From: Bacilli bacterium
Lineage (GTDB): Bacteria > Bacillota_I > Bacilli_A > RFN20 > CAG-826
Length of the DNA stretch: 64,000 bases
Assembly (NCBI GenBank): GCA_024408495.1
Contig: JAKSUY010000001.1
Location: 3,040 to 67,039 of the forward strand
Reading direction: 5' to 3'
Positions 1 through 64,000 of this stretch are shown one piece after another. The position numbers and the translations under genes were made by a program. Numbering within the stretch: position 1 is the stretch's first letter; the number at the start of each line of letters is the position of its first letter. Under the pieces are notes generated by a model. The model did no database searches. It worked only from the letters and a program-made list of their open reading frames with translations, and had not been told where the DNA came from.

Positions 1-579
1 ATCCGCTTTCTTAAGTGGAGCGAAATCACGATGCGAATCAATATAATCTCTTTTCTTTACATCTTCTCTAATATCTTCAATGGTGCATGGAATATTTTTC
101 TCCATGTTTTCTTTATATCTTCTTTGAGCGCGGCATTCAACCGATGCAATCATAAAGATTTTTACTTCGGCATCAGGAATAACGTATGTTCCAATATCAC
201 GACCATCCATCACTACTGAATGAGTTTTTGCAAATTCTTTTTGAAGTCCAGAAAGCACTAAACGAATTCCCTTCATCGCAGCGATATAAGATACATTTGC
301 ATTAACTTCTGGAGTTCTGATTGCACGAGTAACATCCGTACCATTACATAAAACCGTATTGTCTGGTTTTAAATCAATTTTAATATCATTCACTACTGCT
401 TCACATGCTTTTTGATCTTGGCAGTTAATGCCTTTATTCATACAATACCAAGTCACACAACGATACATTGCACCGGTATCCATATAAGTATAGTTAAGTT
501 TCTTTGCAATAATTTTGGCAATGGTTGATTTACCAGCTGCGGCTGGTCCATCAATCGCTATTCGCACTAATTTATCCAT
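1..579 (-). CDS. cmk: cytidylate kinase, C-terminus cut by the window edge
   Basis: My own minus-strand translation from the ATG at 579-577 gives MDKLVRIAIDGPAAAGKSTIAKIIAKKLNYTYMDTGAMYRCVTWYCMNKGINC. It contains the P-loop GPAAAGKST and the DTGAMYR motif typical of Cmk. An AGGAG Shine-Dalgarno (SD) sequence lies about 8 nt upstream. The gene is absent from the ORF track because the ORF runs off the window. Confidence 0.85.
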   Translation of the reverse strand, partial: MDKLVRIAIDGPAAAGKSTIAKIIAKKLNYTYMDTGAMYRCVTWYCMNKGINCQDQKACEAVVNDIKIDLKPDNTVLCNGTDVTRAIRTPEVNANVSYIAAMKGIRLVLSGLQKEFAKTHSVVMDGRDIGTYVIPDAEVKIFMIASVECRAQRRYKENMEKNIPCTIEDIREDVKKRDYIDSHRDFAPLKKAD

Positions 580-636
580 AAATAAGTACTCCTAAAAATC
601 ACTATAAAACATTTTACATTAAAACTTTAACTAGTT

Positions 637-2796
637 TTAAAATTTAACGCAAACAGTACAATCAGTATAAGAATAATCTGCTGAAACGATTATGCTTGAG
701 CAACTTTTCATTTTTTCTTTAATCACATTAGCTAAAGATTGTACGTAATTCCATGAACCGAAAGAAAGATTGATGCAAAAATCTTCATTCATAATTGGAA
801 TAGCATTACCTAATGCCTTTGCTTCTATATCTGAATTTAAATCAAAATCATATTTTTTAGATTTATCAAATATATCAGTTGTATAAATGTTACTAACAAG
901 TGGACTATTTGATTTAGTAACATCAGTAAACAACGCTTCTTTAAAATCTGATGGTTTCGCTGCTTCTTTGGCTACTTCTTCAGCTTGTGTTGGAGAATAT
1001 CCTTGATCAATACAAGCATTATAAATAGCTTTATAGGTGTAACTATAAAAATAATTAGATTGAGTCATAAATGGTTGATAACTAATTGCTGAGTAGTTGT
1101 AATTAACAAATTCTTCATCAGCATCATTATCTTTATGAGCCCAAGTCGGACAAATTAAATACCACTTTCCATCACTATGATGATAATAATTCCAAGCATG
1201 TCCGGAAACTACTGATTTTCCTTCTTCATCTAGGTATGTAGCAAATCCTGCTGAACGAATAATCGGTAATCCTTCAATGCCGCCCATAATCGCTAAGGCT
1301 TTAGAGAAGCCATCACAAACCGCGATGCCTTTATTCAAGAAAACGCCTTCAGCAAAATAACTAGACCAATTATAAAAATCCTCGGCTTCTTCAGGAGCAG
1401 GATTTTGTGTAATCCAGTGATCATAATGAGTATTATCCATTAACCATTCGAACAATTGGCGAACTTTCATTAAATCATCAGTTGTTTCAGTACCAAATGC
1501 ATTAGCGCATGCTCCACGCGCTTCTTGATAGACTTGATAAGCACGATTAGCGACACTACCCACAATAGCGATTTCGGCGCCATCAAATATCGGTCTAAAT
1601 CCTCTTTCAAGCGCAAAGAATAAAGTTTCTGAATTATGCACTTTTAATCTTTTTTTAGCATCATCAATCGCAAAATGATCGCCAGAACGAGGTTGGATTT
1701 TAGAATGACGGAGTTCATAGGCCGCATTTTTTAAATTTTTATAATAGTATTGACTATAACTAGACTGTGATATGTCTTTTGATTTAGTTGCCATCTCCTC
1801 TGAAGGTTTTAATTCAACGTGATTAGTTTTGCCAATACCAGTATTCCATGTATATCTTTCATAAACGGATGGGGCACTTAATCTAGTCTCTATCCGATTA
1901 TTTAAGAAATCATCAAGACTGTCTTGATTATCGTAATTAAAAGTTAGAGTAATGTCATATGCACCGCGACCGATGGCGAAATCAAAACTTTCTGCTGCTT
2001 CTTGCGTAGTAGTCGGATGATGAACACTAACATTAACAGAATCGCTTCCTCTTCCATCAGAAACAGTCACAGTAGCTGTACCTTCTACATTTCCATTAGC
2101 AGCATCAAGATAAATACAAGACCGCGACTTATCAAGTTCTACAGTTAATATATTTTTATTGCTACTTGTTGCGGTTATGTTATCCGTTTGCTCATCACCA
2201 TAAGAAACGACCGTTGAACCATATGAAACAATGGAACTATTTTCTGGTGCATCTAAATATATTTTTCTTGTTTCTCGATATTGCGCATATACAGTAAAAT
2301 CATCTTCTACAATATAATCGGTATTAATAGTTTCTTCACCAGCAGCATCAAAAGTCCAATATTTAAATTCGTAATTCTCTTTTGTTGCGGTTGGTTTATC
2401 ACATTTACTAAATAATGCGCCATCTTCAACGCTTCTAGTTTTTTCGCCAACTATGCTTCCACCATTCTCATTAAAAGTAACGGTGTGACATTCATTCGCA
2501 AAATGAGCGTACACTTCAATATCACTAGTAATTTTATACGAAGCTTCTACTTTATTAGAACCTTCTATATCAAATGCCCAATATTTAAATAACTCATTAA
2601 CCTTAGTTACAATAGGTGTGTCGCACTGACTGAATGATGTTCCCGACTTAACCTGAATCGATGAAGATCCGCTTGTAATTGTTCCACTGTTTGGATTAAA
2701 AGTCACCGTGCATAAATCTTGAGTAGGTTTATTTCCGCACGAAAATAAAGTTGGTAGAACTAAAGTAAAAATAAAAAGTACTTTTCCGTGCTTCAT
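637..2796 (-). CDS. surface lipoprotein with Listeria-Bacteroides-type repeats, an Ig-like segment and a C-terminal transglutaminase-like cysteine protease core
   Basis: There is a signal peptide with lipobox LFSC. Two roughly 70-aa repeats are present (CTVTFNPNSG...KYWAFD...VYAHF and CHTVTFNENGG...FKYWTFD...VYAQY). A TATVTVSDG segment follows. The C-terminus carries a Cys/His/Asp core (CDGFSKALAIMGGIEGLP ... GHAWNYY ... ICPTWA). Confidence 0.7.
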   Translation of the reverse strand: MKHGKVLFIFTLVLPTLFSCGNKPTQDLCTVTFNPNSGTITSGSSSIQVKSGTSFSQCDTPIVTKVNELFKYWAFDIEGSNKVEASYKITSDIEVYAHFANECHTVTFNENGGSIVGEKTRSVEDGALFSKCDKPTATKENYEFKYWTFDAAGEETINTDYIVEDDFTVYAQYRETRKIYLDAPENSSIVSYGSTVVSYGDEQTDNITATSSNKNILTVELDKSRSCIYLDAANGNVEGTATVTVSDGRGSDSVNVSVHHPTTTQEAAESFDFAIGRGAYDITLTFNYDNQDSLDDFLNNRIETRLSAPSVYERYTWNTGIGKTNHVELKPSEEMATKSKDISQSSYSQYYYKNLKNAAYELRHSKIQPRSGDHFAIDDAKKRLKVHNSETLFFALERGFRPIFDGAEIAIVGSVANRAYQVYQEARGACANAFGTETTDDLMKVRQLFEWLMDNTHYDHWITQNPAPEEAEDFYNWSSYFAEGVFLNKGIAVCDGFSKALAIMGGIEGLPIIRSAGFATYLDEEGKSVVSGHAWNYYHHSDGKWYLICPTWAHKDNDADEEFVNYNYSAISYQPFMTQSNYFYSYTYKAIYNACIDQGYSPTQAEEVAKEAAKPSDFKEALFTDVTKSNSPLVSNIYTTDIFDKSKKYDFDLNSDIEAKALGNAIPIMNEDFCINLSFGSWNYVQSLANVIKEKMKSCSSIIVSADYSYTDCTVCVKF

Positions 2797-2827
2797 ATAT
2801 TAGTAATATATCGTAAATTTCATAAAC

Positions 2828-2857
2828 TTGCATATTGTTTCATAATTCAAGTATAAT
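2828..2857 (+). promoter_or_regulatory. candidate sigma-70 promoter for the ferredoxin gene
   Basis: TTGCAT (2828-2833), an 18-nt spacer, then TATAAT (2852-2857). A GGAGG SD lies about 10 nt before the ATG at 2884. Confidence 0.35.
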
Positions 2858-2883
2858 TTAATAGTTAACGGAGGCTATATAAT

Positions 2884-3057
2884 ATGGCAGTTAAATTAAA
2901 AGTTAATAAAGATGTTTGCATCGGATGCGGTGCATGCGTTGGTGCCTTACCAGATGCCTTTACCTTTGATGCGGACGGCAAAGCTGAATGCGTTAAAGAG
3001 GTTGAAAAACCAGAAGAGGTCAAAGCGAATTGCCCAGTTGGTGCAATCGAAGGCTAA
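2884..3057 (+). CDS. small 4Fe-4S ferredoxin (57 aa)
   Basis: My own translation is MAVKLKVNKDVCIGCGACVGALPDAFTFDADGKAECVKEVEKPEEVKANCPVGAIEG. It has a CxxCxxC...CP cluster motif, a GGAGG SD and a terminator directly downstream. It falls below the length cutoff of the ORF track. Confidence 0.8.
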   Translation: MAVKLKVNKDVCIGCGACVGALPDAFTFDADGKAECVKEVEKPEEVKANCPVGAIEG

Positions 3058-3071
3058 GTAGCTTATTAACT

Positions 3072-3100
3072 AAAGGCGCCCTAAAGGGCGCTTTTATTTT
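3072..3100 (+). terminator. rho-independent terminator after the ferredoxin gene
   Basis: AAAGGCGCCC-TAAA-GGGCGCTTTTATTTT forms a GC stem followed by a T-run. Confidence 0.6.
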
Positions 3101-3128
3101 ACCTATAAAACCGATATAATTGTTCATT

Positions 3129-4532
3129 ATGAATTTAGTTTTTAAAGACAAAGGGCTTCGTAAACAAGTATTTTCTTTAGCGATTCCGTTTTTCTTACAA
3201 GAAGCGATTTTAGTCTTAACTAGTTTTTTAACTGCTCTAATGTTTAATCCCACCATTCCAGTAGAAAAAAGTGCAATCCTTAACGGAGTTGGCACCGCAG
3301 GCAATGTCTACTTCTTATTTAACATTACAGTAGGAGCGTTAGTGTTTATTGGAAATCTATTTATTTCTCAACATTATGGAAAAGGGAGATATGATGAAGT
3401 TGAAAAAGATTTCTACTTATCTTTAAAAATTGTCGCAGTTTTATCCGTTATCTTTTTTGTGCTATCTATGGCGATCCCTAGCCAAATCTTATCGATTTTT
3501 ATCCCAGGTCAAGAAGAAGCGATTATGTATGGCACCAAGTATTTGAGAATATTTGCTATCTCACTACTCTTTAACGGATTCTCGCTCATTTACTATTGTT
3601 TCATGAAGAATACTGGTTTAGAAAAACTTGCTACCACTAATTCATTAATTACCTTAAGCCTATTAGCTTTATTAAATGGAATTTTTATTTTCGGAGTTGA
3701 TATGGGGCTACAAGGCATTGCTCTTTCGATAGTAATCGCTCGTTGCGTAGAAATGATTCTTAATATTGTATTCGTACAAACTAAAGGCAAAATTAAAGTT
3801 AATCCTAAAAACTTTTTTAAACGTTCTCATCGCTTTAAAGAATTCTTTAAACGCGGCGGACCATTAACATTAGCTAAATTAAGTTGGGCAACTGGATTTT
3901 TAATGATATCAGTTGTGTTAGGTCAGCTAGTAAAAAATTTAACTGATGCCGGTGTTGCTAACGCAGATGCTATTACTACTGCTAACATTCTTTTATCAAA
4001 CGCTATTAATATCGTTATGAGCGTTCCTAATTGCGTTGCCCCGACGGTTAGCGTAATTGTTGGTCGTCAGTTAGGCGCTAATAAATTAGAACAAGCGAAA
4101 GACAGCTCAAAACAAATATTGCGATTTACTGCTGTGTTAACCATTTTTGCGGTTTGCGCAACCATGTTATCTTATCCAATCATTTACGCCACGCATAGTA
4201 ATGTTAGCGGTGATATAGATGTAAGTAATTATCTTTTATATTTCACTATTATTGTAGCGGTAATAACTATTCCTAGAGGATTTAACGGTCCGATTGAGAA
4301 CGGGATTTTAAATGTAGGCGGTGATAACTTATATGTTAGCATCCTTGATGCTACAACATGGGTAATTCCGGTTGGACTTGGTTTTATTGGTGTTAATTGT
4401 GGTTGGCATCCCGTTGCCGTATTCGCAGTTTTGCAACTTGAAGAAGTAATTAAATGCCCAATTAATTTCTGGCGTTATAAAACCAATAAATGGGTTAAAA
4501 ACATTACCACCACTAATGAAGCAATTAACTAG
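3129..4532 (+). CDS. MATE family efflux transporter
   Basis: The product is a roughly 467-aa protein with about 12 transmembrane (TM) helices. The N-terminus is MATE-like (LRKQVFSLAIPFFLQEAILVL). The ATG at 3129 is preferred over the TTG at 3120 used by the ORF track. Confidence 0.7.
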   Translation: MNLVFKDKGLRKQVFSLAIPFFLQEAILVLTSFLTALMFNPTIPVEKSAILNGVGTAGNVYFLFNITVGALVFIGNLFISQHYGKGRYDEVEKDFYLSLKIVAVLSVIFFVLSMAIPSQILSIFIPGQEEAIMYGTKYLRIFAISLLFNGFSLIYYCFMKNTGLEKLATTNSLITLSLLALLNGIFIFGVDMGLQGIALSIVIARCVEMILNIVFVQTKGKIKVNPKNFFKRSHRFKEFFKRGGPLTLAKLSWATGFLMISVVLGQLVKNLTDAGVANADAITTANILLSNAINIVMSVPNCVAPTVSVIVGRQLGANKLEQAKDSSKQILRFTAVLTIFAVCATMLSYPIIYATHSNVSGDIDVSNYLLYFTIIVAVITIPRGFNGPIENGILNVGGDNLYVSILDATTWVIPVGLGFIGVNCGWHPVAVFAVLQLEEVIKCPINFWRYKTNKWVKNITTTNEAIN

Positions 4533-4559
4533 TTTTATAATTGATTGATATAGATAAAT

Positions 4560-6632
4560 TTATTCGTTAGTGACAATAAAATTAGTGTGAGTGCTCGAGT
4601 CGGCATAAAGTTTACCTTCATAGCCTTCTTGAGTGCAACGGGTAATATAAACCTTATATTTGTTATCATCTGATTGATGCTGGCTATCAACTTGAATAGC
4701 GGCTTTATTTGATATAGCTTTTTCTCCACTAATTGCAAAATGACAGTCGGTAAACTTAAACACTGCTCCAACCCCAGCTCCCTCTGAATAAATTTTCACA
4801 GCTTTTCCTTGTGAAAGGAAATTACAACGATTAAATTCTATATTAAAAGATGAGTAACTATAAATAGCATAATCAGGTTTATCTACCATATTCGATGAAT
4901 CAAACTCACAATCGTTGCAAATTACTTGATCAGAATAGAATGATTGTTTACCTATAAAACGGCAATAATTATAAGTAATTGTTGAAGCATATAGACCGAA
5001 ATAGAAACCGTCATCATATCTATCTTCGCCAACCATCTTTAAATTTTCAAAAACGAAATTAACAAATAAATGGTAGCGAGGATACGGCCATTCAGTAGCA
5101 CGAGTACAAAGAATTGAAGCGGTAGGATTGCCATTTTCATTAAGCAAACCATGAGCATTTACGGTGATTACTTTTTGGCCAGCTCCGCGACTACCACCTA
5201 ATTCATAATTTCCATTAATGAAATACATATCCAAAACCGAATGATCAGCAGCGGTATTAACAATATTAGCCATTTCACTAATATTGTGCATTACATACTT
5301 ATCATCAGATGAATTTTCGCTATTTTCAATCATTAGGAATTTATTATTAAAGCCTGATAAATCAGCATCAGGAATTAATGTTTGAGCCCCACAGCTTTTG
5401 CAAACACTATATAACCGATTATCTATCACTGTATAATCAACCTCTTTATGTTGGCATTCACTATAATTAGCATTTAACGTGATAGAACCAGCTTTGTTGA
5501 TTTTAGTATTTTTTTGATAATGAGTAACATCACCTACAATTGTCCAATAAGTAAATTCCTGACTCGCAGTAGGAGGTGTTGGCGCTACGTAGCCTTCTAA
5601 TTCACTTAAAGTAATACCGCTATAAGTATCAAACGGACCAGGCGTTACCCCACCCGGGAAAGATCCTCCGTTTGGATTTAAAGTAATGAATAGGTCTTCG
5701 CTATAAATTGCCTCTAGACCAAAATTATCATCCCATTCATCAGGAATAGTTACAGTATCTATAGGTGAATAATGCTTATAATTAACATCTCGATAATAAA
5801 GAAATTTATGATTAGCCTTCGATGGTTCGCCAGGATAGCCTCTAATTTCTTCAATTTTTGTATCATATAAAGTAGTTAAACGAAGCCACTCGTTTATAGC
5901 CATTCCAGGGAAAGCGCCGCCAGCGGGGTTAATATTAACTTTAACTTCATTTAATTCACAATTTGCTACGTACGTAGCTCCCTCAGGTGCATACGGAATA
6001 ACATCTTCTTCATAAAGTTTTATTTCGCGATTACTTTCAAGTTCCCAATGAGTGAAATGATAACCTTCACGGAAACGACTTGGTCTAGTGTAATCTGGTA
6101 AATCATTTAATGTGCATCCTGAAGGGACATCAAAAGTTTTGGTTTCAGTCCCATCTCCAAATTTTCCTCCGTTCGCCTTCAAAATAATAGGGAATGTATC
6201 TGTAGGAGCCACCAACGAAACGTTAATAGAAATATCACCCTTAATATTTTCCTTAGGAATAGTGATATGAGCAGAGAATTTGTCAGCATTTACATTATAG
6301 GTATAAGTAATTGGTTCGTTTTTACATAATACATCAGAGACGCCTAAAGCATCTGGCATGACTTTATCTTTGATAATCGAACGATTAAGTGAAATATTCG
6401 CGGAATAATTATTTTCTGGATACGCTTTATCACTAGAAAGAGTTAAGCCTCCCTCATAATCATTAGCGAGTTTTACTTTATAACTAATAGTTGGAACAGA
6501 ACACCCAGGTAATAATTTAGCGATGCCAAAACCGGTTGGAATTAAGAAAACAATCCAAAACAAAATAGCGAGAAATCTTTTCTTCTTTCTTTTTTCGTTG
6601 TCAAAATCGTTTAATTGTTCGTTATCTACCAT
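4560..6632 (-). CDS. membrane-anchored surface protein with Listeria-Bacteroides-type repeats and a probable C-terminal beta-helix domain
   Basis: An N-terminal TM anchor is present (FLAILFWIVFLIPTGFGIA). At least three repeats of the NGG-F-G ... (F/Y)T(H/Y)W type follow. The Cys- and Asn-rich C-terminal region has a repetitive strand pattern. Confidence 0.55.
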   Translation of the reverse strand: MVDNEQLNDFDNEKRKKKRFLAILFWIVFLIPTGFGIAKLLPGCSVPTISYKVKLANDYEGGLTLSSDKAYPENNYSANISLNRSIIKDKVMPDALGVSDVLCKNEPITYTYNVNADKFSAHITIPKENIKGDISINVSLVAPTDTFPIILKANGGKFGDGTETKTFDVPSGCTLNDLPDYTRPSRFREGYHFTHWELESNREIKLYEEDVIPYAPEGATYVANCELNEVKVNINPAGGAFPGMAINEWLRLTTLYDTKIEEIRGYPGEPSKANHKFLYYRDVNYKHYSPIDTVTIPDEWDDNFGLEAIYSEDLFITLNPNGGSFPGGVTPGPFDTYSGITLSELEGYVAPTPPTASQEFTYWTIVGDVTHYQKNTKINKAGSITLNANYSECQHKEVDYTVIDNRLYSVCKSCGAQTLIPDADLSGFNNKFLMIENSENSSDDKYVMHNISEMANIVNTAADHSVLDMYFINGNYELGGSRGAGQKVITVNAHGLLNENGNPTASILCTRATEWPYPRYHLFVNFVFENLKMVGEDRYDDGFYFGLYASTITYNYCRFIGKQSFYSDQVICNDCEFDSSNMVDKPDYAIYSYSSFNIEFNRCNFLSQGKAVKIYSEGAGVGAVFKFTDCHFAISGEKAISNKAAIQVDSQHQSDDNKYKVYITRCTQEGYEGKLYADSSTHTNFIVTNE

Positions 6633-6683
6633 AATAACACTTATATCTTATAAGAATAATTGCACTATATACAATAATAAATT

Positions 6684-6713
6684 AAAAAAAGCATCACATA
6701 GGTGATGCTTTTG
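6684..6713 (-). terminator. rho-independent terminator of rplM-rpsI
   Basis: On the minus strand the sequence is AGCATCAC-CTAT-GTGATGCT followed by TTTTTTT. The stem is 6690-6697 paired with 6702-6709. Confidence 0.7.
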
Positions 6714-6728
6714 TTGAACTTTAGAAGA

Positions 6729-7115
6729 TTAACGCTTACTAAATTGTGGTGCACGACGTGCGCCTTTTAAGCCATACTTCTTTCTTTCTTTTGCTCTTGA
6801 ATCACGGGTTAATAAACCTGCATCCTTAAGCGTTTGACGGTCAGCGCCACTATTAAGAAGCGCGCGGGCAATACCTAAACGAATTGCACCCGCTTGACCA
6901 GTGAAGCCACCGCCTTTGACATTAACAACTACATCGTACTTTTCAGCATTACCGGATAATACTAATGGTTGCTTTAAATCAATGACTAAGGTCTCGTAAG
7001 GCATATATTTATTGACATCTTTACCATTAACGGTAATTTTGCCCTTACCTTTCTTAAGGACAACGCGCGCGACGCTTGATTTACGTCTGCCGGTTCCTAA
7101 AAATTGTTCTGCCAT
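6729..7115 (-). CDS. rpsI: 30S ribosomal protein S9
   Basis: 128 aa with a typical S9 sequence, including the C-terminus [12 protein letters not shown]. Confidence 0.97.
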
Positions 7116-7567
7116 TACTTCTTACCTCCGTACTTTACTTCGTACTTAACTGGCTTTTGTGCTTCTTTATCGTGTTTCTCTTCTGGGAACACAAAAAGCT
7201 TTTTAATCATTTGACGACCTAACGGGCCTTTTGGGATCATTCCCCAAACTGCACGAGTCATCATTTCTTCGGGATAACGCTCAAGCATTTCCCCAGCGGT
7301 TCTGGTTCTAAGACCACCCGCAAAGCCAGACACATTGTAGTATTTCTTGTTGTGGATCTTGTTGCCACTTAAAGCAACATGCTTAGCATTAATCACAACC
7401 ACATAGTCGCCACAATCAGTGTTGGGCGTATAAATTGCTTTATTCTTACCCATGATTAAGATTGCGATTTCACTCGCTAAGCGACCTAATGGTTGATCTT
7501 TAGCATCCACTAAATACCAAGTCCGTTTAATGTCTTTGTTTTTGGCTATCGTTGTTTGACGTTGCAT
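7115..7567 (-). CDS. rplM: 50S ribosomal protein L13
   Basis: 150 aa with a typical L13 N-terminus ([16 protein letters not shown]). There is a 1-nt stop/start overlap with rpsI. Confidence 0.97.
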
Positions 7568-7644
7568 ACTAAACTCCTTTACTAACGTAATTTATTCTTA
7601 CCGGGACTAAATTATTGTGTAGTAATTTTAAAGCCGTGCTTATT

Positions 7645-7673
7645 ATCATATGGATTTTATAAAAGAGTGTCAA
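7645..7673 (-). promoter_or_regulatory. sigma-70 promoter of rplM-rpsI
   Basis: On the minus strand: TTGACA (7673-7668), a 17-nt spacer, then TATGAT (7650-7645). This leaves a 5' UTR of about 70 nt. Confidence 0.55.
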
Positions 7674-7701
7674 GTTTTAGTTTACTTTTTAAATAACAGA
7701 G

Positions 7702-7818
7702 TTATTTTAAAACTGTTGATAGCACAACTGATAAAACTATTATAATCACTAACAAAACAATACTAACGATGAGCAAAGGTTTATTGATGTGGAAACCGTT
7801 ATTATCATTATTATCCAT
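7702..7818 (-). CDS. possible 38-aa single-TM micro-protein
   Basis: My own translation is MDNNDNNGFHINKPLLIVSIVLLVIIIVLSVVLSTVLK. Its ATG overlaps the TAA of the upstream gene (TAATG). Confidence 0.3.
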   Translation of the reverse strand: MDNNDNNGFHINKPLLIVSIVLLVIIIVLSVVLSTVLK

Positions 7819-8585
7819 TATTCTCTTATCCTTACTACTTTGACCGCTAAAAAGCAGAGATAGGTAACAATTAAAGTATTAGCCGGTAAATAAATAAAAG
7901 CAATAAATAAAGATGGAAAGAAAATTGTCTCAAATGTCATTTCAATCATCCACATTTTCGCGAATACATTAATAAATAAAGTAAAAACTACTTCGATTAT
8001 CACTACAATAAACGAGATTTGATAAGGCGATGGAAGGTTTGGATATTCCTCTCTTCTTTTTTTAAAGCGTCGATTAAGAAAATAAGTAAAAAGTGCAAAT
8101 AAACCCATAAGAATAAATGCAACAATAGGCACTACTATTCTTGCTACAAGGTTAATGGTAAATAAATGGTCAAATAAAGTAATTTCACTTGCAGTTGCCA
8201 TATAAATAGTTAGCGAAATAACAATCACCGATAATAAAGCAAAAAACATAATGGAATAAACTAAATCTTTGGCTTTTACCTTTCTAAATAACATCATAAG
8301 TAAACCAGGAGTCGCACCCATTAAACCATAAGAAATCGTCATAAGTGGATTATAAGCCATTCCTAAATACGGGGAGATGGCGATTCCAATTAAATCACCA
8401 GCAATACCAACAACTGCTCCGCTAATTGGTCCAAGTAATATAGAAGAGAAAATTAAAATGGCTACGCCAGCACTTAGTCTTACCGCTTGAGTAACCGGAA
8501 CCATAATAAAACGAGTAGCTACCATATATACGGCAATCATCATCGCGGTAAATGTCATTCTTTGTAGGATACTTAATTTAAACAT
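7818..8585 (-). CDS. ECF-transporter S-component-like membrane protein (folate-family-like)
   Basis: A multi-TM protein of 255 aa. The pattern LLGPISGAVVGIAGDLIGIAISP...YNPLMTISYGLMG resembles FolT-type S components. Confidence 0.45.
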   Translation of the reverse strand: MFKLSILQRMTFTAMMIAVYMVATRFIMVPVTQAVRLSAGVAILIFSSILLGPISGAVVGIAGDLIGIAISPYLGMAYNPLMTISYGLMGATPGLLMMLFRKVKAKDLVYSIMFFALLSVIVISLTIYMATASEITLFDHLFTINLVARIVVPIVAFILMGLFALFTYFLNRRFKKRREEYPNLPSPYQISFIVVIIEVVFTLFINVFAKMWMIEMTFETIFFPSLFIAFIYLPANTLIVTYLCFLAVKVVRIRE

Positions 8586-8587
8586 AA

Positions 8588-9067
8588 CTAATAAATAGGT
8601 TTACCCTTATTTTTGATAACTTTACGGATTTCACGTTGTTGGTCTTTTTTCTTGATTGAATCACGTTTATCAAATAATTTTTTTGGTTTGCCTAAAGCGA
8701 TTTCGATTTTAGCACGTCCTTTTTTAAAATAGGCTTTGGTAGGAATTAACACTTGGCCTTTTGTATCCACCGCAACACGATAACGAATGATTTCTTTTTT
8801 ATGCATCAATAACTTTCTAGTGCGTAACGGATCATGATTAAAAATATTTCCCTTTTCATATGGTGCGATATGCATATTAATAATAAATGCTTCGTTATTT
8901 TTAAATACCACATAAGCATCTTGAAGCGTCACTCCGTGTAACCGCAAAGCTTTGATTTCGGTCCCAGTTAAACTAATCCCGCATTCTAAAAAATCAGTCA
9001 ATAAATAGTTATAATGAGCCTTGCGATTACTCGCAATGAGATGAGTATTATTTTCTTTATTTGTCAT
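8588..9067 (-). CDS. smpB: SsrA-binding protein
   Basis: The sequence NRKAHYNYLL...GTEIKALR...TRKLLMHKKEI is classic SmpB. The start is placed at MTNKENN (ATG 9067). The ORF-track N-terminal extension overlaps the upstream gene. Confidence 0.92.
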   Translation of the reverse strand: MTNKENNTHLIASNRKAHYNYLLTDFLECGISLTGTEIKALRLHGVTLQDAYVVFKNNEAFIINMHIAPYEKGNIFNHDPLRTRKLLMHKKEIIRYRVAVDTKGQVLIPTKAYFKKGRAKIEIALGKPKKLFDKRDSIKKKDQQREIRKVIKNKGKPIY

Positions 9068-10745
9068 CTTTTTTCCCCATGAGTTTATAATCAACAGGCT
9101 CACGATTAGTAATGTTATTAAAATTAGTAATAGAGGCAATTGTCATCGCAAAGCTACTAGTGGCGTTTTTAAATAAATGACCGGTGCCTAGGAGAATGAT
9201 TTTAGTGTATCTAAAGATTTCGTGGTCGCGGAGTAATAATAATATCAAGTAATAAATGCCCGCCCCCGAAGGAATTAAAATTACAAGGTTAAGAATGTTA
9301 CTGCTCATATTATCTTTTAAAATAAAATAATACAGCGGACAAGCCAATCCACACATTAACGCACCTGCTACAATATATTTCCAAACATTGAGAAAAATAA
9401 TACGTAAAGAAAAGTCCTTTGCAACAAACATATATTGAACAAAAGTAATCACAAATTCAGAAATTAGAGTGCCGATGATTGCACCACTTGCACCCATAGT
9501 CGGAATAAGTAATGCATTGAATCCTACATTAAATACGAAACCTACAATAACAGATATTGAATATTCTTTGTCGTGTTTTGTAGGAAGCAAATATTGTGAA
9601 CCTAGTACATTACTACAACCAGAAAAAAGAATTACTGGAGTATATAGCATTAATAGGTGCGCGACCCCATCAATTGGATATTGCGGGTACATTGAATAAT
9701 TACGACCAAAATATAAGATTGAAAATGCTTCAGCAACCACAACCGTTCCGAGCATCATCGGAACTCCTAACGCAAAAACAAAACGGAACGAACGATAGAC
9801 ATTGGTTTTAATCGCACCCATATGTTTATTCTTAAATTCTATTGCGTTTCGAGTAGTCATAACCGTTCCAACCGCTAAAAGAATAGAAAGTAAAGCTTTA
9901 ACAATTTTTTCAGCCTGAAAATAGTAACCATTTTCAACTTGTGCTATAGGAACTAAAATCGTAATGTTTCCTTGTGGATAATATTGTTGCCCAGGGATTA
10001 ATATACCGATAAAGGTTTTATCTAATAATGCGTAAATAGAAACCGCGGCAACTGGTAAAAAAAGCAATAAAGAAGACAAGAAATGTTTTTTAAAATTTAA
10101 GCCATGTAACTTAACTTTTTTAAGTGTGACAGGAAGTAATGCCCACATAGATAAATAACCGCCAATCACCATTAATGAATATAAAAGCGCATACAAATTT
10201 AAATCACTTGGTGAACGAATAAACATAAAGATACAGAATAAATAAATAAGGCGAATAAATAGATTAATAATCATCACAACGAAGAAATTTTCGCGACCAT
10301 GGAAATAGAAATTAATATCAAATGCAGTTGCGGCAATAAGTAACGAAAACGTTAAAATTAATGAAGAGTATTCACCAAAAACATTAAGTGCATAGAGAAT
10401 AAATAAAATGCCTAGTGAAGCAATGACCATAAATAACCGAATAATGACTATTTGCCAAAAGCGACGGCTTTGTTCTTCTTTGTCGTCTTGAACTTCAGCA
10501 ATCGCTCGTTGTGCGTAATTTTGAAAACCAAGATAAGCAAAAATCACAAAATAACAAACGAGTGTGTAAGCAAAAGAGAATTCTCCGATATTATTAGCGC
10601 CGAGCACACGTGCGATATAAGGGGCGGTGATAAGAGGAGTTAAAACCACCAATACTTGGTAAATAACATTGAAAACAAAATTGCGGCGAAGATTAGGCGC
10701 TTTTTTGTCAGTTTGATTATCATCTATCTTCTTCGCCCTTTTCAT
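9057..10745 (-). CDS. Wzx/MOP-family oligosaccharide or polysaccharide flippase
   Basis: 562 aa with about 14 TM helices. The N-terminal motif is NVIYQVLVVLTPLITAPYIARVLGANNIGEFSFA. Confidence 0.7.
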   Translation of the reverse strand: MKRAKKIDDNQTDKKAPNLRRNFVFNVIYQVLVVLTPLITAPYIARVLGANNIGEFSFAYTLVCYFVIFAYLGFQNYAQRAIAEVQDDKEEQSRRFWQIVIIRLFMVIASLGILFILYALNVFGEYSSLILTFSLLIAATAFDINFYFHGRENFFVVMIINLFIRLIYLFCIFMFIRSPSDLNLYALLYSLMVIGGYLSMWALLPVTLKKVKLHGLNFKKHFLSSLLLFLPVAAVSIYALLDKTFIGILIPGQQYYPQGNITILVPIAQVENGYYFQAEKIVKALLSILLAVGTVMTTRNAIEFKNKHMGAIKTNVYRSFRFVFALGVPMMLGTVVVAEAFSILYFGRNYSMYPQYPIDGVAHLLMLYTPVILFSGCSNVLGSQYLLPTKHDKEYSISVIVGFVFNVGFNALLIPTMGASGAIIGTLISEFVITFVQYMFVAKDFSLRIIFLNVWKYIVAGALMCGLACPLYYFILKDNMSSNILNLVILIPSGAGIYYLILLLLRDHEIFRYTKIILLGTGHLFKNATSSFAMTIASITNFNNITNREPVDYKLMGKKDDK

Positions 10746-10762
10746 ATAACCTCTTTGAAAGA

Positions 10763-11779
10763 TTACTTTTTATAGCCTTGCGGATTTTGTTTTTGCCAGA
10801 GATATGCATCTCGACACATATCAACAATATTGTGAGTCGCCTTCCAATTTAATTCATTAAGAGCTTTGTCTGCATTAGCATAATTTACAACTACATCACC
10901 TGCTCGACGCGCACCATATTGATATTTAATATTTAGATTATTCGCTTGATTAAACGCATTTACTAATTCAAGAACGCTTGTGCCTTTACCAGTTCCAAGA
11001 TTGTAAATCTTTAAGCCCCAATTTTCTTTAATTGCTTTTAATGCAGCTAGATGCCCAAGGGCTAAATCTACAACGTGAATATAGTCGCGAATGCAAGTAC
11101 CATCTTTGGTCGGATAGTCGTTACCAAAAATAGTTAATTGTTCTAAACGACCAACTGCTACTTGAGTAATATAAGGCATTAAGTTATTTGGAATATCATT
11201 GGGATCTTCGCCAATTAGGCCACTTTCATGTGCTCCAACCGGATTAAAGTAACGAAGTAAAACAATATTCATTTTTTCATCTTGTTTAGCTTCATTAATT
11301 AAAATCTTTTCAATTTCAATTTTAGTTTGTCCGTATGGATTGGCGGCTTGACCAACAGGATCGGTTTCTACTAACGGAACATGTTTAGGAACACCATACA
11401 CAGTTGCGCTACTTGAGAAGATTATATTTTTAACATTATATTTCTTCATTACTTTAAGTAATGTTTTACTAGATCCGATGTTGTTATCAAAATATAAATC
11501 TGGCTTTTTAACTGATTCGCCCACCGATTTTAAACCGGCAAAATGAATCACTGCATCAAATCCTTCTTGTTTAAAACAATCATCGAGTTTTTCTTCATCA
11601 CGAACATCGATTTGATAAAACTTAGGCTTCACATTAGTAATCTTTTGAATTCGATTTAACACTTCGGGATTAGAATTAACAAGATTATCAACAATAATCG
11701 GTTCGTGACCCTCCTTAATTAATTCAATTACTGTATGAGAACCAATGTATCCCATACCACCTGTTACACAAATTTTCAT
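10763..11779 (-). CDS. galE: UDP-glucose 4-epimerase
   Basis: GGMGYIGSH Rossmann motif, a YGQTK catalytic motif, 338 aa. Confidence 0.9.
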   Translation of the reverse strand: MKICVTGGMGYIGSHTVIELIKEGHEPIIVDNLVNSNPEVLNRIQKITNVKPKFYQIDVRDEEKLDDCFKQEGFDAVIHFAGLKSVGESVKKPDLYFDNNIGSSKTLLKVMKKYNVKNIIFSSSATVYGVPKHVPLVETDPVGQAANPYGQTKIEIEKILINEAKQDEKMNIVLLRYFNPVGAHESGLIGEDPNDIPNNLMPYITQVAVGRLEQLTIFGNDYPTKDGTCIRDYIHVVDLALGHLAALKAIKENWGLKIYNLGTGKGTSVLELVNAFNQANNLNIKYQYGARRAGDVVVNYANADKALNELNWKATHNIVDMCRDAYLWQKQNPQGYKK

Positions 11780-11780
11780 A

Positions 11781-13214
11781 TTATTTTCTCCTATTTAATT
11801 CTTCAATCATAATTTTACTAGTTAATGCAGGATTAACCTTGCCACCACTCTTTCTCATTACTTGACCAATTAAGAATCCTAGCGCTCTATCTTTCCCGGC
11901 GTGATAATCGGTAATTGACTGAGCGTTATTATCTAACACTTCAATCACTAATGCACGAATTACTTTATCATCTGATTGCTGGTTGGTGATGTTTAATTTT
12001 TCCTTTGCGGTTTTTATATCTACGTGATTAGCAATCATATAATTAAAGATTTCTCGACCAATTTTATTAGAAATCTTACCCGATTCAATTTCATCAATTA
12101 AATTCACTAATGTTTGTGGTTTAATTTCAAACCGATCAATGGTTAAAGCGTTCTTATTTAAAATCGCAAGAATATCACTAATAATCCAGTTAGCAACGCT
12201 TTTATAATGCTTAGATGATTTTGCACATTCATCAAAATAATTAGCTATTTTAATATTACTTAAAAGGATATTTGTATCGTAGTCATTAAGTTTGAAATCT
12301 TTTTGATAACGACTGCGTTTAGCACTAGCGAGTTCCTTACTGCTTTTAATCGCATTATCGACAAATTCATTACTTAATTTAATAATCGGAATATTCGCAT
12401 CCGGGAAATATTTATAATCAACTGCATCGGTTTTTAGACGCATAGATTGAGTAGCTTTATGCTCTTCATCGTACCGCCTAGTTTCTTGAATAATCTTTTC
12501 GCCTTTTGTGAGTAATTCTTTTTGACGATTGATTTCGTATTCAAGTGCAATCTTAATATAGTTAAAGGAGTTAATATTCTTAACTTCTACCTTAGTGCCA
12601 TATTGTTTGTCACCGACTTTTCTAAGTGAAATATTAACATCGCAACGTAATTGTCCTTCTTCCATTTTGCCATCGCTTACACCTAAGAAAGAAACGATTT
12701 CGCGAATTGTTTCAACGTATTTAGCAGCGACATCACTACTATGAATACATGGTCGCGTGACGATTTCAATTAAAGGAATACCTGCACGATTATAATCAAT
12801 TAATGTATAGTTCGGAAAATGCAGTTGTTTAGCAGTGTCTTCTTCTAGATGTAGTCTTTCTATTTCAACTCGATTAATTTTTCCGTTTACATCGATATCA
12901 AGATAACCATCCGAACCGATTGGCCGTCTATTTTGGGTAATTTGGTAGCCTTTTGGTAAATCGCTATAAAAATAATTTTTACGATCAAAATGTAATTCAT
13001 GATCAATCTTCATATGAAGAGCATGCGACACTTGAATTGCGTTAATAACCGCTTGTTTATTTGGTAGTGGTAAAGTACCAGGGAATGCTAAATCGTATGG
13101 TGAAGTTAAAGTATTAGGTTCAGCGCCAAAAGCAACTGGAGTAGCTGAAAACATTTTAGTTTTTGTTTTCATCTCCACGTGTATTTCTAAGCCAATTGTT
13201 ACTTCAAAGTCCAT
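11781..13214 (-). CDS. gatB: Asp/Glu-tRNA amidotransferase subunit B
   Basis: N-terminus FEVTIGLEIHVEMKTKTKMF, 477 aa, in gatCAB order. Confidence 0.95.
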   Translation of the reverse strand: MDFEVTIGLEIHVEMKTKTKMFSATPVAFGAEPNTLTSPYDLAFPGTLPLPNKQAVINAIQVSHALHMKIDHELHFDRKNYFYSDLPKGYQITQNRRPIGSDGYLDIDVNGKINRVEIERLHLEEDTAKQLHFPNYTLIDYNRAGIPLIEIVTRPCIHSSDVAAKYVETIREIVSFLGVSDGKMEEGQLRCDVNISLRKVGDKQYGTKVEVKNINSFNYIKIALEYEINRQKELLTKGEKIIQETRRYDEEHKATQSMRLKTDAVDYKYFPDANIPIIKLSNEFVDNAIKSSKELASAKRSRYQKDFKLNDYDTNILLSNIKIANYFDECAKSSKHYKSVANWIISDILAILNKNALTIDRFEIKPQTLVNLIDEIESGKISNKIGREIFNYMIANHVDIKTAKEKLNITNQQSDDKVIRALVIEVLDNNAQSITDYHAGKDRALGFLIGQVMRKSGGKVNPALTSKIMIEELNRRK

Positions 13215-13215
13215 A

Positions 13216-14667
13216 TTATTTCTTTGTCCTCACGCTTAGATTATAGAAGCCTAATTTATCTTCTAGTGCTTTTGCGATATTAAATAATTTCTTTTCTTTA
13301 AATGCACCAGCGGTTAAATTAAATCCAAATGGTAGACCTTCAGTAAAACCAACTGGAAGCGTCAAAGATGGTAAACCAGCAAAATTTGCAATCACCATGT
13401 AATTATCTGCGATTAAATATTCATCTTCGAGTTGATCAACTTTATTATCGAATTTAGGTGCAACCGTCGGAGATGCCGGTAAGAAAATCACATCATTATC
13501 TTTTAAAATCTTATTAATTTCATCGACAATTTTGTGCCTATTTCTCGTGGCTCTTAAATATAGTTCGTTTTGATTTTCTGCCATTAATGAATAAGAACCA
13601 ATTACAAAGCGACGCTTAATTCTTTCGGAAAAACCTTTACTTCTAGTTTTAATTAACGAGTCATTAAAAGTATCACCTTCAATGTTTAAACCAAACTTTA
13701 CGCCATCAAGATTCGCGTTGTTACTAGTAGCTTCCGCGCATGAAATAATGTAGTAAGTAGGGAACAATGTTTTTAGTAAATGACGGTCCATACTTACATA
13801 GTTAATGGATGCGCCTAGTTCCTCGTATATTTTTAAAGTTTCTTGGAATTTATTTTGAATGTTAACATCGCTAATACTATCAAGGATTTCTTTAATCACC
13901 GCGATTTTCGTTCCTTTAATTGGTTTATCTAAATCGGTGGTATAATCATCGACTGGATTTTTACTTGAGGTAAAATCGTGTATATCGTAACCCGCAACTA
14001 CATTTAAAATAACTGCTGCATCATAAACGCTTCGAGTAAAGAAACCTAAAGAATCTAGACTTGGTGTAAACGGAAATAAACCATAACGAGAGATTCTGCC
14101 CCAAGTTGGTTTAAGTCCAACTAATCCGGCATAACTTGCGGGCTTACGAATCGAATCGCCGGTATCACTTCCTAACGCAAAAGGAACAACTGCATTAGCT
14201 ACTACAGCAGCCGACCCGCATGAAGACCCGCCAACCATCCTTTCGTGATTATAAGGATTAGTGGTTTTTCCTAAATGTCCAGTCGCACCAGTTCCACCCA
14301 TTGCAAGTTCATCAAGTGTGACTTTCGCAAACGGAATAGCCTTCTTGGCAATTAGTTTATCAATAATGGTGGCGTTATAAATTGGAACGTAACCCTTAAG
14401 AATATCGCTTGATGCACAAGTAGGTATATCTTTAGTGGAGATATTATCTTTAATTGCAAACGGAATGCCCCAAAGTAAATTATCTTTTTCTGGTTCAGTT
14501 AAGGTTTTAGCCATTGCCAAAGCTTCTTTTTCCATAATGTACTCATATGCATTACATTTATTTTCTTTAGCGCGCTTAAGAGCTTCGCTTACTAATTCTA
14601 GCGGCGTTACTTTCTTATTCACTAAAGCTTCGTGAATCTCTTTGATAGTCAAATCTAAATAATTCAT
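13216..14667 (-). CDS. gatA: Asp/Glu-tRNA amidotransferase subunit A
   Basis: Amidase signature GGSSCGSAAVVA, 483 aa. Confidence 0.95.
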   Translation of the reverse strand: MNYLDLTIKEIHEALVNKKVTPLELVSEALKRAKENKCNAYEYIMEKEALAMAKTLTEPEKDNLLWGIPFAIKDNISTKDIPTCASSDILKGYVPIYNATIIDKLIAKKAIPFAKVTLDELAMGGTGATGHLGKTTNPYNHERMVGGSSCGSAAVVANAVVPFALGSDTGDSIRKPASYAGLVGLKPTWGRISRYGLFPFTPSLDSLGFFTRSVYDAAVILNVVAGYDIHDFTSSKNPVDDYTTDLDKPIKGTKIAVIKEILDSISDVNIQNKFQETLKIYEELGASINYVSMDRHLLKTLFPTYYIISCAEATSNNANLDGVKFGLNIEGDTFNDSLIKTRSKGFSERIKRRFVIGSYSLMAENQNELYLRATRNRHKIVDEINKILKDNDVIFLPASPTVAPKFDNKVDQLEDEYLIADNYMVIANFAGLPSLTLPVGFTEGLPFGFNLTAGAFKEKKLFNIAKALEDKLGFYNLSVRTKK

Positions 14668-14960
14668 CCGTTCACCTTCTTCACTTTAATCTGACCTGCT
14701 AGTTTATTATTAGCGTTCTTCAATATTTCATCACGACTGGATGGTCTAATTGGTTCATCTTCTCGTAAAGCATTAACTTCACAAGGAAAGGGATATATCA
14801 TTGGTTCATATCGATCAATCGTTTTATCTTCCGCAATTAATTCCATCTGCCTTACTACAGTTTTGAATTCGTTTAAAAGCGTTTGATACTCTTCATCTGA
14901 CATATCAAAACAAAGACGGTTAGCCGCAATTTGGAGTTTTTTTAAATCAACGGTTTTCAT
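14664..14960 (-). CDS. gatC: Asp/Glu-tRNA amidotransferase subunit C
   Basis: 98 aa, 4-nt overlap with gatA, in the gatC position. Confidence 0.85.
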   Translation of the reverse strand: MKTVDLKKLQIAANRLCFDMSDEEYQTLLNEFKTVVRQMELIAEDKTIDRYEPMIYPFPCEVNALREDEPIRPSSRDEILKNANNKLAGQIKVKKVNG

Positions 14961-15014
14961 AGCTCAATTAAATATTATAACTAAATATTTAATAATTTCT
15001 AAAATTTTCAGTAA

Positions 15015-19240
<4,226 letters not shown>

Positions 19241-19272
19241 TAAGTACTATTATAGCATAATAGATACTTAAT

Positions 19273-19710
19273 TTATGCGATACTACGGATAAAATTAAGC
19301 GTTGCACTTTTTCCTGGACAATGCTCTTTTACTAAGTGATTATTAACCTTAATAATTGATGGGAACCCTTTAATACGAAATTGGTTAATATCACCTTGCC
19401 CAATTGTGCTTTTTACATCTAAATAACGATCAGTTTCAATTGCATTATCATTGCAAAAATAAACCGGCATTTGATGTGTTAGACTAATCTCAATTATTTC
19501 ATCACGAATCGAATCACAATATTGGCAAGTTCTGGAGAAGAAATATACACAATAATTTTCTCCTTTAGTAAATGTATCTAGCCAATTAATCGTCTTCTCG
19601 CTAATTTCTTCATAGCTATGATGAGGGATGGTTGGGTCCTTTTCCTGTTCTTTATTAGTAGAACAAGAGAAAAGCAATGGGATAACCAATAGTAGAATTT
19701 TTCCTTTCAT
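19273..19710 (-). CDS. thioredoxin-fold lipoprotein (CxxC)
   Basis: Lipobox LLFSC, a CQYC redox motif, and a GFPS(I) segment typical of the thioredoxin fold. An AGGAGG SD is present. Confidence 0.6.
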   Translation of the reverse strand: MKGKILLLVIPLLFSCSTNKEQEKDPTIPHHSYEEISEKTINWLDTFTKGENYCVYFFSRTCQYCDSIRDEIIEISLTHQMPVYFCNDNAIETDRYLDVKSTIGQGDINQFRIKGFPSIIKVNNHLVKEHCPGKSATLNFIRSIA

Positions 19711-19724
19711 AATTTACCTCCTAA

Positions 19725-19985
19725 TTTAACCCCGGACCTTGCGGCCCGGGTCGGCACTCGCCCCTTTACAAAACTCCTACGAGGTGCTATCATTGTTTCG
19801 ATTGGTTTGGGGACGGTATGACCGTCCTTTTTCATTACCTTCGCGAGATTAACTCAATCAGTAATGCCATAACTACCAACAGCAAAATAGTTTCTAGCGT
19901 AGCTTTACTCCTTTGTTGCAGCACCAAGGAGATAAAGGGTAGGCGCCTAAGGTGAATAAATGCATAAAGCAAGTATCCCCCTTAT
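19725..19985 (-). ncRNA. unclassified G+C-rich structured RNA or 5' leader candidate (orientation uncertain)
   Basis: No ORF is present. By hand count 19731-19830 is 57% G+C, against about 19% for 20031-20100. It contains several clean hairpins, including an 8-bp GC stem with a GCAA loop. See the findings. Confidence 0.4.
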
Positions 19986-20169
19986 ATATGTACTTAGCGA
20001 AAAAGGAGTGAAATTCTCACTTATTTTTTTATATTTATATAGTTATATAAATATATATTTTTGCTCGATTTTATTTTTAGGGCTTTTTGCGTTTTTAAAG
20101 CACGAGATAATTATTTCGTTTGCACTATAATATAGAATTTATAAATTCATAAAACTATAATAAATATAG

Positions 20170-21057
20170 ATGTTTAAAGAAAAAGAAACATTATTACAAA
20201 ATATGGCCTTCATGGGTATCATGGCGGCACTTAATGTTTTGCTATCTGCTTTAGGTGCTTATGTTCCAATCGTTGGTATTTTTGTGGTGATTTTTCTTCC
20301 GTTCTTTAGTGCAATTACCGCGATGATATGTAAATGGAAATATTATCCGATTTACGCCATTGCTACAATTATAGTTTCTTTATGCGCAACATTTTGGCAT
20401 ACCGAATTCACAGTCTTTTATTTAATTCCTAGTGTGATTACTGGATTTTTATTCGGCTTATGTTTTAAATTAAAGCTTAATGCAACTTATTCATTGCTTT
20501 TTACTTCACTAACGCAACTAGGATTAACTTATCTAGCAATTCCGATTATTGAAGCAATTTATGGCACAAATTTAATTGATACATTTTTAACATTACTTCA
20601 ACTTAAGGATAATCCACACGCTCTAATTATTGTGCCTTCATTTATTTATCTACTATCTCTTGCGCAGATGCTACTTTCTTATATCGTACTTCATAATGAG
20701 ATTAAAAAATTCTCTAACGAAGAAATGAATAAAAATGGTTTAATCATTAAACTAACTGGTTTAGGTTTATCGATTTTAGTAATCCCACTTGCCTTTAGTT
20801 TTATAAATATGAGCTACCTATTTATGTTTGTGTCTTTATTTTTAACTGTTAGCGTGTTTATTGATCTTATTTTTACTAAAAATAAATTAATTATTGTTAT
20901 ATCTTCAATTCTATTTTCTTTAGGCTTTATCTTTGTCTTCGCTTTCTATAGTCTTATTCAAATGCCCTATACTTTTTTACTAATAAATACGAGTAATATT
21001 TTATTGCTTACTTTTTCCTTATTATATAATTTAAAGAGAGAGAAGAAAGTATGTTAG
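20170..21057 (+). CDS. polytopic membrane protein, unknown function
   Basis: 295 aa with about 8 TM helices. It is the first gene of three with overlapping stop/start codons. Confidence 0.6.
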   Translation: MFKEKETLLQNMAFMGIMAALNVLLSALGAYVPIVGIFVVIFLPFFSAITAMICKWKYYPIYAIATIIVSLCATFWHTEFTVFYLIPSVITGFLFGLCFKLKLNATYSLLFTSLTQLGLTYLAIPIIEAIYGTNLIDTFLTLLQLKDNPHALIIVPSFIYLLSLAQMLLSYIVLHNEIKKFSNEEMNKNGLIIKLTGLGLSILVIPLAFSFINMSYLFMFVSLFLTVSVFIDLIFTKNKLIIVISSILFSLGFIFVFAFYSLIQMPYTFLLINTSNILLLTFSLLYNLKREKKVC

Positions 21058-21356
21058 ACTTCTTAAAACGGTTTGGTTTAGGTATCCTATATGTCCTCAT
21101 TTCTCCTTTTGTTATAGCCTTTTTGCTTCTCTGGGCAATATTTAATTTAGGCATCTTTTTTGCGCAAATTATCAAAGGTTTTGTGTCTTTCTTTAAAGGC
21201 AAAAAATTCTTTCCTGATTTTCAAGAAGATTTAGAAGCAAAAAGAATCCTCAGTCTAGAGCCATATGCAAATGGTGAAAACGAACCTCAAGCACAAATAT
21301 CAACTCCTCCTGTAGACAATAATCAAAATAATAATGGAGGTAATCCTTCATTATGA
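21051..21356 (+). CDS. small membrane protein with an Asn-rich tail
   Basis: 101 aa with 2 TM helices and the tail NNQNNNGGNPSL. It overlaps the upstream gene by 7 nt and the downstream gene by ATGA. Confidence 0.55.
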   Translation: MLDFLKRFGLGILYVLISPFVIAFLLLWAIFNLGIFFAQIIKGFVSFFKGKKFFPDFQEDLEAKRILSLEPYANGENEPQAQISTPPVDNNQNNNGGNPSL

Positions 21357-22051
21357 ATTTCTTAATTCAATTAAGCGAAAATGATAAAAGAATATTAATT
21401 GCCATAGGTATTTTATTAATTCTTCTTTTTGTAATTGTTGGTTATATCGGATTACTTGTAGAAAGAATTATGAAACACCAAGCTAAAAGAGCGGGAACAA
21501 TGATGCACGATGTAGTCGCCGCTAAAGTTATTACCAACGAAAAAGACTTTAAAAAATTTGGCAAGAAGAAGAACAACCGTTTATTTGTAAAACAATCTCT
21601 AATCCCAATGTGCATTCTTTCTGTTGCGCTTTTAATTTATATTATCTACGGGGCAATTACCCACAACTGGCTATTACAAATATTTGATTATAAGACTGAA
21701 GGATTCGGTACCTTATTCTTCGTATGGGATTTTAATGATCCTTCTATTTATATTGAATTCTTTGGCATGAGAATCATTGGCAAGTGGCCGCCTTTAATCA
21801 GCACTCCGCATTGGATGGCAGAAGCCTGGGCAAGCTATATTATTGTTCCTTGTTTATTCGTTGGTGGTATTTGGTATTTAGTCGATGTTCAAGCTCATAT
21901 TGCTAGAGCCTTTAGATTAAGAAAATTAGCGAAAACGGTGTTTAATCCAACCTTAGATGATGTTGGACCTATGTCACCATTAAATAACAATAATCAAAAC
22001 AATAACGGAAATAATATGAATAATCCTAACCCACCTAATTTAAATGGGTAA
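21353..22051 (+). CDS. membrane protein with an Asn-rich tail
   Basis: 232 aa with about 4 TM helices and the tail NNNNQNNNGNNMNNPNPPNLNG. Confidence 0.6.
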   Translation: MNFLIQLSENDKRILIAIGILLILLFVIVGYIGLLVERIMKHQAKRAGTMMHDVVAAKVITNEKDFKKFGKKKNNRLFVKQSLIPMCILSVALLIYIIYGAITHNWLLQIFDYKTEGFGTLFFVWDFNDPSIYIEFFGMRIIGKWPPLISTPHWMAEAWASYIIVPCLFVGGIWYLVDVQAHIARAFRLRKLAKTVFNPTLDDVGPMSPLNNNNQNNNGNNMNNPNPPNLNG

Positions 22052-22115
22052 ATAACATAATTAACGAATAAACGATATAAGCCATTAAACCAATATCAAT
22101 AAAAAAGAAAATAGT

Positions 22116-22146
22116 AAAAAGGCGCCTACGGGAGCGCTTTTTTATT
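22116..22146. terminator. bidirectional terminator between convergent genes
   Basis: AAAAAGGCGCC-TACGG-GAGCGCTTTTTT is an imperfect GC stem flanked by an A-run and a T-run. Confidence 0.5.
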
Positions 22147-22204
22147 AGCGCTTGTTGGTCTTCAGGGGATAAGTTAAGTAGTTCGTCGTCTTGTTTCTTC
22201 ATAA

Positions 22205-23584
22205 TTAATATTTAATGCTACCTGGTGTACGTGGATAGGGTTGAACATCACGAATGTTGGCCATACCAGTAACATACATTAATAAACGATCGAAACCAAT
22301 GCCAAAGCCGGAATGTGGGCAACCGCCATATTTTCTTAAATCAAGGTACCATTCAAGCCCTTTAGTATTGCCAAGTTTATCCATTTTTTCTTTTAAGATA
22401 TCATAACGCTCTTCACGTTGAGATCCACCAACCAATTCACCGATTTGAGGTACTAGTAAGTCACAAGCCGCAACTGTTTTACCATCATCATTTAAGCGCA
22501 TATAGAATGCTTTAATATCTTTAGGATAGTTAATAATGAATACTGGGCCTTTCACTACTTGTTCAGTGATGTAGCGTTCATGTTCGGTTTGTAAATCCAT
22601 GCCCCATTTAATATTTTTGTTTTCAAATTTATGACCATCTTGGACCGCTTTCTCAAGAAGCTTAATTGCATCGGTATAGTCTAAACGCTTAAATTCGCTT
22701 TTTAAAACATGATTAAGTCTTTCAAGTAAAGTCTTGTCAATCATTGTATTGAAGAAATTCATCTCATCAGGACAATGTTTAATTACATAATCAATACAGA
22801 ATTTAAGCGATGCTTCAATGACATTCATATCATCTTCTAAATTCGCGAAGGCTAGTTCAGGTTCAACCATCCAGAATTCAGAAGCGTGCGTAGTAGTATG
22901 CGATTCTTCCGCTCTAAAAGTCGGGCCAAAGGTATAGACGTCTCTAAAAGCCATCGCAAATGTTTCAACGTGTAATTGACCAGAAACAGTTAAACAAACT
23001 GGTTTACCAAAGAATTTACTAGGATCTTTACCCACTGTCACATTGAAGGTTTCGCCAGCTCCTTCTGCATCGTTGCTTGTAATAATTGGAGTATGCACCC
23101 ACATAAATCCGTTATCTTGGAAATAGGTATGAATCGCCATCGCTAACGCATTACGTACACGATTAACCGCATTGAAGGTATTCGCTTTAGGACGAATATG
23201 AGCAATATCTCTTAAAAATTCAAAAGTATGTCTTTTCTTTTGTAGGGGATAATCTTCTGGACACGAGCCAATAGAATTAATTTCTTTTGCACTAATTTCA
23301 AATGGCTGTTTAGCATTTGGCGTCAAAAGAAAATCACCAACAACTGAAATCGCTTCTCCCGTTGCGAGTTTGCTTAATTTATCAAAATCCTTAACCTTGG
23401 TTTTGTCATAGACGATTTGGATATTTTTAAAGGTTGTGCCGTCGTTAAATTCAATAAAACCGATTGAACCATTATTGCGGTTAGTCCTAATCCAACCTTC
23501 AACACATAGTTCGGTGTTGTCAAAATCATTACTTTTTTTGCTATAAACAATTGCGAATAATTCGCGAGCTAGAAATTTATCCAT
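22205..23584 (-). CDS. asnS: asparagine--tRNA ligase
   Basis: Class IIb synthetase with an OB-fold N-terminus. Motifs are FRAEESHTTTHASEFWM and GGCPHSGFGIGFDRL. The ATG at 23584 is preferred over the GTG at 23590. Confidence 0.93.
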   Translation of the reverse strand: MDKFLARELFAIVYSKKSNDFDNTELCVEGWIRTNRNNGSIGFIEFNDGTTFKNIQIVYDKTKVKDFDKLSKLATGEAISVVGDFLLTPNAKQPFEISAKEINSIGSCPEDYPLQKKRHTFEFLRDIAHIRPKANTFNAVNRVRNALAMAIHTYFQDNGFMWVHTPIITSNDAEGAGETFNVTVGKDPSKFFGKPVCLTVSGQLHVETFAMAFRDVYTFGPTFRAEESHTTTHASEFWMVEPELAFANLEDDMNVIEASLKFCIDYVIKHCPDEMNFFNTMIDKTLLERLNHVLKSEFKRLDYTDAIKLLEKAVQDGHKFENKNIKWGMDLQTEHERYITEQVVKGPVFIINYPKDIKAFYMRLNDDGKTVAACDLLVPQIGELVGGSQREERYDILKEKMDKLGNTKGLEWYLDLRKYGGCPHSGFGIGFDRLLMYVTGMANIRDVQPYPRTPGSIKY

Positions 23585-23598
23585 ATGCACAAATTATA

Positions 23599-24717
23599 CT
23601 ATTTATTTAAGATTTCGTTAATTAATGTATAAAACGAGTCAGCGAATTGTTTATACGAGAATAACTCTTTCGCGCGTGCTCTGCCATTCTCTCCATAGTT
23701 TTTACGGAGTTGTGGATCATTCTTCAATTTCTCAATTGCTTTTCTAAGTTCAATCACGCTGCGGTTATCGCATTCAATACCCGTAATATTATTAGGCGAA
23801 ACATAATTCACTCCGCTTCCAGGGATATTAAAGGTAATACACGGTTTACCTAACGCGATAGCTTCAAGTAGAGTGACCCCGAAAGATTCGTTTTTAGTTA
23901 TACTTGGGAAAATAAAGATATCTGCGGCATGTAAATAAATGCGGTATTGCGAACGATCAAGCAACCCTAACGATTCCGCGTTTTTAAAATAAGATATCTG
24001 TTGATCCATCATGCGATGACGAGGACCGACTCGACCGACTAAAAAAATCACGTCATCAAACGGGCGAGCAGCCCATAGCGCATAGCGAACGCCTTTGAAT
24101 CGTGCATGGCGACCAGAATAAAAAAGAATGGTCTTGTTTTTATATTTTTCTTTAATGCGATTAACTTCAATCGTTTCCTCATCAGTTAAAGCCAAATCTT
24201 CTTCTTTATAGCAAAGAGGAATCACGCGGCATTTATCTTTAAACTTTTTGAGTTCTTTACTTCCATCAATATATTTTTCGCTTGAACATACAATTACATC
24301 TGCTCGTTTATTAGTGTGGCGCGTAATTGGACGCACAAAATATTTTAAAATCTTTTGACGGTAGATATCTAGATGGTGATAAACAATGATCTTACCCGTA
24401 TAATGACAACTATTTAAATAATGCTCCACTAATGGATTAGGAGTATGAATAATAATTACATCTGGATTAAATTCCTTTATGACCTTCTTTAAAACACGAC
24501 GATATTTAAAAGAAATTGCTTGAGAAGCAATCTTAATAGTATAAGGTAAACGAATGACTGGAATATCTGCAACGATATTAGGTCCATCGCCAAAGCATAT
24601 TACTTTTTGTTCGTAATTATTAGCAAGCTTTAAAGTCTCCACAATGCTTTGTGCAGTAGTCTCAATCCCGCCCACGTGTGGATGATAATAATTCGAAATA
24701 TGTAATATCCTTTTCAT
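23599..24717 (-). CDS. GT4-family glycosyltransferase
   Basis: N-terminus ILHISNYYHPHVGGIE and an E-x7-E-like region (ESFGVTLLEAIALGKP). The start is placed at MKRIL (24717). The ORF-track start at 24744 would overlap tsaD. Confidence 0.75.
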   Translation of the reverse strand: MKRILHISNYYHPHVGGIETTAQSIVETLKLANNYEQKVICFGDGPNIVADIPVIRLPYTIKIASQAISFKYRRVLKKVIKEFNPDVIIIHTPNPLVEHYLNSCHYTGKIIVYHHLDIYRQKILKYFVRPITRHTNKRADVIVCSSEKYIDGSKELKKFKDKCRVIPLCYKEEDLALTDEETIEVNRIKEKYKNKTILFYSGRHARFKGVRYALWAARPFDDVIFLVGRVGPRHRMMDQQISYFKNAESLGLLDRSQYRIYLHAADIFIFPSITKNESFGVTLLEAIALGKPCITFNIPGSGVNYVSPNNITGIECDNRSVIELRKAIEKLKNDPQLRKNYGENGRARAKELFSYKQFADSFYTLINEILNK

Positions 24718-24721
24718 ACAA

Positions 24722-25732
24722 TTAAAATACTCTATATTTATCAATTTTCCAATTAGGATCTACGCCTAAATCTAATTTAGCGAATAATTTTTCCTTATAT
24801 AAATGTTCACCAATCTTAGCTATCATAGCAGCGTTGTCAGTAGTGCACCAAATCGGTGGCAATACTAAATCAATGCCGCTATTTTTAAGTTTACGAATTA
24901 CTTCGCTACGTAAATATGAATTAGCCGACACGCCTCCGGCTAATACGATTTGTTTAACATTATAATCTTTTGCGGCTTTAATGGTTTTCTCCACTACCAT
25001 ATCTACTGCGGTATCTTCAAAAGAACGACACATATCATTAATATTGATTTTGTGTTTTTTCATTTTTTCTTGATTCACGATGTTAATCACAGATGTCTTT
25101 AATCCCGAATAAGAAAAATCATAACCCTTACCATGTAGAGGGGTTGGAAGTTTATAAGTGTGTTTCCCTAATTTAGCGTGTTGATCAATTGGCAGACCGC
25201 CAGGATAAGGTAAGCCTAAAGTACGAGCGACTTTATCAAAGCATTCACCAATCGCATCATCTTTAGTTTCTCCAATAATCTTAAAGTCTAAATGTTTCTC
25301 CATATAAACTAGTTCAGTATTACCACCGCTAACTACTAGTGAAAGAAGCGGATATTTAAACCTAGCAACAAATTCGCCTGCATAAATATGACCCGCTAAA
25401 TGATGAACGGGAATTAAGGGGATATTATAAATTAAAGATAAAGTTTTAGCAGCTTGTAATCCAACATGAAGCGCACCAATTAAACCCGGACCACGAGTAA
25501 CCGCAATCGCATCAACATCGTCTAAATTAATTTTTGCTTCCTTAAGAGCTTCATTTAAAACAATTACAATATTTTCGTTATGAAGACGTGAAGCAATTTC
25601 TGGCATAACTCCTCCATATTTACGGTGCATAGCAATTTGGGTTGCTACGGCGTTACTTAAAAGTTTGCCGTTTCTAATGATTGCGACACTAGTTTCATCG
25701 CAGCTACTTTCAATTGCTAAAATCGTTGCCAT
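24722..25732 (-). CDS. tsaD: tRNA N6-threonylcarbamoyladenosine (t6A) synthesis protein TsaD
   Basis: N-terminus ILAIESSCDETSVAI, 336 aa, in tsaEB-rimI-tsaD order. Confidence 0.95.
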   Translation of the reverse strand: MATILAIESSCDETSVAIIRNGKLLSNAVATQIAMHRKYGGVMPEIASRLHNENIVIVLNEALKEAKINLDDVDAIAVTRGPGLIGALHVGLQAAKTLSLIYNIPLIPVHHLAGHIYAGEFVARFKYPLLSLVVSGGNTELVYMEKHLDFKIIGETKDDAIGECFDKVARTLGLPYPGGLPIDQHAKLGKHTYKLPTPLHGKGYDFSYSGLKTSVINIVNQEKMKKHKININDMCRSFEDTAVDMVVEKTIKAAKDYNVKQIVLAGGVSANSYLRSEVIRKLKNSGIDLVLPPIWCTTDNAAMIAKIGEHLYKEKLFAKLDLGVDPNWKIDKYRVF

Positions 25733-26178
25733 TAGAGTAACACCTTCATCATATATATTGCATCATCGCCATTATCATAATATTTCTTTTTAATCGTTAC
25801 ATCTTTAAAACCGCTCTTCAAGTAAAGTTGGTGAGCAATCTTATTAGAACTTCTAACCTCTAACGTAACGTTTTCAATTTCGCCATATTTCTTAGTTAAG
25901 CGTTTAACCATTTCATTAATTAATTTGGTTGCTACTCCGTGTTTACGGTTAAATGGACGAGTAGCAATTTGAACAATTGTTGCGCTATTAAAAGTAACCA
26001 TATAAATTAGAAATCCAATAATTTCTTCTATATCATCAGTCATTACTAAAATAGTAGAAAATGGATTTTCGTTTAATTCATAAAGCATTTGTTCTTTAGA
26101 ATAATGTCCATCTTTAAAAGAAGCATCTTCAATCATCATCACCTGTGCTAAATCAAAGCGCCTCATTTCACGAATCAT
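25732..26178 (-). CDS. rimI: ribosomal-protein-alanine N-acetyltransferase (GNAT)
   Basis: 148-aa GNAT protein (RKHGVATKLI) located between tsaB and tsaD. Confidence 0.8.
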   Translation of the reverse strand: MIREMRRFDLAQVMMIEDASFKDGHYSKEQMLYELNENPFSTILVMTDDIEEIIGFLIYMVTFNSATIVQIATRPFNRKHGVATKLINEMVKRLTKKYGEIENVTLEVRSSNKIAHQLYLKSGFKDVTIKKKYYDNGDDAIYMMKVLL

Positions 26179-26768
26179 TAATAAGACTCCTTTAGGTAAA
26201 TCGGTTTCACTAAATTCGGATTCTTAACTGGTTTAACCTTCTTCATTAAAATTAGCATGTTATTTAATACATCAACTTTTTTACCTTTTAAATTTAAATA
26301 AGATAAATCACCCACTAAAACAAATTTAGGATGATCTTTAATATATTTAAGAACATCGTTATTGTTCATGGCTTGGTCTTTTAGCAAACGTTTAGCTTTA
26401 GAGAATGCAGCGATATAACTTCTATTGCTACGCGCGTTAAATAGAACAATGGAGTCTTTACCAATTACTTTATTAATCTCAAGTGTGGATAAAGGATAAA
26501 GGGGGATATTAAGCGCAAAGCTCATAACCTTAGCAATCGTTAAGGCGATTCTAATACCAGTATATGAACCTGGTCCAATAGAGGAAACGATTCCATCAAG
26601 CTTCTTTGGATTTATATGATTACGCTTTAATAATTGAGCAATCTCAGACACCATGTATTCACTTTGTCTTTGAAAACATGGATAAGAAATCTTATCTATT
26701 AATCGGCTGTTCTTTGCAAGCCCCACGGATAAATAAGTATTGGAGCTATCTAATAATAAATAATTCAT
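26178..26768 (-). CDS. tsaB: tRNA t6A synthesis protein TsaB
   Basis: N-terminus LLLDSSNTYLSVGL and motif GPGSYTGIRIALT. Confidence 0.88.
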   Translation of the reverse strand: MNYLLLDSSNTYLSVGLAKNSRLIDKISYPCFQRQSEYMVSEIAQLLKRNHINPKKLDGIVSSIGPGSYTGIRIALTIAKVMSFALNIPLYPLSTLEINKVIGKDSIVLFNARSNRSYIAAFSKAKRLLKDQAMNNNDVLKYIKDHPKFVLVGDLSYLNLKGKKVDVLNNMLILMKKVKPVKNPNLVKPIYLKESY

Positions 26769-27220
26769 TTTAGAATGCTCCTAACGATACTCTCATAATA
26801 CTTATTAGGAGCAATCAAAGTAATTTCTCTTTTATTTGCACCTTTATTAATAATCTTAATTTCTAGATGTTTAACGCTTAATAATTCTTTGATGTAGATG
26901 GGCCATTCAATAACAGCAATTCCGTTTCCTTCAATATATTCTTCTAGCCCGATATCTTTGTTAGCCTCTTCTAAACGATAAGCATCGATATGATAAAGCG
27001 GAACTTTTGCTTTGAAATAGCATTTAAGAATATTAAAGGTTGGAGATATGATTTCTTCTTTAATCTTTAATGATCTAGCGATGCCAGAAACTAAAGTAGT
27101 TTTACCTGCGCCTAAATCACCAGTGAGAGTTACAATGTCACCTTTTTTTAAACAATTTCCTAGTTTTTCACCTAGTCTAATTGTTTCGTCTCTTTTTTTA
27201 CTACTAAAGACAAACTTCAT
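26765..27220 (-). CDS. tsaE: tRNA t6A synthesis ATPase TsaE
   Basis: GDLGAGKTT P-loop and SPTFNI motif. Confidence 0.9.
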   Translation of the reverse strand: MKFVFSSKKRDETIRLGEKLGNCLKKGDIVTLTGDLGAGKTTLVSGIARSLKIKEEIISPTFNILKCYFKAKVPLYHIDAYRLEEANKDIGLEEYIEGNGIAVIEWPIYIKELLSVKHLEIKIINKGANKREITLIAPNKYYESIVRSILK

Positions 27221-27267
27221 CGGGAAAAGTATAACTTAAAAGAGGTAATAATGCTATAATTAGCATT

Positions 27268-28161
27268 ATGAAAAATATTGGAATTATTGGTGCAGGTCCA
27301 GTTGGATTATATTTTGCTAGCTTATTAGAAAAAGAAAAAATCCCTTATGTCATTATCGAAGCAACTGATCAAATTGGCGGTCAAATTTTTAATCTATATC
27401 CACATAAAAAATTTGAAGACGTAGTAGGCTATGAGGGCAAAGAAGCGATTACTTTTGTTGAAGATTTAAAGAGTAAAGTTAATCTTTCTAATATTAAATT
27501 TAATGAAAAAGTTATAGACATTGTTGAAGGAGGAAAACCCACGCTTATCACCAACAAGAATAAATATGAATTTGATTATGTGGTGATTACAGTCGGACTA
27601 GGAATGTATACTCCTCGTACGATGGGTTTAGAAGGTGAAGAAGGCTGTAAGAATATTCTTTACGCTTTAAATAATTTTGATTTCTTATACGGAAAAAGAG
27701 TAGCGATTTTTGGTGGAGGAGATTCTGCTCTTGATTGGTCAAAGGAATTATCACTACATTCAGATAACGTTCATTTAATTCATCGTCGTACTGAATTTAG
27801 AGGCAATCCAGAAACGATTAAAAATTCTAAAAATTTACACGTTCACCTTCCTTACGTTCCGTTTAAATTAACTAGAAGCGGTGATACATGTACATCCATT
27901 ACAATTAAGAACGCACAAGGTGAAGATACTGTTGATATCCCAGTTGATTATGTAGTGGTTAACTTTGGTAGTGTTCCAGTTAACACACCATTTAAATATG
28001 AGCATTTAGGTAATTTCCTTAAGGTTAATGAAAAATACGCGGTCAGTCCCCGCGTTTTTGCGATTGGTGATTGCGCTTCTTATGAAGGTAAAGCTCGTCG
28101 TATTGAACCTGGTAAGAAAGAGGCTAATGCGGTTCTTTCTTATCTTTTAACTCTTGCTTAG
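27268..28161 (+). CDS. thioredoxin-reductase-like ferredoxin--NADP+ reductase (YumC type)
   Basis: IIGAGPVGLY FAD-binding motif, GGQI..LYPHKK, and GGGDSALDW NAD(P)-binding motif. Confidence 0.7.
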   Translation: MKNIGIIGAGPVGLYFASLLEKEKIPYVIIEATDQIGGQIFNLYPHKKFEDVVGYEGKEAITFVEDLKSKVNLSNIKFNEKVIDIVEGGKPTLITNKNKYEFDYVVITVGLGMYTPRTMGLEGEEGCKNILYALNNFDFLYGKRVAIFGGGDSALDWSKELSLHSDNVHLIHRRTEFRGNPETIKNSKNLHVHLPYVPFKLTRSGDTCTSITIKNAQGEDTVDIPVDYVVVNFGSVPVNTPFKYEHLGNFLKVNEKYAVSPRVFAIGDCASYEGKARRIEPGKKEANAVLSYLLTLA

Positions 28162-28681
28162 AAACAAAGTCTTCGTAATCCTTTATATACTTTTTAATAG
28201 TTTCTTCATTAAACGGTTCTTCTTTGTTTGCAACCTTTTTGTTCATCTTATCTAAAACATGCTTTAATACTTTCTGTAATTCTTCCGAATAATGATATTG
28301 ATCGCAATGCGTTTTAAATTCATTTACATCTAACACTTTAGTGTATCCATCAGGAAACACTTTTAAATCAAGATCGTAATCAATAAATTTAATAAAACCT
28401 TTTTCGATGATAGTTGGGGACGCTACGTTAATATAAAAGCGAATTCCATTATCGGCAACCGTTGCGATTGTATTAAACCATTCTTTTTTAGAGAAAATAA
28501 ATACGCCTAAATCCTTGGTATGCCACACGTGATTATTTGATTCAATAACTCTAACACGAGTTGCGACTTCAACAATGTAATCTTCATCATCCCTTACGAC
28601 TAGTCCATGACTCCATAGACGATGAAAAGAACCATCATGCTTATAAGCTTGAATTTGTAAGAAACGGTGATAATAAGACAT
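28124..28681 (-). CDS. DUF402 / Ntdp-like nucleoside di- and triphosphatase
   Basis: 185 aa. The pattern QAYKHDGSFHRLW ... IDYDLDLKVFPDG is typical of the DUF402 family. Confidence 0.6.
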   Translation of the reverse strand: MSYYHRFLQIQAYKHDGSFHRLWSHGLVVRDDEDYIVEVATRVRVIESNNHVWHTKDLGVFIFSKKEWFNTIATVADNGIRFYINVASPTIIEKGFIKFIDYDLDLKVFPDGYTKVLDVNEFKTHCDQYHYSEELQKVLKHVLDKMNKKVANKEEPFNEETIKKYIKDYEDFVSKQELKDKKEPH

Positions 28682-28682
28682 A

Positions 28683-29711
28683 TTATTTATTTAAATTAGA
28701 AATGATTTCAGCAATAATTTGCATATCTTTTTTAAATTTATAAACTGGTAATGGATTAAATTTATCTTGTAGCGGTAACACCATTAGGCAATCATCATAG
28801 CCTAAACAGAAATAGGTTTTGCCTTTCGTGATTGAAATCGAAACATCCACTAATACGTTATTAGTAATCAATTCGCTAATTAGCTGTCTAGCTTTGGCGT
28901 TCACTACTGATTCATATTTATTGTTCTCAGTATAAATAACCATTTTTCTAGTGTTAACTGCTTTAGTTAAATGATCAACATTATTAGGAGGCAATGCTCT
29001 ACTATTGCCAGTTAAATAAATAACAATCTGTTGATCACCTGTATAGGTATTAGGGGCAATTAGGTATTTACCAATAAAAAGGGGTTCTAATTTTTTTAAA
29101 GTAGTCATTTGCGCGGCGCAATCGCACATTTTGCATTCTACATCGCCGACTTTAAAATTAACAACATTACGACTACCAATTGTAGAAACGTTTTTATAAA
29201 GCAGGCTACTATTAAATTCATTGTTTTCAATTTTGCCTTCAATATCACCATTTACATCTTTAAAGCATGGTTGCCCAAAGACATAAGCGTTTATATCGCC
29301 ATAATAACGTTTAAGATAAACATTCATTCTCTTGTTATTAAATCTTTTAGCGAGTATATAGTAAGAGACAATAATTAAAATTGAGACCCCAAGTAAACAA
29401 TAACCAGTAATTACAAGTGGTTGGTTATCCTTTTGTTGTATCAAATAAACAAATGCAAATATTAATAAGCCAATAGAAATAGCTGCGACAATCCACTTAA
29501 CAATATTTTCTTTTTTGACAACTTTATAAAAGTTTAGACGGCCAGTCTCAATATCTTGAAGCTTATCATCTTCGTATTTAAATTCGGCTTTTAAATCAAT
29601 ATCATTAGGATTAATTGCTTCTTTAGCTTTAACTTCTTCTTTTTCTAATGCTTGACCTTTTTCGTCAATAGCATTTTCGTTTGTATTTTTAGTTTCCTGT
29701 TGTTTAAACAT
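28683..29711 (-). CDS. two-TM membrane protein with a conserved-looking C-terminal domain, unknown function
   Basis: The start is placed at MFKQQ (29711), which has a GAGGAAA SD. The N-terminus is acidic and lysine-rich, followed by 2 TM helices and a C-terminal domain of about 210 aa. Confidence 0.55.
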   Translation of the reverse strand: MFKQQETKNTNENAIDEKGQALEKEEVKAKEAINPNDIDLKAEFKYEDDKLQDIETGRLNFYKVVKKENIVKWIVAAISIGLLIFAFVYLIQQKDNQPLVITGYCLLGVSILIIVSYYILAKRFNNKRMNVYLKRYYGDINAYVFGQPCFKDVNGDIEGKIENNEFNSSLLYKNVSTIGSRNVVNFKVGDVECKMCDCAAQMTTLKKLEPLFIGKYLIAPNTYTGDQQIVIYLTGNSRALPPNNVDHLTKAVNTRKMVIYTENNKYESVVNAKARQLISELITNNVLVDVSISITKGKTYFCLGYDDCLMVLPLQDKFNPLPVYKFKKDMQIIAEIISNLNK

Positions 29712-29757
29712 GCTTTCGTTTCCTCTATGCCTTTTAATTTTACAATAATCTAAAGAT

Positions 29758-30300
29758 TTATTGTATTTCTTTTGTATCAGGATAACGCTTAGTAACAATT
29801 TGTAGCGGTTTAAATAAAAGTAAAAGAATCGCTAGAGTAACCGCCCCAGTGATTGAAACATAAGTAGCGTTATAGATAAATGATGCTAAGAAAGTATATT
29901 CGTATAACCATACTCCATCAATGGTGGCAAATAATATTCTTAGTAAAGTAGCAAGCACTACACTAATAATTAAATAAATAAAACCATATTTCTTTTCAAA
30001 AGTTGGTTTACGTACAAAGCTAATCAAAGTTAAAGCACCACAACTTAACATATAATCTAATGGATAAGTTTGGAAACCGTATCCATCCATGAGGCACGCA
30101 AATAAACCATAGATAAGCGCAGTTGCGATTAAAGTTTTCCACCACGATTTTCTTAAGGCAATAATACATAAGGGAACCATAGTAAATGAAATCGAACCAC
30201 CATTAGACATGATATGAATAGAAAAAATCGGAAGGTTAAGGACTAATGCTAATCCTACAAATATTCCGATTTCTGCTATATCTCTAATTGTATATTTCAT
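29758..30300 (-). CDS. thiT: ThiT-like thiamine ECF S component
   Basis: A six-TM small membrane protein directly behind a TPP riboswitch. The start is placed at MKYTIRD (30300), which has a GGAGGG SD. Confidence 0.7.
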   Translation of the reverse strand: MKYTIRDIAEIGIFVGLALVLNLPIFSIHIMSNGGSISFTMVPLCIIALRKSWWKTLIATALIYGLFACLMDGYGFQTYPLDYMLSCGALTLISFVRKPTFEKKYGFIYLIISVVLATLLRILFATIDGVWLYEYTFLASFIYNATYVSITGAVTLAILLLLFKPLQIVTKRYPDTKEIQ

Positions 30301-30380
30301 TTTTCCCTCCGCTAGCATTACCTAGATCAGGTGTGGTCGGCTATTCGCCCTCTCAGCCCCATAGAGCTCCCAAAACTATT
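30301..30380 (-). promoter_or_regulatory. TPP (THI-box) riboswitch
   Basis: The minus strand reads GGGAGCTCTATGGGGCTGAGAGGGCGAATAGCCGACCACACCTGATCTAGGTAATGCTAGCGGAGGGAAAA. It contains the CUGAGA motif and the ACCUGAUCUrGnUAAUnCyAGCG motif. The 3' strand includes the SD. Confidence 0.85.
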
Positions 30381-30413
30381 ATATATAAACGTTTAGCTAA
30401 ACAAAAATAAATA

Positions 30414-31943
30414 TTATGAGTTAATATTAGCGTTTCGTATTATTTTCATACTACCGCTGCGCTTGAAATCTTCTTTTAGGACAATCACTTTATTAATCCG
30501 CATATGTTGAGGCATATTAATATTTAATTTTTCGACAACGCTCTGTATAGCTTTATTAGCATCCTCGTATCCCATTTTCTTTAAAACGCTATAATTTGGA
30601 TAAATCTTAGCTGCAATAATTCCATACCCTTGATTGTCTTTATCTTCGTAAATTAAAGATGAATGCACTAATGGAATATTATCTAAAGCATTTTCAATAA
30701 TTTCTGGAGAAACATTTTCGCCATTATCTAGAACAATAATATTTTTGCTTCTTCCTGTTATATATAAAAAACCATCTTCATCAAAATGACCTAAATCACC
30801 AGTTTTTAAATACCCATCTTCACTCATAACGTGATTGGTTTCAATTGGATCTTTATAATAACCGCTAAATAAATTGTCGCCTTTTACCCATATCTCGCCA
30901 TCTACAATTTTAACTTCTTGCTCAAGATAAACTTTACCTACAGAATCTGGTTTATTTTTGTAATCAATTGAACCGGATACCAGATTTGCGGTTTCAGTTA
31001 AACCATAACCTGGACAGCATTTAATTCCAACCGATAACAATCTCTTAATCGTATCAGGAGTAACATACGCTCCACCGCAAATAATGTATTCAAGACGACC
31101 ACCGACAGCATCTTTCCCGCCCTTTGCAACCATTGCATAAAGTAAATTAGCTAAAGCAGGTACTAACACTAAAATATTTGGCTTAGCAATGCTGATTTCT
31201 TTAATAAAGTTCATTGTTTCTTTAATTAAATAGATTTCACTTCCGGTATTAATTGATGTTAGTAAATTACGTACTAAACCAAAAACATGGAAAAACGGAA
31301 TTATTGCCATATATGTATTAAAAAACACTTGGCCTTCAACAAAACAACCATTATAAGCACCACGAAGTAACGCAAGATGAGATAATACCGCACCTTTTGG
31401 AGTTCCAGTTGTTCCTCCGGTAAACATAATCACCGCCGGATCAGTAGGTTTAATATCATTATCAAACGGAACACAATCTTTTAAATCGTTTAATTCTTTA
31501 TAAGATATATAAATGACATTCGCTGTTATATCTTTTAATGCAACAACATTCGATTCCGCTTCTTCACCATAAATAATTGCGCTTATATTGAATTTCTTAA
31601 TATTACCAAGTAAGGCCTGAGTAGGTAATATAGGCGGTACAATAACTGCAACTGCTCCAAGAGTTGTAACCGCAAAAAAAGATTTAATGAAGTTATAATC
31701 ATTTTTAAATATCACTGCAACATTATCACCTTTCTTTATTCCAGCATCTAAAAGCACCTTTCTAGTCTTACCAACATCAAGAAAAAGTTCATGATAAGTC
31801 TTTTTACTATCTTTCCACGAAATCGCTGTGCGTTGATTAAACTCTTTATCAGCGTAGGCTAATAAATCTTGCATCCGAGTAAATCTTTTAATTTTAGTAT
31901 AGTCGTCACCGACCATTTGTTTCCAATAATTAATTGTTTCCAT
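30414..31943 (-). CDS. AMP-dependent acyl-CoA / acyl-ACP synthetase (FadD/AasS-like)
   Basis: Motifs FTGGTTGTPKG, GYGLTE and TGDLGHFDEDGFLYITGRSK, 509 aa. Confidence 0.8.
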   Translation of the reverse strand: METINYWKQMVGDDYTKIKRFTRMQDLLAYADKEFNQRTAISWKDSKKTYHELFLDVGKTRKVLLDAGIKKGDNVAVIFKNDYNFIKSFFAVTTLGAVAVIVPPILPTQALLGNIKKFNISAIIYGEEAESNVVALKDITANVIYISYKELNDLKDCVPFDNDIKPTDPAVIMFTGGTTGTPKGAVLSHLALLRGAYNGCFVEGQVFFNTYMAIIPFFHVFGLVRNLLTSINTGSEIYLIKETMNFIKEISIAKPNILVLVPALANLLYAMVAKGGKDAVGGRLEYIICGGAYVTPDTIKRLLSVGIKCCPGYGLTETANLVSGSIDYKNKPDSVGKVYLEQEVKIVDGEIWVKGDNLFSGYYKDPIETNHVMSEDGYLKTGDLGHFDEDGFLYITGRSKNIIVLDNGENVSPEIIENALDNIPLVHSSLIYEDKDNQGYGIIAAKIYPNYSVLKKMGYEDANKAIQSVVEKLNINMPQHMRINKVIVLKEDFKRSGSMKIIRNANINS

Positions 31944-31999
31944 GGAATTTTAAACGTTAGTATTATAGCATAAATAATTTATGTTAAATTATTCGGCAA

Positions 32000-32030
32000 T
32001 AAAAAAGCCATCACATTTGATGGCTTTTGC
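32000..32030 (-). terminator. rho-independent terminator ending the acyl/lipid operon
   Basis: On the minus strand: AAGCCATCA-AATG-TGATGGCTT followed by TTTTT. The stem is 32005-32013 paired with 32018-32026. Confidence 0.7.
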
Positions 32031-32040
32031 TTTATTAAAT

Positions 32041-32376
32041 TTATTTCTTTAAACCAAGCTTCTTTCTAGCTTTATTTTTCTTAACAATGGTAATGATCAT
32101 AAGTGGAACGCCTGGGCCTAAAAGACCTGTAGCAACCGCAAAACACACAAACGCAGAACATAAATAAGTCCAAGATAGAACTAGTACCTTTTCGGGAATT
32201 TGTATTGATTCAGGGAATTCAGCAATTTGTGCTATACCAATAGTGTATAAAATAACCGCTACTGAAAGAACAACTGCGCCGGCAATTGACATTATTAAAA
32301 ATGGTTTCCATGATTTAGATGCCCATTTTTTGTACTTTTTATTTTCGGCAGATTTTTTAGTTACTTTTTTTGCCAT
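32041..32376 (-). CDS. small lysine-rich membrane protein (2-3 TM helices)
   Basis: 111 aa. It overlaps the upstream transporter gene by 16 nt. Confidence 0.55.
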   Translation of the reverse strand: MAKKVTKKSAENKKYKKWASKSWKPFLIMSIAGAVVLSVAVILYTIGIAQIAEFPESIQIPEKVLVLSWTYLCSAFVCFAVATGLLGPGVPLMIITIVKKNKARKKLGLKK

Positions 32377-34391
32377 AAAGATTTCTCCTTTATATAAATG
32401 CCATCACTAATAACATTAAAGTTGTTAGTTCTAATGACTATTCCAATTATATTAAGAAATAACGGTATTAGCAAATCACAAATAAAAGTAAGTTTTTTAA
32501 AAGTATTAATTTTTAAATGGTTAGCCGCACCAATTTGTTCCAGATTTTTGTTAAAGAAATGAGAAGTGTAAATATTTAAAAATGGTATTATAAGAGAAAG
32601 GTATAGAAGTAGATATTCATGCGGTTTGATTTTAGCACCGAGTTTTTTAATCTTTTCTAAATCAATAAATAAATTAATAAGACCGAATAAGCCAGCGGTT
32701 AGGATAAACAACGAAACATTGATTAAAACGCTATCGTTAGCAACTAGTCTTTTTTCTTCATCGCCAGATGAGTCAGAATCGGTGATACGATAATTAATAA
32801 TCGCTAGTAATTCTTGTTCTTTTTTTCTTAGACGTAATAGCTTGTCGTTAATTTTGCGTTCATATTTGCTAATGAGAAATTTACTTTTAGAGTAGTTTAA
32901 ATCGCTTACTTCAATCTTAGTAGTGTATATTTTTAATTTTGCTATAAGTCGATTTCTTTTTCTCTTAACTCGCGCTAAATCTTTAATTGCTCCTGCTCTT
33001 AAATCAAGATAAATAGTTTTCGCCGTATAGCGCTTTGGCATTAAGAAGCAAAACGAAAAAGCAGCTATACACGCTATTGTTGCTACGATTGGCACTAAAG
33101 AAACGCCGCATTTCCATGTTTCGCCTCCAGATGTCGGTGCGGTCCAAAGTTTTAAATAGTCGTAAATTAAACTCGAAGCAATTGCGCCTGAAGTAGCTGT
33201 CATTAAAGCCTGCACACCAAAATACATTGCCGAATGATTCTTTTTAGTGATTTTTTCTTCAACCGAAGCAATGGTAGTAGGAATTAAATACGGCATCATA
33301 AAAAAGCCAGATGTTCCGATGCTACCAATAACCGCTCCTAAAGAGCCGATAATCATTTTAGGTACAATGTTATCGCCCCATATATATTGTCCAGCTAAGC
33401 AAAACGAAATCATTCCAACTGAAAAAGAAATGGCACATATTTGATACACGAATCGTTCGCCTTTGTATCGTCGAAGTTTATTAAACAAAAATAACATAAG
33501 CGGCACCGGTCCAAAGGCAAATGTATTTAGAATAGCAGCATAAGTAACACTAAGATTCATCACTCCGCTAATTAATGAATTTTGCGCAACCAGAAACATT
33601 TGCAAACCAAAGAAAGTACAACAATTAACTATCAGCCATTTTAAAAATGGGTTGCTTCTCATAGTTAAAGCAAATGATGTACCAAATGAAACGCTTTCAT
33701 TTTTGCTTATAACTTCTTTTTTGCCACGTAAAAATACTGGAATAAGTATTGTTAACATAATAGGTGATAAATATACGGCTACTTCATAGATTGGAATATT
33801 AATTGCTTTAAAAATTGCCGGGATGGCTGCATATACTAATGCATAAGAAATAGTATCAAAAGCTGATTTATAGGCCGCAACACGTGCGCGTTGCGTTTGG
33901 TTAGAACATACTTCGCTTAACGAACCGTAAAAAGTAATCAAAGCAAAAGTATAAGAAGCAAAAAAGATGATTGACCAAAAGAAGATCCAAATAGAATTAC
34001 CAATTAATTGGCCAGTAGACATACCTGCTTCTCGTCCGAAAACCGGTATCCAACACAAAACATAGGAAACTATCATCGGAACCACTGAAGCAAAAATTGC
34101 AATCCATCGTTTACCTTTTTTATTTTTTAAATTATCTGCTACTGCGGCTAATGGAACATCAATTACTCCATCAAAGATACGACCAATGGTCCAAAGAATA
34201 GGAAAAATGGCAGTATAAACAATAATTACTCCACCATAGCTCCAAAAGTTTATATCGGCTTGTAAACCAGTGGGAATGACCGCATCAGTGAAATACGCCA
34301 TCATTAAAACCATTAGTAAATTAGGACCTAATCCTGCGGCGGCAAAAAGGACCTCTTTCCAACGCTTATCGAGATTAACGTTAGTGAACAT
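32361..34391 (-). CDS. MFS_2/GPH-like transporter with a C-terminal extension of about 210 aa
   Basis: The core of about 460 aa has 12 TM helices with a GPH-like N-terminus (GLGPNLLMVLMMAYFTDAV). The extension has a K/R-rich coiled coil plus extra TM helices. Confidence 0.6.
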   Translation of the reverse strand: MFTNVNLDKRWKEVLFAAAGLGPNLLMVLMMAYFTDAVIPTGLQADINFWSYGGVIIVYTAIFPILWTIGRIFDGVIDVPLAAVADNLKNKKGKRWIAIFASVVPMIVSYVLCWIPVFGREAGMSTGQLIGNSIWIFFWSIIFFASYTFALITFYGSLSEVCSNQTQRARVAAYKSAFDTISYALVYAAIPAIFKAINIPIYEVAVYLSPIMLTILIPVFLRGKKEVISKNESVSFGTSFALTMRSNPFLKWLIVNCCTFFGLQMFLVAQNSLISGVMNLSVTYAAILNTFAFGPVPLMLFLFNKLRRYKGERFVYQICAISFSVGMISFCLAGQYIWGDNIVPKMIIGSLGAVIGSIGTSGFFMMPYLIPTTIASVEEKITKKNHSAMYFGVQALMTATSGAIASSLIYDYLKLWTAPTSGGETWKCGVSLVPIVATIACIAAFSFCFLMPKRYTAKTIYLDLRAGAIKDLARVKRKRNRLIAKLKIYTTKIEVSDLNYSKSKFLISKYERKINDKLLRLRKKEQELLAIINYRITDSDSSGDEEKRLVANDSVLINVSLFILTAGLFGLINLFIDLEKIKKLGAKIKPHEYLLLYLSLIIPFLNIYTSHFFNKNLEQIGAANHLKINTFKKLTFICDLLIPLFLNIIGIVIRTNNFNVISDGIYIKEKSLWQKK

Positions 34392-34641
34392 TAACTCTCT
34401 CCATAATATAGTTAACTACTTCGCGAATAGTTGAAAAAGATGACATTGTTAAATCTTTAATATCGATATTAAATTCGCTTTCTATAGCAAACGATACCAT
34501 AATTAAATCCATTGAACTGAAACCTAAATTTTCAATCGGTTTGCTTTCAAAAGTTATCTTTTCATAATCAAAAACTTTACTTCCGTTAAAGAGCTTTTTA
34601 ATAATATCAATTAATTTATTGAAAATTTCTTCTTCAGTCAT
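34381..34641 (-). CDS. acyl/peptidyl carrier protein
   Basis: 86 aa with a candidate phosphopantetheine site in LGFSSMDLIMV and a four-helix carrier-like pattern. Confidence 0.65.
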   Translation of the reverse strand: MTEEEIFNKLIDIIKKLFNGSKVFDYEKITFESKPIENLGFSSMDLIMVSFAIESEFNIDIKDLTMSSFSTIREVVNYIMERVNVH

Positions 34642-35947
34642 GTTTTTTTCTCATTTTCCTTATTGTATCGTAAATATCTCTCATATGATTATAAACATAA
34701 TCATTATATTCTTCTACTAAATGATTGCTGATAATCGTGTTTCCATTAAGAAAGCGTTCTGGATAAATAGGATCACCGATAGCAAAAATTGTTTTTTTGA
34801 ATACACTATATTTAGAATCCATTAAGAAAGGAATAATCGGGGTTTTTGTCATTAACGAAATCATAGCTAAACCACCCATCAAAGGTTTATTAAATTCTTC
34901 ATTATCAATAATATGACCTTGAGGGTAGATGCCAACAACACCACGAGCTTCTAGGATTTCTCTAATTTCTACAATAAAATTAATATCAAATTTATCCATG
35001 CTCACGCGGCGATATTTAATGACTCCTGAATTTTTCATTGCAAAACGCATAAATTTTTTATGCCACAATTCTTCTTGAGCGACTATCCTTAAACGGCGAG
35101 AAAAAAATGACAAGGATAGAGCGATTGGATCAAACAAACCGATATGGTTAGAGGAAATTAAAACGCTATCTTTCATTAAACGTTTAATCTCTTTCTTATT
35201 GCCTAGATAAATAAGTTTACTCCAAAAAAATAACCGCCACGGAGGAGAAATTAGTTTTGCTGAATCCATAACAAAAGCACGCCTGTTAAACAACTCTTGT
35301 GTTTTATGCTTCTCCATCATTTCTAATTTATGTTTCAAACGATTAACTTCGTTTCTAACATAGTTAATCATTTCTTTGATATCTTCTTCATTAATCGTTT
35401 CCTTCTTAAAAATTTGTCGTAAATAAATTTTCTCTCCCGCAATCAAATGAACTCGTGAAAATAATGAATATTTTCCATTAATATAATATGGAATAATCGG
35501 TTTGTTATTTTCCCAGGCTAACAAAATAGCGCTAGGTTTAAAATCCATGATTTCGCCTTTTTTATCTTCAAGCCTACCTTCAGGGAAAATAAGTACTGTT
35601 TTGTTTTTTGAAAGAAATTCTCTAGTTTTATTAATAGCAACATAATTAGATGAATCACGACTCTCGATTTTGATGTTTCCCATTATTTTATTCAGAGTAG
35701 TTAAAAACTTGATTTTATAAACAATGTCCGACACCATCGTATGAACTACATGAAATAAATATTTATACAAAAATACATAATAATCAAAGATATGCGTATG
35801 GTTAGAAATAATAATTGCACCTTCTTTTAGATTTTTAGCATCCTTTTTTGCTTTATAAGAAGCATAATAAAATTTAGGTTTAAGAATAATCCAAAAAGGA
35901 AGGAACCCAGTAATTTTAATAAATAATCTAGCGAGAAACTTAATCAT
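34634..35947 (-). CDS. tandem PlsC-type (LPLAT) acyltransferase
   Basis: Two HX4D motifs are present (NHTHIFD and NHIGLFD). The first is followed by FPEGR and the second by YPQGH. Confidence 0.7.
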   Translation of the reverse strand: MIKFLARLFIKITGFLPFWIILKPKFYYASYKAKKDAKNLKEGAIIISNHTHIFDYYVFLYKYLFHVVHTMVSDIVYKIKFLTTLNKIMGNIKIESRDSSNYVAINKTREFLSKNKTVLIFPEGRLEDKKGEIMDFKPSAILLAWENNKPIIPYYINGKYSLFSRVHLIAGEKIYLRQIFKKETINEEDIKEMINYVRNEVNRLKHKLEMMEKHKTQELFNRRAFVMDSAKLISPPWRLFFWSKLIYLGNKKEIKRLMKDSVLISSNHIGLFDPIALSLSFFSRRLRIVAQEELWHKKFMRFAMKNSGVIKYRRVSMDKFDINFIVEIREILEARGVVGIYPQGHIIDNEEFNKPLMGGLAMISLMTKTPIIPFLMDSKYSVFKKTIFAIGDPIYPERFLNGNTIISNHLVEEYNDYVYNHMRDIYDTIRKMRKKHD

Positions 35948-36351
35948 TTTTTAAATATCCTCGCAATTTTCTCACGGTATCCTTCAATTTGAGTTTTTGG
36001 TGAAATTTTATAACAGCACTTATTGACGAAATGCTCGCAATTATTGTTGACAAAATTATAGGCGCCTTCTCCTAAATGACTGAAAGCATTAGAGATAATC
36101 GTTTCAACTAAATTTCTGTTCTTTTTTTCTTTGCGAGAATAGATTGCTTTTTCTACTGGGCTATTGGAAGCGAAAAAATCTAAAGAGGTTTTCCTCACTT
36201 TTACATCACTAGGATTAGCAATCCCATCATTATTCTCAGCGGTATAATGAATAACTTCATTATTTCCTAAATATATACCATGATGATAATAGTAATTACG
36301 TGAGACGCGAATATGATCGCCCTTTTCTAAAACCCCGTACTCCCATTTCAT
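35944..36351 (-). CDS. LRAT/PLAAT (NlpC/P60-like) family protein
   Basis: An H-box is present (GDHIRV..YYHHGIYLGNNEVIHY), together with the hallmark NCEHF motif (NNNCEHFVNKC). There are ATGA overlaps at both ends. Confidence 0.7.
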   Translation of the reverse strand: MKWEYGVLEKGDHIRVSRNYYYHHGIYLGNNEVIHYTAENNDGIANPSDVKVRKTSLDFFASNSPVEKAIYSRKEKKNRNLVETIISNAFSHLGEGAYNFVNNNCEHFVNKCCYKISPKTQIEGYREKIARIFKK

Positions 36352-38291
36352 AATGATAATAATTCCTTTATTTTGATGGAGAAATCGCCTGGTGTTCTAC
36401 ATAGGGTTAAATTATTTTTTGCATGTAAATTAAAAGCATTTTCAATCGCTTCCACTAGATAAAAGTAATCGAGAGAATTTCCGTGCAAATCAGCGAAATA
36501 ATCAGTATGAGCATCAATCGGATGATTAGGGAATTTTTGTTTAAATATTTCGATGATTTTATCAACGATAAATTTATCAAATTCCTCGTTATTTAAAAAA
36601 TCACTAAAATCGTTTGGATTAAGTAATCTAAAATCGTTTGGATTTGATTGAAATAATTCTTCAATCTTTTTGCGCTTTATTTTAATTCCGTTTGCTTTAG
36701 GGAAGACTAATGATGTCGCAAAAACTTTTTTAATACTTCCACTTCTATACTCAATATTAGAAGTAAGGATAGATAAATCACGTGCAATTTGATAGTCATT
36801 TACATTAGCACTATAAGAAAGTAAAAGACACAAATCATTGTTTTGATTTTTAATTAAAACTGAATCTAAAGCGTAACGAAGATTTAAATTAGCTTCAATT
36901 AGCGAAATCGACTTATTCTCGCCATTAGCGCCAATGAATATTTCATCGACTCTACCTTTTAGGACATAGTGATTGTTGATTAAATCCGCTACATCAAAAG
37001 TACGTATTTTTTTAGATTTATCCCTTGTTATCCATTGATTATCAATAAGCGCTTTATTAAACATTGATTCGCTTTTTATATATAGTTCATTACTAGAACC
37101 ATCGCTTGCTGATTCTAATGAATAATCAAAAATTTTAAATGGTAATCCAATGTTTGGAGTTACTCTTTCAGTGATTTTTTTAGGATTAGCAAATGATGCG
37201 ATACCAATTTCAGTTGATCCATAACCATTCACCAATGGATAACCAATTCCGTTAATAATTTTTAACGTCTCTTCGGTAATTTGTGAGCCACCCACAATGC
37301 AAAATTGAATTGATACACCTAAGATGTCCTCTAAATATTTCCCGAATAGCATTTTACGAACAATTGTATTTCCGAACTTAGGAAATACTTTTTGTAGACC
37401 AAGTGAAAGCTTTATTCCTTTATTAAATTTCTGCTCTAAATGATTAGATTTTACGTTAAATTTAATCATTGATACGATGGTTTCAAAGAATAAGGGGACC
37501 GCAAAAATATGTGTGGGCCTACAAACAACACAAGCTTGTCGGATTCTTTCTGATGATAAATTCATTGGTAAGACAAACGTAACGTTAAAGAAAGAAAACC
37601 AGAGAAAAACCGCTACAAAACCAAAAATATGATAAAAAGGTAAAACTACTAAATGTTTTAAATATCCTTTATAATCTCGAGCTAAAATCGGATTCTTTTT
37701 AAATATGTCTTCGCAATTGAGTACTTGTGCGCATAGTTCCTTTCCAGTAAAAGCAACTATTTTATTAGGACCAGATGTTCCTGATGAGATGAAAACAATT
37801 TCATCCGCCCATTCGTGCTTATGATTTATTTCGATTTGAATTTCTTGGCACGGATTGATTTGATTAACACCAAGATTGCATTCTATGTCAGTTATTACAT
37901 ACGTTGAATTAACCTTTTTTAATATTTCTTGGTTTTCGTCATTATCGTTTCTTGTGCTTAATAAGACAGGTATATATCCATACATCAAAAGGCCATAAAA
38001 AGAATAAATCCATTCAGGTTTATTATCTAATAAGATCCCAACATAACGACTGTTGCTAGCAATAATCGATTGAAAATATGATCCAAATTTTTCGATTTGG
38101 CAAAAAGCATCATGATAACTAATATCTTCTACTCCAGCGTTATTAACCACTTGAAGAAAAGTATAGTTAGGATGAGAAAAAACGATTTGAAAAATGCTTT
38201 CGATTGTCGGTGTTGAGTTTTGTAATTTATTTAGATTCTCTTTTACTCGATTTTTAGCAATTCGATGAGAAATTTTCTCTTCTTTAATCAT
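36348..38291 (-). CDS. adenylate-forming (ANL) enzyme fused to a C-terminal carrier domain
   Basis: Motifs SSGTSGPNK, NGYGSTE and LKGRVDEIF. The C-terminal region of about 80 aa contains DLHGNSLDYFYLVEAIE, a carrier Ser motif. Confidence 0.7.
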   Translation of the reverse strand: MIKEEKISHRIAKNRVKENLNKLQNSTPTIESIFQIVFSHPNYTFLQVVNNAGVEDISYHDAFCQIEKFGSYFQSIIASNSRYVGILLDNKPEWIYSFYGLLMYGYIPVLLSTRNDNDENQEILKKVNSTYVITDIECNLGVNQINPCQEIQIEINHKHEWADEIVFISSGTSGPNKIVAFTGKELCAQVLNCEDIFKKNPILARDYKGYLKHLVVLPFYHIFGFVAVFLWFSFFNVTFVLPMNLSSERIRQACVVCRPTHIFAVPLFFETIVSMIKFNVKSNHLEQKFNKGIKLSLGLQKVFPKFGNTIVRKMLFGKYLEDILGVSIQFCIVGGSQITEETLKIINGIGYPLVNGYGSTEIGIASFANPKKITERVTPNIGLPFKIFDYSLESASDGSSNELYIKSESMFNKALIDNQWITRDKSKKIRTFDVADLINNHYVLKGRVDEIFIGANGENKSISLIEANLNLRYALDSVLIKNQNNDLCLLLSYSANVNDYQIARDLSILTSNIEYRSGSIKKVFATSLVFPKANGIKIKRKKIEELFQSNPNDFRLLNPNDFSDFLNNEEFDKFIVDKIIEIFKQKFPNHPIDAHTDYFADLHGNSLDYFYLVEAIENAFNLHAKNNLTLCRTPGDFSIKIKELLSL

Positions 38292-38302
38292 ATATAGCGT
38301 TC

Positions 38303-38965
38303 TTAGTTATTATCCCAATTAATTTTTTTTATGCCATTACTTATTAAATAATCGTTACATTTTTTGAAGTGATTGTTGCCAAACCAACCGCCACGATTAG
38401 CGCTTAATGGTGATGGATGAACACTTTTTAAAATTAAACGATTTGGATTATGAATATATTGCTCATATTGTTTAGCATTATTGCCCCACAACATGAATAC
38501 GATTGGCTGATTAAGTGTATCTATGTAATTTAAAATATCAGCAATAAATAATTTATATTCATTAATGTTGTGACTTAATGCTTGGTGGGCACGAACAGTT
38601 AGCACAGTGTTAAGTAAAAGGCACCCTTGTTTTGCTAAATAAGTTAAATCGCCATTATTCTTCATCTTAATTCCGTATTCGTTTTCAATTTCTTTGTAAA
38701 TGTTAATTAGGCTTGGCGGAAGTTCCACTCCGTTAGGAACTGAAAAACATAGCCCCATCGCTTGATTAGGTTCGTGATATGGATCTTGACCAATAATTAC
38801 GACTTTAATTTCATTAGGTTTAGTTTTATTAAAGGCATTATGAATTAAATTTCGTGGGGGGTAAACTGTATATTTAGCGTATTCAGAATCTAAAAAAATA
38901 TGCAATTTTTGTGCATAATCTTTGCCTTTTATACCATTAAATAAGTTTGCCCAGTCATTTAACAT
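38303..38965 (-). CDS. ung: uracil-DNA glycosylase
   Basis: Motifs GQDPYH, SLINIYKE and HPSPLSA. The start is placed at MLNDW (38965). Confidence 0.93.
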   Translation of the reverse strand: MLNDWANLFNGIKGKDYAQKLHIFLDSEYAKYTVYPPRNLIHNAFNKTKPNEIKVVIIGQDPYHEPNQAMGLCFSVPNGVELPPSLINIYKEIENEYGIKMKNNGDLTYLAKQGCLLLNTVLTVRAHQALSHNINEYKLFIADILNYIDTLNQPIVFMLWGNNAKQYEQYIHNPNRLILKSVHPSPLSANRGGWFGNNHFKKCNDYLISNGIKKINWDNN

Positions 38966-39047
38966 ACAATCTATTTTACAATAAAATAGTTTGCTTATAA
39001 GCAAAAAGTAATATATCTTATTGTATGTATCGTTTGGAGTTCAAACT

Positions 39048-39545
39048 ATGAAAAAAATTGTTACATTTGCTAATTTTATGGTCTTAATAGGAATTATGAC
39101 CATTCTCTTCTATTTAATCCCGGCTGTTTCGATTAAGGCCATTTCAAATCCAACAGAAGTAAATTTATTCGTTGCGACCTTTGGCGGTTCATTCACAGTC
39201 CATGAATTTGTGGATGTCACTCGCTCACTTAGTCCATGCGGTGGTTTAATTACTGCTTTCGTTTTAGGTGTTGTTGCGATTTTATTAACCTTAACCAAGG
39301 CGAAAAATAAATACGCTACATTACTTGCCTGCCCATTTTATATCGCTTCAGGCGTGTTAGTGGCATGCACCGCTTCCCTTGTTAAATCAGTAAACGCTAA
39401 TGCAGGTGTTGATAATATCTTTACCTATAATATCGCAGGCGGCGCAATTACCGTTGCAACCTTCTGGTGCATTTTAGGTTTCTTTGCCTTAATTGATTTT
39501 ATTAGTGTAGTTGCTAAGCCAAAACAACAATCGACCGCGTATTAA
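39048..39545 (+). CDS. small polytopic membrane protein, unknown function
   Basis: About 165 aa with 5 TM helices. The ATG at 39048 has a GGAG SD. Confidence 0.55.
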   Translation: MKKIVTFANFMVLIGIMTILFYLIPAVSIKAISNPTEVNLFVATFGGSFTVHEFVDVTRSLSPCGGLITAFVLGVVAILLTLTKAKNKYATLLACPFYIASGVLVACTASLVKSVNANAGVDNIFTYNIAGGAITVATFWCILGFFALIDFISVVAKPKQQSTAY

Positions 39546-39557
39546 TAAATAAGCAAA

Positions 39558-39598
39558 AAGAAAGAGGGGTGAATGAATTTCACTCCTCTTTTTATTTT
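39558..39598. terminator. bidirectional terminator
   Basis: AAAGAGGGGTGAA-TGAA-TTTCACTCCTCTTTTT lies between convergent genes. Confidence 0.65.
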
Positions 39599-39610
39599 GC
39601 TAATTAACGA

Positions 39611-40261
39611 TTAGAAGAAATCGCCGCGAGCTTGTTGACGCGTAGTTGTATCAATTGAGAATGGGATGCGGGTGGTATAGCCTTTCTTAGCCGCAACAAT
39701 CTTCTTGGTTGGCCAAGCCATAATAGCTGAGTTCCATTCATATACGCTATCGTTGTACGCTTCACGCGCAGCTGTAATCTCTTTTTGTAAATAAGAGTTT
39801 TGTTGCATCGCATCTTCAAGTTCTTGATGAGCCTTAAGATCTGGATAGCGTTCAATCGCAACGTTAATTTGTTTATTAACTTCTTCAATCGCTTGCGCTT
39901 CCGCATTCATATTTTTGCCGCTTCTTAATTCAGCAATCTTAGTGAATGTATCTTGATCAAACTTAAGGGATTTATCAAGAATCTTGGCGCAGTTCTTTAA
40001 GATTTGTACTCTTTGTTCTAAGTAGTTATCAATCTGGCTCGCATCGTGATTGATTTTTTGTTGAAGTGCTTGTAAATAGTTACCTGCCTTCATTTTCATA
40101 AGCAAGAAAATCACTCCGGGGATAATTGCTAATACCCAAAGGATTACTTGAAAAACTGTACTCCCAGTGCCCACTTTGGCTGGTATTTGTTTTTCAATGA
40201 CATGCACATCCCGACCAGCTTCGTTTACTGGTGCAGTCATCTCGTCTAATTCATTTGCCAT
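39611..40261 (-). CDS. lemA: LemA family protein
   Basis: An N-terminal TM helix and LemA-type helices (ERYPDLKA...REAYNDSVYEWNSAIMAWP). Confidence 0.8.
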   Translation of the reverse strand: MANELDEMTAPVNEAGRDVHVIEKQIPAKVGTGSTVFQVILWVLAIIPGVIFLLMKMKAGNYLQALQQKINHDASQIDNYLEQRVQILKNCAKILDKSLKFDQDTFTKIAELRSGKNMNAEAQAIEEVNKQINVAIERYPDLKAHQELEDAMQQNSYLQKEITAAREAYNDSVYEWNSAIMAWPTKKIVAAKKGYTTRIPFSIDTTTRQQARGDFF

Positions 40262-40277
40262 AAATAATTTCTCCTTT

Positions 40278-41981
40278 TTATTTATCTAGGGAAGTTTCTT
40301 TTAATAGAGCAGAAACCAATCCCTTTTGATAGTATACATTCTTTACATTATGATTAGCAAAAATATTTTGTGTTTGGCTATATTCATAACGATTCTTTTT
40401 AAGATCACGAACGATAAACGGGGTTTTCTTAGATACCTTGATATATTCATCCCAAGGGACCGGCACTAAATGAGTCATACCATCTCCGCCTAAAGTTGGA
40501 ACCATCTCCACTCTTGGGATTGCTTTGAAGGTATGAGCAGTTACACTCATAATGTCATTATCACCATCTCTACGAACAAATTCGGTTTTTAAAATGGCAT
40601 CAGTCGCGGTATCTTTATGCACTAAATCAGATTTATCAAAATGATTGATGATTGATTCGGTTTCAAAGCTAGTGTATCGGCCTTGATGATTATCCTTATA
40701 AATATATTCTGTGGCTTTATAGTTTTGATATAGCGGGATTGAAAGCAAAGGCGCTAAATCAAAATAAAGACTTTGGAAATAAGCATCGCAATAACTAATA
40801 AGCGCTTCTTTAGCTTTACTAGCATCAAAATCAATAAATTTAGTTGGATCAGCTGAATAGTCAAAGCCTTGCGCATGTGCGGTTTTAATAAAGTTCAATT
40901 GTTTTTGTTTATGGAAAGTAAAGTCATCGCCATATGGTTCATTCATACGAATTAAATCAACCATGTTGTTCTGCGCTAATGGAGTAAATAATAATCTAAA
41001 TTCAACTTCATTATCTCGATTAAGCGCATTAAATAAACCTTCAAATTTAGTATTGGCTAATTTAGTAAAGTTCATGTCTTTCTCAGATTTCTTATTTAAT
41101 TGCTTTTCAAACTTCTTAGTAAATTTAGATAAATGTTTATCATCCATCTTGCCTTTATCACTTGGAGAGCGAGAGAAGGTAAGTTTAGGAGCGGCGCCAT
41201 TACCATACACTAGCCAAGTATCAAGGTAATAAGCTGGTTTAGGCTTAGAGACATGCGCTACCAAGGTTTGAGTATGGTGAACTGGATAAGAATGACCATT
41301 GCTATCTCTATGATAAGTAGTCCAATGAATAACTAAGGTTCCAGTATAAACATGTGACGTCATCTCTTGAACATAATTTTGCTCAATTACAAATGGGTTA
41401 CCTAAAATCGACCCGGATTGAACAAATACAGTTGATATATCATCACCATCATGTTCGGTGTAGCCATATTTATCTTTTAAATAATAAAGTCGTTCATTAT
41501 TAAAATATTGATCAACTTTAATAAGTGGAATCGTTTTAGAAAACATATCAGCAGGAATATTCCATTCCAGCATGCTGTTAAATAAAGCGGTTTGCTGAGC
41601 AGCTTGCTCTTTTAACTCGTTAGCTTTAGTAATTAATTTCTCCGCTTCTTCATTAGCGTTTTGGATTTCTTTATCGATTTTGTTTTTGATTTTACTTCTA
41701 ATCAGTAATCCAACCGGAATTAAGACAACCAAGACAAAACAAATAATCATTAACACTTTAAGGAAGGTCCTTAATTTGCCTTTCTTGCTACTAGCCTTTC
41801 TTGCTGCTTCAATTTCAGTTAATTTCTTGTAATATTCATCACAAGTGCTCTTGTTTGCTTCAAGATTAGTGTTACTTTTCTTAATTAAATCATCATAAAA
41901 ATCTAAGACATTTTGATGATACATGTCTTTAGCTTGTTGATAAACCTTAACTGGTTCGGTAATGTCTTTTATACTTGGCAT
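40278..41981 (-). CDS. single-TM coiled-coil protein with a large uncharacterised domain
   Basis: 567 aa with a TM helix at about residues 72-95. It lies 16 nt upstream of lemA. I recognise no motif. Confidence 0.55.
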   Translation of the reverse strand: MPSIKDITEPVKVYQQAKDMYHQNVLDFYDDLIKKSNTNLEANKSTCDEYYKKLTEIEAARKASSKKGKLRTFLKVLMIICFVLVVLIPVGLLIRSKIKNKIDKEIQNANEEAEKLITKANELKEQAAQQTALFNSMLEWNIPADMFSKTIPLIKVDQYFNNERLYYLKDKYGYTEHDGDDISTVFVQSGSILGNPFVIEQNYVQEMTSHVYTGTLVIHWTTYHRDSNGHSYPVHHTQTLVAHVSKPKPAYYLDTWLVYGNGAAPKLTFSRSPSDKGKMDDKHLSKFTKKFEKQLNKKSEKDMNFTKLANTKFEGLFNALNRDNEVEFRLLFTPLAQNNMVDLIRMNEPYGDDFTFHKQKQLNFIKTAHAQGFDYSADPTKFIDFDASKAKEALISYCDAYFQSLYFDLAPLLSIPLYQNYKATEYIYKDNHQGRYTSFETESIINHFDKSDLVHKDTATDAILKTEFVRRDGDNDIMSVTAHTFKAIPRVEMVPTLGGDGMTHLVPVPWDEYIKVSKKTPFIVRDLKKNRYEYSQTQNIFANHNVKNVYYQKGLVSALLKETSLDK

Positions 41982-42063
41982 GCTATTATTTTACACTAAT
42001 AAACAACTTTGTTTATTATATTCTACAAAAATAGTGTAAAATATTGAAACTTGAGGTCATTTT

Positions 42064-45000
42064 ATGTTAACAGTTAAAAATTTAGTAAAAATTTATCACA
42101 CTAAGGGCGGTGTTGTGACTAAAGCCCTAGACAATGTATCGGTTGATTTTCCTGAAACCGGAATGGTGTTCTTATTAGGCAAGAGCGGATCAGGTAAATC
42201 TACATTGCTTAATATGATAGGCGGTCTTGATCGACCAGATTCAGGTGAAGTCATCGTTAAGGGCAAGAGTAGTAAAAACTTTTCTACTCGTGACTTTGAT
42301 AGTTACCGTAATACCTTTATTGGTTTTATTTTCCAAGAATACAATATTCTTAATGAATTTAATGTTGAGCAAAATATCGCATTAGCGTTGCAACTACAAG
42401 GCAAGAAATCTAATAAAGAAGCAATTGCTAAATTATTAAAAGAAGTTGATTTAGTAGGACTAGAAAAAAGAAAGCCAAATACTTTATCAGGTGGTCAAAA
42501 ACAAAGAATCGCCATCGCTAGAGCATTAATTAAAGAACCTCAAATCATTATGGCGGATGAACCTACTGGAGCGCTTGATTCTAATACAGGTAAGCAAGTC
42601 TTTGATACTTTAAAGAAATTAAGTAAACAAAAATTAGTAATTGTTGTTTCTCACGACCGTGAGTTTGCTCAATTATATGGTGATCGTATTATTGAATTAA
42701 AAGATGGAAAGATTATTTCTGATGATTCAAAAGTTTATCAACAAGCCAAGAAAGTAAGCGAAAACGTTAACTTAATCAGTGGCAATATTATACAAATCAA
42801 GAATGCATCTAAATTATCAGCAAAGGATGATAAGGCAATTATTGATGCATTAAAGAAACAAAAAGGTGAAGTAATTATCTCCGGCGGAAATAATAATTTA
42901 CCAAACATTAAGAAAGCTTTAAAGATTAACGAAAGCGGTGCTAGCGAATCGTTTGATAAGACTACTAAAGTCGACATTAAACAATACGATGGCAATCAAA
43001 CCAAATTCATTAAATCTAAAATGCCATTTTGGAGAGCATTTAAGATTGGCGCTTCTGGTTTAAAAGTTAAACCTTTCCGTTTAGTTATGACTATTCTGTT
43101 ATCAACTGCTTCATTTGCGATGTTCGGCATTGTTTCTACATTGATGCTCTATAACCCAAATTATTCTATTCGCGAAGCGATGAGAAACGTAGATTATAAA
43201 ACCGAAACCATTAATAAAAAATATAAATACAAAAGTCAAAGCCTTGTTATCGACTATGATACTGGAAAGACAGAAATAAGATATACTAGCAATGAGCAAA
43301 CGAATTCGGCATTATTTGGTATAAAAGAACTAAAAGAACTAAATAATAATTCCTCTGGATTAAAGTTTGCCGGAATGTTTAATTTTTCAAGTTCATACTC
43401 AGGCGGAGGCAATGGTTTTTACATTGAAGGATTATCCGAAACCGGGGAAGATAAGGATTATTATAACCAAGCGCTATTTACTGGTTTTTCTGATTGCGGT
43501 GATGATTATATGAGAAGCCAAGGTTTTAATAATTGCTACGGTGGCACCTATCCAGTCGAAGCCAACGAAATTGCTATATCTAATTACATGGCCGATGCTT
43601 TAATTCAAGGTGTTTATTTTGGTAAAGATACACCCGGTCAAGAAAAGGATTTAGTTGGAAAAACAATATCTATTAGCGGCAATACATCAACCGGTAATGC
43701 AATTAAAGAGGATTTAGTGATTACCGGCGTTTATCACATTGCCGATATTCCTAGTACTTACGACTCGCTTAAAAAAGAGCGCGAAAGCGCAGTTCAAAGC
43801 GAAGAAAATCGTAAGAAGGTAAAAGAAGGATTAGAGAATTTTCTTAATGGCGGGTTCTTTAAAACTGCCTTTGTGAGCGACAAATTCTATGAAGCTCATA
43901 AAACCTTTGCGCCTTCAACTGATCTCCAAACATATGTCAATAGTGTTCCGCTAAAAGGAATTATTTTTAGAGGACAATATCCCCTTAATGATGAGGTTAA
44001 TTATGATTGGGGTGAATCTGCTTACGACTATGATTACGTTAAAGATTCAAGCGTTTTTAAATATTACAAAATAGAAAACGACGAACCGGTTGATATTGCT
44101 GACATACATGGATTATCTGATGATGAAGCAATTGTTTCTCAATACGCCATTAACGATTTAACTAGAAGCGCAATCGGTAAATTCGGAAGTACGAGAGCGC
44201 AATTTGAGGATATGTATAACTACCTTAGTAGTATAAAACAATTTTGTGAAGATGATATGACAGATGCCATTACAAAAGTTTACAATGACCATTACGAGAA
44301 TTTCACGAATCAATTAGGCGATTGGCAAAAATCAATATTTGATGAACAATTCTATAACGACTACGAAGCGATTAAGGATTGTCTTAATAACTATTACAAT
44401 AAATTTCAATTTATTAGATTTTTCTATTATTATGGAAGCCAAATATATTACACAATTGAAAATGAAGAAAAATATCCTAGTGCGAAATCCTCGGCTGAAT
44501 GGACTAATGCAAAAGATTCATTTAAAAAATTTACATACGATAACGAAGGTAAAATAACTGATGATGATATCACCAAAATGGATGCTTTTGTTAAAGCGTT
44601 CATTGACAAAATTGATGAAATTAGGGCACCTTTATTTAAACACATCGGCGATAAAGTTTGTCAGGCTGGAGGCGTTCAGTTCAGCCACGAAATTTACGGA
44701 AAAGGCGACAATATAGGGTATCAAGAATTAGTAAACAATCTTATTGGCGATAACAACATCACTGAAGAATTTATTACCGAAACTGAAAGACTCTATAAAA
44801 AATTCTATGGCAAAACATTAAATCTCCATGACGAAAGATCTTATTATCCTGATAACCATGCTGTGTTTGACCCTTGTTATGAATTTAAATCATATTACTT
44901 CTGTAAAACTGGTAATTCAGAAAGCGATATTAAAGAATTAAATGCTAAATATTATTATCAAAACTCTGAAAGATATAATTCCGCTCCTATTCTTTCTCAT

Positions 45001-45624
45001 AATACGATAAAGACTCATATCGCTGATAAAAACGTTTGGATAAATAACATTGTCACCGATTATGAAGCGCCAAGTGATGCTAAATATAATAATCTTATGA
45101 CAGTTAGTGATTACTCGGATAATCAAATTGATGCAATGATTAAAGACTATGGAAATTATTTATACGAAATGAATAATGCAACATATCAACAAATGACCAT
45201 TATGATTCAATTGGTTAATCAATTTAAACAAATCTTCTTATACGTTGGTATTGGTACTGGTGTCCTCGCGGCTCTTTTGTTCGCTAACTTTATCTCAGCA
45301 TCAATTAGCAACAAAAAGAAAGATATCGGAATCTTACGAGCGGTTGGAGCTAAAAGCACAGATGTATTCAAAGTCTTCTGGTCCGAGTCGGGTGTTATCG
45401 CCTTAATTTGCTTTGTCTTAGCTACAATTTCATCGGCAATTACCTGCGTTTCGCTAAATAATGTCATCGCAGGGACTCTTATCAGTATCAAGATACTTAA
45501 TTTCAGTATTGTGAATATCCTAATTATTTTAGGCGCAGCTATTTTAATTAGTTTACTTGCGACTTTGATTCCAGTTATTCGTGCTGCAAAGAAACCGCCA
45601 GTAGAAGCAATTAGAGCTCTTTAA
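42064..45624 (+). CDS. fused MacB-type ABC ATPase and FtsX-like permease with a very large extracytoplasmic domain
   Basis: N-terminal motifs are GKSGSGKSTLLNMIGGLD, LSGGQKQRIAIARAL and MADEPTGALD. There is a TM helix at about residue 340. The C-terminal three-TM FtsX module ends in KKPPVEAIRAL. Confidence 0.8.
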   Translation: MLTVKNLVKIYHTKGGVVTKALDNVSVDFPETGMVFLLGKSGSGKSTLLNMIGGLDRPDSGEVIVKGKSSKNFSTRDFDSYRNTFIGFIFQEYNILNEFNVEQNIALALQLQGKKSNKEAIAKLLKEVDLVGLEKRKPNTLSGGQKQRIAIARALIKEPQIIMADEPTGALDSNTGKQVFDTLKKLSKQKLVIVVSHDREFAQLYGDRIIELKDGKIISDDSKVYQQAKKVSENVNLISGNIIQIKNASKLSAKDDKAIIDALKKQKGEVIISGGNNNLPNIKKALKINESGASESFDKTTKVDIKQYDGNQTKFIKSKMPFWRAFKIGASGLKVKPFRLVMTILLSTASFAMFGIVSTLMLYNPNYSIREAMRNVDYKTETINKKYKYKSQSLVIDYDTGKTEIRYTSNEQTNSALFGIKELKELNNNSSGLKFAGMFNFSSSYSGGGNGFYIEGLSETGEDKDYYNQALFTGFSDCGDDYMRSQGFNNCYGGTYPVEANEIAISNYMADALIQGVYFGKDTPGQEKDLVGKTISISGNTSTGNAIKEDLVITGVYHIADIPSTYDSLKKERESAVQSEENRKKVKEGLENFLNGGFFKTAFVSDKFYEAHKTFAPSTDLQTYVNSVPLKGIIFRGQYPLNDEVNYDWGESAYDYDYVKDSSVFKYYKIENDEPVDIADIHGLSDDEAIVSQYAINDLTRSAIGKFGSTRAQFEDMYNYLSSIKQFCEDDMTDAITKVYNDHYENFTNQLGDWQKSIFDEQFYNDYEAIKDCLNNYYNKFQFIRFFYYYGSQIYYTIENEEKYPSAKSSAEWTNAKDSFKKFTYDNEGKITDDDITKMDAFVKAFIDKIDEIRAPLFKHIGDKVCQAGGVQFSHEIYGKGDNIGYQELVNNLIGDNNITEEFITETERLYKKFYGKTLNLHDERSYYPDNHAVFDPCYEFKSYYFCKTGNSESDIKELNAKYYYQNSERYNSAPILSHNTIKTHIADKNVWINNIVTDYEAPSDAKYNNLMTVSDYSDNQIDAMIKDYGNYLYEMNNATYQQMTIMIQLVNQFKQIFLYVGIGTGVLAALLFANFISASISNKKKDIGILRAVGAKSTDVFKVFWSESGVIALICFVLATISSAITCVSLNNVIAGTLISIKILNFSIVNILIILGAAILISLLATLIPVIRAAKKPPVEAIRAL

Positions 45625-45677
45625 TTTCGCTAGTTTGCTTGCTTTTAATTTATTAAATTATTTAATATAATTAAAAT

Positions 45678-47387
45678 ATGCAAGATTTTAAGCACACGAA
45701 TTGGTATAAAGATGTTGTGTTTTATCAGATTTATCCACGTTCTTTTTGTGATTCAAATAAAGATGGGATTGGTGATATTCAAGGTATTATCTCTAAATTA
45801 GATTACTTAAAGGATTTAGGTATAGGTGCGATATGGTTATCCCCGGTTTATGATTCTCCACAATACGATAATGGTTATGATATTGCTAATTATCGAGATA
45901 TATGGAAACCATTTGGCACGATGGATGATATGAAACAACTGATTAAGGAGTGCCATAAGAGAGATATCAAATTAGTAATGGACTTAGTGGTTAATCATAC
46001 TTCTAATGAGCATGCTTGGTTTAAAAGCGCGATTAGTGATCCAAATTCTCCATACCGTGATTACTACATTATTAAAAAAGGTAAAAATAACGGAAAGAAA
46101 CCACCAAATAACTGGGATAGTTGCTTTGGAGGTTCTGCTTGGACTAGAATCGGTGATAGTGATGAATATTACCTTCATTTATTCGCCAAAGAACAACCTG
46201 ATTTAAATTGGGAAAACCCAAAAGTAAGAAAAGAAGTAGTGGATATCTTACGCTTCTGGATGGATTTAGGTATTGATGGTTTTAGATGTGATGTAATTAC
46301 TTTAATTAGTAAGGATCAAAGATATAAGAATGATTCATCTATGGTATTGCGTGGCAAAAAATACTATGTGAATGGTCCACTATTACATGAATATCTTAAA
46401 ATGCTATATGAACACGCTTATAAAGATTACGATGTTACGACAATTGGCGAGACTATGATGGGCAAACTAAAAGATATTAAACAATTAGTGAACCCAGAAC
46501 ATAAAGAACTTGATATGGCATTTAATTTCTCTCACACCGATGTTGATAATTATTTAGGTGTTAAATATCTATATCGTAAATTTAAACTAACTCGTTTTAA
46601 GAAACGTTTAGCTGAATCTCAATACGCTTTAGCAAGTATTAATGCTTGGAACACCTTATTTATCGAAAACCACGATCAAAGGAGGAGTGCGGGTCGATTT
46701 GGTACTGATTTAGAGAAGTACCGGGTTAAGTCCGCTAAATCGTTAGCAACCTCTTATTTCTTATTACAAGGAACACCTTTTATCTATCAAGGTCAAGAAA
46801 TTGGTATGCAAAACATGGATTACACCAGTATTGCGGATTTTAAAGACGTTGAAGTTAACAACATGTATAAGACCGTACAAGAATCTAAATTACTCAAGAA
46901 AATAATGGGTAAACACTTATTTGATACTAGTAGAGATAATGCTAGAACACCAATGCAATGGGATAACAGTTATTATGCTGGATTCTCTGAAGTAGAACCT
47001 TGGTTAAAGGTCAATGCTAATAAGAACATCATTAACGTTAAAGATTCACTTAATGATAGTGATTCAATTCTTAATTATTACAAGAAACTAATTAAAATAA
47101 AAAAGAAATATGATGTGGTTAGAGATGGCGAATTTAAATTACTCTATCCACATAACAATAAATTATTTATATACACTCGTGAGAATCAGAAACATATTAT
47201 GTTAGTAATTGCGTCATTTAGTAAGAAGAATGCCAAGAACGTAATGAAAAATAAATTAAAAGGATATGAATTATTATTAAGTAATGATCCGCACAATGAC
47301 TTAGATGTTATTCATCCATATGAAGCTAGAGTGTATTTAAAGTCTAAAGTACAAGTCGTTATTAATAAAAGAATCCAAGATAAATAA
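45678..47387 (+). CDS. GH13 alpha-glucosidase / oligo-1,6-glucosidase
   Basis: Motifs DLVVNHTS, GFRCDVI, GETM and ENHDQ. Confidence 0.85.
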   Translation: MQDFKHTNWYKDVVFYQIYPRSFCDSNKDGIGDIQGIISKLDYLKDLGIGAIWLSPVYDSPQYDNGYDIANYRDIWKPFGTMDDMKQLIKECHKRDIKLVMDLVVNHTSNEHAWFKSAISDPNSPYRDYYIIKKGKNNGKKPPNNWDSCFGGSAWTRIGDSDEYYLHLFAKEQPDLNWENPKVRKEVVDILRFWMDLGIDGFRCDVITLISKDQRYKNDSSMVLRGKKYYVNGPLLHEYLKMLYEHAYKDYDVTTIGETMMGKLKDIKQLVNPEHKELDMAFNFSHTDVDNYLGVKYLYRKFKLTRFKKRLAESQYALASINAWNTLFIENHDQRRSAGRFGTDLEKYRVKSAKSLATSYFLLQGTPFIYQGQEIGMQNMDYTSIADFKDVEVNNMYKTVQESKLLKKIMGKHLFDTSRDNARTPMQWDNSYYAGFSEVEPWLKVNANKNIINVKDSLNDSDSILNYYKKLIKIKKKYDVVRDGEFKLLYPHNNKLFIYTRENQKHIMLVIASFSKKNAKNVMKNKLKGYELLLSNDPHNDLDVIHPYEARVYLKSKVQVVINKRIQDK

Positions 47388-47404
47388 GAGTATAATAGTT
47401 GCAT

Positions 47405-47656
47405 ATGGCTGACGATAAAATCATTAATAAGATTAAAATGACATTAGATAAAGTACGCCCTTTTTTACAACGTGATGGAGGCGATGTTGAATTCGATTCT
47501 TTTATTGATGGTACCGTATATATCAAAATGATAGGCGCTTGTGAAGGTTGTGCTTTTATCGATCAAACAATTAAAGACGGAATTGAAATCATCCTTCTAG
47601 ATGAAGTGCCAGAAGTTAAAGCGGTTAAGCCGGTTAGTGAAAAGCCTAAGAAATAA
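47405..47656 (+). CDS. NifU C-terminal domain (Nfu-type) Fe-S protein
   Basis: Sequence VRPFLQRDGGDVEF...GACEGC, about 83 aa. The ATG at 47405 is preferred. Confidence 0.8.
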   Translation: MADDKIINKIKMTLDKVRPFLQRDGGDVEFDSFIDGTVYIKMIGACEGCAFIDQTIKDGIEIILLDEVPEVKAVKPVSEKPKK

Positions 47657-47660
47657 TTAT

Positions 47661-48770
47661 TTAGATACAGAATGCTGGCGCAACACCATAGGCATTGTAC
47701 CAAACAAGATCAACATAAAAATCGCCATCGGTTTCAAGATACCAAGTTCTTTGATTAAGACGGTATCCATAAAGTGATCTAAGCCACAATGCCGAACCTA
47801 GAGTAGATGGATCAAAACAACCAGCATAATTATCCGTGCAAGAGGTATTGCCATCTGTGATTTCTACTGATTCTGGAGAAAGTGACGTATCACTTATTTG
47901 CTTATGAATTCTCGCTTCGCTATAATCGTGATTTTTATAGTATACATAAGTATCCCCTTCGTTATATGCATACTGTGAAGTACTAGTAGCGCTTAATTCA
48001 CGATAGGAAAGGAGAAATAACTTAGCCTCATAAGATCCAGCGCCAATTGGCTTTTCTACAAGTTTTAAGACCGATCTTAAATCACTATCTAGCATATCAA
48101 GTATGCACTTACCTGAATAAATTTCTGATTTAAGGCTTTCACCTTTTTGATACCATTGAAGCACTTTGTTCTTCGCTTCACCTTCGCCATCGAGTGCTTT
48201 TCTTAAAGTTGAATTAACAAAATTTCCGTTAGTAGAACCATCCCCATCTTCCCAATTCCAAGGCGTAGCTATTGAATAACCATTAGCATCGCTAATTAAA
48301 TTAACAAACTCCCAAGTAGTGTGAGCTTTTCCAGGTTCAACCTCTGGATCCTCTTCTACTATAACATCATGGTCAATACCAATGAGTCGAACCGGGTGAA
48401 CGACTCCTTCAACTAAAACTTCTTTTGTTAAACCAACATCTTCTTCAGTTAATGATGAAATGAAATTATTATCTAACCACCATTTATCAAAAGATTTGTA
48501 TGTGGCGGTATAAGTTTGATTAGAAGTTGCCGGTTTTACTTCAGGAGACCAGCCAGAAAAAGTATATTCAACAGTTGATTCATTTGGCCTTTTTGGGGTC
48601 TCGCCATCATAGGTTGGAACATCGCCTTTAGGAACATTATAATCGGTTTCTAGAACCGAGCCATCATAATTTTCCCATACAATTTTATAAAAACCAGTAT
48701 CCTTTTCTCCGCAATTTGCCAATAGGGAAATAGTTAACAAAGGAAATAATATAAATAAACTTCTTTTCAT
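47661..48770 (-). CDS. lipoprotein with one Listeria-Bacteroides-type repeat and a DUF6273-like domain
   Basis: Lipobox LLANC. A repeat is present (YKIVWENYDG...YTFSGW...YTATY). A WLRS motif is present and the C-terminus is APAFCI. The start is placed at MKRSLF (48770), which has a GAGG SD. Confidence 0.65.
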   Translation of the reverse strand: MKRSLFILFPLLTISLLANCGEKDTGFYKIVWENYDGSVLETDYNVPKGDVPTYDGETPKRPNESTVEYTFSGWSPEVKPATSNQTYTATYKSFDKWWLDNNFISSLTEEDVGLTKEVLVEGVVHPVRLIGIDHDVIVEEDPEVEPGKAHTTWEFVNLISDANGYSIATPWNWEDGDGSTNGNFVNSTLRKALDGEGEAKNKVLQWYQKGESLKSEIYSGKCILDMLDSDLRSVLKLVEKPIGAGSYEAKLFLLSYRELSATSTSQYAYNEGDTYVYYKNHDYSEARIHKQISDTSLSPESVEITDGNTSCTDNYAGCFDPSTLGSALWLRSLYGYRLNQRTWYLETDGDFYVDLVWYNAYGVAPAFCI

Positions 48771-48823
48771 ATCAATAAGCCTCACTAATTTTAATGTAAT
48801 CTAACATTATCATAAATAAAATA

Positions 48824-49798
48824 CTAAATGCAAAATGCCGGCGCAATACAAATCGCTTGATCATACACAAAGGTTCCTTCCATTAGAGTTCCGCCATTGA
48901 ATATAGTCCAAGCTGCTCCATTCGTATCTTGACAGGATGAACGCAACCAATATGTAGTACCGATTTCTCTTTTGAATTCATTGCAACCAGCACCATTATG
49001 AACTGAACCATCATACTTATGACCACTGCCACTAGGAATAACTGTAGCATCATCATATGGCACTAATTCATTTTCGTTGACTTGGTTTTTAACGCGAATC
49101 GGATCAGTCAATTCGGTATGGTCTCTATAATATGCATATGGAGCAGTAGCATTAGCAGATTCTTGATTTGTGCCTATATATCCCATTTCAGAAGGAGAAA
49201 GCAAAAAGAGTTGGTTATGAAATTCGCAATTTATCCACTCATTACTACCTTCTTTTTTGCAATAAACATATTTAACCGGTTTTTTTAAGACTGATATTAA
49301 GCTTGCTGGTAACATATCTATAACCACACTATTTTTATAGGTTTTAGACCAAACGGTTTTTTCCTTTTCTCCCCATAAGCAATCGCTAGTATCACTACCG
49401 ACTAACATCCTACGAATAGAAGAATTTAAATAACTGAAATTGGCGGTACTAGTAGAATTAGTATTATTCCATAAGGTTCCTAACGAATATCCCTTAGAAT
49501 CACTAATAACGTTAGCGAATTCAAAGGTGGCGTGTATTGTAGCATCATTCTCAGATGACCTATCACAATCGATATCAATTAGTCGAACTTTATGCAATTG
49601 GTTATTAACTTCTAAGGTAACAATTTTACCAATATCATCTATAGTCGCCTCACTTTCCTTTACACCATTAGAACAATAGTTCCACCAATCTTCGTATTCA
49701 TACCATCTTTTTAATGGTTCTGTCTTAGAAGAACAACCGCATAATAAAAGTGCTACTAATCCTAAAAATAAATTTTTCTTCATATCACAATTATACAT
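48824..49798 (-). CDS. lipoprotein paralog with a DUF6273-like domain
   Basis: Lipobox LLCGC. It shares motifs with 47661-48770 (VRLIDID, HATFEF, ISDSKGYS, YWLRS and the C-terminal APAFCI). An alternative start is at 49783. Confidence 0.65.
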   Translation of the reverse strand: MYNCDMKKNLFLGLVALLLCGCSSKTEPLKRWYEYEDWWNYCSNGVKESEATIDDIGKIVTLEVNNQLHKVRLIDIDCDRSSENDATIHATFEFANVISDSKGYSLGTLWNNTNSTSTANFSYLNSSIRRMLVGSDTSDCLWGEKEKTVWSKTYKNSVVIDMLPASLISVLKKPVKYVYCKKEGSNEWINCEFHNQLFLLSPSEMGYIGTNQESANATAPYAYYRDHTELTDPIRVKNQVNENELVPYDDATVIPSGSGHKYDGSVHNGAGCNEFKREIGTTYWLRSSCQDTNGAAWTIFNGGTLMEGTFVYDQAICIAPAFCI

Positions 49799-49809
49799 AA
49801 GGCGACTTG

Positions 49810-50427
49810 CTATTTAAACAAATCAAACAATGATTTAATATCTCCCTTCTTGTTATGTGGGCGTTTTATCATTATGTAATCTACGCCAGCAGCCTTCGCG
49901 CATAATTCATCTTGTAGGGCATCACCGACATAGAGCACTTCGTTCTTTCTTTTACTAAAACCGGCTTTCTTAAGTGCTACCTTGATTGGTTCAGCATTAG
50001 GTTTCGCATGCTTATAGGATTCATTACCAACACATACGGTTAATTTATCGTGATTAAGCTTTAAATAATCAAGAACATCATATACACGTTGTTTAGAACT
50101 ACCACTTACGATTCCGTATTTGATATTACTCTTCTCTAAGAATCTCATAAATTTCATGCTATCTGGATAAAGCTTAGTCTTCTTTACTACTGATTCACAT
50201 AAAACATTACTATTAAAGAAGTTACAGAATTCTTTTCTATACTTTAAGTCTATCCCTTTATATTTCATCGCCCTAGGTAAAGATAAAGTAATAAAAGTTA
50301 TATAATCTTCCTCAGTAGGTGTTACTCCATATTTAGCGAAGGTTAATTTATATATTTCTTTAAGTGATTCAGCCGTATCAAAAATAGTCCCATCAAAATC
50401 AAATAGATACAAAGAATACTTTTTCAT
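49810..50427 (-). CDS. HAD-superfamily phosphatase
   Basis: DFDGTIFDT motif I and GD..QD motif IV, 205 aa. It starts 3 nt after the ABC permease gene. Confidence 0.8.
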   Translation of the reverse strand: MKKYSLYLFDFDGTIFDTAESLKEIYKLTFAKYGVTPTEEDYITFITLSLPRAMKYKGIDLKYRKEFCNFFNSNVLCESVVKKTKLYPDSMKFMRFLEKSNIKYGIVSGSSKQRVYDVLDYLKLNHDKLTVCVGNESYKHAKPNAEPIKVALKKAGFSKRKNEVLYVGDALQDELCAKAAGVDYIMIKRPHNKKGDIKSLFDLFK

Positions 50428-50430
50428 TTA

Positions 50431-51399
50431 TTAACGATCTTCACGGAAGTAAGTCTTGCCTAATCCCGCAGGCGCTTGCATCTTCTTAGAACCAATTACG
50501 CTAGAGACAACAAGAACAATAACAGCGGCAACATATGGTATTCCTTTTAACAATTCTTTTACACTCGCATCGACACCAGTGAACACAAATGGAATAATTG
50601 ATAAGAATCCAATAAGGAAACTGACCGGAATTGATATCCAGCTTCTCCAAGCACAGAGAATAACAATTGATAAGCACAACCATCCATAAGAATCGGCTGG
50701 ATCAGTTGCTAGCATCGTTCCTTCATTAACATCAATTGCGTAAATCATACCACCGATAGCAACTAAAATTGAGCCTATAATTGTCGATAAATACTTATAT
50801 TTTGTAACATTTATTCCAGTTGCATCAGCAGAGGCCGGATTTTCCCCGACTGCTCTTAAGTTAAGACCAACTCTGGTTTTTGCAATGATAATAGAAGCAG
50901 CAATAGCCACTAATATAGACAAGTATGTGAATATGCTTCCTGATAAAAACATTTCACCAAAAGCTCCAGCATTAGTATAGTTAGGAAATAAATGTTGGAT
51001 TTTACTTGCTGCACTGCTAATACCATTGGTGTTTAATCCTTGAATAAAATAACGAGAAAGCGCGACTAAAAAAGTAGTTAATGTAAGACCAACTACATTT
51101 TGATTGCACTTCAAAGTGACCGTTAAAAAACAATAAAGGAACCCACCTAGCGCACCAAATATAACGGCAAAAATGAGAGGAATTAATATCGCTAGAAAAA
51201 CATTAATATTATCTATTGAAGGCAAAGAATTAACATATAAAGACTCGCCAAGAAGTCCACCGAGAGATCCTAAAAACATAATGCCAGGAACGCCCATATT
51301 TAAATGGCCGCCTTTTTCAATGATAATGTCACCAGTAGCACCAAAAATATAAACAGCCATAATTCTTATTGCTCTAGCAACTAATGAAGTTACATTCAT
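50431..51399 (-). CDS. nucleoside (BMP-family) ABC transporter permease
   Basis: 322 aa with about 9 TM helices. There is a 4-nt overlap with the upstream permease gene. Confidence 0.75.
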   Translation of the reverse strand: MNVTSLVARAIRIMAVYIFGATGDIIIEKGGHLNMGVPGIMFLGSLGGLLGESLYVNSLPSIDNINVFLAILIPLIFAVIFGALGGFLYCFLTVTLKCNQNVVGLTLTTFLVALSRYFIQGLNTNGISSAASKIQHLFPNYTNAGAFGEMFLSGSIFTYLSILVAIAASIIIAKTRVGLNLRAVGENPASADATGINVTKYKYLSTIIGSILVAIGGMIYAIDVNEGTMLATDPADSYGWLCLSIVILCAWRSWISIPVSFLIGFLSIIPFVFTGVDASVKELLKGIPYVAAVIVLVVSSVIGSKKMQAPAGLGKTYFREDR

Positions 51400-53384
51400 T
51401 TTTTGACCTCCTTATTTTGTTTCTTATTTTTCTTTTTCTCTTTGATTAGATTCTTGCAATTGTAATATTTAATTGCTAATTTAAATCCAATGTTTTTGAG
51501 TTTAATAATTCTTTCAATACGATGGTTACTTAAATACACGCTTGCTATATAAGAAGACTTTTCAAGTTCATTGATTTCCTTATCGCTAACCTTGTGAAAT
51601 TTACGGATTTTAAAATCAAACATTGCCTTAAGTTTCAATGCAAGTTTGTTAGCATTGATTCTATCTTTATGGAATTTTTTTACTTCTTTTTTATATTTAA
51701 CTTTTAGTTCTTTTAATTCTTTTTTTAATTTCGCCAGATCATTTTTATTATTTGTCTTAGCTAAAATGATATCGTTCTTTTTCTTTAATATTTCAAAATT
51801 AATATCCGATAAACTGCCTTTATAAGGCCAATTAGTATACTTAATATTATTAAAGAAAACTTTTAGTTGGTTCTTAGTCGGATAAGAAACAGTGCCGCTT
51901 TTAACCACGAGTATCGCATTGGCATTTTTATTAACTATTAAATGTTTAATTCTTGAAATATTGCCTCTTAATAAATATCTAGTTTGCAGATGCTTTAAAT
52001 AAACTTCTTTTCTGTCTATTTTAAATTGCTTTTTAGCCAAGATATATTTGTTATGAACATCTAGTATTTTCTTGTGTAAAATTTCGGCCTCTGCTCCACT
52101 ATTAGTGTGTGCATATTTACTTTTTAATTGCTTTATCTCTAAATCGCATTCGTTTTTAACTTTTTTAATTTGTTCTTTTTTATGTTCAAAGGCAACGCGG
52201 GAGGAGAAGGCTCCTATGTCTTTATATTTTTTAAATAAAGAATCAACATTAATGTCAATGTCAGATGCACCTACTATGCTGTTCTTAACTTCAGAAACCT
52301 CATTAGGTAAGCGCCATTTTAATTTATATCGAATAAAAAATTCGGCAATAACCACAACAAGGATAAAAATTCCGATAACTAATCCCGGTAAAAAGGTTGA
52401 ATCTAATTTAATTGTTGGCAAGGAGGCAGCATAAGTAGAACCGATTTCAAGAAAGGAAACGATTCCACTAAATAAGGCAATTTCTAACGGTTCAAAATGG
52501 CCTAGCCAAGCAATTAACACCGCGGTAAACCCTCTACCACCAACTAGCGTGCTACTCAAAGTTCCATTTACACAACAAACTAACAAAAATCCCACTAAAC
52601 CAGCAATTGCTCCAGATAAAATCATTGTCCTGTATGAAACTTTTTTCTTACTGATACCTGTGTATCTAGCAGTATTAGCCGAATCTCCTAAAACCGATAA
52701 TTCGAATCCTTGTTTTGTTTTCTTTAAATACAGGTACATAAAAATGGTAATAACAATAGCGCAGAGAATGACCGGAAGATAATCAACTCCACCAATGCTA
52801 GTAAATAATCTTCCCTCATCTATGGCAGGAAAAGTGCCATGACCGCTTTTATCCACAAAATTAATAAGCGCTAAAACAATTGGGGTAATTATATAATTCA
52901 TCAATAAAGTAAATAATGTTTCGTTGGTATTAAATTTTAATTTGAAAAAAGTTGGTATTAATGCCCACAGTATACCACAAATTAAACCAGCAAAGAGTGA
53001 AATGATAATTACAACAGCATTAGGAATTGTGTTTGGCAAAAAATGTAGAACCATAGCGGTTCCGAGACAACCGGCTAAGGCTTGGCCTTCAGCGCCGATA
53101 TTCCAAAATCTCATTTTAAAGGCAGGTACGACACTTAAAGAAAGCAAAAGATAGATGCTAAATGAACAAAGAAACTTTAGGGCTCGACCTTGGGTCTTAA
53201 AGTTACCATTAATTAATCCTTCAAAGAAATAACCAAAGCTACCTGGTTTCAGTATATTAACCATAAGCCCAATGATTAAAAGCGCCGCCAAAATGCTTAC
53301 GATTCGAATCAACCATGTATTAGATTTAGAAATGCCAATACGTTTGGTCATATATATTGGTAATTTAAAAGACGACTTATTCAC
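51396..53384 (-). CDS. nucleoside ABC transporter permease with a lysine-rich C-terminal extension of about 310 aa
   Basis: The N-terminal permease of about 350 aa has about 9 TM helices. A K-rich coiled-coil region follows. Confidence 0.7.
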   Translation of the reverse strand: MNKSSFKLPIYMTKRIGISKSNTWLIRIVSILAALLIIGLMVNILKPGSFGYFFEGLINGNFKTQGRALKFLCSFSIYLLLSLSVVPAFKMRFWNIGAEGQALAGCLGTAMVLHFLPNTIPNAVVIIISLFAGLICGILWALIPTFFKLKFNTNETLFTLLMNYIITPIVLALINFVDKSGHGTFPAIDEGRLFTSIGGVDYLPVILCAIVITIFMYLYLKKTKQGFELSVLGDSANTARYTGISKKKVSYRTMILSGAIAGLVGFLLVCCVNGTLSSTLVGGRGFTAVLIAWLGHFEPLEIALFSGIVSFLEIGSTYAASLPTIKLDSTFLPGLVIGIFILVVVIAEFFIRYKLKWRLPNEVSEVKNSIVGASDIDINVDSLFKKYKDIGAFSSRVAFEHKKEQIKKVKNECDLEIKQLKSKYAHTNSGAEAEILHKKILDVHNKYILAKKQFKIDRKEVYLKHLQTRYLLRGNISRIKHLIVNKNANAILVVKSGTVSYPTKNQLKVFFNNIKYTNWPYKGSLSDINFEILKKKNDIILAKTNNKNDLAKLKKELKELKVKYKKEVKKFHKDRINANKLALKLKAMFDFKIRKFHKVSDKEINELEKSSYIASVYLSNHRIERIIKLKNIGFKLAIKYYNCKNLIKEKKKNKKQNKEVKK

Positions 53385-55467
53385 GAGTTATGCTCCCATC
53401 TGTCATATATAGACCAAGTTTTTCTTTACTAGTTTTTTTAGGGTCAAAAATGCCTGATACTTTTCCACGACACAAAACCATTATGCGATCGCATAATTCA
53501 AGCAGAACATCTAAATCTTCACCGACATATATAACCGCTACTCCGGTTTTCTTTTGCTCTTGTAGCAAATTATAAATTGTATAAGAAGAATTGATATCTA
53601 ATCCACGCACAGGATAAGCGGTCATAAACACTTTAGGAGCAAAAGAGATTTCGCGCCCTACTAGCACTTTTTGTATATTGCCTCCAGAAAGAAGGCGCAC
53701 TTTTGTGCTTTTCCCAGGAGTAACTACATCTAATTCTTCAATTATTTTATCGGCTAATGCTCCAGGTTTTTCACGGTGGACAAACAATCCTGGGCCATGT
53801 TTATAACTTCTTAGCATCATGTTATCGGTAATATCCATATCACCAACTAAACCCATTCCTAAACGATCTTCCGGGACAAAAGACAAATGGATTCCTGCTT
53901 CTCTAATTTGCAAAGGATCCTTTGATGCTAAATCAATAATTTCGTTTTCGTTAAAAATAATCTTTTTTTCTTTTACTAATTTGATTATTTCTCTGTTTTT
54001 AACATTAGTTAGATCAACCGCCGAGCCATCTTCATAATGGAAAGCGTCTTGCTTTGCTAATTCGCGAACTTCCTTTAATGTTTTATGCAAAATAGTGAGA
54101 GGTTGATTCTTCTTAGGATTTATTAACGTGATATTCCCTTTACTAATTGGATATAAACCGGCTATGGCTTCGAGTAATTCTTTTTGTCCATTGCCTGAAA
54201 TACCGGCTATTCCTAAAATTTCTCCTGATTTAGCAGTAAAAGATACGTTATTAATAACATAAGTTCCACTTTCTGTCTCAAACTTTTCTTTTAACTCATT
54301 GATGCTTTTGGCTTCTTGTAATTTTAAAGCATCAACCTTATTTTTTAATGTCTTTTCAGATAGTTTTTGCTGCGAGGCTTTTAAATCATCAATTCGCTTT
54401 CCAAACTCTTTTTTAATCTTTTTTATTTCATTTTTTAAATTCTTTTTTTTAGTAAAACTTGAGTTATTAGTATTATCTTTTAAATATAAGTTTTTAACAA
54501 TTAATCGATCTTGAGGATTAATCGGCTTTTCCCTTTTGATATTTAATTCAATTTTCTTACCGACCATCATCTCTGTTAGGATTTGTTGATTAGCTTTATA
54601 AGTTGGAATTTCGTCAATATATTCTCCTTTTCGCAAAATAACGACTTTATCGGATATTTCCATAACTTCGTTAAGCTTGTGGGTAATAATTATTATAGTA
54701 TTCCCATGACTTTTCATATTACGGATAGCTTGAAACAGGTGTTCGGTTTCTTGAGGGGTTAAAACAGCGGTTGGCTCATCAAGAATTAAAGTATTAACGC
54801 CTCGGTTCAATACTTTGATGATTTCCAATGTTTGTTTCTCACTCACAGACATGTCACAAACGCGTTTATTCAAATCGATTGTAAAACCATAACGACTAGT
54901 AATAGTTTTAACTCTTTTTTCAATAGTTTTTAATTTAAATTTTTTGGCTTCTTTAAAAGATTTATTTAAGTTAAAAATCACATCATAATTAGCTTCGACT
55001 TGTTTTAGTTGCTTTTGCATTAATTCAATGTCAATTAATTTAGACTTTTTTATTACTTTCTTTAATCTAACTATCTCTTTTTGAATATCTGATAATGTAC
55101 CTAACTCTTTTTCTTCGTTCTTTAAAACGTTGTATTCAGGAAGATCCTTGTCGGTTAGGCCAATTGCAATATTTTCAATCGCCGTAAAAACATCAACCAA
55201 TTTAAAATGTTGATGCACCATACCTACCCGGTACTTAAACGCATCTAATGGTGAATTAATAAATGCTTCTTCACCATTAATATAAACCGTACCTGAATCT
55301 TGTTTATAGATACCAGCAATGACGTTCATGAGAGTGGTTTTCCCACTCCCATTTTCACCTAGAATTGAATAAATTTTTCCTTTTTCGATTGTGAACGAAA
55401 CATCCCGGTTCGCAATGACCTTTCCAAAAACTTTAGTAACATTCTCGAACCGGATTGCTTCTCTCAT
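53377..55467 (-). CDS. nucleoside ABC transporter ATPase (two nucleotide-binding domains) with coiled-coil insertions
   Basis: The first nucleotide-binding domain (NBD1) has GENGSGKTT, HQHF and LILDEPTAVL. The second (NBD2) has GISGNGQKEL and LSGGNIQK. The protein is 696 aa. Confidence 0.8.
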   Translation of the reverse strand: MREAIRFENVTKVFGKVIANRDVSFTIEKGKIYSILGENGSGKTTLMNVIAGIYKQDSGTVYINGEEAFINSPLDAFKYRVGMVHQHFKLVDVFTAIENIAIGLTDKDLPEYNVLKNEEKELGTLSDIQKEIVRLKKVIKKSKLIDIELMQKQLKQVEANYDVIFNLNKSFKEAKKFKLKTIEKRVKTITSRYGFTIDLNKRVCDMSVSEKQTLEIIKVLNRGVNTLILDEPTAVLTPQETEHLFQAIRNMKSHGNTIIIITHKLNEVMEISDKVVILRKGEYIDEIPTYKANQQILTEMMVGKKIELNIKREKPINPQDRLIVKNLYLKDNTNNSSFTKKKNLKNEIKKIKKEFGKRIDDLKASQQKLSEKTLKNKVDALKLQEAKSINELKEKFETESGTYVINNVSFTAKSGEILGIAGISGNGQKELLEAIAGLYPISKGNITLINPKKNQPLTILHKTLKEVRELAKQDAFHYEDGSAVDLTNVKNREIIKLVKEKKIIFNENEIIDLASKDPLQIREAGIHLSFVPEDRLGMGLVGDMDITDNMMLRSYKHGPGLFVHREKPGALADKIIEELDVVTPGKSTKVRLLSGGNIQKVLVGREISFAPKVFMTAYPVRGLDINSSYTIYNLLQEQKKTGVAVIYVGEDLDVLLELCDRIMVLCRGKVSGIFDPKKTSKEKLGLYMTDGSITRE

Positions 55468-55476
55468 TATTTTATA

Positions 55477-56757
55477 TTATTTCTTCCAATTGATATCGAT
55501 ACCATCGATAATTAAATCGAATGCTGGCGCACTACGATAATAAGATTCTTTAACATAATCACCACCGTCAACCAAATCTGTATCTCTAGCGTAATCACCT
55601 TCATCTAATATGTCACCCATAAATTTTGTTAATTTTCCGTTGCCATCACAATCATATGTCTTGCCTTTTTCGTGACCGCCTTGACCGTCAGCGTTCTTTA
55701 CAGTAAAAGTATTAACATCAAAAACTTTTAAAGTTCCTTCTCTTAACTTTTTTTCTGCGTCGGTAATTTTGCTCTTATCTTTTACTAAATCACTGTTAAC
55801 TTCGTATTTTACCGACCCGGTGCTTAATGTTCCAAGCCAGTTATAATCTTTTTCGCCATCGATAGCCTTTTTAGTAGCAACAGATTCAATGATTCTTTCA
55901 TAATATGGTTGCCAGTCGATTCTTGAATATCCGACAAAAGTGTCGTTATATTCTGGGCCAAATTGAGTAACTGTATTTGTGTTATAACTAACGTTTGGTA
56001 TTTTTTTATCTTTGCAAGCTTTAGGAGCACCGACCGAATCAGCGTGTTGAGATATTAATATACATTTGCCATTATCTATTAAGTCGATTGCCGCCGCTTG
56101 TTCGCCTTCAATGTCATACCATGAATTTGTATACGATACTTTCATAGTAACATTTGGGAAAATACTTTTAACGCCTAAATACCAAGAAGTATAACCAGAA
56201 ATAACTTCGGCATACGGCATTGCACCAACATAACCTACACAAATCGCTTCGTTTGTATCCTTGTGTCCGTGTTCTAATAAATATTGACCCGCAGCAATTC
56301 CCACTAAATAACGTCCTTCATAAATTGAAGCAAAAGCATTATGAAAATTGGAAAGTTTTTCTTTATAGGCGAGCGTGCCGGTTGCACAACTAAATTGAAC
56401 ATTAGGATATTTTTTAACAATTTTGTCAACTTGAGCATCGTGACCAAAACTATCAGTAAGAACTAAATTATATTCATCTTCGGCAAATTCTTCCGCCGCC
56501 TTCGTACCAGCTTCTCCGGTATCATCAATATTAGTCTTTATCGAAACATGATCGTTATCGGTATAGCCTTTAGCTTTAGACGCCTCAACAGCCGCATTAA
56601 AGCCTTCAATAAAGTTATTATCGTAAGTCGAACTTTTGTCGTGCAAACAAATTAAACCGATTTTCAACTTCTCACCAGAATAACCATTACCGCAACTTGT
56701 GACTGCTGCGAAAGTAGTAAGAGCTAATGCGCTCATTAGGAATAATTGCTTTTTCAT
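55477..56757 (-). CDS. BMP-family (PnrA-like) nucleoside-binding lipoprotein
   Basis: Lipobox VTSC. The protein has a BMP-like fold pattern and is the first gene after the purine riboswitch. Confidence 0.75.
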   Translation of the reverse strand: MKKQLFLMSALALTTFAAVTSCGNGYSGEKLKIGLICLHDKSSTYDNNFIEGFNAAVEASKAKGYTDNDHVSIKTNIDDTGEAGTKAAEEFAEDEYNLVLTDSFGHDAQVDKIVKKYPNVQFSCATGTLAYKEKLSNFHNAFASIYEGRYLVGIAAGQYLLEHGHKDTNEAICVGYVGAMPYAEVISGYTSWYLGVKSIFPNVTMKVSYTNSWYDIEGEQAAAIDLIDNGKCILISQHADSVGAPKACKDKKIPNVSYNTNTVTQFGPEYNDTFVGYSRIDWQPYYERIIESVATKKAIDGEKDYNWLGTLSTGSVKYEVNSDLVKDKSKITDAEKKLREGTLKVFDVNTFTVKNADGQGGHEKGKTYDCDGNGKLTKFMGDILDEGDYARDTDLVDGGDYVKESYYRSAPAFDLIIDGIDINWKK

Positions 56758-56775
56758 CTTTTGTACATCCTCCTT

Positions 56776-56808
56776 AAAAAATTAAAAAGCTTCCGTATCG
56801 GAAGCCTC
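56776..56808 (-). terminator. riboswitch expression-platform terminator
   Basis: On the minus strand: GCTTCCG-ATA-CGGAAGC followed by TTTTTAATTTTTT. Confidence 0.75.
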
Positions 56809-56850
56809 TTACTACAAGAACACTACTATATTATTAATATATATGTTCAT

Positions 56851-56910
56851 TCGTAGTGTCAGGTTAAGGCCTGACGTAGAGACTACCCACCATATTAGGG
56901 TTATATACGA
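56851..56910 (-). promoter_or_regulatory. purine riboswitch aptamer, guanine/hypoxanthine type
   Basis: The minus strand reads TCGTATATAACCCTAATATGGTGGGTAGTCTCTACGTCAGGCCTTAACCTGACACTACGA. Helices P1, P2 and P3 are present, with conserved J1-2 UAUAA and J2-3 AGUCUCUA. A C occupies the specificity position in J3-1 (ACU). Confidence 0.85.
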
Positions 56911-57020
56911 GTTAATCTGACGATTAACAAAAACATATTAATATGTAATATCATTATTAGCAACAATAATCGTAGATTATAACAATAAAAGCGCTTTCAT
57001 ATATAAAAATAGTTTTTTTA

Positions 57021-57109
57021 TATAAAGTCGCTTGAATTTTCGGATAATATCTTGAAAAGTCGCTTGAATTTTCGTACAATATGTGTATAAAGTCGCTTGA
57101 ATTTTCGGA
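57021..57109 (+). repeat. three exact 19-nt direct repeats (AAAGTCGCTTGAATTTTCG) overlapping a promoter
   Basis: Copies lie at 57024-57042, 57056-57074 and 57089-57107. The first and third copies extend to 24 identical nt. The start-to-start spacing is 32 and 33 bp. Confidence 0.9.
57064..57091 (+). promoter_or_regulatory. candidate promoter of the ATPase gene
   Basis: TTGAAT (57064-57069, inside repeat 2), a 16-nt spacer, then TATAAA (57086-57091, at the start of repeat 3). Confidence 0.4.
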
Positions 57110-57122
57110 AAAGGAGACAAAA

Positions 57123-58472
57123 ATGCTATATAAAAGAAGGATTTATAACGAATTAGAAAAATGGAAGAAAAGTTTAAAAGTAAAAAAGAAAGCTTTTGTT
57201 CTTAAAGGATTGCGACAAGTAGGCAAGACCACTATTATTTGTGAATTTGCAAAGAATAATTGGCCAAATGTAATTTATTTTAATTTCAAACTCGAACCGA
57301 TAGCTAAGGAAATTTTTAGTGATAATCTTGATATAAGCACCATTATTAAATTAATCACTTCAATAAAACACAATGCTACTTTTGTAGCTAATAAAACTGT
57401 TTTAATTTTTGACGAAATCCAAGAATGTTCAGGCGCACGTGCATCAATTAAATCCTTTATGCTAGATGGACGTTTTGATGTAATTGCATCTGGATCCTTG
57501 TTAGGTATTAAAGGATATAATGCGAGTTATCATGGCGGCATACCGGTTGGGTATGAACATACTGTATATATGAAACCCATGGACTTTGAAGAATTTCTTT
57601 GGGCACGCGGAATGAATGAAAGTATAATTAACGAAATAAAAAATAATTATAAAAATAATACTAAAGTAAATCTCATCCTACATAAACAATTCAGTACTTT
57701 ATTTAAAGAATATATTTGTGTTGGTGGAATGCCGGCAGTAGTTGATGTCTTTAATAAAACTGGTGATATGAATCAGGTAAGAAAAGAACAATTAGATATT
57801 TTAGAAAGTTTCAAAGATGATTACGGAAAGCACCTTGATATTAACGAAAAAGAGACTAATGATATTCCTTTATTAACAAAGATAAATAATGTATTTAAAT
57901 CAATCCCTAGTCAATTAGCAAAAGAAAATAAAAAATTTATGATTTCTAAAATAAACAAGGATGCTTCTTTAGCTAAATACAATGATGCGATAACCTGGTT
58001 AATAGATTATGGATTGATTGATAAATGCCATAATTTAACAACACCATCTTTCCCTCTAGATGGTTACTTAACCGAGAACATTTTTAAAATTTATATGTGC
58101 GATACTGGACTATTCATGGCATCGCTAAGTTTTGATTCTATCTCATCAATTTTGTTAGATGATATGGGCATATACAAAGGAGCGGTTTATGAAAACGTTA
58201 TTGCTGACGCTTTAATTAAAAACAACAAACCATTATATTATTATTCGCGCGAATCAGGATTAGAAATCGATTTTGTAACAACTATTAATAATGAAATATA
58301 TATTATCGAAGTTAAAAGTAGAAACGGAAACAGTAAATCCGCTAAAGAAGTATTAACTAATAAAAAACGTTATCCTAATGTTAAAGGGCTGATTAAACTA
58401 ACCGATACAAACGTTTCAAAAATAGGTAATATCAAAACAATTCCTTTATATTTAGCTTTTTTAATTAAATAA
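57123..58472 (+). CDS. AAA_14 + DUF4143-type ATPase
   Basis: P-loop GLRQVGKTT and Walker B LIFDEIQ. The C-terminus looks like a nuclease fold (LEIDFV...IIEVKS). The start is placed at MLYKRR, which has an AGGAG SD. Confidence 0.7.
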   Translation: MLYKRRIYNELEKWKKSLKVKKKAFVLKGLRQVGKTTIICEFAKNNWPNVIYFNFKLEPIAKEIFSDNLDISTIIKLITSIKHNATFVANKTVLIFDEIQECSGARASIKSFMLDGRFDVIASGSLLGIKGYNASYHGGIPVGYEHTVYMKPMDFEEFLWARGMNESIINEIKNNYKNNTKVNLILHKQFSTLFKEYICVGGMPAVVDVFNKTGDMNQVRKEQLDILESFKDDYGKHLDINEKETNDIPLLTKINNVFKSIPSQLAKENKKFMISKINKDASLAKYNDAITWLIDYGLIDKCHNLTTPSFPLDGYLTENIFKIYMCDTGLFMASLSFDSISSILLDDMGIYKGAVYENVIADALIKNNKPLYYYSRESGLEIDFVTTINNEIYIIEVKSRNGNSKSAKEVLTNKKRYPNVKGLIKLTDTNVSKIGNIKTIPLYLAFLIK

Positions 58473-58474
58473 AA

Positions 58475-59224
58475 TTATTTATTAGTCTTTCCTTGGTTAG
58501 CGACGGCAGCCATCTTAGCCTTAAGCGCTTCTTGATCACCAAGATAATATTTCTTAATTGCTTTGAAGTTATCATCGAATTCATAGACAAGTGGAACGCC
58601 AGTAGGAATATTAACTTCCGTAATTGCTTCATCGCTCATATTATCGAAATATTTCACTAACGCTCTTAAAGAATTACCATGTGCGGCAATTAATACTTTC
58701 TTACCTGCTTTTACTTGTGGGCGAATGACATTCTCCCAATAAGGTACTGCACGAGCAACGGTAATTTTAAGTGATTCAGTTAATGGTAAATCTTTCTTAT
58801 CTACATCTTTATAGACCGGATCATTATGTGGTGCTCTTTTATCAGTAATCTCTAATGCTGGCGGTGGTACATCATAACTTCTACGCCAGACTTTAACTTG
58901 AGCTTCACCATATTTAGCAGCGGTCTCAGATTTATTTAAACCTTGAAGCGCACCATAATGTCTTTCATTTAGTTGCCAAGCTTTAACAATTGGTAGATTA
59001 ACTAATCCCATAGACTCAAGCACTAAGGCTAAAGTTCTTTGAGCTCTTTTTAAATAAGAGGTATAGCATAAATCAAATTGATAACCACCTTCTTTAAGTA
59101 ACTTACCACCTGTTTTAGCCTCTTCTAGACCTTTCTCACTTAAATCAACATCAGTCCAACCAGTAAATAGATTTAATTTGTTCCATTCACTTTCACCATG
59201 TCTAATTAATACTAATTTGTACAT
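58475..59224 (-). CDS. gpmA: 2,3-bisphosphoglycerate-dependent phosphoglycerate mutase
   Basis: Motifs [10 protein letters not shown] and [10 protein letters not shown]. Confidence 0.95.
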
Positions 59225-59252
59225 ATATATTTATCTCCTTATATATTAATTA

Positions 59253-60980
59253 TTAATAACGCATCGACATATTCGTAAATTTAGTTTTATCATCCTTTGA
59301 ATAACGATCAATATCTTTATCATTATTATATAGCTTAGCGATATTCGCGCAGTGAGAATATACACGTTCATAACTATTTAAGATATCTACATAGATTAAT
59401 GAGATGTAGTTATTAGTCTCACCTTTTTTGCTTGATGTCCTTTTAAAATATGCTTCTTGATAATCATCTAATTTTTTATTGTAATCACGTCTTTGTTTAA
59501 TTACTTTAAGCGCTAAAGATTTATCACTATTTTCATATACATCTAAAGTCTTAGTGATTAAGTCTAATGCCATCTTGTGCGCATTATTAATTTCTTTTAA
59601 TTGATCTTCATCGAATTTATTCTTCTTCTCATATATATTAGTGTAGAAAGTTAATAGACTTTGACCATAATCACCAATTCTTTCAATATCTTTAATGCCT
59701 CTCATAATCCGACCATGACGTCTTAAATCACGTCTTGATAAATCACCAGTTTCGGCATTTAGCAAAAAGTCCGCTAAATGACGGTCAATATTATCCGTAG
59801 CTCTTTCAAGCTCCAAGATATAGGTCTTTAAATCTTCGTTATAACCTTTCTTATAATAGACATCTAATTTCTTAAACATGGTAAGAACGTAGCCAAACAT
59901 CTTATCGCTTAAGTCTTTAGCTAAAGCAATGCCAGTAGCCGGGAAGGTTTTAATTACTTTAGGATCAAGTTCTTTAAAGCCAATCTTCTTACCCACACCG
60001 CTTTTATCGGGGAATATTTTTTCACTCGCCCACGCCATCGGTCTTACAAGTGGCAAGAAGATTACTACTGAAGTTAAATTAAAGATTAAATGGAATAAAG
60101 CGATTTGTAATTTAGCGGTATATTCAGTCGCACTTAATGAATTTAAAAACGGTGCTACTGCATAAAGTAAACCCATAAATAATAAACCTGCAGTCACTTT
60201 CATAAAGCCGTTAACTAATGCAACACGTTTACCCATCGCATTACCGCCAAAGGCCGATAATATCGAAGGAATCATCGCACCAATATTAGAACCAATCACG
60301 ATTGGTAATATGCCAAATAAGGTTAAAGGTGAACCACTAACAATAGCAGCGGCGAACACACCTTGCACCACACCAATAACTGCTGAACATGATTGTAAAA
60401 CGAGAGTCACTGCGGTACCAAATAATAATCCTAACCATGGATAATTATTTAAGAACACCATCAAATCACTAAACCATTGTTCTTTAGCAACACCATTCTT
60501 AATGAAGAATTCCATTAACCATATGCCAAAGAAGATTAAGCTAAGGCTAAAGGCAATCTTTGACCATTGCTGGGCTTTTCTATTATGCACAACCATCATC
60601 ACAAAAGCAGCGATAAATGCTACTATCGGCATAAATTGAGAAATACCTGGAATAGAAATTAAGAATGATGTAATACAAGTTCCAAGGTTTGCGCCGATAA
60701 CAATGGCAATTGCGTTTTTATATTCAAGCGCTCCAGCTTTAACTAGACCAATACTTAAAGCATAAGTACCACCACTACTTTGAATTAAAGCGGTAAAACC
60801 AGTACCAATCGCACAACTTTTTACTCGATTACTAGTAGCGCGCGAAATAATTCTACGAAAACGATCACCATCCGCTAATACCTTTAATTCACTAGAAATA
60901 GAGGTTATTCCGTATAAAAATAAGGCTAAACCACCAATGATAAGAGCAATTAAGGGAATAAGTTCTAATCTAATATCCAT
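59253..60980 (-). CDS. Na/Pi cotransporter family protein with a PhoU-like C-terminal domain
   Basis: The membrane domain contains repeated QSS and GANLGT motifs. The helical C-terminal region is PhoU-like. Confidence 0.75.
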   Translation of the reverse strand: MDIRLELIPLIALIIGGLALFLYGITSISSELKVLADGDRFRRIISRATSNRVKSCAIGTGFTALIQSSGGTYALSIGLVKAGALEYKNAIAIVIGANLGTCITSFLISIPGISQFMPIVAFIAAFVMMVVHNRKAQQWSKIAFSLSLIFFGIWLMEFFIKNGVAKEQWFSDLMVFLNNYPWLGLLFGTAVTLVLQSCSAVIGVVQGVFAAAIVSGSPLTLFGILPIVIGSNIGAMIPSILSAFGGNAMGKRVALVNGFMKVTAGLLFMGLLYAVAPFLNSLSATEYTAKLQIALFHLIFNLTSVVIFLPLVRPMAWASEKIFPDKSGVGKKIGFKELDPKVIKTFPATGIALAKDLSDKMFGYVLTMFKKLDVYYKKGYNEDLKTYILELERATDNIDRHLADFLLNAETGDLSRRDLRRHGRIMRGIKDIERIGDYGQSLLTFYTNIYEKKNKFDEDQLKEINNAHKMALDLITKTLDVYENSDKSLALKVIKQRRDYNKKLDDYQEAYFKRTSSKKGETNNYISLIYVDILNSYERVYSHCANIAKLYNNDKDIDRYSKDDKTKFTNMSMRY

Positions 60981-61043
60981 TCTTGTATCAATTTAAACGT
61001 CTATATTATAACATAGATAATTTCTAAATTATCTAAGTATAAA

Positions 61044-61070
61044 TAAAAACCGCTTTCATTAGCGGTTTCT
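61044..61070 (-). terminator. rho-independent terminator
   Basis: On the minus strand: AAACCGCT-AATGAA-AGCGGTTT followed by TTATTTAT. Confidence 0.55.
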
Positions 61071-61079
61071 ATTAATTAT

Positions 61080-61658
61080 TTACTTCTTTTTTGCTTTAGG
61101 AGCGGTGGCAATATAACAACTTTTTTTATATTTGCGTAACTTTACAATAAATAGCGGAACGCCTATTGCTAAAAGAACAATCGCTAATGAACCAAAACCA
61201 ATACTAAGGTAATTGAACAAATCTATTCTATATTGCACATCTGCTGGCACTCTTCGTATCGCTGGCCATTCATTTAATAAATTATAGGCAAGAAAATCAA
61301 GCGAGATTACTAAGGAAACTAGACCACAAATCCACATAGCTAAAAATGGTGGATAACCCTTTTTAACCCTCACAGGGACCTTCTTAACAATAGTAATCGG
61401 TTTTACATTCTCTTCTTCTTGCACTGGATAATGTAAATATTTTTTAGCATATTTATAAATTTTTCCGGTTCTTGCTAATTCAGTAACTTCCTTTTTAGCT
61501 TCAGCAATATATTGTTTGCTAGAAAGTTTCGCATCTTCTTTAATGAAAGAATAATAATGACAAGTTTTACCTTTATATTCAAAAGTCACTAATACTTCTT
61601 TAAAACCTTTATGGCTAGAAGGAATTAGTTGATAATTAAACTTCTCAATTTTTTTCAT
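61080..61658 (-). CDS. hypothetical membrane protein (soluble N-terminal domain plus 2 TM helices)
   Basis: 192-aa ORF with a GGGGA SD and a terminator downstream. Confidence 0.5.
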   Translation of the reverse strand: MKKIEKFNYQLIPSSHKGFKEVLVTFEYKGKTCHYYSFIKEDAKLSSKQYIAEAKKEVTELARTGKIYKYAKKYLHYPVQEEENVKPITIVKKVPVRVKKGYPPFLAMWICGLVSLVISLDFLAYNLLNEWPAIRRVPADVQYRIDLFNYLSIGFGSLAIVLLAIGVPLFIVKLRKYKKSCYIATAPKAKKK

Positions 61659-61762
61659 AATGATTCCCCTTTATTGCATTTTCTTTGTGCTAATAATTGT
61701 AGAATTATTAGTGATATATGCATATTCAATTATATTAAGAAACGATTATATTAGCAAATTAG

Positions 61763-62038
61763 TCAAACTTCATCATCCGCAACTGCGAAAATTAAATGAT
61801 GGAAAAACAAGCACCAAATAATATCAAGATAAGCAATCGCAACGCCGCCAAATGTCACTAGTAATGCTAATAAAAAATATCCAAAATTTGGATGATCCGC
61901 GAATTTTAACCATCTTACTCCAATTTCCATAATCCAGTTTAAAATAAGAATAAACAAAAACAAGAATTGAATACCACGCAGTCTACGATTAAACCAATGT
62001 AAAAAAAAAAACCTTCCTAACTTTGGATATTTTATCAT
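61763..62038 (-). CDS. hypothetical small membrane protein
   Basis: 91 aa with 2-3 TM helices. I recognise no motif. Confidence 0.4.
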   Translation of the reverse strand: MIKYPKLGRFFFLHWFNRRLRGIQFLFLFILILNWIMEIGVRWLKFADHPNFGYFLLALLVTFGGVAIAYLDIIWCLFFHHLIFAVADDEV

Positions 62039-62076
62039 AAATTTTGTCTATTTTTTTATTTATCAAATAAAATATA

Positions 62077-62085
62077 TGCTATAAT
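62077..62085 (+). promoter_or_regulatory. extended -10 element upstream of pckA
   Basis: TGCTATAAT lies at 62077-62085, and an AAGGAG SD precedes the ATG at 62125. Confidence 0.4.
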
Positions 62086-62124
62086 TTACTCAAGTTTTTG
62101 TTCATCAGATAAGGAGAACATATT

Positions 62125-63729
62125 ATGGCAAATATTGATTTATCAAAGTATGGCATTAAGGACGTTAAAGAAATCGTTCATAATCCATCTTATGATTTAT
62201 TGTTTAGCGAGGAAACTAAACCTGAATTAACTGGATACGATAAAGGTACAGTAACTGAATTAGGAGCAGTAAATGTTATGACTGGTATTTATACTGGTCG
62301 TTCACCTAAAGATAAATTTATTGTTATGGATGAGAATTCCAAAGACACCGTTTGGTGGACTACTCCTGAATATAAAAACGATAACCACCCCGCAAGTAAA
62401 GAGACGTGGGAAGCAGTTAAGAAAATCGCCATTGAAGAATTATCTAACAAAAAATTATATGTAGTTGATGCCTTCTGTGGCGCTAATAAAGACACTAGAA
62501 TGGCTGTGCGTTTTATCGTTGAAGTAGCGTGGCAAGCACATTTTATTAAGAACATGTTTATTCAACCAACCGCTGAAGAATTAGAAAATTTTGAACCTGA
62601 CTTCGTAGTTTACAATGCTTCTAAAGCTAAAGTAAGTAATTATAAAGAACTTGGTTTAAATAGTGAAACCGCAGTAGTCTTTAACATTTCTTCTCGTGAA
62701 CAAGTCATTATCAATACTTGGTATGGCGGTGAAATGAAGAAAGGCTTATTCTCTATGATGAATTATTACCTTCCATTAAAAGGTATTGCGAGTATGCACT
62801 GCTCCGCAAATACTAATCTAGAAGGCAAAGATACCGCCATCTTCTTTGGCTTATCAGGAACTGGTAAGACTACTTTGTCGACCGATCCAAAACGTTTATT
62901 AATCGGTGATGATGAACACGGATGGGATGATCGCGGAGTATTTAATTTTGAAGGCGGATGCTATGCGAAGGTTATTAATCTAGATAAAGATAGCGAGCCG
63001 GATATTTATAATGCGATTAAGCGTAATGCATTACTTGAAAACGTAACCGTTGATGCAAATGGTAAGATTAATTTTGCAGATAAGTCTGTAACCGAGAACA
63101 CTCGTGTTTCTTATCCAATTAATCATATTGAAAAGATTGTTAAACCAATTAGTAGCGCACCTGCGGCCAAGAACGTCATCTTCTTAAGCGCAGATGCTTT
63201 TGGTGTTTTACCACCAGTTAGTATCTTAACTCCTGAACAAACTCAATATTATTTCTTAAGTGGATTCACCGCTAAGTTAGCCGGAACCGAAAGAGGAATT
63301 GTTGAACCAACACCTACTTTCTCAGCTTGCTTTGGTCAAGCCTTCTTAGAATTACCTCCAACTAAATACGCAGAAGAATTAGTAAAGAGAATGAAACAAA
63401 GTGGCGCGAAAGCTTATTTAGTAAATACTGGTTGGAATGGAACTGGTAAACGTATCTCGATTAAAGATACTCGCGGAATTATTGATGCGATTCTTAATGG
63501 ATCGATTAATAATGCTCCAACCAAAACCATTCCTTATTTCAATTTAACTGTTCCAACCCTTTTACCAGGTGTTGATACTAATATTCTTGATCCACGCGAT
63601 ACTTACGCTGATAAGAGCGCCTGGGATAAGAAAGCGCTTGATTTAGCGAGCCGCTTTATCAAAAACTTTAATAAATATACAACTAACGATGCCGGTAAGG
63701 CTTTAGTAAGCGCTGGACCTAAAATATAA
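62125..63729 (+). CDS. pckA: ATP-dependent phosphoenolpyruvate carboxykinase
   Basis: Kinase-1a motif [11 protein letters not shown], plus IGDDEHGW, 534 aa. Confidence 0.95.
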
Positions 63730-63746
63730 ATATAAGGAGATAAATA

Positions 63747-64000
63747 ATGGGAGTAAAAATTGTTGAAACTTGTTTAAGAGACGGGCACCAATCTTTATTC
63801 GCGACTCGTATGAACACTGAAGAAGTGTTAAGCGCGTTGCCTGAATTAGATAAGGCTGGATTCCACGCTCTTGAGATTTGGGGAGGCGCAACTTTTGATA
63901 GTTGCCTTCGTTTCTTAAATGAAGATCCATGGGAGAGACTTAGAAAAGCAAAGAAGATTTGTAAACACACTAAACTTCAAATGCTATTCCGTGGTCAAAA
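63747..64000 (+). CDS. carboxyltransferase subunit (oxaloacetate decarboxylase alpha / pyruvate carboxylase B-like), N-terminal part only
   Basis: My own translation is MGVKIVETCLRDGHQSLFATRMNTEEVLSALPELDKAGFHALEIWGGATFDSCLRFLNEDPWERLRKAKK. This matches the HMGL-like carboxyltransferase signature. An AAGGAGA SD is present. Confidence 0.85.
   Translation, partial: MGVKIVETCLRDGHQSLFATRMNTEEVLSALPELDKAGFHALEIWGGATFDSCLRFLNEDPWERLRKAKKICKHTKLQMLFRGQ

Follow-up and report, generated by a model that had tools for sequence, protein, structure and literature searches.

The window, by which we mean the whole 64 kb stretch of DNA that was analysed, carries on its minus strand a lipoprotein-pcrA-ligA operon, the first gene of which encodes a thioredoxin-like lipoprotein. 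Between this gene and the divergent membrane-protein operon lies a gap of 459 bp (19711-20169), as the sequence-only reading had reported, and within it a block of unusual composition (19725-19985, here termed the element). The G+C content was 46% in the block and 33% in the whole window, which placed the block at the 99.9th percentile among all 261-nt segments of the stretch. The compositional contrast was also as previously described, with 57 of 100 positions being G or C in 19731-19830 and 13 of 70 (19%) in 20031-20100. Below, W denotes the window copy and L-numbers denote orthologous loci in relatives. The following features were recognised, listed as they are met along the minus strand:

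19983-20050, minus strand: putative sense promoter block, comprising in order an A/T-rich tract, CTAAGTA, a TATATA -10-like box and AAGGGGG
19948-19984, minus strand: 5′ terminal hairpin, predicted to pair with high probability in W, L002, L011 and L006
19917-19947, minus strand: 5′ arm of the closing helix, GGCGCC..CCCUUUAUCUCCUU.GGUGCUGC, present in MFE and centroid folds
19908-19913, minus strand: candidate SD of the small ORF, AAGGAG, read from the sequence
19835-19900, minus strand: small ORF, 21 codons and UAA, predicted product (T)LETILLLVVMALLIELISRR
19833-19866, minus strand: mid-ORF/stop-codon hairpin, CAUUACU / GGUAAUG, in which mid-ORF sequence pairs with the final codons and the stop
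19809-19832, plus strand: post-stop hairpin and putative antisense terminator, directly after the stop codon, with TTTTT on the plus strand
19800-19834, plus strand: predicted antisense RNA and candidate antitoxin, ~35 nt, placed from the promoter and terminator positions
19765-19793, plus strand: putative antisense promoter, TTTACA, 17 nt, TG-n-TATCAT
19753-19792, minus strand: 3′ arm of the closing helix, GC.AGCACC..AGGAG..UAAAGGGG..GAGUGCC
19731-19750, minus strand: G+C-rich 3′ hairpin (loop GCAA), separated from the lipoprotein SD by 8 nt and lacking a U-run after it
19708-19722, minus strand: SD (AGGAGG) and ATG of the lipoprotein gene

Copies of the element were found in relatives of the window, which are uncultured "Bacilli bacterium" genomes with horse faeces among their sources. 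Among 12 distinct orthologous loci, eight carried the element and four (L005, L007, L008 and L014) lacked it, keeping just a short 5′ hairpin upstream of the lipoprotein gene. Full copies were available from W, L002, L011 and L006. Only five copies were diverse in sequence, three of them W-like and the other two (one partial) L006-like, all from a single small clade, and the statistics drawn from them are thin. Contigs from SRR17543911, SRR17543913, SRR21150809, SRR21150907, SRR21150956, SRR21575967, SRR21576127 and ERZ1767638 ended within the element. The contig of L011 had a coverage of only 2.6x. The element was recovered in independent assemblies (NCBI, ENA and Logan) with its architecture and compensatory changes kept. 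A genome scan with the lipoprotein alignment returned only three loci, two of them already known, and a blastn search of the element against plasmids and phages gave no match. The window itself held a single copy of the element and its ORF.

The element occurred in three arrangements and was cassette-like, with copies of the promoter block on its flanks. In W, L002, L009, L010, L015, L016 and L017 it directly abutted the lipoprotein SD, with no promoter between them. A second copy of the promoter block lay between the element and the lipoprotein gene in L011 and L006, and in L006 a hairpin with a U-run additionally intervened. Promoter blocks were doubled around inserted cassettes, one on each side, in L002, L005, L011 and L006, and the block also preceded the lipoprotein gene in the element-less loci L005, L007 and L008. 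In other relatives the same hot spot held a Fic protein with a VbhA-like antitoxin, and a BglII-like endonuclease. The sequence-only reading had put forward a riboswitch or leader as a candidate. The absence of the element from a third of the distinct orthologues, and the additional promoter copy that uncouples it from the gene at two loci, argue against one dedicated to the lipoprotein gene.

The block had been described as free of any credible ORF. On the contrary, it contains an ORF of 21 codons (19900-19835, minus strand) that is kept in the relatives and shows a coding pattern of substitution. This was the sole frame open in all four full copies, where it ended at a common position, the other frames having between 1 and 5 stops. 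The predicted peptides were TLETILLLVVMALLIELISRR (window), VLDTILLMVVLTLLIELISRR, FILIFLVTVALALLVREMNRK and LNKLIILLLVVYLLIDKLSGK, all of them hydrophobic with a polar or charged tail, a pattern kept despite low nucleotide identity. Differences between W and L006 numbered 12, 6 and 17 at the first, second and third codon positions, thus being fewest at the second and most frequent at the third, and seven codon differences were synonymous. T occupied the second codon position in 13-14 of the 21 codons. Between copies, serine codons switched from UCG to AGC, and synonymous switches occurred among leucine codons as well. The ORF was the most constrained part of the element and, together with its coding pattern, is the best-supported feature. 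We propose that its product is a single membrane-spanning peptide.

An AAAGGAG(G) or GGAGG sequence preceded the start position of the ORF by 3-13 nt in W, L002, L011 and L006. The start position itself was variable, with ACG in the window, GUG in L002, UUG in L006 and UUU/AUC in L011, where a neighbouring AUG was out of frame. A canonical start was therefore absent from the expected position in two of the four full copies. Searches of the peptide variants with Pfam, NCBIfam, PHROGs and PADLOC recovered no family, nor did Pfam at E <= 10, toxin families included. A protein search with a 45-aa extended ORF found no homologue. A match of the peptide to TM_ErbB1 (E = 0.065) was considered meaningless, and a MifM-like arrest peptide was rejected, 21 aa being too short.

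On the plus strand, the putative antisense promoter matched at 10 of 12 positions, carried the TG and was the best promoter-like site of the region. The same site was called in L002 and, as TACAAT, in L011, again at 10 of 12 with the TG, and L010 and L006 had TGgTATAAT and TATAAT at the same position. The -10 box lay 13-16 nt before the post-stop hairpin in both sequence types, while their surroundings have diverged, and 115-118 nt from the ORF start in all four full copies at low sequence identity. As previously noted, the hairpin at 19809-19829 is followed by TTTTT; it was the sole terminator-like site of the region, and with this U-run it would act as an intrinsic terminator for the predicted antisense RNA. 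The terminator was called in W and at the equivalent site in L006. It was not called by the terminator scan in L002 or L010, in which the sense-strand stem includes a G.U pair whose antisense counterpart, A.C, is a mismatch. Between lineages the stem was fully replaced with pairing kept: four of eight pairs were compensatory among W, L002 and L011, and the stems of L006 and L010 were different again. All five copies had the A-run that precedes the hairpin on the sense strand (the antisense U-run).

A short RNA of the plus strand with its end at this terminator, which had been offered as an alternative product of the region, is plausible. The predicted antisense RNA would be 34-37 nt long in four copies, consisting in each of a 5′ tail and the terminator hairpin, and fully complementary to the stretch of the sense RNA that directly follows the stop codon. 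Its best duplex with the 5′ part of the mRNA was no better than that of shuffled sequences in W, L002 and L006, and was marginal in L011.

On the minus strand, the sense RNA is likely to start at the G run at 19977-19981. We infer that its promoter in the window lies at 19983-20050, where the promoter scan called no minus-strand promoter; at the equivalent place in L006 the scan called TTGTCC-16-TATAGT. The G run and the end of the 3′ hairpin are ~250 nt apart, and the RNA of the window probably extends further, into the operon. The earlier statement that the block leads straight into the lipoprotein SD was borne out in the window, as we found no minus-strand promoter-like site between the two, so that the gene there would have to be transcribed through the element.

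Folding was stronger than that of shuffled sequences on the minus strand (z = -3.73) and less so on the plus strand (z = -2.06). The same architecture was predicted in W, L002, L011 and L006, and the consensus fold had two-sided changes at nine pairs among just three W-like copies. Within it, the 5′ terminal hairpin was kept, with one-sided changes and one two-sided change, and the closing helix kept GGC/GCC and CCCUU/AAGGG in W, L002 and L011 with one compensatory pair. The mid-ORF/stop-codon hairpin was predicted independently in W, L002, L006 and L010 and was available in L011, its stems by lineage being CAUUAC/GUAAUG, CAUUACUUG/CAAGUAAUG, UUUAUUUGC/GCAAAUAAA and UAUUUAGU/ACUAAAUA. In the L006/L010 type the stems of this hairpin and of the post-stop hairpin were entirely different from those of the W-like copies. 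The 3′ hairpin also covaried, from CCCGG/CCGGG to CCCAG/CUGGG in L011 and from AUCC/GGGU to AUUC/GAGU in L015, with variable loops. The block encodes a genuine, conserved minus-strand structure, and to this extent the sequence-only reading was upheld.

Details of the structure first put forward need revision. Four of its five helices were complementary, while the one joining 19870-19875 with 19899-19904 was not; the hairpin actually found at this place pairs 19886-19892 with 19871-19877. In two of the listed helices G.U pairs arise in the minus-strand reading alone, consistent with an RNA of that strand. GGUGCU and AGCACC are complementary as stated, yet they form no pseudoknot, being part of the nested long-range 5′-3′ helix. 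This helix competes with the local CUCCUU/AAGGAG hairpin and outcompetes it in the MFE folds; the hairpin was part of the consensus fold of W-like copies and was weak in L011. The single CUCCUU (19926-19931) lies within the 5′ arm and could pair locally, as an alternative, with the SD of the ORF.

The suggested SD switch was upheld as far as its components go, with one CUCCU and three AGGAG copies on the minus strand, between which anti-SD/SD pairing is possible. The triad was nevertheless confined to the window/L002 lineage, the three-way competition not being kept in L011 and the triad not being conserved in the L006 type either. The SD governed by the single CUCCU is most plausibly that of the small ORF (19908-19913) and not that of the lipoprotein gene, which was unpaired in every predicted fold. 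In the full-length MFE fold the SD of the ORF was mostly unpaired too (pair probability 0.2-0.5), and its sequestration would therefore rely on a nascent or alternative fold. Taken together, the original observation was confirmed in part and its interpretation supported in part.

The earlier statement that the block matches no known RNA family held. Rfam 15 at gathering scores had no match in the window, L002, L006, L010 or L011, a search of 19600-20200 at E <= 10 gave nothing relevant, and ARAGORN detected neither a tRNA nor a tmRNA. A hammerhead-like CUGAUUGAG...CGAA motif, SRP RNA, 6S RNA, RNase P RNA and the T-box were each considered and rejected, as their conserved cores do not fit and Rfam lends no support. 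A covariance model of the core, from the ORF to the antisense promoter, scored weakly on the L006/L010 type (17.4 and 12.8 bits), so the link between this type and the W-like copies rests on architecture, length and peptide pattern and not on a significant score. In the window the model also had weak matches at 29085-29200 and 36395-36511, which fall inside ORFs of 371 and 647 aa and are most likely due to chance. Scanning metagenome contigs with the pattern GTAAAGGGGN{4,8}GCCGACCC returned 120 loci, and a viral scan four. By nhmmer these were pattern-only matches, and we ascribe them to chance, the pattern being too loose.

We suggest that the element is a type I toxin-antitoxin-like module of an undescribed family, located in the leader of the lipoprotein-pcrA-ligA operon, and we put the probability of this reading at roughly one half. 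The operon promoter (~19983-20050, minus strand) would produce an RNA starting at the G run, which would fold into a 5′ terminal hairpin, a long 5′-3′ closing helix and several inner hairpins. From its ORF (19900-19835) a single-span membrane peptide of 21 codons could be translated. Translation may be kept low by folding, through local CUCCUU/AAGGAG pairing on the nascent RNA and the hairpin burying the end of the ORF, and by a weak or non-canonical start codon (ACG in the window). The plus-strand promoter at 19765-19793 would give rise to an RNA of ~35 nt ending at the 19809-19829 terminator. This putative antitoxin would pair just past the stop codon, with loop-to-loop contact first, so that the peptide mRNA is degraded or inactivated.

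Many type I systems of chromosomes occur in several copies, whereas only one was present per 64 kb here, and no known toxin family matches the peptide. The ACG start of the window, the UUU/AUC of L011, the mostly unpaired SD of the ORF in the full-length fold and the poor conservation of the SD hairpin in L011 also speak against a type I module, as do the antisense mismatches in L002 and L010 and the lack of antisense complementarity to the translation start region beyond chance. Type I systems typically have an mRNA of 150-400 nt and a usually hydrophobic toxin of 20-60 aa (PMC8594479), and the conserved 21-codon ORF, with its hydrophobic core and polar tail, falls within this size range for the toxin. 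Their antisense antitoxins usually measure 60-200 nt and in Gram-positive families are found on the 3′ side (PMC8594479). The predicted length of 34-37 nt therefore counts against the type I reading.

An ordinary small membrane-protein gene would share the ORF and its coding pattern. The peptide would be non-toxic, its folded mRNA cotranscribed with the lipoprotein operon, and the plus-strand signals weak, incidental or unrelated. The short antisense RNA without further complementarity, the mismatched antisense hairpins of L002 and L010, the single copy in the window and the lack of a known toxin family are all compatible with such a gene. However, it would leave the fixed spacing of the extended -10 box from the hairpin, maintained in both types through their divergence, and the A-run, which has no evident role on the sense strand, without an explanation. 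Presence and absence at a hot spot that elsewhere has Fic/VbhA and a restriction enzyme are also more in keeping with a selfish module than with a peptide of housekeeping function, and we regard the ordinary gene as unlikely, though deserving serious consideration. A cis-acting leader, either a riboswitch or a regulatory upstream ORF whose CUCCU/AGGAG alternatives set read-through or translation downstream, appears improbable. The strongly structured RNA, its direct abutment on the lipoprotein SD at seven loci (W among them) and the pairing of CUCCU with three AGGAG copies that is possible in W and L002 speak for such a leader. Yet four orthologous loci do with the short 5′ hairpin only, and at two others, L011 and L006, the element is separated from the gene by a second promoter block, to which L006 adds the hairpin and U-run. 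Moreover, the lipoprotein SD is left free in all folds, the triad is not conserved in L011 or the L006 type, the 3′ hairpin has no U-run, and there is no evident conserved, unpaired core resembling a ligand pocket, the ORF being the part under most constraint.

That the element is a non-coding structured small RNA of unassigned function, with the open frame as a by-product, we consider very unlikely. Its strong structure and covariation would be accounted for, as would the two full copies that have no canonical start at the expected position, but a single open phase of fixed length and stop position in all copies would not. Nor would codon periodicity, the synonymous serine and leucine switches, or the retention of a hydrophobic core and charged tail at low nucleotide identity. 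That the block is G+C-rich by chance, or an artefact of assembly, is scarcely credible. Nothing speaks for either apart from the small number of relatives, and conserved architecture and compensatory changes recur in independent NCBI, ENA and Logan assemblies, and the G+C content is extreme for the window.

The type I reading in its fullest form, an undescribed family of uncultured gut Bacilli with a 21-aa toxin and a ~35-nt antitoxin that is hardly larger than its terminator hairpin, placed in the leader of the essential pcrA/ligA operon and cotranscribed with it, is tentative, and we consider its chances somewhat short of even. The families known so far are mostly those of cultured Proteobacteria and Firmicutes. 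If correct, this would be a new family from uncultured animal-gut Bacilli, and a module inside an essential-operon leader instead of a stand-alone locus. Output of the toxin would be coupled to the transcription of genes for DNA repair and replication, and would be restrained by folding, a near-cognate start and antisense RNA. It would also provide a very compact antisense/mRNA pair in which to study how a membrane peptide is restrained by folding and antisense pairing. More generally, G+C-rich structured leaders that appear "ORF-free" in A+T-rich genomes may conceal very small genes.

Among known systems, hok/Sok and aapA1/IsoA1 resemble the element in having an mRNA closed by a long-range 5′-3′ helix, with alternative structures at the SD (PMC6733600, PMC5416894). 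They differ from it in having an antisense RNA directed at the ORF or the 5′ region and an mRNA that is activated by 3′ processing. As the SD of the element's ORF is largely unpaired in the full-length fold, its logic may be reversed or different. The bsrG/SR4 and txpA/RatA systems of Bacillus subtilis sit in prophage-like regions, whereas the element is placed in an operon leader, and their peptides are unrelated to the predicted one. Their antisense RNAs are located 3′ of the toxin mRNA (PMC8594479), comparable to the 3′-region pairing proposed here, but they overlap the ORF and measure 60-200 nt (PMC8594479), while the overlap in the element would be ~35 nt and stop at the stop codon. In the enterobacterial Ibs/Sib systems, IbsA has 19 aa (bioRxiv 10.1101/2025.05.26.656083), a size comparable to 21 aa, and both peptides are hydrophobic. 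The Sib RNAs cover the whole ibs ORF (PMC8594479), unlike the predicted antisense RNA; Pfam reveals no similarity between the peptides, and the host phyla differ. Riboswitches and other cis-regulatory leaders in Rfam share with the element a structured 5′ leader and possible SD/anti-SD alternatives, and differ from it in that the element has a conserved ORF, no Rfam match and an inconsistent downstream linkage.

Close parallels were also seen with Fst/RNA II (par) of Enterococcus faecalis pAD1, whose mRNA of ~230 nt sequesters its SD in a stem-loop and has a 5′ helix, and whose antitoxin of ~40 nt comes from a convergent promoter (PMC7472228). The two would share a folded mRNA of ~230-260 nt encoding a small peptide that forms a membrane helix, a start codon that is GUG or otherwise weak, a convergent promoter, a helix at the extreme 5′ end and a local stem-loop that may bury the SD. 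The predicted antisense RNA is likewise very short (~40 nt in par, PMC7472228; predicted 34-37 nt here), with a terminator hairpin that would, as in par, be complementary to one in the toxin mRNA. The direct repeats of Fst (DRa and DRb, with complementarity at the SD and start codon, PMC7472228) had no counterpart found in the element. The shared intrinsic terminator of Fst is bidirectional (PMC7472228), whereas the hairpin of the element has a U-run, and hence a terminator, on the antisense side only. The element's sense RNA, unlike that of Fst, would run ~100 nt past the hairpin, form the 5′-3′ helix and enter the operon. Fst has 33 aa, and its hydrophobic domain contains a PXXXG motif (PMC7472228), while the predicted peptide has 21 aa, no PXXXG and neither P nor G in its hydrophobic part. 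The tail of Fst reads LVLEMISRV, to which the tail of the predicted peptide, LLIELISRR, bears a weak resemblance.

The G+C-rich block (19725-19985) upstream of the thioredoxin-like lipoprotein gene lies in a gap of 459 bp, as described in the sequence-only reading; the lipoprotein gene occupies 19273-19710 on the minus strand, and the divergent membrane-protein genes on the other side of the gap start at 20170 on the plus strand. The base counts given there were also exact: G or C accounts for 57 of the 100 nt from 19731 to 19830, and for 13 of the 70 nt from 20031 to 20100. The block was 46% G+C against 33% for the window, above 99.9% of all 261-nt windows. Its minus-strand fold was predicted at -93.8 kcal/mol, compared with -75.2 ± 5.0 in shuffled sequences (z = -3.73, 0 of 200 shuffles as good), and the plus strand gave z = -2.06 against shuffles. 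The features recognised, with the peptides from related loci around lipoprotein orthologues (L-numbers), were as follows.

19725-19985, minus strand: predicted fold with a 5' hairpin, a long closing helix, inner hairpins and a 3' hairpin
19917-19947 with 19753-19792, minus strand: long closing helix, including GGUGCU/AGCACC
19900-19835, minus strand: small ORF, peptide TLETILLLVVMALLIELISRR
Same ORF in L002: VLDTILLMVVLTLLIELISRR
Same ORF in L011: FILIFLVTVALALLVREMNRK
Same ORF in L006: LNKLIILLLVVYLLIDKLSGK
Same ORF in L010 (partial): ...IVLYLVVSKLCH
19765-19793, plus strand: best promoter-like site of the region (TTTACA, 17 nt, TG-n-TATCAT)
19809-19829, plus strand: only terminator-like site of the region, the post-stop hairpin followed by TTTTT

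Four of the five helices proposed from the sequence were complementary. G.U pairs in two of the proposed helices form on the minus strand only, the strand on which the loop of the 19731-19750 hairpin reads GCAA. The helix proposed fourth, between 19870-19875 and 19899-19904, was not complementary, and the actual hairpin there joins 19886-19892 with 19871-19877. GGUGCU and AGCACC can indeed pair, but the pair is nested within the long closing helix and does not make the suggested pseudoknot. The block had no Rfam match at gathering scores, in agreement with the earlier claim, and nothing meaningful at E <= 10; ARAGORN found no match in the region. Elsewhere in the window, Rfam matched a TPP riboswitch (30286-30383, minus strand, 58.2 bits, E = 7.9e-09) and a purine riboswitch (56834-56930, minus strand, 55.5 bits, E = 8.6e-07), so known riboswitch classes are detectable in this genome.

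Only 14 lipoprotein homologues were detectable (64-82% identity), all in uncultured 'Bacilli bacterium' genomes whose assemblies are in NCBI, ENA or Logan, horse-faeces MAGs among them, and the DNA upstream of the gene was inspected in every reachable contig. The element was present in the window, in L002 (identical in sequence in L003, L004 and L012) and as a full copy in L011; L009, L015, L016 and L017 had its 3' end only, since their contigs break within it. A second, strongly diverged type was found in L006 (full) and L010 (3' 160 nt). The element was absent from L005, L007, L008 and L014, where only a short hairpin (GGGGGAG...CUCCCCC) and then the SD came after the promoter block, a conserved stretch upstream of the sense start. 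A second promoter-block copy and the short hairpin lay 3' of the element in L011, and in L006 a hairpin with a U-run was followed by a second promoter copy. This pattern of presence and absence, together with the second promoter copies, points to a cassette that is gained or lost at the site and can form its own transcription unit.

In all four full copies a single frame was open for 21 codons and ended at the same stop position, directly before an A-run and hairpin, and the other two frames contained 1-5 stops. Each peptide had a hydrophobic core and a polar or charged tail, with T at codon position 2 in 13-14 of the 21 codons in every copy. Nucleotide differences showed codon periodicity. 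Those separating the window from L006 numbered 12, 6 and 17 at positions 1, 2 and 3; seven codons of this pair differed synonymously, and for serine one copy used UCG where the other had AGC. An SD (AAAGGAG, GGAGG) lay upstream. The small ORF was single-copy within the window. The peptide matched no family in Pfam, NCBIfam, PHROGs or PADLOC, the element had no match in Rfam or in plasmid or phage collections, and a protein search with the extended ORF returned nothing.

The consensus fold of the three W-like copies (window, L002 and L011) had 70 pairs, nine of them with two-sided changes, and three hairpins around the ORF were well supported. The 3' hairpin (19731-19750) changed from G-C to A-U in L011 and from C-G to U-A in L015, with variable loops. 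The second, predicted independently in four of five copies, joins mid-ORF sequence to the final codons plus the stop codon, the stems by lineage being CAUUAC/GUAAUG, CAUUACUUG/CAAGUAAUG, UUUAUUUGC/GCAAAUAAA and UAUUUAGU/ACUAAAUA. The post-stop hairpin had a wholly different stem in each lineage. A covariance model of the core, built from the W-like copies, gave low scores for L006 (17.4 bits) and L010 (12.8 bits), and the link between the two types thus rests on shared architecture and peptide pattern rather than on a significant score. Two further weak minus-strand matches in the window, 29085-29200 (25.4 bits) and 36395-36511 (22.6 bits), fell inside long ORFs (28683-29798 and 36348-38291) and were taken as chance. 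In the full-length MFE fold the SD of the small ORF was mostly unpaired, so any sequestration would come from the local CUCCUU/AAGGAG hairpin in nascent RNA or from an alternative fold; this pairing was poorly conserved in L011.

On the antisense strand, the promoter was also called in L002 and L011 (there TACAAT), and the same -10 position held TGgTATAAT in L010 and TATAAT in L006. Between the -10 box and the post-stop hairpin the distance was always 13-16 nt; from the ORF start to the box it was 115-118 nt in each of the four full copies. A U-run on the antisense strand always followed the hairpin. These promoter and terminator signals predict an antisense RNA of 34-37 nt, consisting of a short 5' tail and the terminator hairpin. 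Its complementarity to the stretch of sense RNA directly 3' of the stop codon would be perfect.

We suggest, with a probability of about 0.5, that the block is a type I toxin-antitoxin-like module. The predicted peptide is very small and hydrophobic, and its compact mRNA would be strongly folded, with a hairpin at the 5' end, a long helix joining the 5' and 3' parts and possibly a hairpin masking the SD; a short convergent antisense RNA is predicted on the 3' side, and the distribution within an accessory-gene hot spot is patchy. Several observations argue against the antisense RNA: where the hairpin has a G.U pair on the sense strand in L002 and L010, the antisense strand has an A.C mismatch; the scan called no terminator in either locus; and complementarity to the SD/start region was no better than chance. 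An unlikely but serious alternative is a small membrane-protein gene that does no harm and whose antisense signals are incidental, set against the recurrence of the -10 box at a fixed spacing. Less likely again is that the element serves the lipoprotein-pcrA-ligA operon as a cis-acting leader or upstream ORF. The element of the window does lie within the operon's 5' leader, continuing into the lipoprotein SD with no promoter between, as had been noted; its behaviour as a cassette is unlike that of a riboswitch dedicated to the lipoprotein gene.

The start codon is the weak point of the case for the small ORF. The start position holds GUG in L002, UUG in L006 and ACG in the window (19898-19900, minus strand), where the copy may be only weakly translated, use another start or be decaying. 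In L011 the position reads UUU/AUC, a nearby AUG is out of frame and contig coverage is 2.6x. A purely non-coding RNA would fit such starts but is improbable beside the codon periodicity, and chance or artefact is hardly credible.

In type I systems the mRNA typically measures 150-400 nt, the toxin 20-60 aa and the antisense RNA 60-200 nt, and Gram-positive families have the antisense RNA on the 3' side (T1TAdb; PMC8594479). Among described systems Fst/RNA II is the closest in design: its 33-aa toxin is encoded by an mRNA of ~230 nt and its antitoxin measures ~40 nt, the promoters are convergent and share a terminator, a stem-loop sequesters the SD and a helix forms at the 5' end (PMC7472228). 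The element is not a member of that family, because its peptide lacks the PXXXG motif and any Pfam match, its hairpin terminates the antisense strand only and its predicted antisense RNA lacks direct-repeat complementarity. If the proposed module is real, it would be a new family within a known kind of system, unusual in its 21-aa peptide, its minimal antisense RNA, a sense RNA extending beyond the antisense terminator and its residence in the leader of an operon with pcrA and ligA. Its importance would be moderate, since new type I families are regularly reported and we infer every function of the element from a handful of sequences.

The site upstream of lipoprotein-pcrA-ligA appears to be a hot spot where accessory and addiction-type genes collect. 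Immediately 5' of the operon, L006 carried a Fic-domain protein adjoining a 55-aa ORF that weakly matched the VbhA antitoxin (2069-3320, minus strand), and L014 a BglII-like restriction endonuclease (1664-2317, plus strand). L002 (3385-3654, plus strand) and L005 (3623-3889, plus strand) carried in the same intergenic site an orphan ORF of 88-89 aa, absent from the window, with a common C-terminal motif (ARLDYIV..NNLKDLPK) and near-identical promoter-block copies of ~70 bp on both sides; it had no Pfam or PADLOC match and a weak one in PHROGs (E = 0.08).

Six independent Logan contigs (L003, L004, L009, L015, L016 and L017) ended inside the element, in its 3' portion and no more than about 60 nt from where the lipoprotein gene starts, which suggests strain-level variation or an assembly-graph repeat at that point. 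Upstream of the sense start, at 19990-20030 in the window and equivalently in all related loci, the conserved block contained runs of A and of T together with a short, weak hairpin (AAAAAAATAAGTGAGAATTTCACTCCTTTTT). This resembles a two-way terminator, with a hairpin not conserved in L005, L007 and L011, and may be no more than an A/T-rich upstream promoter element.

What the first reader, a model, noticed from the sequence alone, without database searches (positions are those of the whole stretch)
32041..38291. Six-gene translationally coupled acyl-activation, carrier, acyltransferase and transporter operon: a split and expanded Aas/LplT-like lipid salvage module
Six minus-strand genes are chained by overlapping stops and starts:
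- ATGA overlaps at 36348-36351 and 35944-35947
- an 8-nt overlap at 34634-34641
- an 11-nt overlap at 34381-34391
- a 16-nt overlap at 32361-32376

The operon ends at a clean terminator (32000-32030).

Gene content, in order:
- an ANL adenylating enzyme with its own carrier domain (GNSLD)
- an LRAT/PLAAT-like NCEHF protein
- a double PlsC-type acyltransferase with two HX4D motifs
- a free 86-aa carrier protein
- an MFS_2/GPH-like transporter
- a small membrane protein

A second FadD/AasS-like ligase follows the terminator (30414-31943).

From established knowledge, E. coli LplT (an MFS lysophospholipid flippase) and Aas (a PlsC-like acyltransferase fused to an acyl-ACP synthetase that uses ACP) together re-acylate imported lysophospholipids. 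The MFS_2 family also contains the eukaryotic lysolipid carrier MFSD2A. This cluster has the same four activities as separate genes, plus an LRAT-type enzyme and a second carrier.

I infer a system for uptake, activation and transacylation of exogenous lipids in a fatty-acid-auxotrophic, host-associated bacterium. I do not know this gene combination as a described system.
Basis: partly seen in the sequence, partly recalled or inferred. Interest (0 to 1): 0.8.

Follow-up and report, generated by a model that had tools for sequence, protein, structure and literature searches.

The report
Carrier-linked lipid acylation and transporter module
A reduced gut bacterium carries a conserved but uncharacterised gene set (fatty-acid-type activating enzymes, built-in and free acyl carriers, a tandem lipid acyltransferase, a PLAAT/LRAT-like enzyme and an MFSD2A-like transporter) that probably builds membrane lipids from scavenged host or dietary lipids.

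Summary
Six minus-strand ORFs (32041-38291) overlap at every junction and end at a strong terminator, and all six family assignments hold.

The unit is conserved well beyond this genome. The constant core is an A-T ligase, a tandem PlsC acyltransferase and a long MFS_2 transporter.
- 34 of the 120 listed ligase homologs are about 1,100-aa ligase-carrier-PlsC-PlsC fusions.
- LRAT is fused elsewhere to the tandem PlsC, to a phosphopantetheinyl transferase (23 of 150 representatives) or to an ACP.
- Distant versions sit beside FakA, DegV, PlsX, ACPS and alpha/beta-hydrolase genes.

The transporter belongs to MFS_2/GPH, not to LplT, and its closest solved folds are MFSD2A lysolipid symporters by a narrow margin.

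Three corrections:
- The sixth "gene" is a transporter tail, fused in frame in a 78% relative.
- The FadD-like ligase beyond the terminator belongs to the conserved module.
- The acid activated by the A-T ligase is not fixed by homology.

Best reading: an analogue of Aas/LplT with its own acyl carriers, used to assimilate exogenous lipids. It is a new variant of a known kind. The function and the acceptor lipid remain inferred. ElbD-like ACS-ACP-AGPAT proteins had been noticed before but never characterised.

The parts
36348..38291 (-). A-T ligase (647 aa). ANL adenylation domain at about residues 40-560 (36612-38174). In-cis carrier (T) domain at about residues 565-647 (36351-36599).
   Evidence: PF00501 E = 1.1e-34. 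The motifs SSGTSG, PFYHIFG, GYGxTE and K537 are conserved. The AF2 model has pLDDT 87.9. Its best Foldseek hit is the McyG A-PCP didomain over the full length. Homologs carry PF00550.
36474..36476 (-). Codon of Ser606, the predicted phosphopantetheine attachment site of the in-cis carrier (HGNSLD).
   Evidence: Invariant in the 50-sequence alignment A4, consensus DLGGxSL. Coordinates checked.
35944..36351 (-). Soluble LRAT/PLAAT-like Cys-His enzyme (135 aa). H23 is at 36283-36285, H35 at 36247-36249 and C105 at 36037-36039.
   Evidence: PF04970 E = 3.2e-25. Aligns to human PLAAT2/3/4 with the triad in register. H23 and C105 are invariant in module-linked and fused homologs. No TM segment.
34634..35947 (-). 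Tandem PlsC/AGPAT acyltransferase (437 aa). N domain at 35303-35947 with H50/D55. C domain at 34637-35302 with H268/D273. N-terminal hydrophobic helix at residues 4-22.
   Evidence: PF01553 matches in two stretches, E = 3.4e-31. Both HX4D motifs and both PEG blocks are invariant. The profile hits T. maritima PlsC 5kym at 1.2e-16. Both halves hit AGPAT and Aas-type models.
34381..34641 (-). Free 86-aa acyl carrier protein. The Ser43 codon is at 34513-34515.
   Evidence: PF00550 E = 1.3e-6. ACP NCBIfam models reach up to 1.1e-11 but stay below their cut-offs. The Ser aligns with the carrier Ser of other module ACPs.
32361..34391 (-). MFS_2/GPH-type transporter (676 aa). 12-TM core at residues 1-455 (33027-34391). 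Conserved C-terminal extension at 32364-33026 with a long helical hairpin and 4-5 more helices. Invariant D74 (34170-34172) and D78 (34158-34160).
   Evidence: PF13347 scores 58.4 bits against a cut-off of 27. At least 870 homologs, many about 55% identical including the extension. AF2 pLDDT 82.6. The top Foldseek hits are MFSD2A structures.
32041..32376 (-). 111-aa two-TM protein. It is a detachable C-terminal module of the transporter.
   Evidence: Fused in frame to the MFS in L004 as a 794-aa ORF. Hydropathy shows 2 TM segments. No Pfam or NCBIfam hit.
32003..32028 (-). Intrinsic terminator hairpin followed by a U-run.
   Evidence: -15.1 kcal/mol, z = -4.0.
30414..31943 (-). FadD/AasS-like acyl ligase (509 aa). 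It is transcribed separately here but is part of the conserved module elsewhere.
   Evidence: PF00501 E = 7e-59 plus AMP-binding_C_3. Orthologs (41-48% identity) lie between dPlsC and ACP in L001, L002, L006 and L029. The ortholog follows the transporter in L004.

Best explanation
This is a lipid-acylation module that carries its own acyl carriers. It works like the Gram-negative LplT/Aas lysophospholipid re-acylation system but is built from different parts. It most likely lets a reduced gut bacterium make diacyl membrane lipids from scavenged lipids.

Proposed steps:
1. The MFS_2/GPH transporter (MFSD2A-like fold, conserved MelB-type Asp pair) takes up or flips an amphipathic, glycerol-based acceptor. 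A lysophospholipid or lysoglycolipid is most likely. This step is inferred.
2. The A-T ligase adenylates a free carboxylic acid, presumably a fatty acid, and thioesterifies it to its own phosphopantetheine arm on Ser606. The FadD-like ligase does the same onto the free ACP (Ser43), like an acyl-ACP synthetase. The architecture is shown; the substrates are inferred.
3. The membrane-anchored tandem PlsC enzyme uses its two intact HX4D active sites. It transfers carrier-bound acyl groups to two hydroxyls, either sn-1 and sn-2 or two kinds of lyso-acceptor. The pairing of the parts is shown by fusions; the chemistry is inferred.
4. The soluble LRAT/PLAAT-like Cys-His enzyme acts on the carrier thioester. 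It could shuttle acyl chains between diacyl lipids and the carrier through a Cys-acyl intermediate. It could instead hydrolytically edit mis-loaded carriers. This step is inferred from its fusions to PPTase, ACP and PlsC.

The PPTase needed to prime the carriers is encoded elsewhere in this genome.
For: - All family assignments hold and the catalytic residues are intact.
- Fusions join the parts. A-T-PlsC-PlsC proteins of about 1,100 aa make up 34 of the 120 listed ligase homologs (L022 confirmed). LRAT-PlsC-PlsC and PlsC-LRAT also occur. LRAT-PPTase accounts for 23 of 150 representatives and ACP-LRAT for 1 of 150. The ACP-LRAT fusion lies inside an A-T/PlsC/PlsC module.
- Gene order is conserved from 78% down to about 28% identity in Bacilli and Clostridia MAGs.
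- The A-T and MFS hit lists share 21 identical longest-contig lengths.
- Distant versions sit next to exogenous-fatty-acid machinery: FakA, DegV, PlsX, ACPS, alpha/beta hydrolases and patatin.
- An ordinary single-domain PlsC exists beside the module in L024 and L025. The module is therefore an extra, not the housekeeping LPAAT.
- The transporter's best solved-structure matches are MFSD2A lysoPC symporters: 8d2t, 7mjs, 7oix and 8d2s.
- D74 and D78 align with MelB D55 and D59.
- The PlsC halves hit Aas-type acyl-ACP phospholipid acyltransferase models.
- LplT binds the transferase domain of Aas as a complex (PMC11416262). That parallels the tight transporter-acyltransferase linkage seen here.
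- RF39-type gut Bacilli lack fatty-acid synthesis and must assimilate exogenous lipid (PMC6784871).
Against: - There is no experimental datum for any member.
- The transporter has no detectable sequence relation to LplT, and none to MFSD2A or MelB in PDB searches.
- The MFSD2A lead over sialin, MdfA and MelB in Foldseek is narrow (8e-8 against 2e-7 to 7e-7).
- The A-T ligase's nearest sequence and fold neighbours are MenE, 4-chlorobenzoate ligase, MatB and McyG. They are not long-chain acyl-CoA synthetases.
- A lysolipid needs only one acylation, so two obligatory PlsC domains are not explained without an extra assumption.
- Some versions (L003, L024, L027, L028, L030) have no adjacent MFS.
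- Auxotrophy of this organism has not been verified.
Confidence: 0.55

Rival explanations
1. Soluble head-group import followed by double acylation. The GPH-type symporter imports a water-soluble glycerol derivative such as glycerophosphocholine, glycerophosphoglycerol or a glycosylglycerol. The tandem PlsC then acylates both free hydroxyls and makes a membrane lipid directly, bypassing phosphatidic acid.
For: Both PlsC domains are always present and catalytically intact. This holds whether they are fused, tandem or split into two adjacent genes. That pattern fits an acceptor needing two acylations. Bacterial MFS_2/GPH members typically carry soluble glycosides (established knowledge of TC 2.A.2). 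The MelB-type Asp pair is conserved (a lead only).
Against: The best structural matches are the lysolipid carrier MFSD2A rather than MelB, though narrowly. No glycerophosphodiesterase or head-group-specific gene is linked. The pathway is known only by analogy, from streptococcal GPC acylation and yeast Gpc1 (own knowledge and the titles).
Confidence: 0.17
2. FASII-independent phosphatidic acid synthesis. The tandem PlsC acts as a combined glycerol-3-phosphate and lysophosphatidate acyltransferase, fed by ATP-activated exogenous fatty acids on dedicated carriers. The MFS supplies fatty acid or another precursor.
For: The module sits in line with DegV-FakA-PlsX-ACPS in L003 and beside the same genes in L027 and L028. 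The module ACP may be the only ACP in some of these genomes. RF39-type Bacilli lack FASII (PMC6784871). The PF01553 family includes GPATs (established knowledge).
Against: A separate single-domain PlsC, with its own ACP and PlsX, coexists with the module in L024. A separate PlsC also coexists in L025. The tight and highly conserved coupling to a 650-680-aa MFS is unexplained. Neither half reaches the AGPAT model cut-off, and both also resemble Aas-type lysophospholipid acyltransferases.
Confidence: 0.13
3. Biosynthesis and export of a specialised acylated lipid or metabolite. An NRPS-like A-T loading module activates an unusual (aryl or short) acid. The PlsC and LRAT enzymes attach it to a lipid or glycolipid. 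The MFS flips or exports the product to the cell surface, in the manner of LtaA.
For: The A-T ligase's closest folds are aryl or small-acid ligases and a PKS/NRPS loading didomain. MFS proteins also act as lipid flippases and exporters. GT4 glycosyltransferase genes lie near the module in L025 and about 7 kb away in the window.
Against: There are no condensation, KS, TE or tailoring genes in any locus. The module recurs next to exogenous-fatty-acid utilisation genes. The PFYHIFG motif and the JGI label 'long-subunit acyl-CoA synthetase/acyl carrier protein' for homolog P0116 point to acyl-CoA-synthetase-type enzymes. The glycosyltransferase linkage is not conserved.
Confidence: 0.1

Closest known systems
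E. coli LplT/Aas lysophospholipid transport and re-acylation system
   Same: It pairs an MFS transporter gene with a PlsC-type acyltransferase, an ANL acyl-activating enzyme and an acyl carrier. In E. coli the transporter and the transferase domain form a physical complex (PMC11416262). The PlsC halves here hit Aas-type NCBIfam models.
   Different: - The transporter is MFS_2/GPH, not LplT.
- The carrier is built into the ligase, and there is an extra dedicated ACP. Aas uses the cellular ACP.
- The acyltransferase is duplicated.
- In fused relatives the domain order is A-T-AT-AT, whereas Aas is AT-A.
- An LRAT-type enzyme is added.
- The hosts are Bacilli and Clostridia, whereas LplT/Aas is described as a Gram-negative system (PMC11416262).
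Myxococcus xanthus ElbD and 'ElbD-like homologues lacking the FAR1 domain'
   Same: ElbD combines acyl-CoA-synthetase-like, ACP and AGPAT-like acyltransferase domains in one polypeptide. Here 34 of 120 listed relatives of the ligase have A-T-PlsC-PlsC in one protein. The review PMC9131029 notes that FAR-less ElbD-like proteins occur in anaerobes and animal-associated bacteria and that no lipid analysis exists for them.
   Different: There is no reductase domain and no ether-lipid genes. There are two AGPAT domains rather than one. The module is linked to an MFS_2 transporter, LRAT, a free ACP and a second ligase. Sequence homology to ElbD itself could not be tested here.
Mammalian PLAAT/HRASLS and LRAT enzymes (PF04970)
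   Same: The fold family is the same and the Cys-His-His triad is in register: C105, H23 and H35 against PLAAT3 C113, H23 and H35.
   Different: The protein is soluble and has no C-terminal membrane anchor. Its bacterial relatives are fused to phosphopantetheinyl transferases, ACPs or PlsC domains. The second His is Q or A in the PPTase-fused group. This suggests a carrier-thioester substrate, which is not known for the mammalian enzymes.
MFSD2A, the Na+-dependent lysophosphatidylcholine symporter of the MFS_2 family
   Same: Same Pfam family (PF13347). Four of the five best Foldseek matches are MFSD2A structures.
   Different: Sequence identity is 11-14%, and there is no HMMER-detectable similarity. 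A 220-aa C-terminal extension adds a helical hairpin and further TM helices, plus a detachable 2-TM tail.
Chlamydia trachomatis AasC (CT776) and LpaT (CT775)
   Same: An acyl-ACP synthetase gene lies next to a lysophospholipid acyltransferase gene. The pair is used by a host-dependent bacterium to incorporate host fatty acids (PMC5693948, title and abstract).
   Different: That system uses the cellular ACP and a single acyltransferase domain. It has no in-cis carrier, LRAT or MFS_2 partner.

Membership tests
Aas (bifunctional acyl-ACP synthetase / 2-acyl-GPE acyltransferase) | PlsC-type HX4D acyltransferase domain | tested here: met
   There are two such domains. H50/D55 and H268/D273 are invariant.
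Aas (bifunctional acyl-ACP synthetase / 2-acyl-GPE acyltransferase) | Score above the NCBIfam equivalog cut-off (PRK08043, PRK08633, PRK06814) | tested here: not met
   The scores are 39.7, 75.3 and 31.9 bits. The cut-offs are 886, 1221 and 1349.
Aas (bifunctional acyl-ACP synthetase / 2-acyl-GPE acyltransferase) | Acyltransferase followed by the AMP-binding domain in one chain, using free cellular ACP | tested here: not met
   The genes are separate in the window. Fused relatives have the order A-T-AT-AT with an in-cis carrier.
LplT lysophospholipid transporter family | Sequence membership in the LplT family | tested here: not met
   No NCBIfam family matched at E <= 0.01. I did not check that an LplT model is in that library. 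The best Pfam match is MFS_2, and MFS_1 falls below its cut-off.
LplT lysophospholipid transporter family | Flips lysophospholipids for re-acylation | not testable with these tools
   This needs transport assays.
MFS_2 / GPH (PF13347; MelB, MFSD2A) | Pfam score above the gathering threshold | tested here: met
   58.4 bits against 27, covering residues 21-443.
MFS_2 / GPH (PF13347; MelB, MFSD2A) | 12-TM MFS fold closest to family members | tested here: met
   The AF2 model has pLDDT 82.6. MFSD2A takes ranks 1, 2, 3 and 5, and MelB ranks 10-12 and 14. The margins are narrow.
MFS_2 / GPH (PF13347; MelB, MFSD2A) | TM2 cation-site aspartate pair (MelB D55/D59) | tested here: inconclusive
   D74 and D78 are invariant. 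They align to D55 and D59 in hhalign (E = 6e-5, probability 65%).
LRAT/PLAAT (PF04970) | Pfam score above the cut-off and the Cys-His-His triad | tested here: met
   89.2 bits against 24.3. C105, H23 and H35 align to the PLAAT triad.
LRAT/PLAAT (PF04970) | C-terminal membrane anchor as in the mammalian members | tested here: not met
   No hydrophobic segment was found.
LRAT/PLAAT (PF04970) | Phospholipase A / acyltransferase activity on phospholipids | not testable with these tools
   This needs enzymology.
PlsC/AGPAT (PF01553, TIGR00530) | HX4D and PEG blocks, and the Pfam cut-off | tested here: met
   108.2 bits against 23, in two stretches.
PlsC/AGPAT (PF01553, TIGR00530) | TIGR00530 subfamily-domain cut-off | tested here: not met
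   The whole protein scores 96.1 bits against 102.95. The halves score 53.3 and 47.4 bits.
ANL adenylating enzyme with in-cis carrier (A-T didomain) | Adenylation core motifs plus a carrier domain with a conserved Ser | tested here: met
   PF00501 matches. S606 and K537 are invariant. Homologs carry PF00550. The model aligns to the McyG A-PCP didomain over the full length.
NRPS amino-acid adenylation / DltA | Amino-acid A-domain or DltA model match, with DltB/DltD partners | tested here: not met
   - TIGR01733 matches only a partial stretch, at 1e-7 and 31 bits against a cut-off of 317.
- DltA scores 17.5 bits against 476.
- The A4 motif is PFYHIFG, not FDxS (with my own knowledge of the motifs).
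- No MBOAT or DltD genes are present.
ElbD-like multidomain ether-lipid enzyme | ACS-ACP-AGPAT domains in one polypeptide | tested here: not met
   The domains are split into separate genes in the window. They are fused in 34 of the 120 listed homologs.
ElbD-like multidomain ether-lipid enzyme | FAR-type reductase domain, and direct homology to ElbD | not tested
   No reductase domain was seen in any locus.

The most novel reading that the evidence does not exclude
Bacterial LRAT/PLAAT homologs form a new class of carrier-protein-directed transacylases. They would take acyl chains from host or dietary diacyl lipids onto their catalytic Cys. They would then pass the chains to the phosphopantetheine thiol of a dedicated carrier, or work in the reverse direction. 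With the A-T ligase, the tandem PlsC and the MFSD2A-like transporter, they would form the main membrane-building line of FASII-less uncultivated gut Bacilli and Clostridia such as RF39.
Probability: 0.15. Interest if true: 0.85.

Novelty: new variant of a known kind. Interest (0 to 1): 0.62.

Why it matters
Uncultivated gut Bacilli with reduced genomes, such as RF39, lack fatty-acid synthesis altogether. How they build membranes is an open question (PMC6784871). This module is widespread in such metagenomes. The ligase has at least 602 homologs and the transporter at least 870.

It would give these bacteria a concrete, testable route for turning scavenged lipids into their own membrane lipids. 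It would also:
- extend the LplT/Aas principle outside Gram-negative bacteria;
- assign a first physiological context to bacterial PLAAT/LRAT homologs and their unexpected fusions with phosphopantetheinyl transferases;
- provide a bacterial model for MFSD2A-type lysolipid transport;
- suggest lipid supplements that might help to culture these organisms.

Tried and rejected
- **Genome scan with the 19-sequence alignment.** It failed because the alignment was too diverse. The scan was repeated with 10 sequences.
- **PDB sequence searches for the transporter.** Single-sequence and profile searches gave nothing up to E = 1. At E = 10 only a chance coiled-coil match to ATP synthase subunit b appeared. 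No residue-level mapping to MFSD2A was possible.
- **One ligase and carrier per PlsC domain.** I rejected this as a requirement. Both PlsC domains persist with only the A-T ligase (L005, L022, L024, L025). They also persist with only FadD-like plus ACP in the locus (L001, L006).
- **The module is simply the housekeeping PlsC.** This is weakened by the separate single-domain PlsC in L024 and L025.
- **Sixth ORF as an independent small protein.** Rejected in favour of a transporter tail.
- **Dlt or NRPS amino-acid ligase reading.** Rejected.
- **Anti-phage defence system.** PADLOC gave no hits.
- **ung as part of the unit.** It lies 11 nt upstream in the window, but no ung homolog was found in the L004 locus.
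- **Literature searches.** I searched for LRAT with ACP or PlsC, for LplT/Aas in Firmicutes, for Mollicutes lipid remodelling and for bacterial PLAAT homologs. None turned up a description of this gene set.

Full report
**Observation**

The window (about 33% G+C) contains six consecutive minus-strand ORFs at exactly the stated coordinates.
- Their junctions overlap by 4, 4, 8, 11 and 16 nt.
- The five internal genes have AGGA/GGAG-type ribosome-binding sites.
- The first gene starts 11 nt after the stop of a uracil-DNA glycosylase gene and has no obvious site.
- A hairpin at 32003-32028 followed by a U-run closes the unit. It folds at -15.1 kcal/mol with z = -4.0 against shuffles.
- The FadD-like gene follows, with a TGnTATAAT-like element upstream.

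The rest of the window is ordinary chromosomal DNA of a reduced, salvage-oriented Bacilli genome.
- It encodes ribosomal proteins, SmpB, GatA/B, LigA, PcrA and TsaBDE.
- It encodes ECF vitamin S-components, one behind a TPP riboswitch.
- It encodes a PnrA-type nucleoside ABC transporter behind a purine riboswitch.
- The 64 kb contains no FASII, Fak, PlsX or PPTase genes.

The closest named relatives are 'MAG: Bacilli bacterium' assemblies from animal and human gut samples.

**Families**

Pfam and NCBIfam confirm every assignment.
- **First protein.** It is an ANL adenylating enzyme with conserved core motifs and a C-terminal carrier domain.
  - Pfam did not call PF00550 in the window protein.
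  - Ser606 in HGNSLD is invariant in 50 homologs, many of which carry PF00550.
  - The AF2 model (pLDDT 87.9) aligns over its full length to the McyG A-PCP didomain.
- **Second protein.** It is an LRAT/PLAAT-family protein.
  - Its C105, H23 and H35 align with the catalytic triad of human PLAAT2/3/4.
  - It has no membrane anchor.
- **Third protein.** It has two PF01553 domains.
  - Both HX4D motifs and both PEG blocks are invariant across 19 homologs.
  - It has an N-terminal hydrophobic helix.
  - Each half hits both the generic AGPAT model and Aas-type acyl-ACP phospholipid acyltransferase models, all below their cut-offs.
- **Fourth protein.** It is a divergent ACP with Ser43.
- **Fifth protein.** It is an MFS_2/GPH transporter (58.4 bits against a cut-off of 27). 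A conserved 220-aa extension follows the 12-TM core.
- **Sixth ORF.** It matches no family.

**Conservation and fusions**

This is the strongest evidence that the genes form one functional unit. The tandem PlsC protein is rare in the word-indexed search (45 hits). Those hits include LRAT-PlsC-PlsC fusions and carrier-PlsC fragments.

The A-T ligase has at least 602 homologs. Of the 120 listed, 34 are about 1,100-aa A-T-PlsC-PlsC fusions. One of these (L022) was confirmed domain by domain and is followed directly by the long MFS.

Context look-ups and a reference-genome scan gave these gene orders:

| Locus | Gene order |
|---|---|
| Window, L004 | A-T / LRAT / dPlsC / ACP / MFS (+tail) / FadD-like |
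| L005, L025 | A-T / LRAT / dPlsC / MFS |
| L022, L023 | [A-T-dPlsC fusion] / MFS |
| L001, L006 | dPlsC / FadD-like / ACP / MFS |
| L002 | A-T / dPlsC / FadD-like / ACP / [LRAT-PPTase] / hydrolase / DegV / MFS / FakA / two hydrolases |
| L003 | DegV / FakA / PlsX / ACPS / A-T / dPlsC / ACP |
| L024 | A-T / dPlsC / LRAT / ACPS |
| L027, L028 | ACPS on the other strand; A-T / PlsC-N / PlsC-C / ACP / LRAT. A divergent PlsX-FakA-DegV-DegV operon lies about 3 kb upstream |
| L030 | A-T / PlsC / PlsC / [ACP-LRAT fusion] |
| L029 | FadD-like / ACP / [LRAT-PPTase] / hydrolase |

The A-T and MFS hit lists share 21 identical longest-contig lengths, which suggests frequent co-location.

The constant core is therefore a carrier-loading ligase, two PlsC domains and usually the MFS. 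LRAT, the free ACP, the FadD-like ligase and the PPTase are recurrent accessories.

In the exhaustive search the LRAT protein had 3,145 representative relatives. Of the best 150:
- 23 are LRAT-PPTase fusions;
- 5 are LRAT/PlsC fusions;
- 1 is an ACP-LRAT fusion.

H23 and C105 are invariant in these proteins. H35 is Q or A in the PPTase-fused group.

**The transporter**

It is the best-conserved component, about 55% identical across hundreds of proteins including the extension.

It has no NCBIfam hit and no PDB sequence hit, even when searched as a profile. It is therefore not an LplT relative.

The AF2 model (pLDDT 82.6) is closest to MFSD2A lysophosphatidylcholine symporters, which take ranks 1, 2, 3 and 5. 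Sialin, MdfA and MelB follow within one order of magnitude, so this is consistent with lysolipid transport but does not prove it.

The invariant D74 and D78 align with the MelB cation-site D55 and D59 in a profile alignment (E = 6e-5).

The 111-aa ORF is fused in frame to the transporter in L004. It is absent downstream of the more distant L005 transporter.

**Mechanism**

Shown:
- The architecture and the intact catalytic residues.
- The A-T to PlsC-PlsC linkage, through fusions.
- The linkage of LRAT to carrier machinery.
- The association with exogenous-fatty-acid genes.

Inferred:
- The ligases load fatty acids onto Ser606 and onto ACP Ser43.
- The tandem PlsC transfers these acyl groups to two hydroxyls of a glycerol-based acceptor delivered by the transporter.
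- LRAT forms a Cys-acyl intermediate with carrier thioesters, either for transacylation with diacyl lipids or for editing.

A separate ordinary PlsC next to the module in L024 and L025 argues that the module is an addition to housekeeping phosphatidate synthesis.

Open points:
- **The acid.** The nearest relatives of the A-T ligase are MenE, 4-chlorobenzoate ligase, MatB, McyG and NRPS A-T modules. They are not long-chain acyl-CoA synthetases. Its PFYHIFG motif is of the acyl/aryl-CoA-ligase type (own knowledge). JGI labels one homolog 'long-subunit acyl-CoA synthetase/acyl carrier protein'.
- **The acceptor.** It could be a lysolipid, a soluble glycerol head group or glycerol-3-phosphate.
- **The two acyltransferase domains.** Why both are obligatory is unexplained.
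- **The direction of transport.**

**Comparison with known systems**

The module works like LplT/Aas: an MFS, a PlsC-type transferase, an acyl-activating enzyme and a carrier, with transporter and transferase acting as a complex (PMC11416262). It fails the membership tests for both families.

It resembles ElbD in joining synthetase, ACP and AGPAT domains. The review PMC9131029 mentions FAR-less ElbD-like proteins in anaerobes that have never been analysed.

Four features have no described counterpart that I could find:
- the duplicated acyltransferase;
- the MFS_2 partner with its extension;
- the second ligase-ACP pair;
- the LRAT enzyme wired to carrier proteins.

**Verdict**

This is a new variant of a known kind, a carrier-dependent lipid re-acylation system coupled to an MFS transporter. 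The bacterial LRAT-carrier connection is a genuinely unexplored element. The module also bears on how FASII-less gut Bacilli build their membranes (PMC6784871).

Noticed in passing
window 29758-30383 (-): A TPP riboswitch (30286-30383, 58 bits) precedes a ThiT-like ECF S-component. The listed ORF start (ATG at 30318) lies inside the 3' part of the aptamer. The true start is probably the downstream Met (MKYT...). The expression platform may overlap the ribosome-binding site.
   Followed up: partly
window 50431-56930 (-): A purine riboswitch (56834-56930) lies upstream of a PnrA/Bmp-type nucleoside ABC transporter operon. The operon encodes a binding protein, a 696-aa double ATPase and two permeases, one of them unusually long (662 aa). 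This is typical of purine-salvaging reduced genomes.
   Followed up: no
window 38303-39004 (-): A uracil-DNA glycosylase gene ends only 11 nt upstream of the A-T ligase start, which lacks a Shine-Dalgarno sequence. The two may be co-transcribed here. No ung homolog was found in the L004 locus.
   Followed up: partly
window 39611-41981 (-): A LemA-family gene follows a 567-aa protein that has one TM segment and no Pfam match. The pair is of unknown function.
   Followed up: no
window 42064-45624 (+): A 1,186-aa single-chain fusion of an ABC ATPase with an FtsX-like permease (MacB-like). An alpha-amylase-family gene follows it.
   Followed up: no
window 8588-10745 (-): The SmpB ORF as listed (TTG start at 9139) overlaps the upstream Polysacc_synt flippase-like gene by 83 nt. 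The SmpB Pfam match begins at residue 35, so the real start is probably further downstream.
   Followed up: no
P0166 (from; not in the window): A 1,125-aa protein contains at least 10 tandem LRAT domains. Several other proteins have 2-4 tandem LRAT domains. Such repeat architectures are unexplained.
   Followed up: no
L006 and L026 (both in assembly GCA_963612735.1, labelled Gemmiger formicilis): In this MAG the module is split over two contigs. One carries DegV / A-T / LRAT plus two membrane proteins without Pfam matches (138 and 405 aa). The other carries dPlsC / FadD-like / ACP / MFS. The Gemmiger label looks doubtful, because L006 has the same gene content and order as L001 (an unnamed ENA contig) and its proteins match the window's at nearly the same identities.
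   Followed up: partly
L002 14137-15126 and 19149-21024; L003 11377-12357; L027 5281-6231; L024 3482-4318: Alpha/beta-hydrolase genes (Hydrolase_4/Abhydrolase_1, the family of monoacylglycerol lipases and lysophospholipases) and a patatin gene recur beside the module. They are candidate lipases that release fatty acids or lysolipids for it.
   Followed up: no
window 637-2796 (-) and 47661-48785 (-): Two putative surface proteins. One carries a Listeria-Bacteroides repeat and the other a DUF6273 domain. They may act in host or particle adhesion.
   Followed up: no
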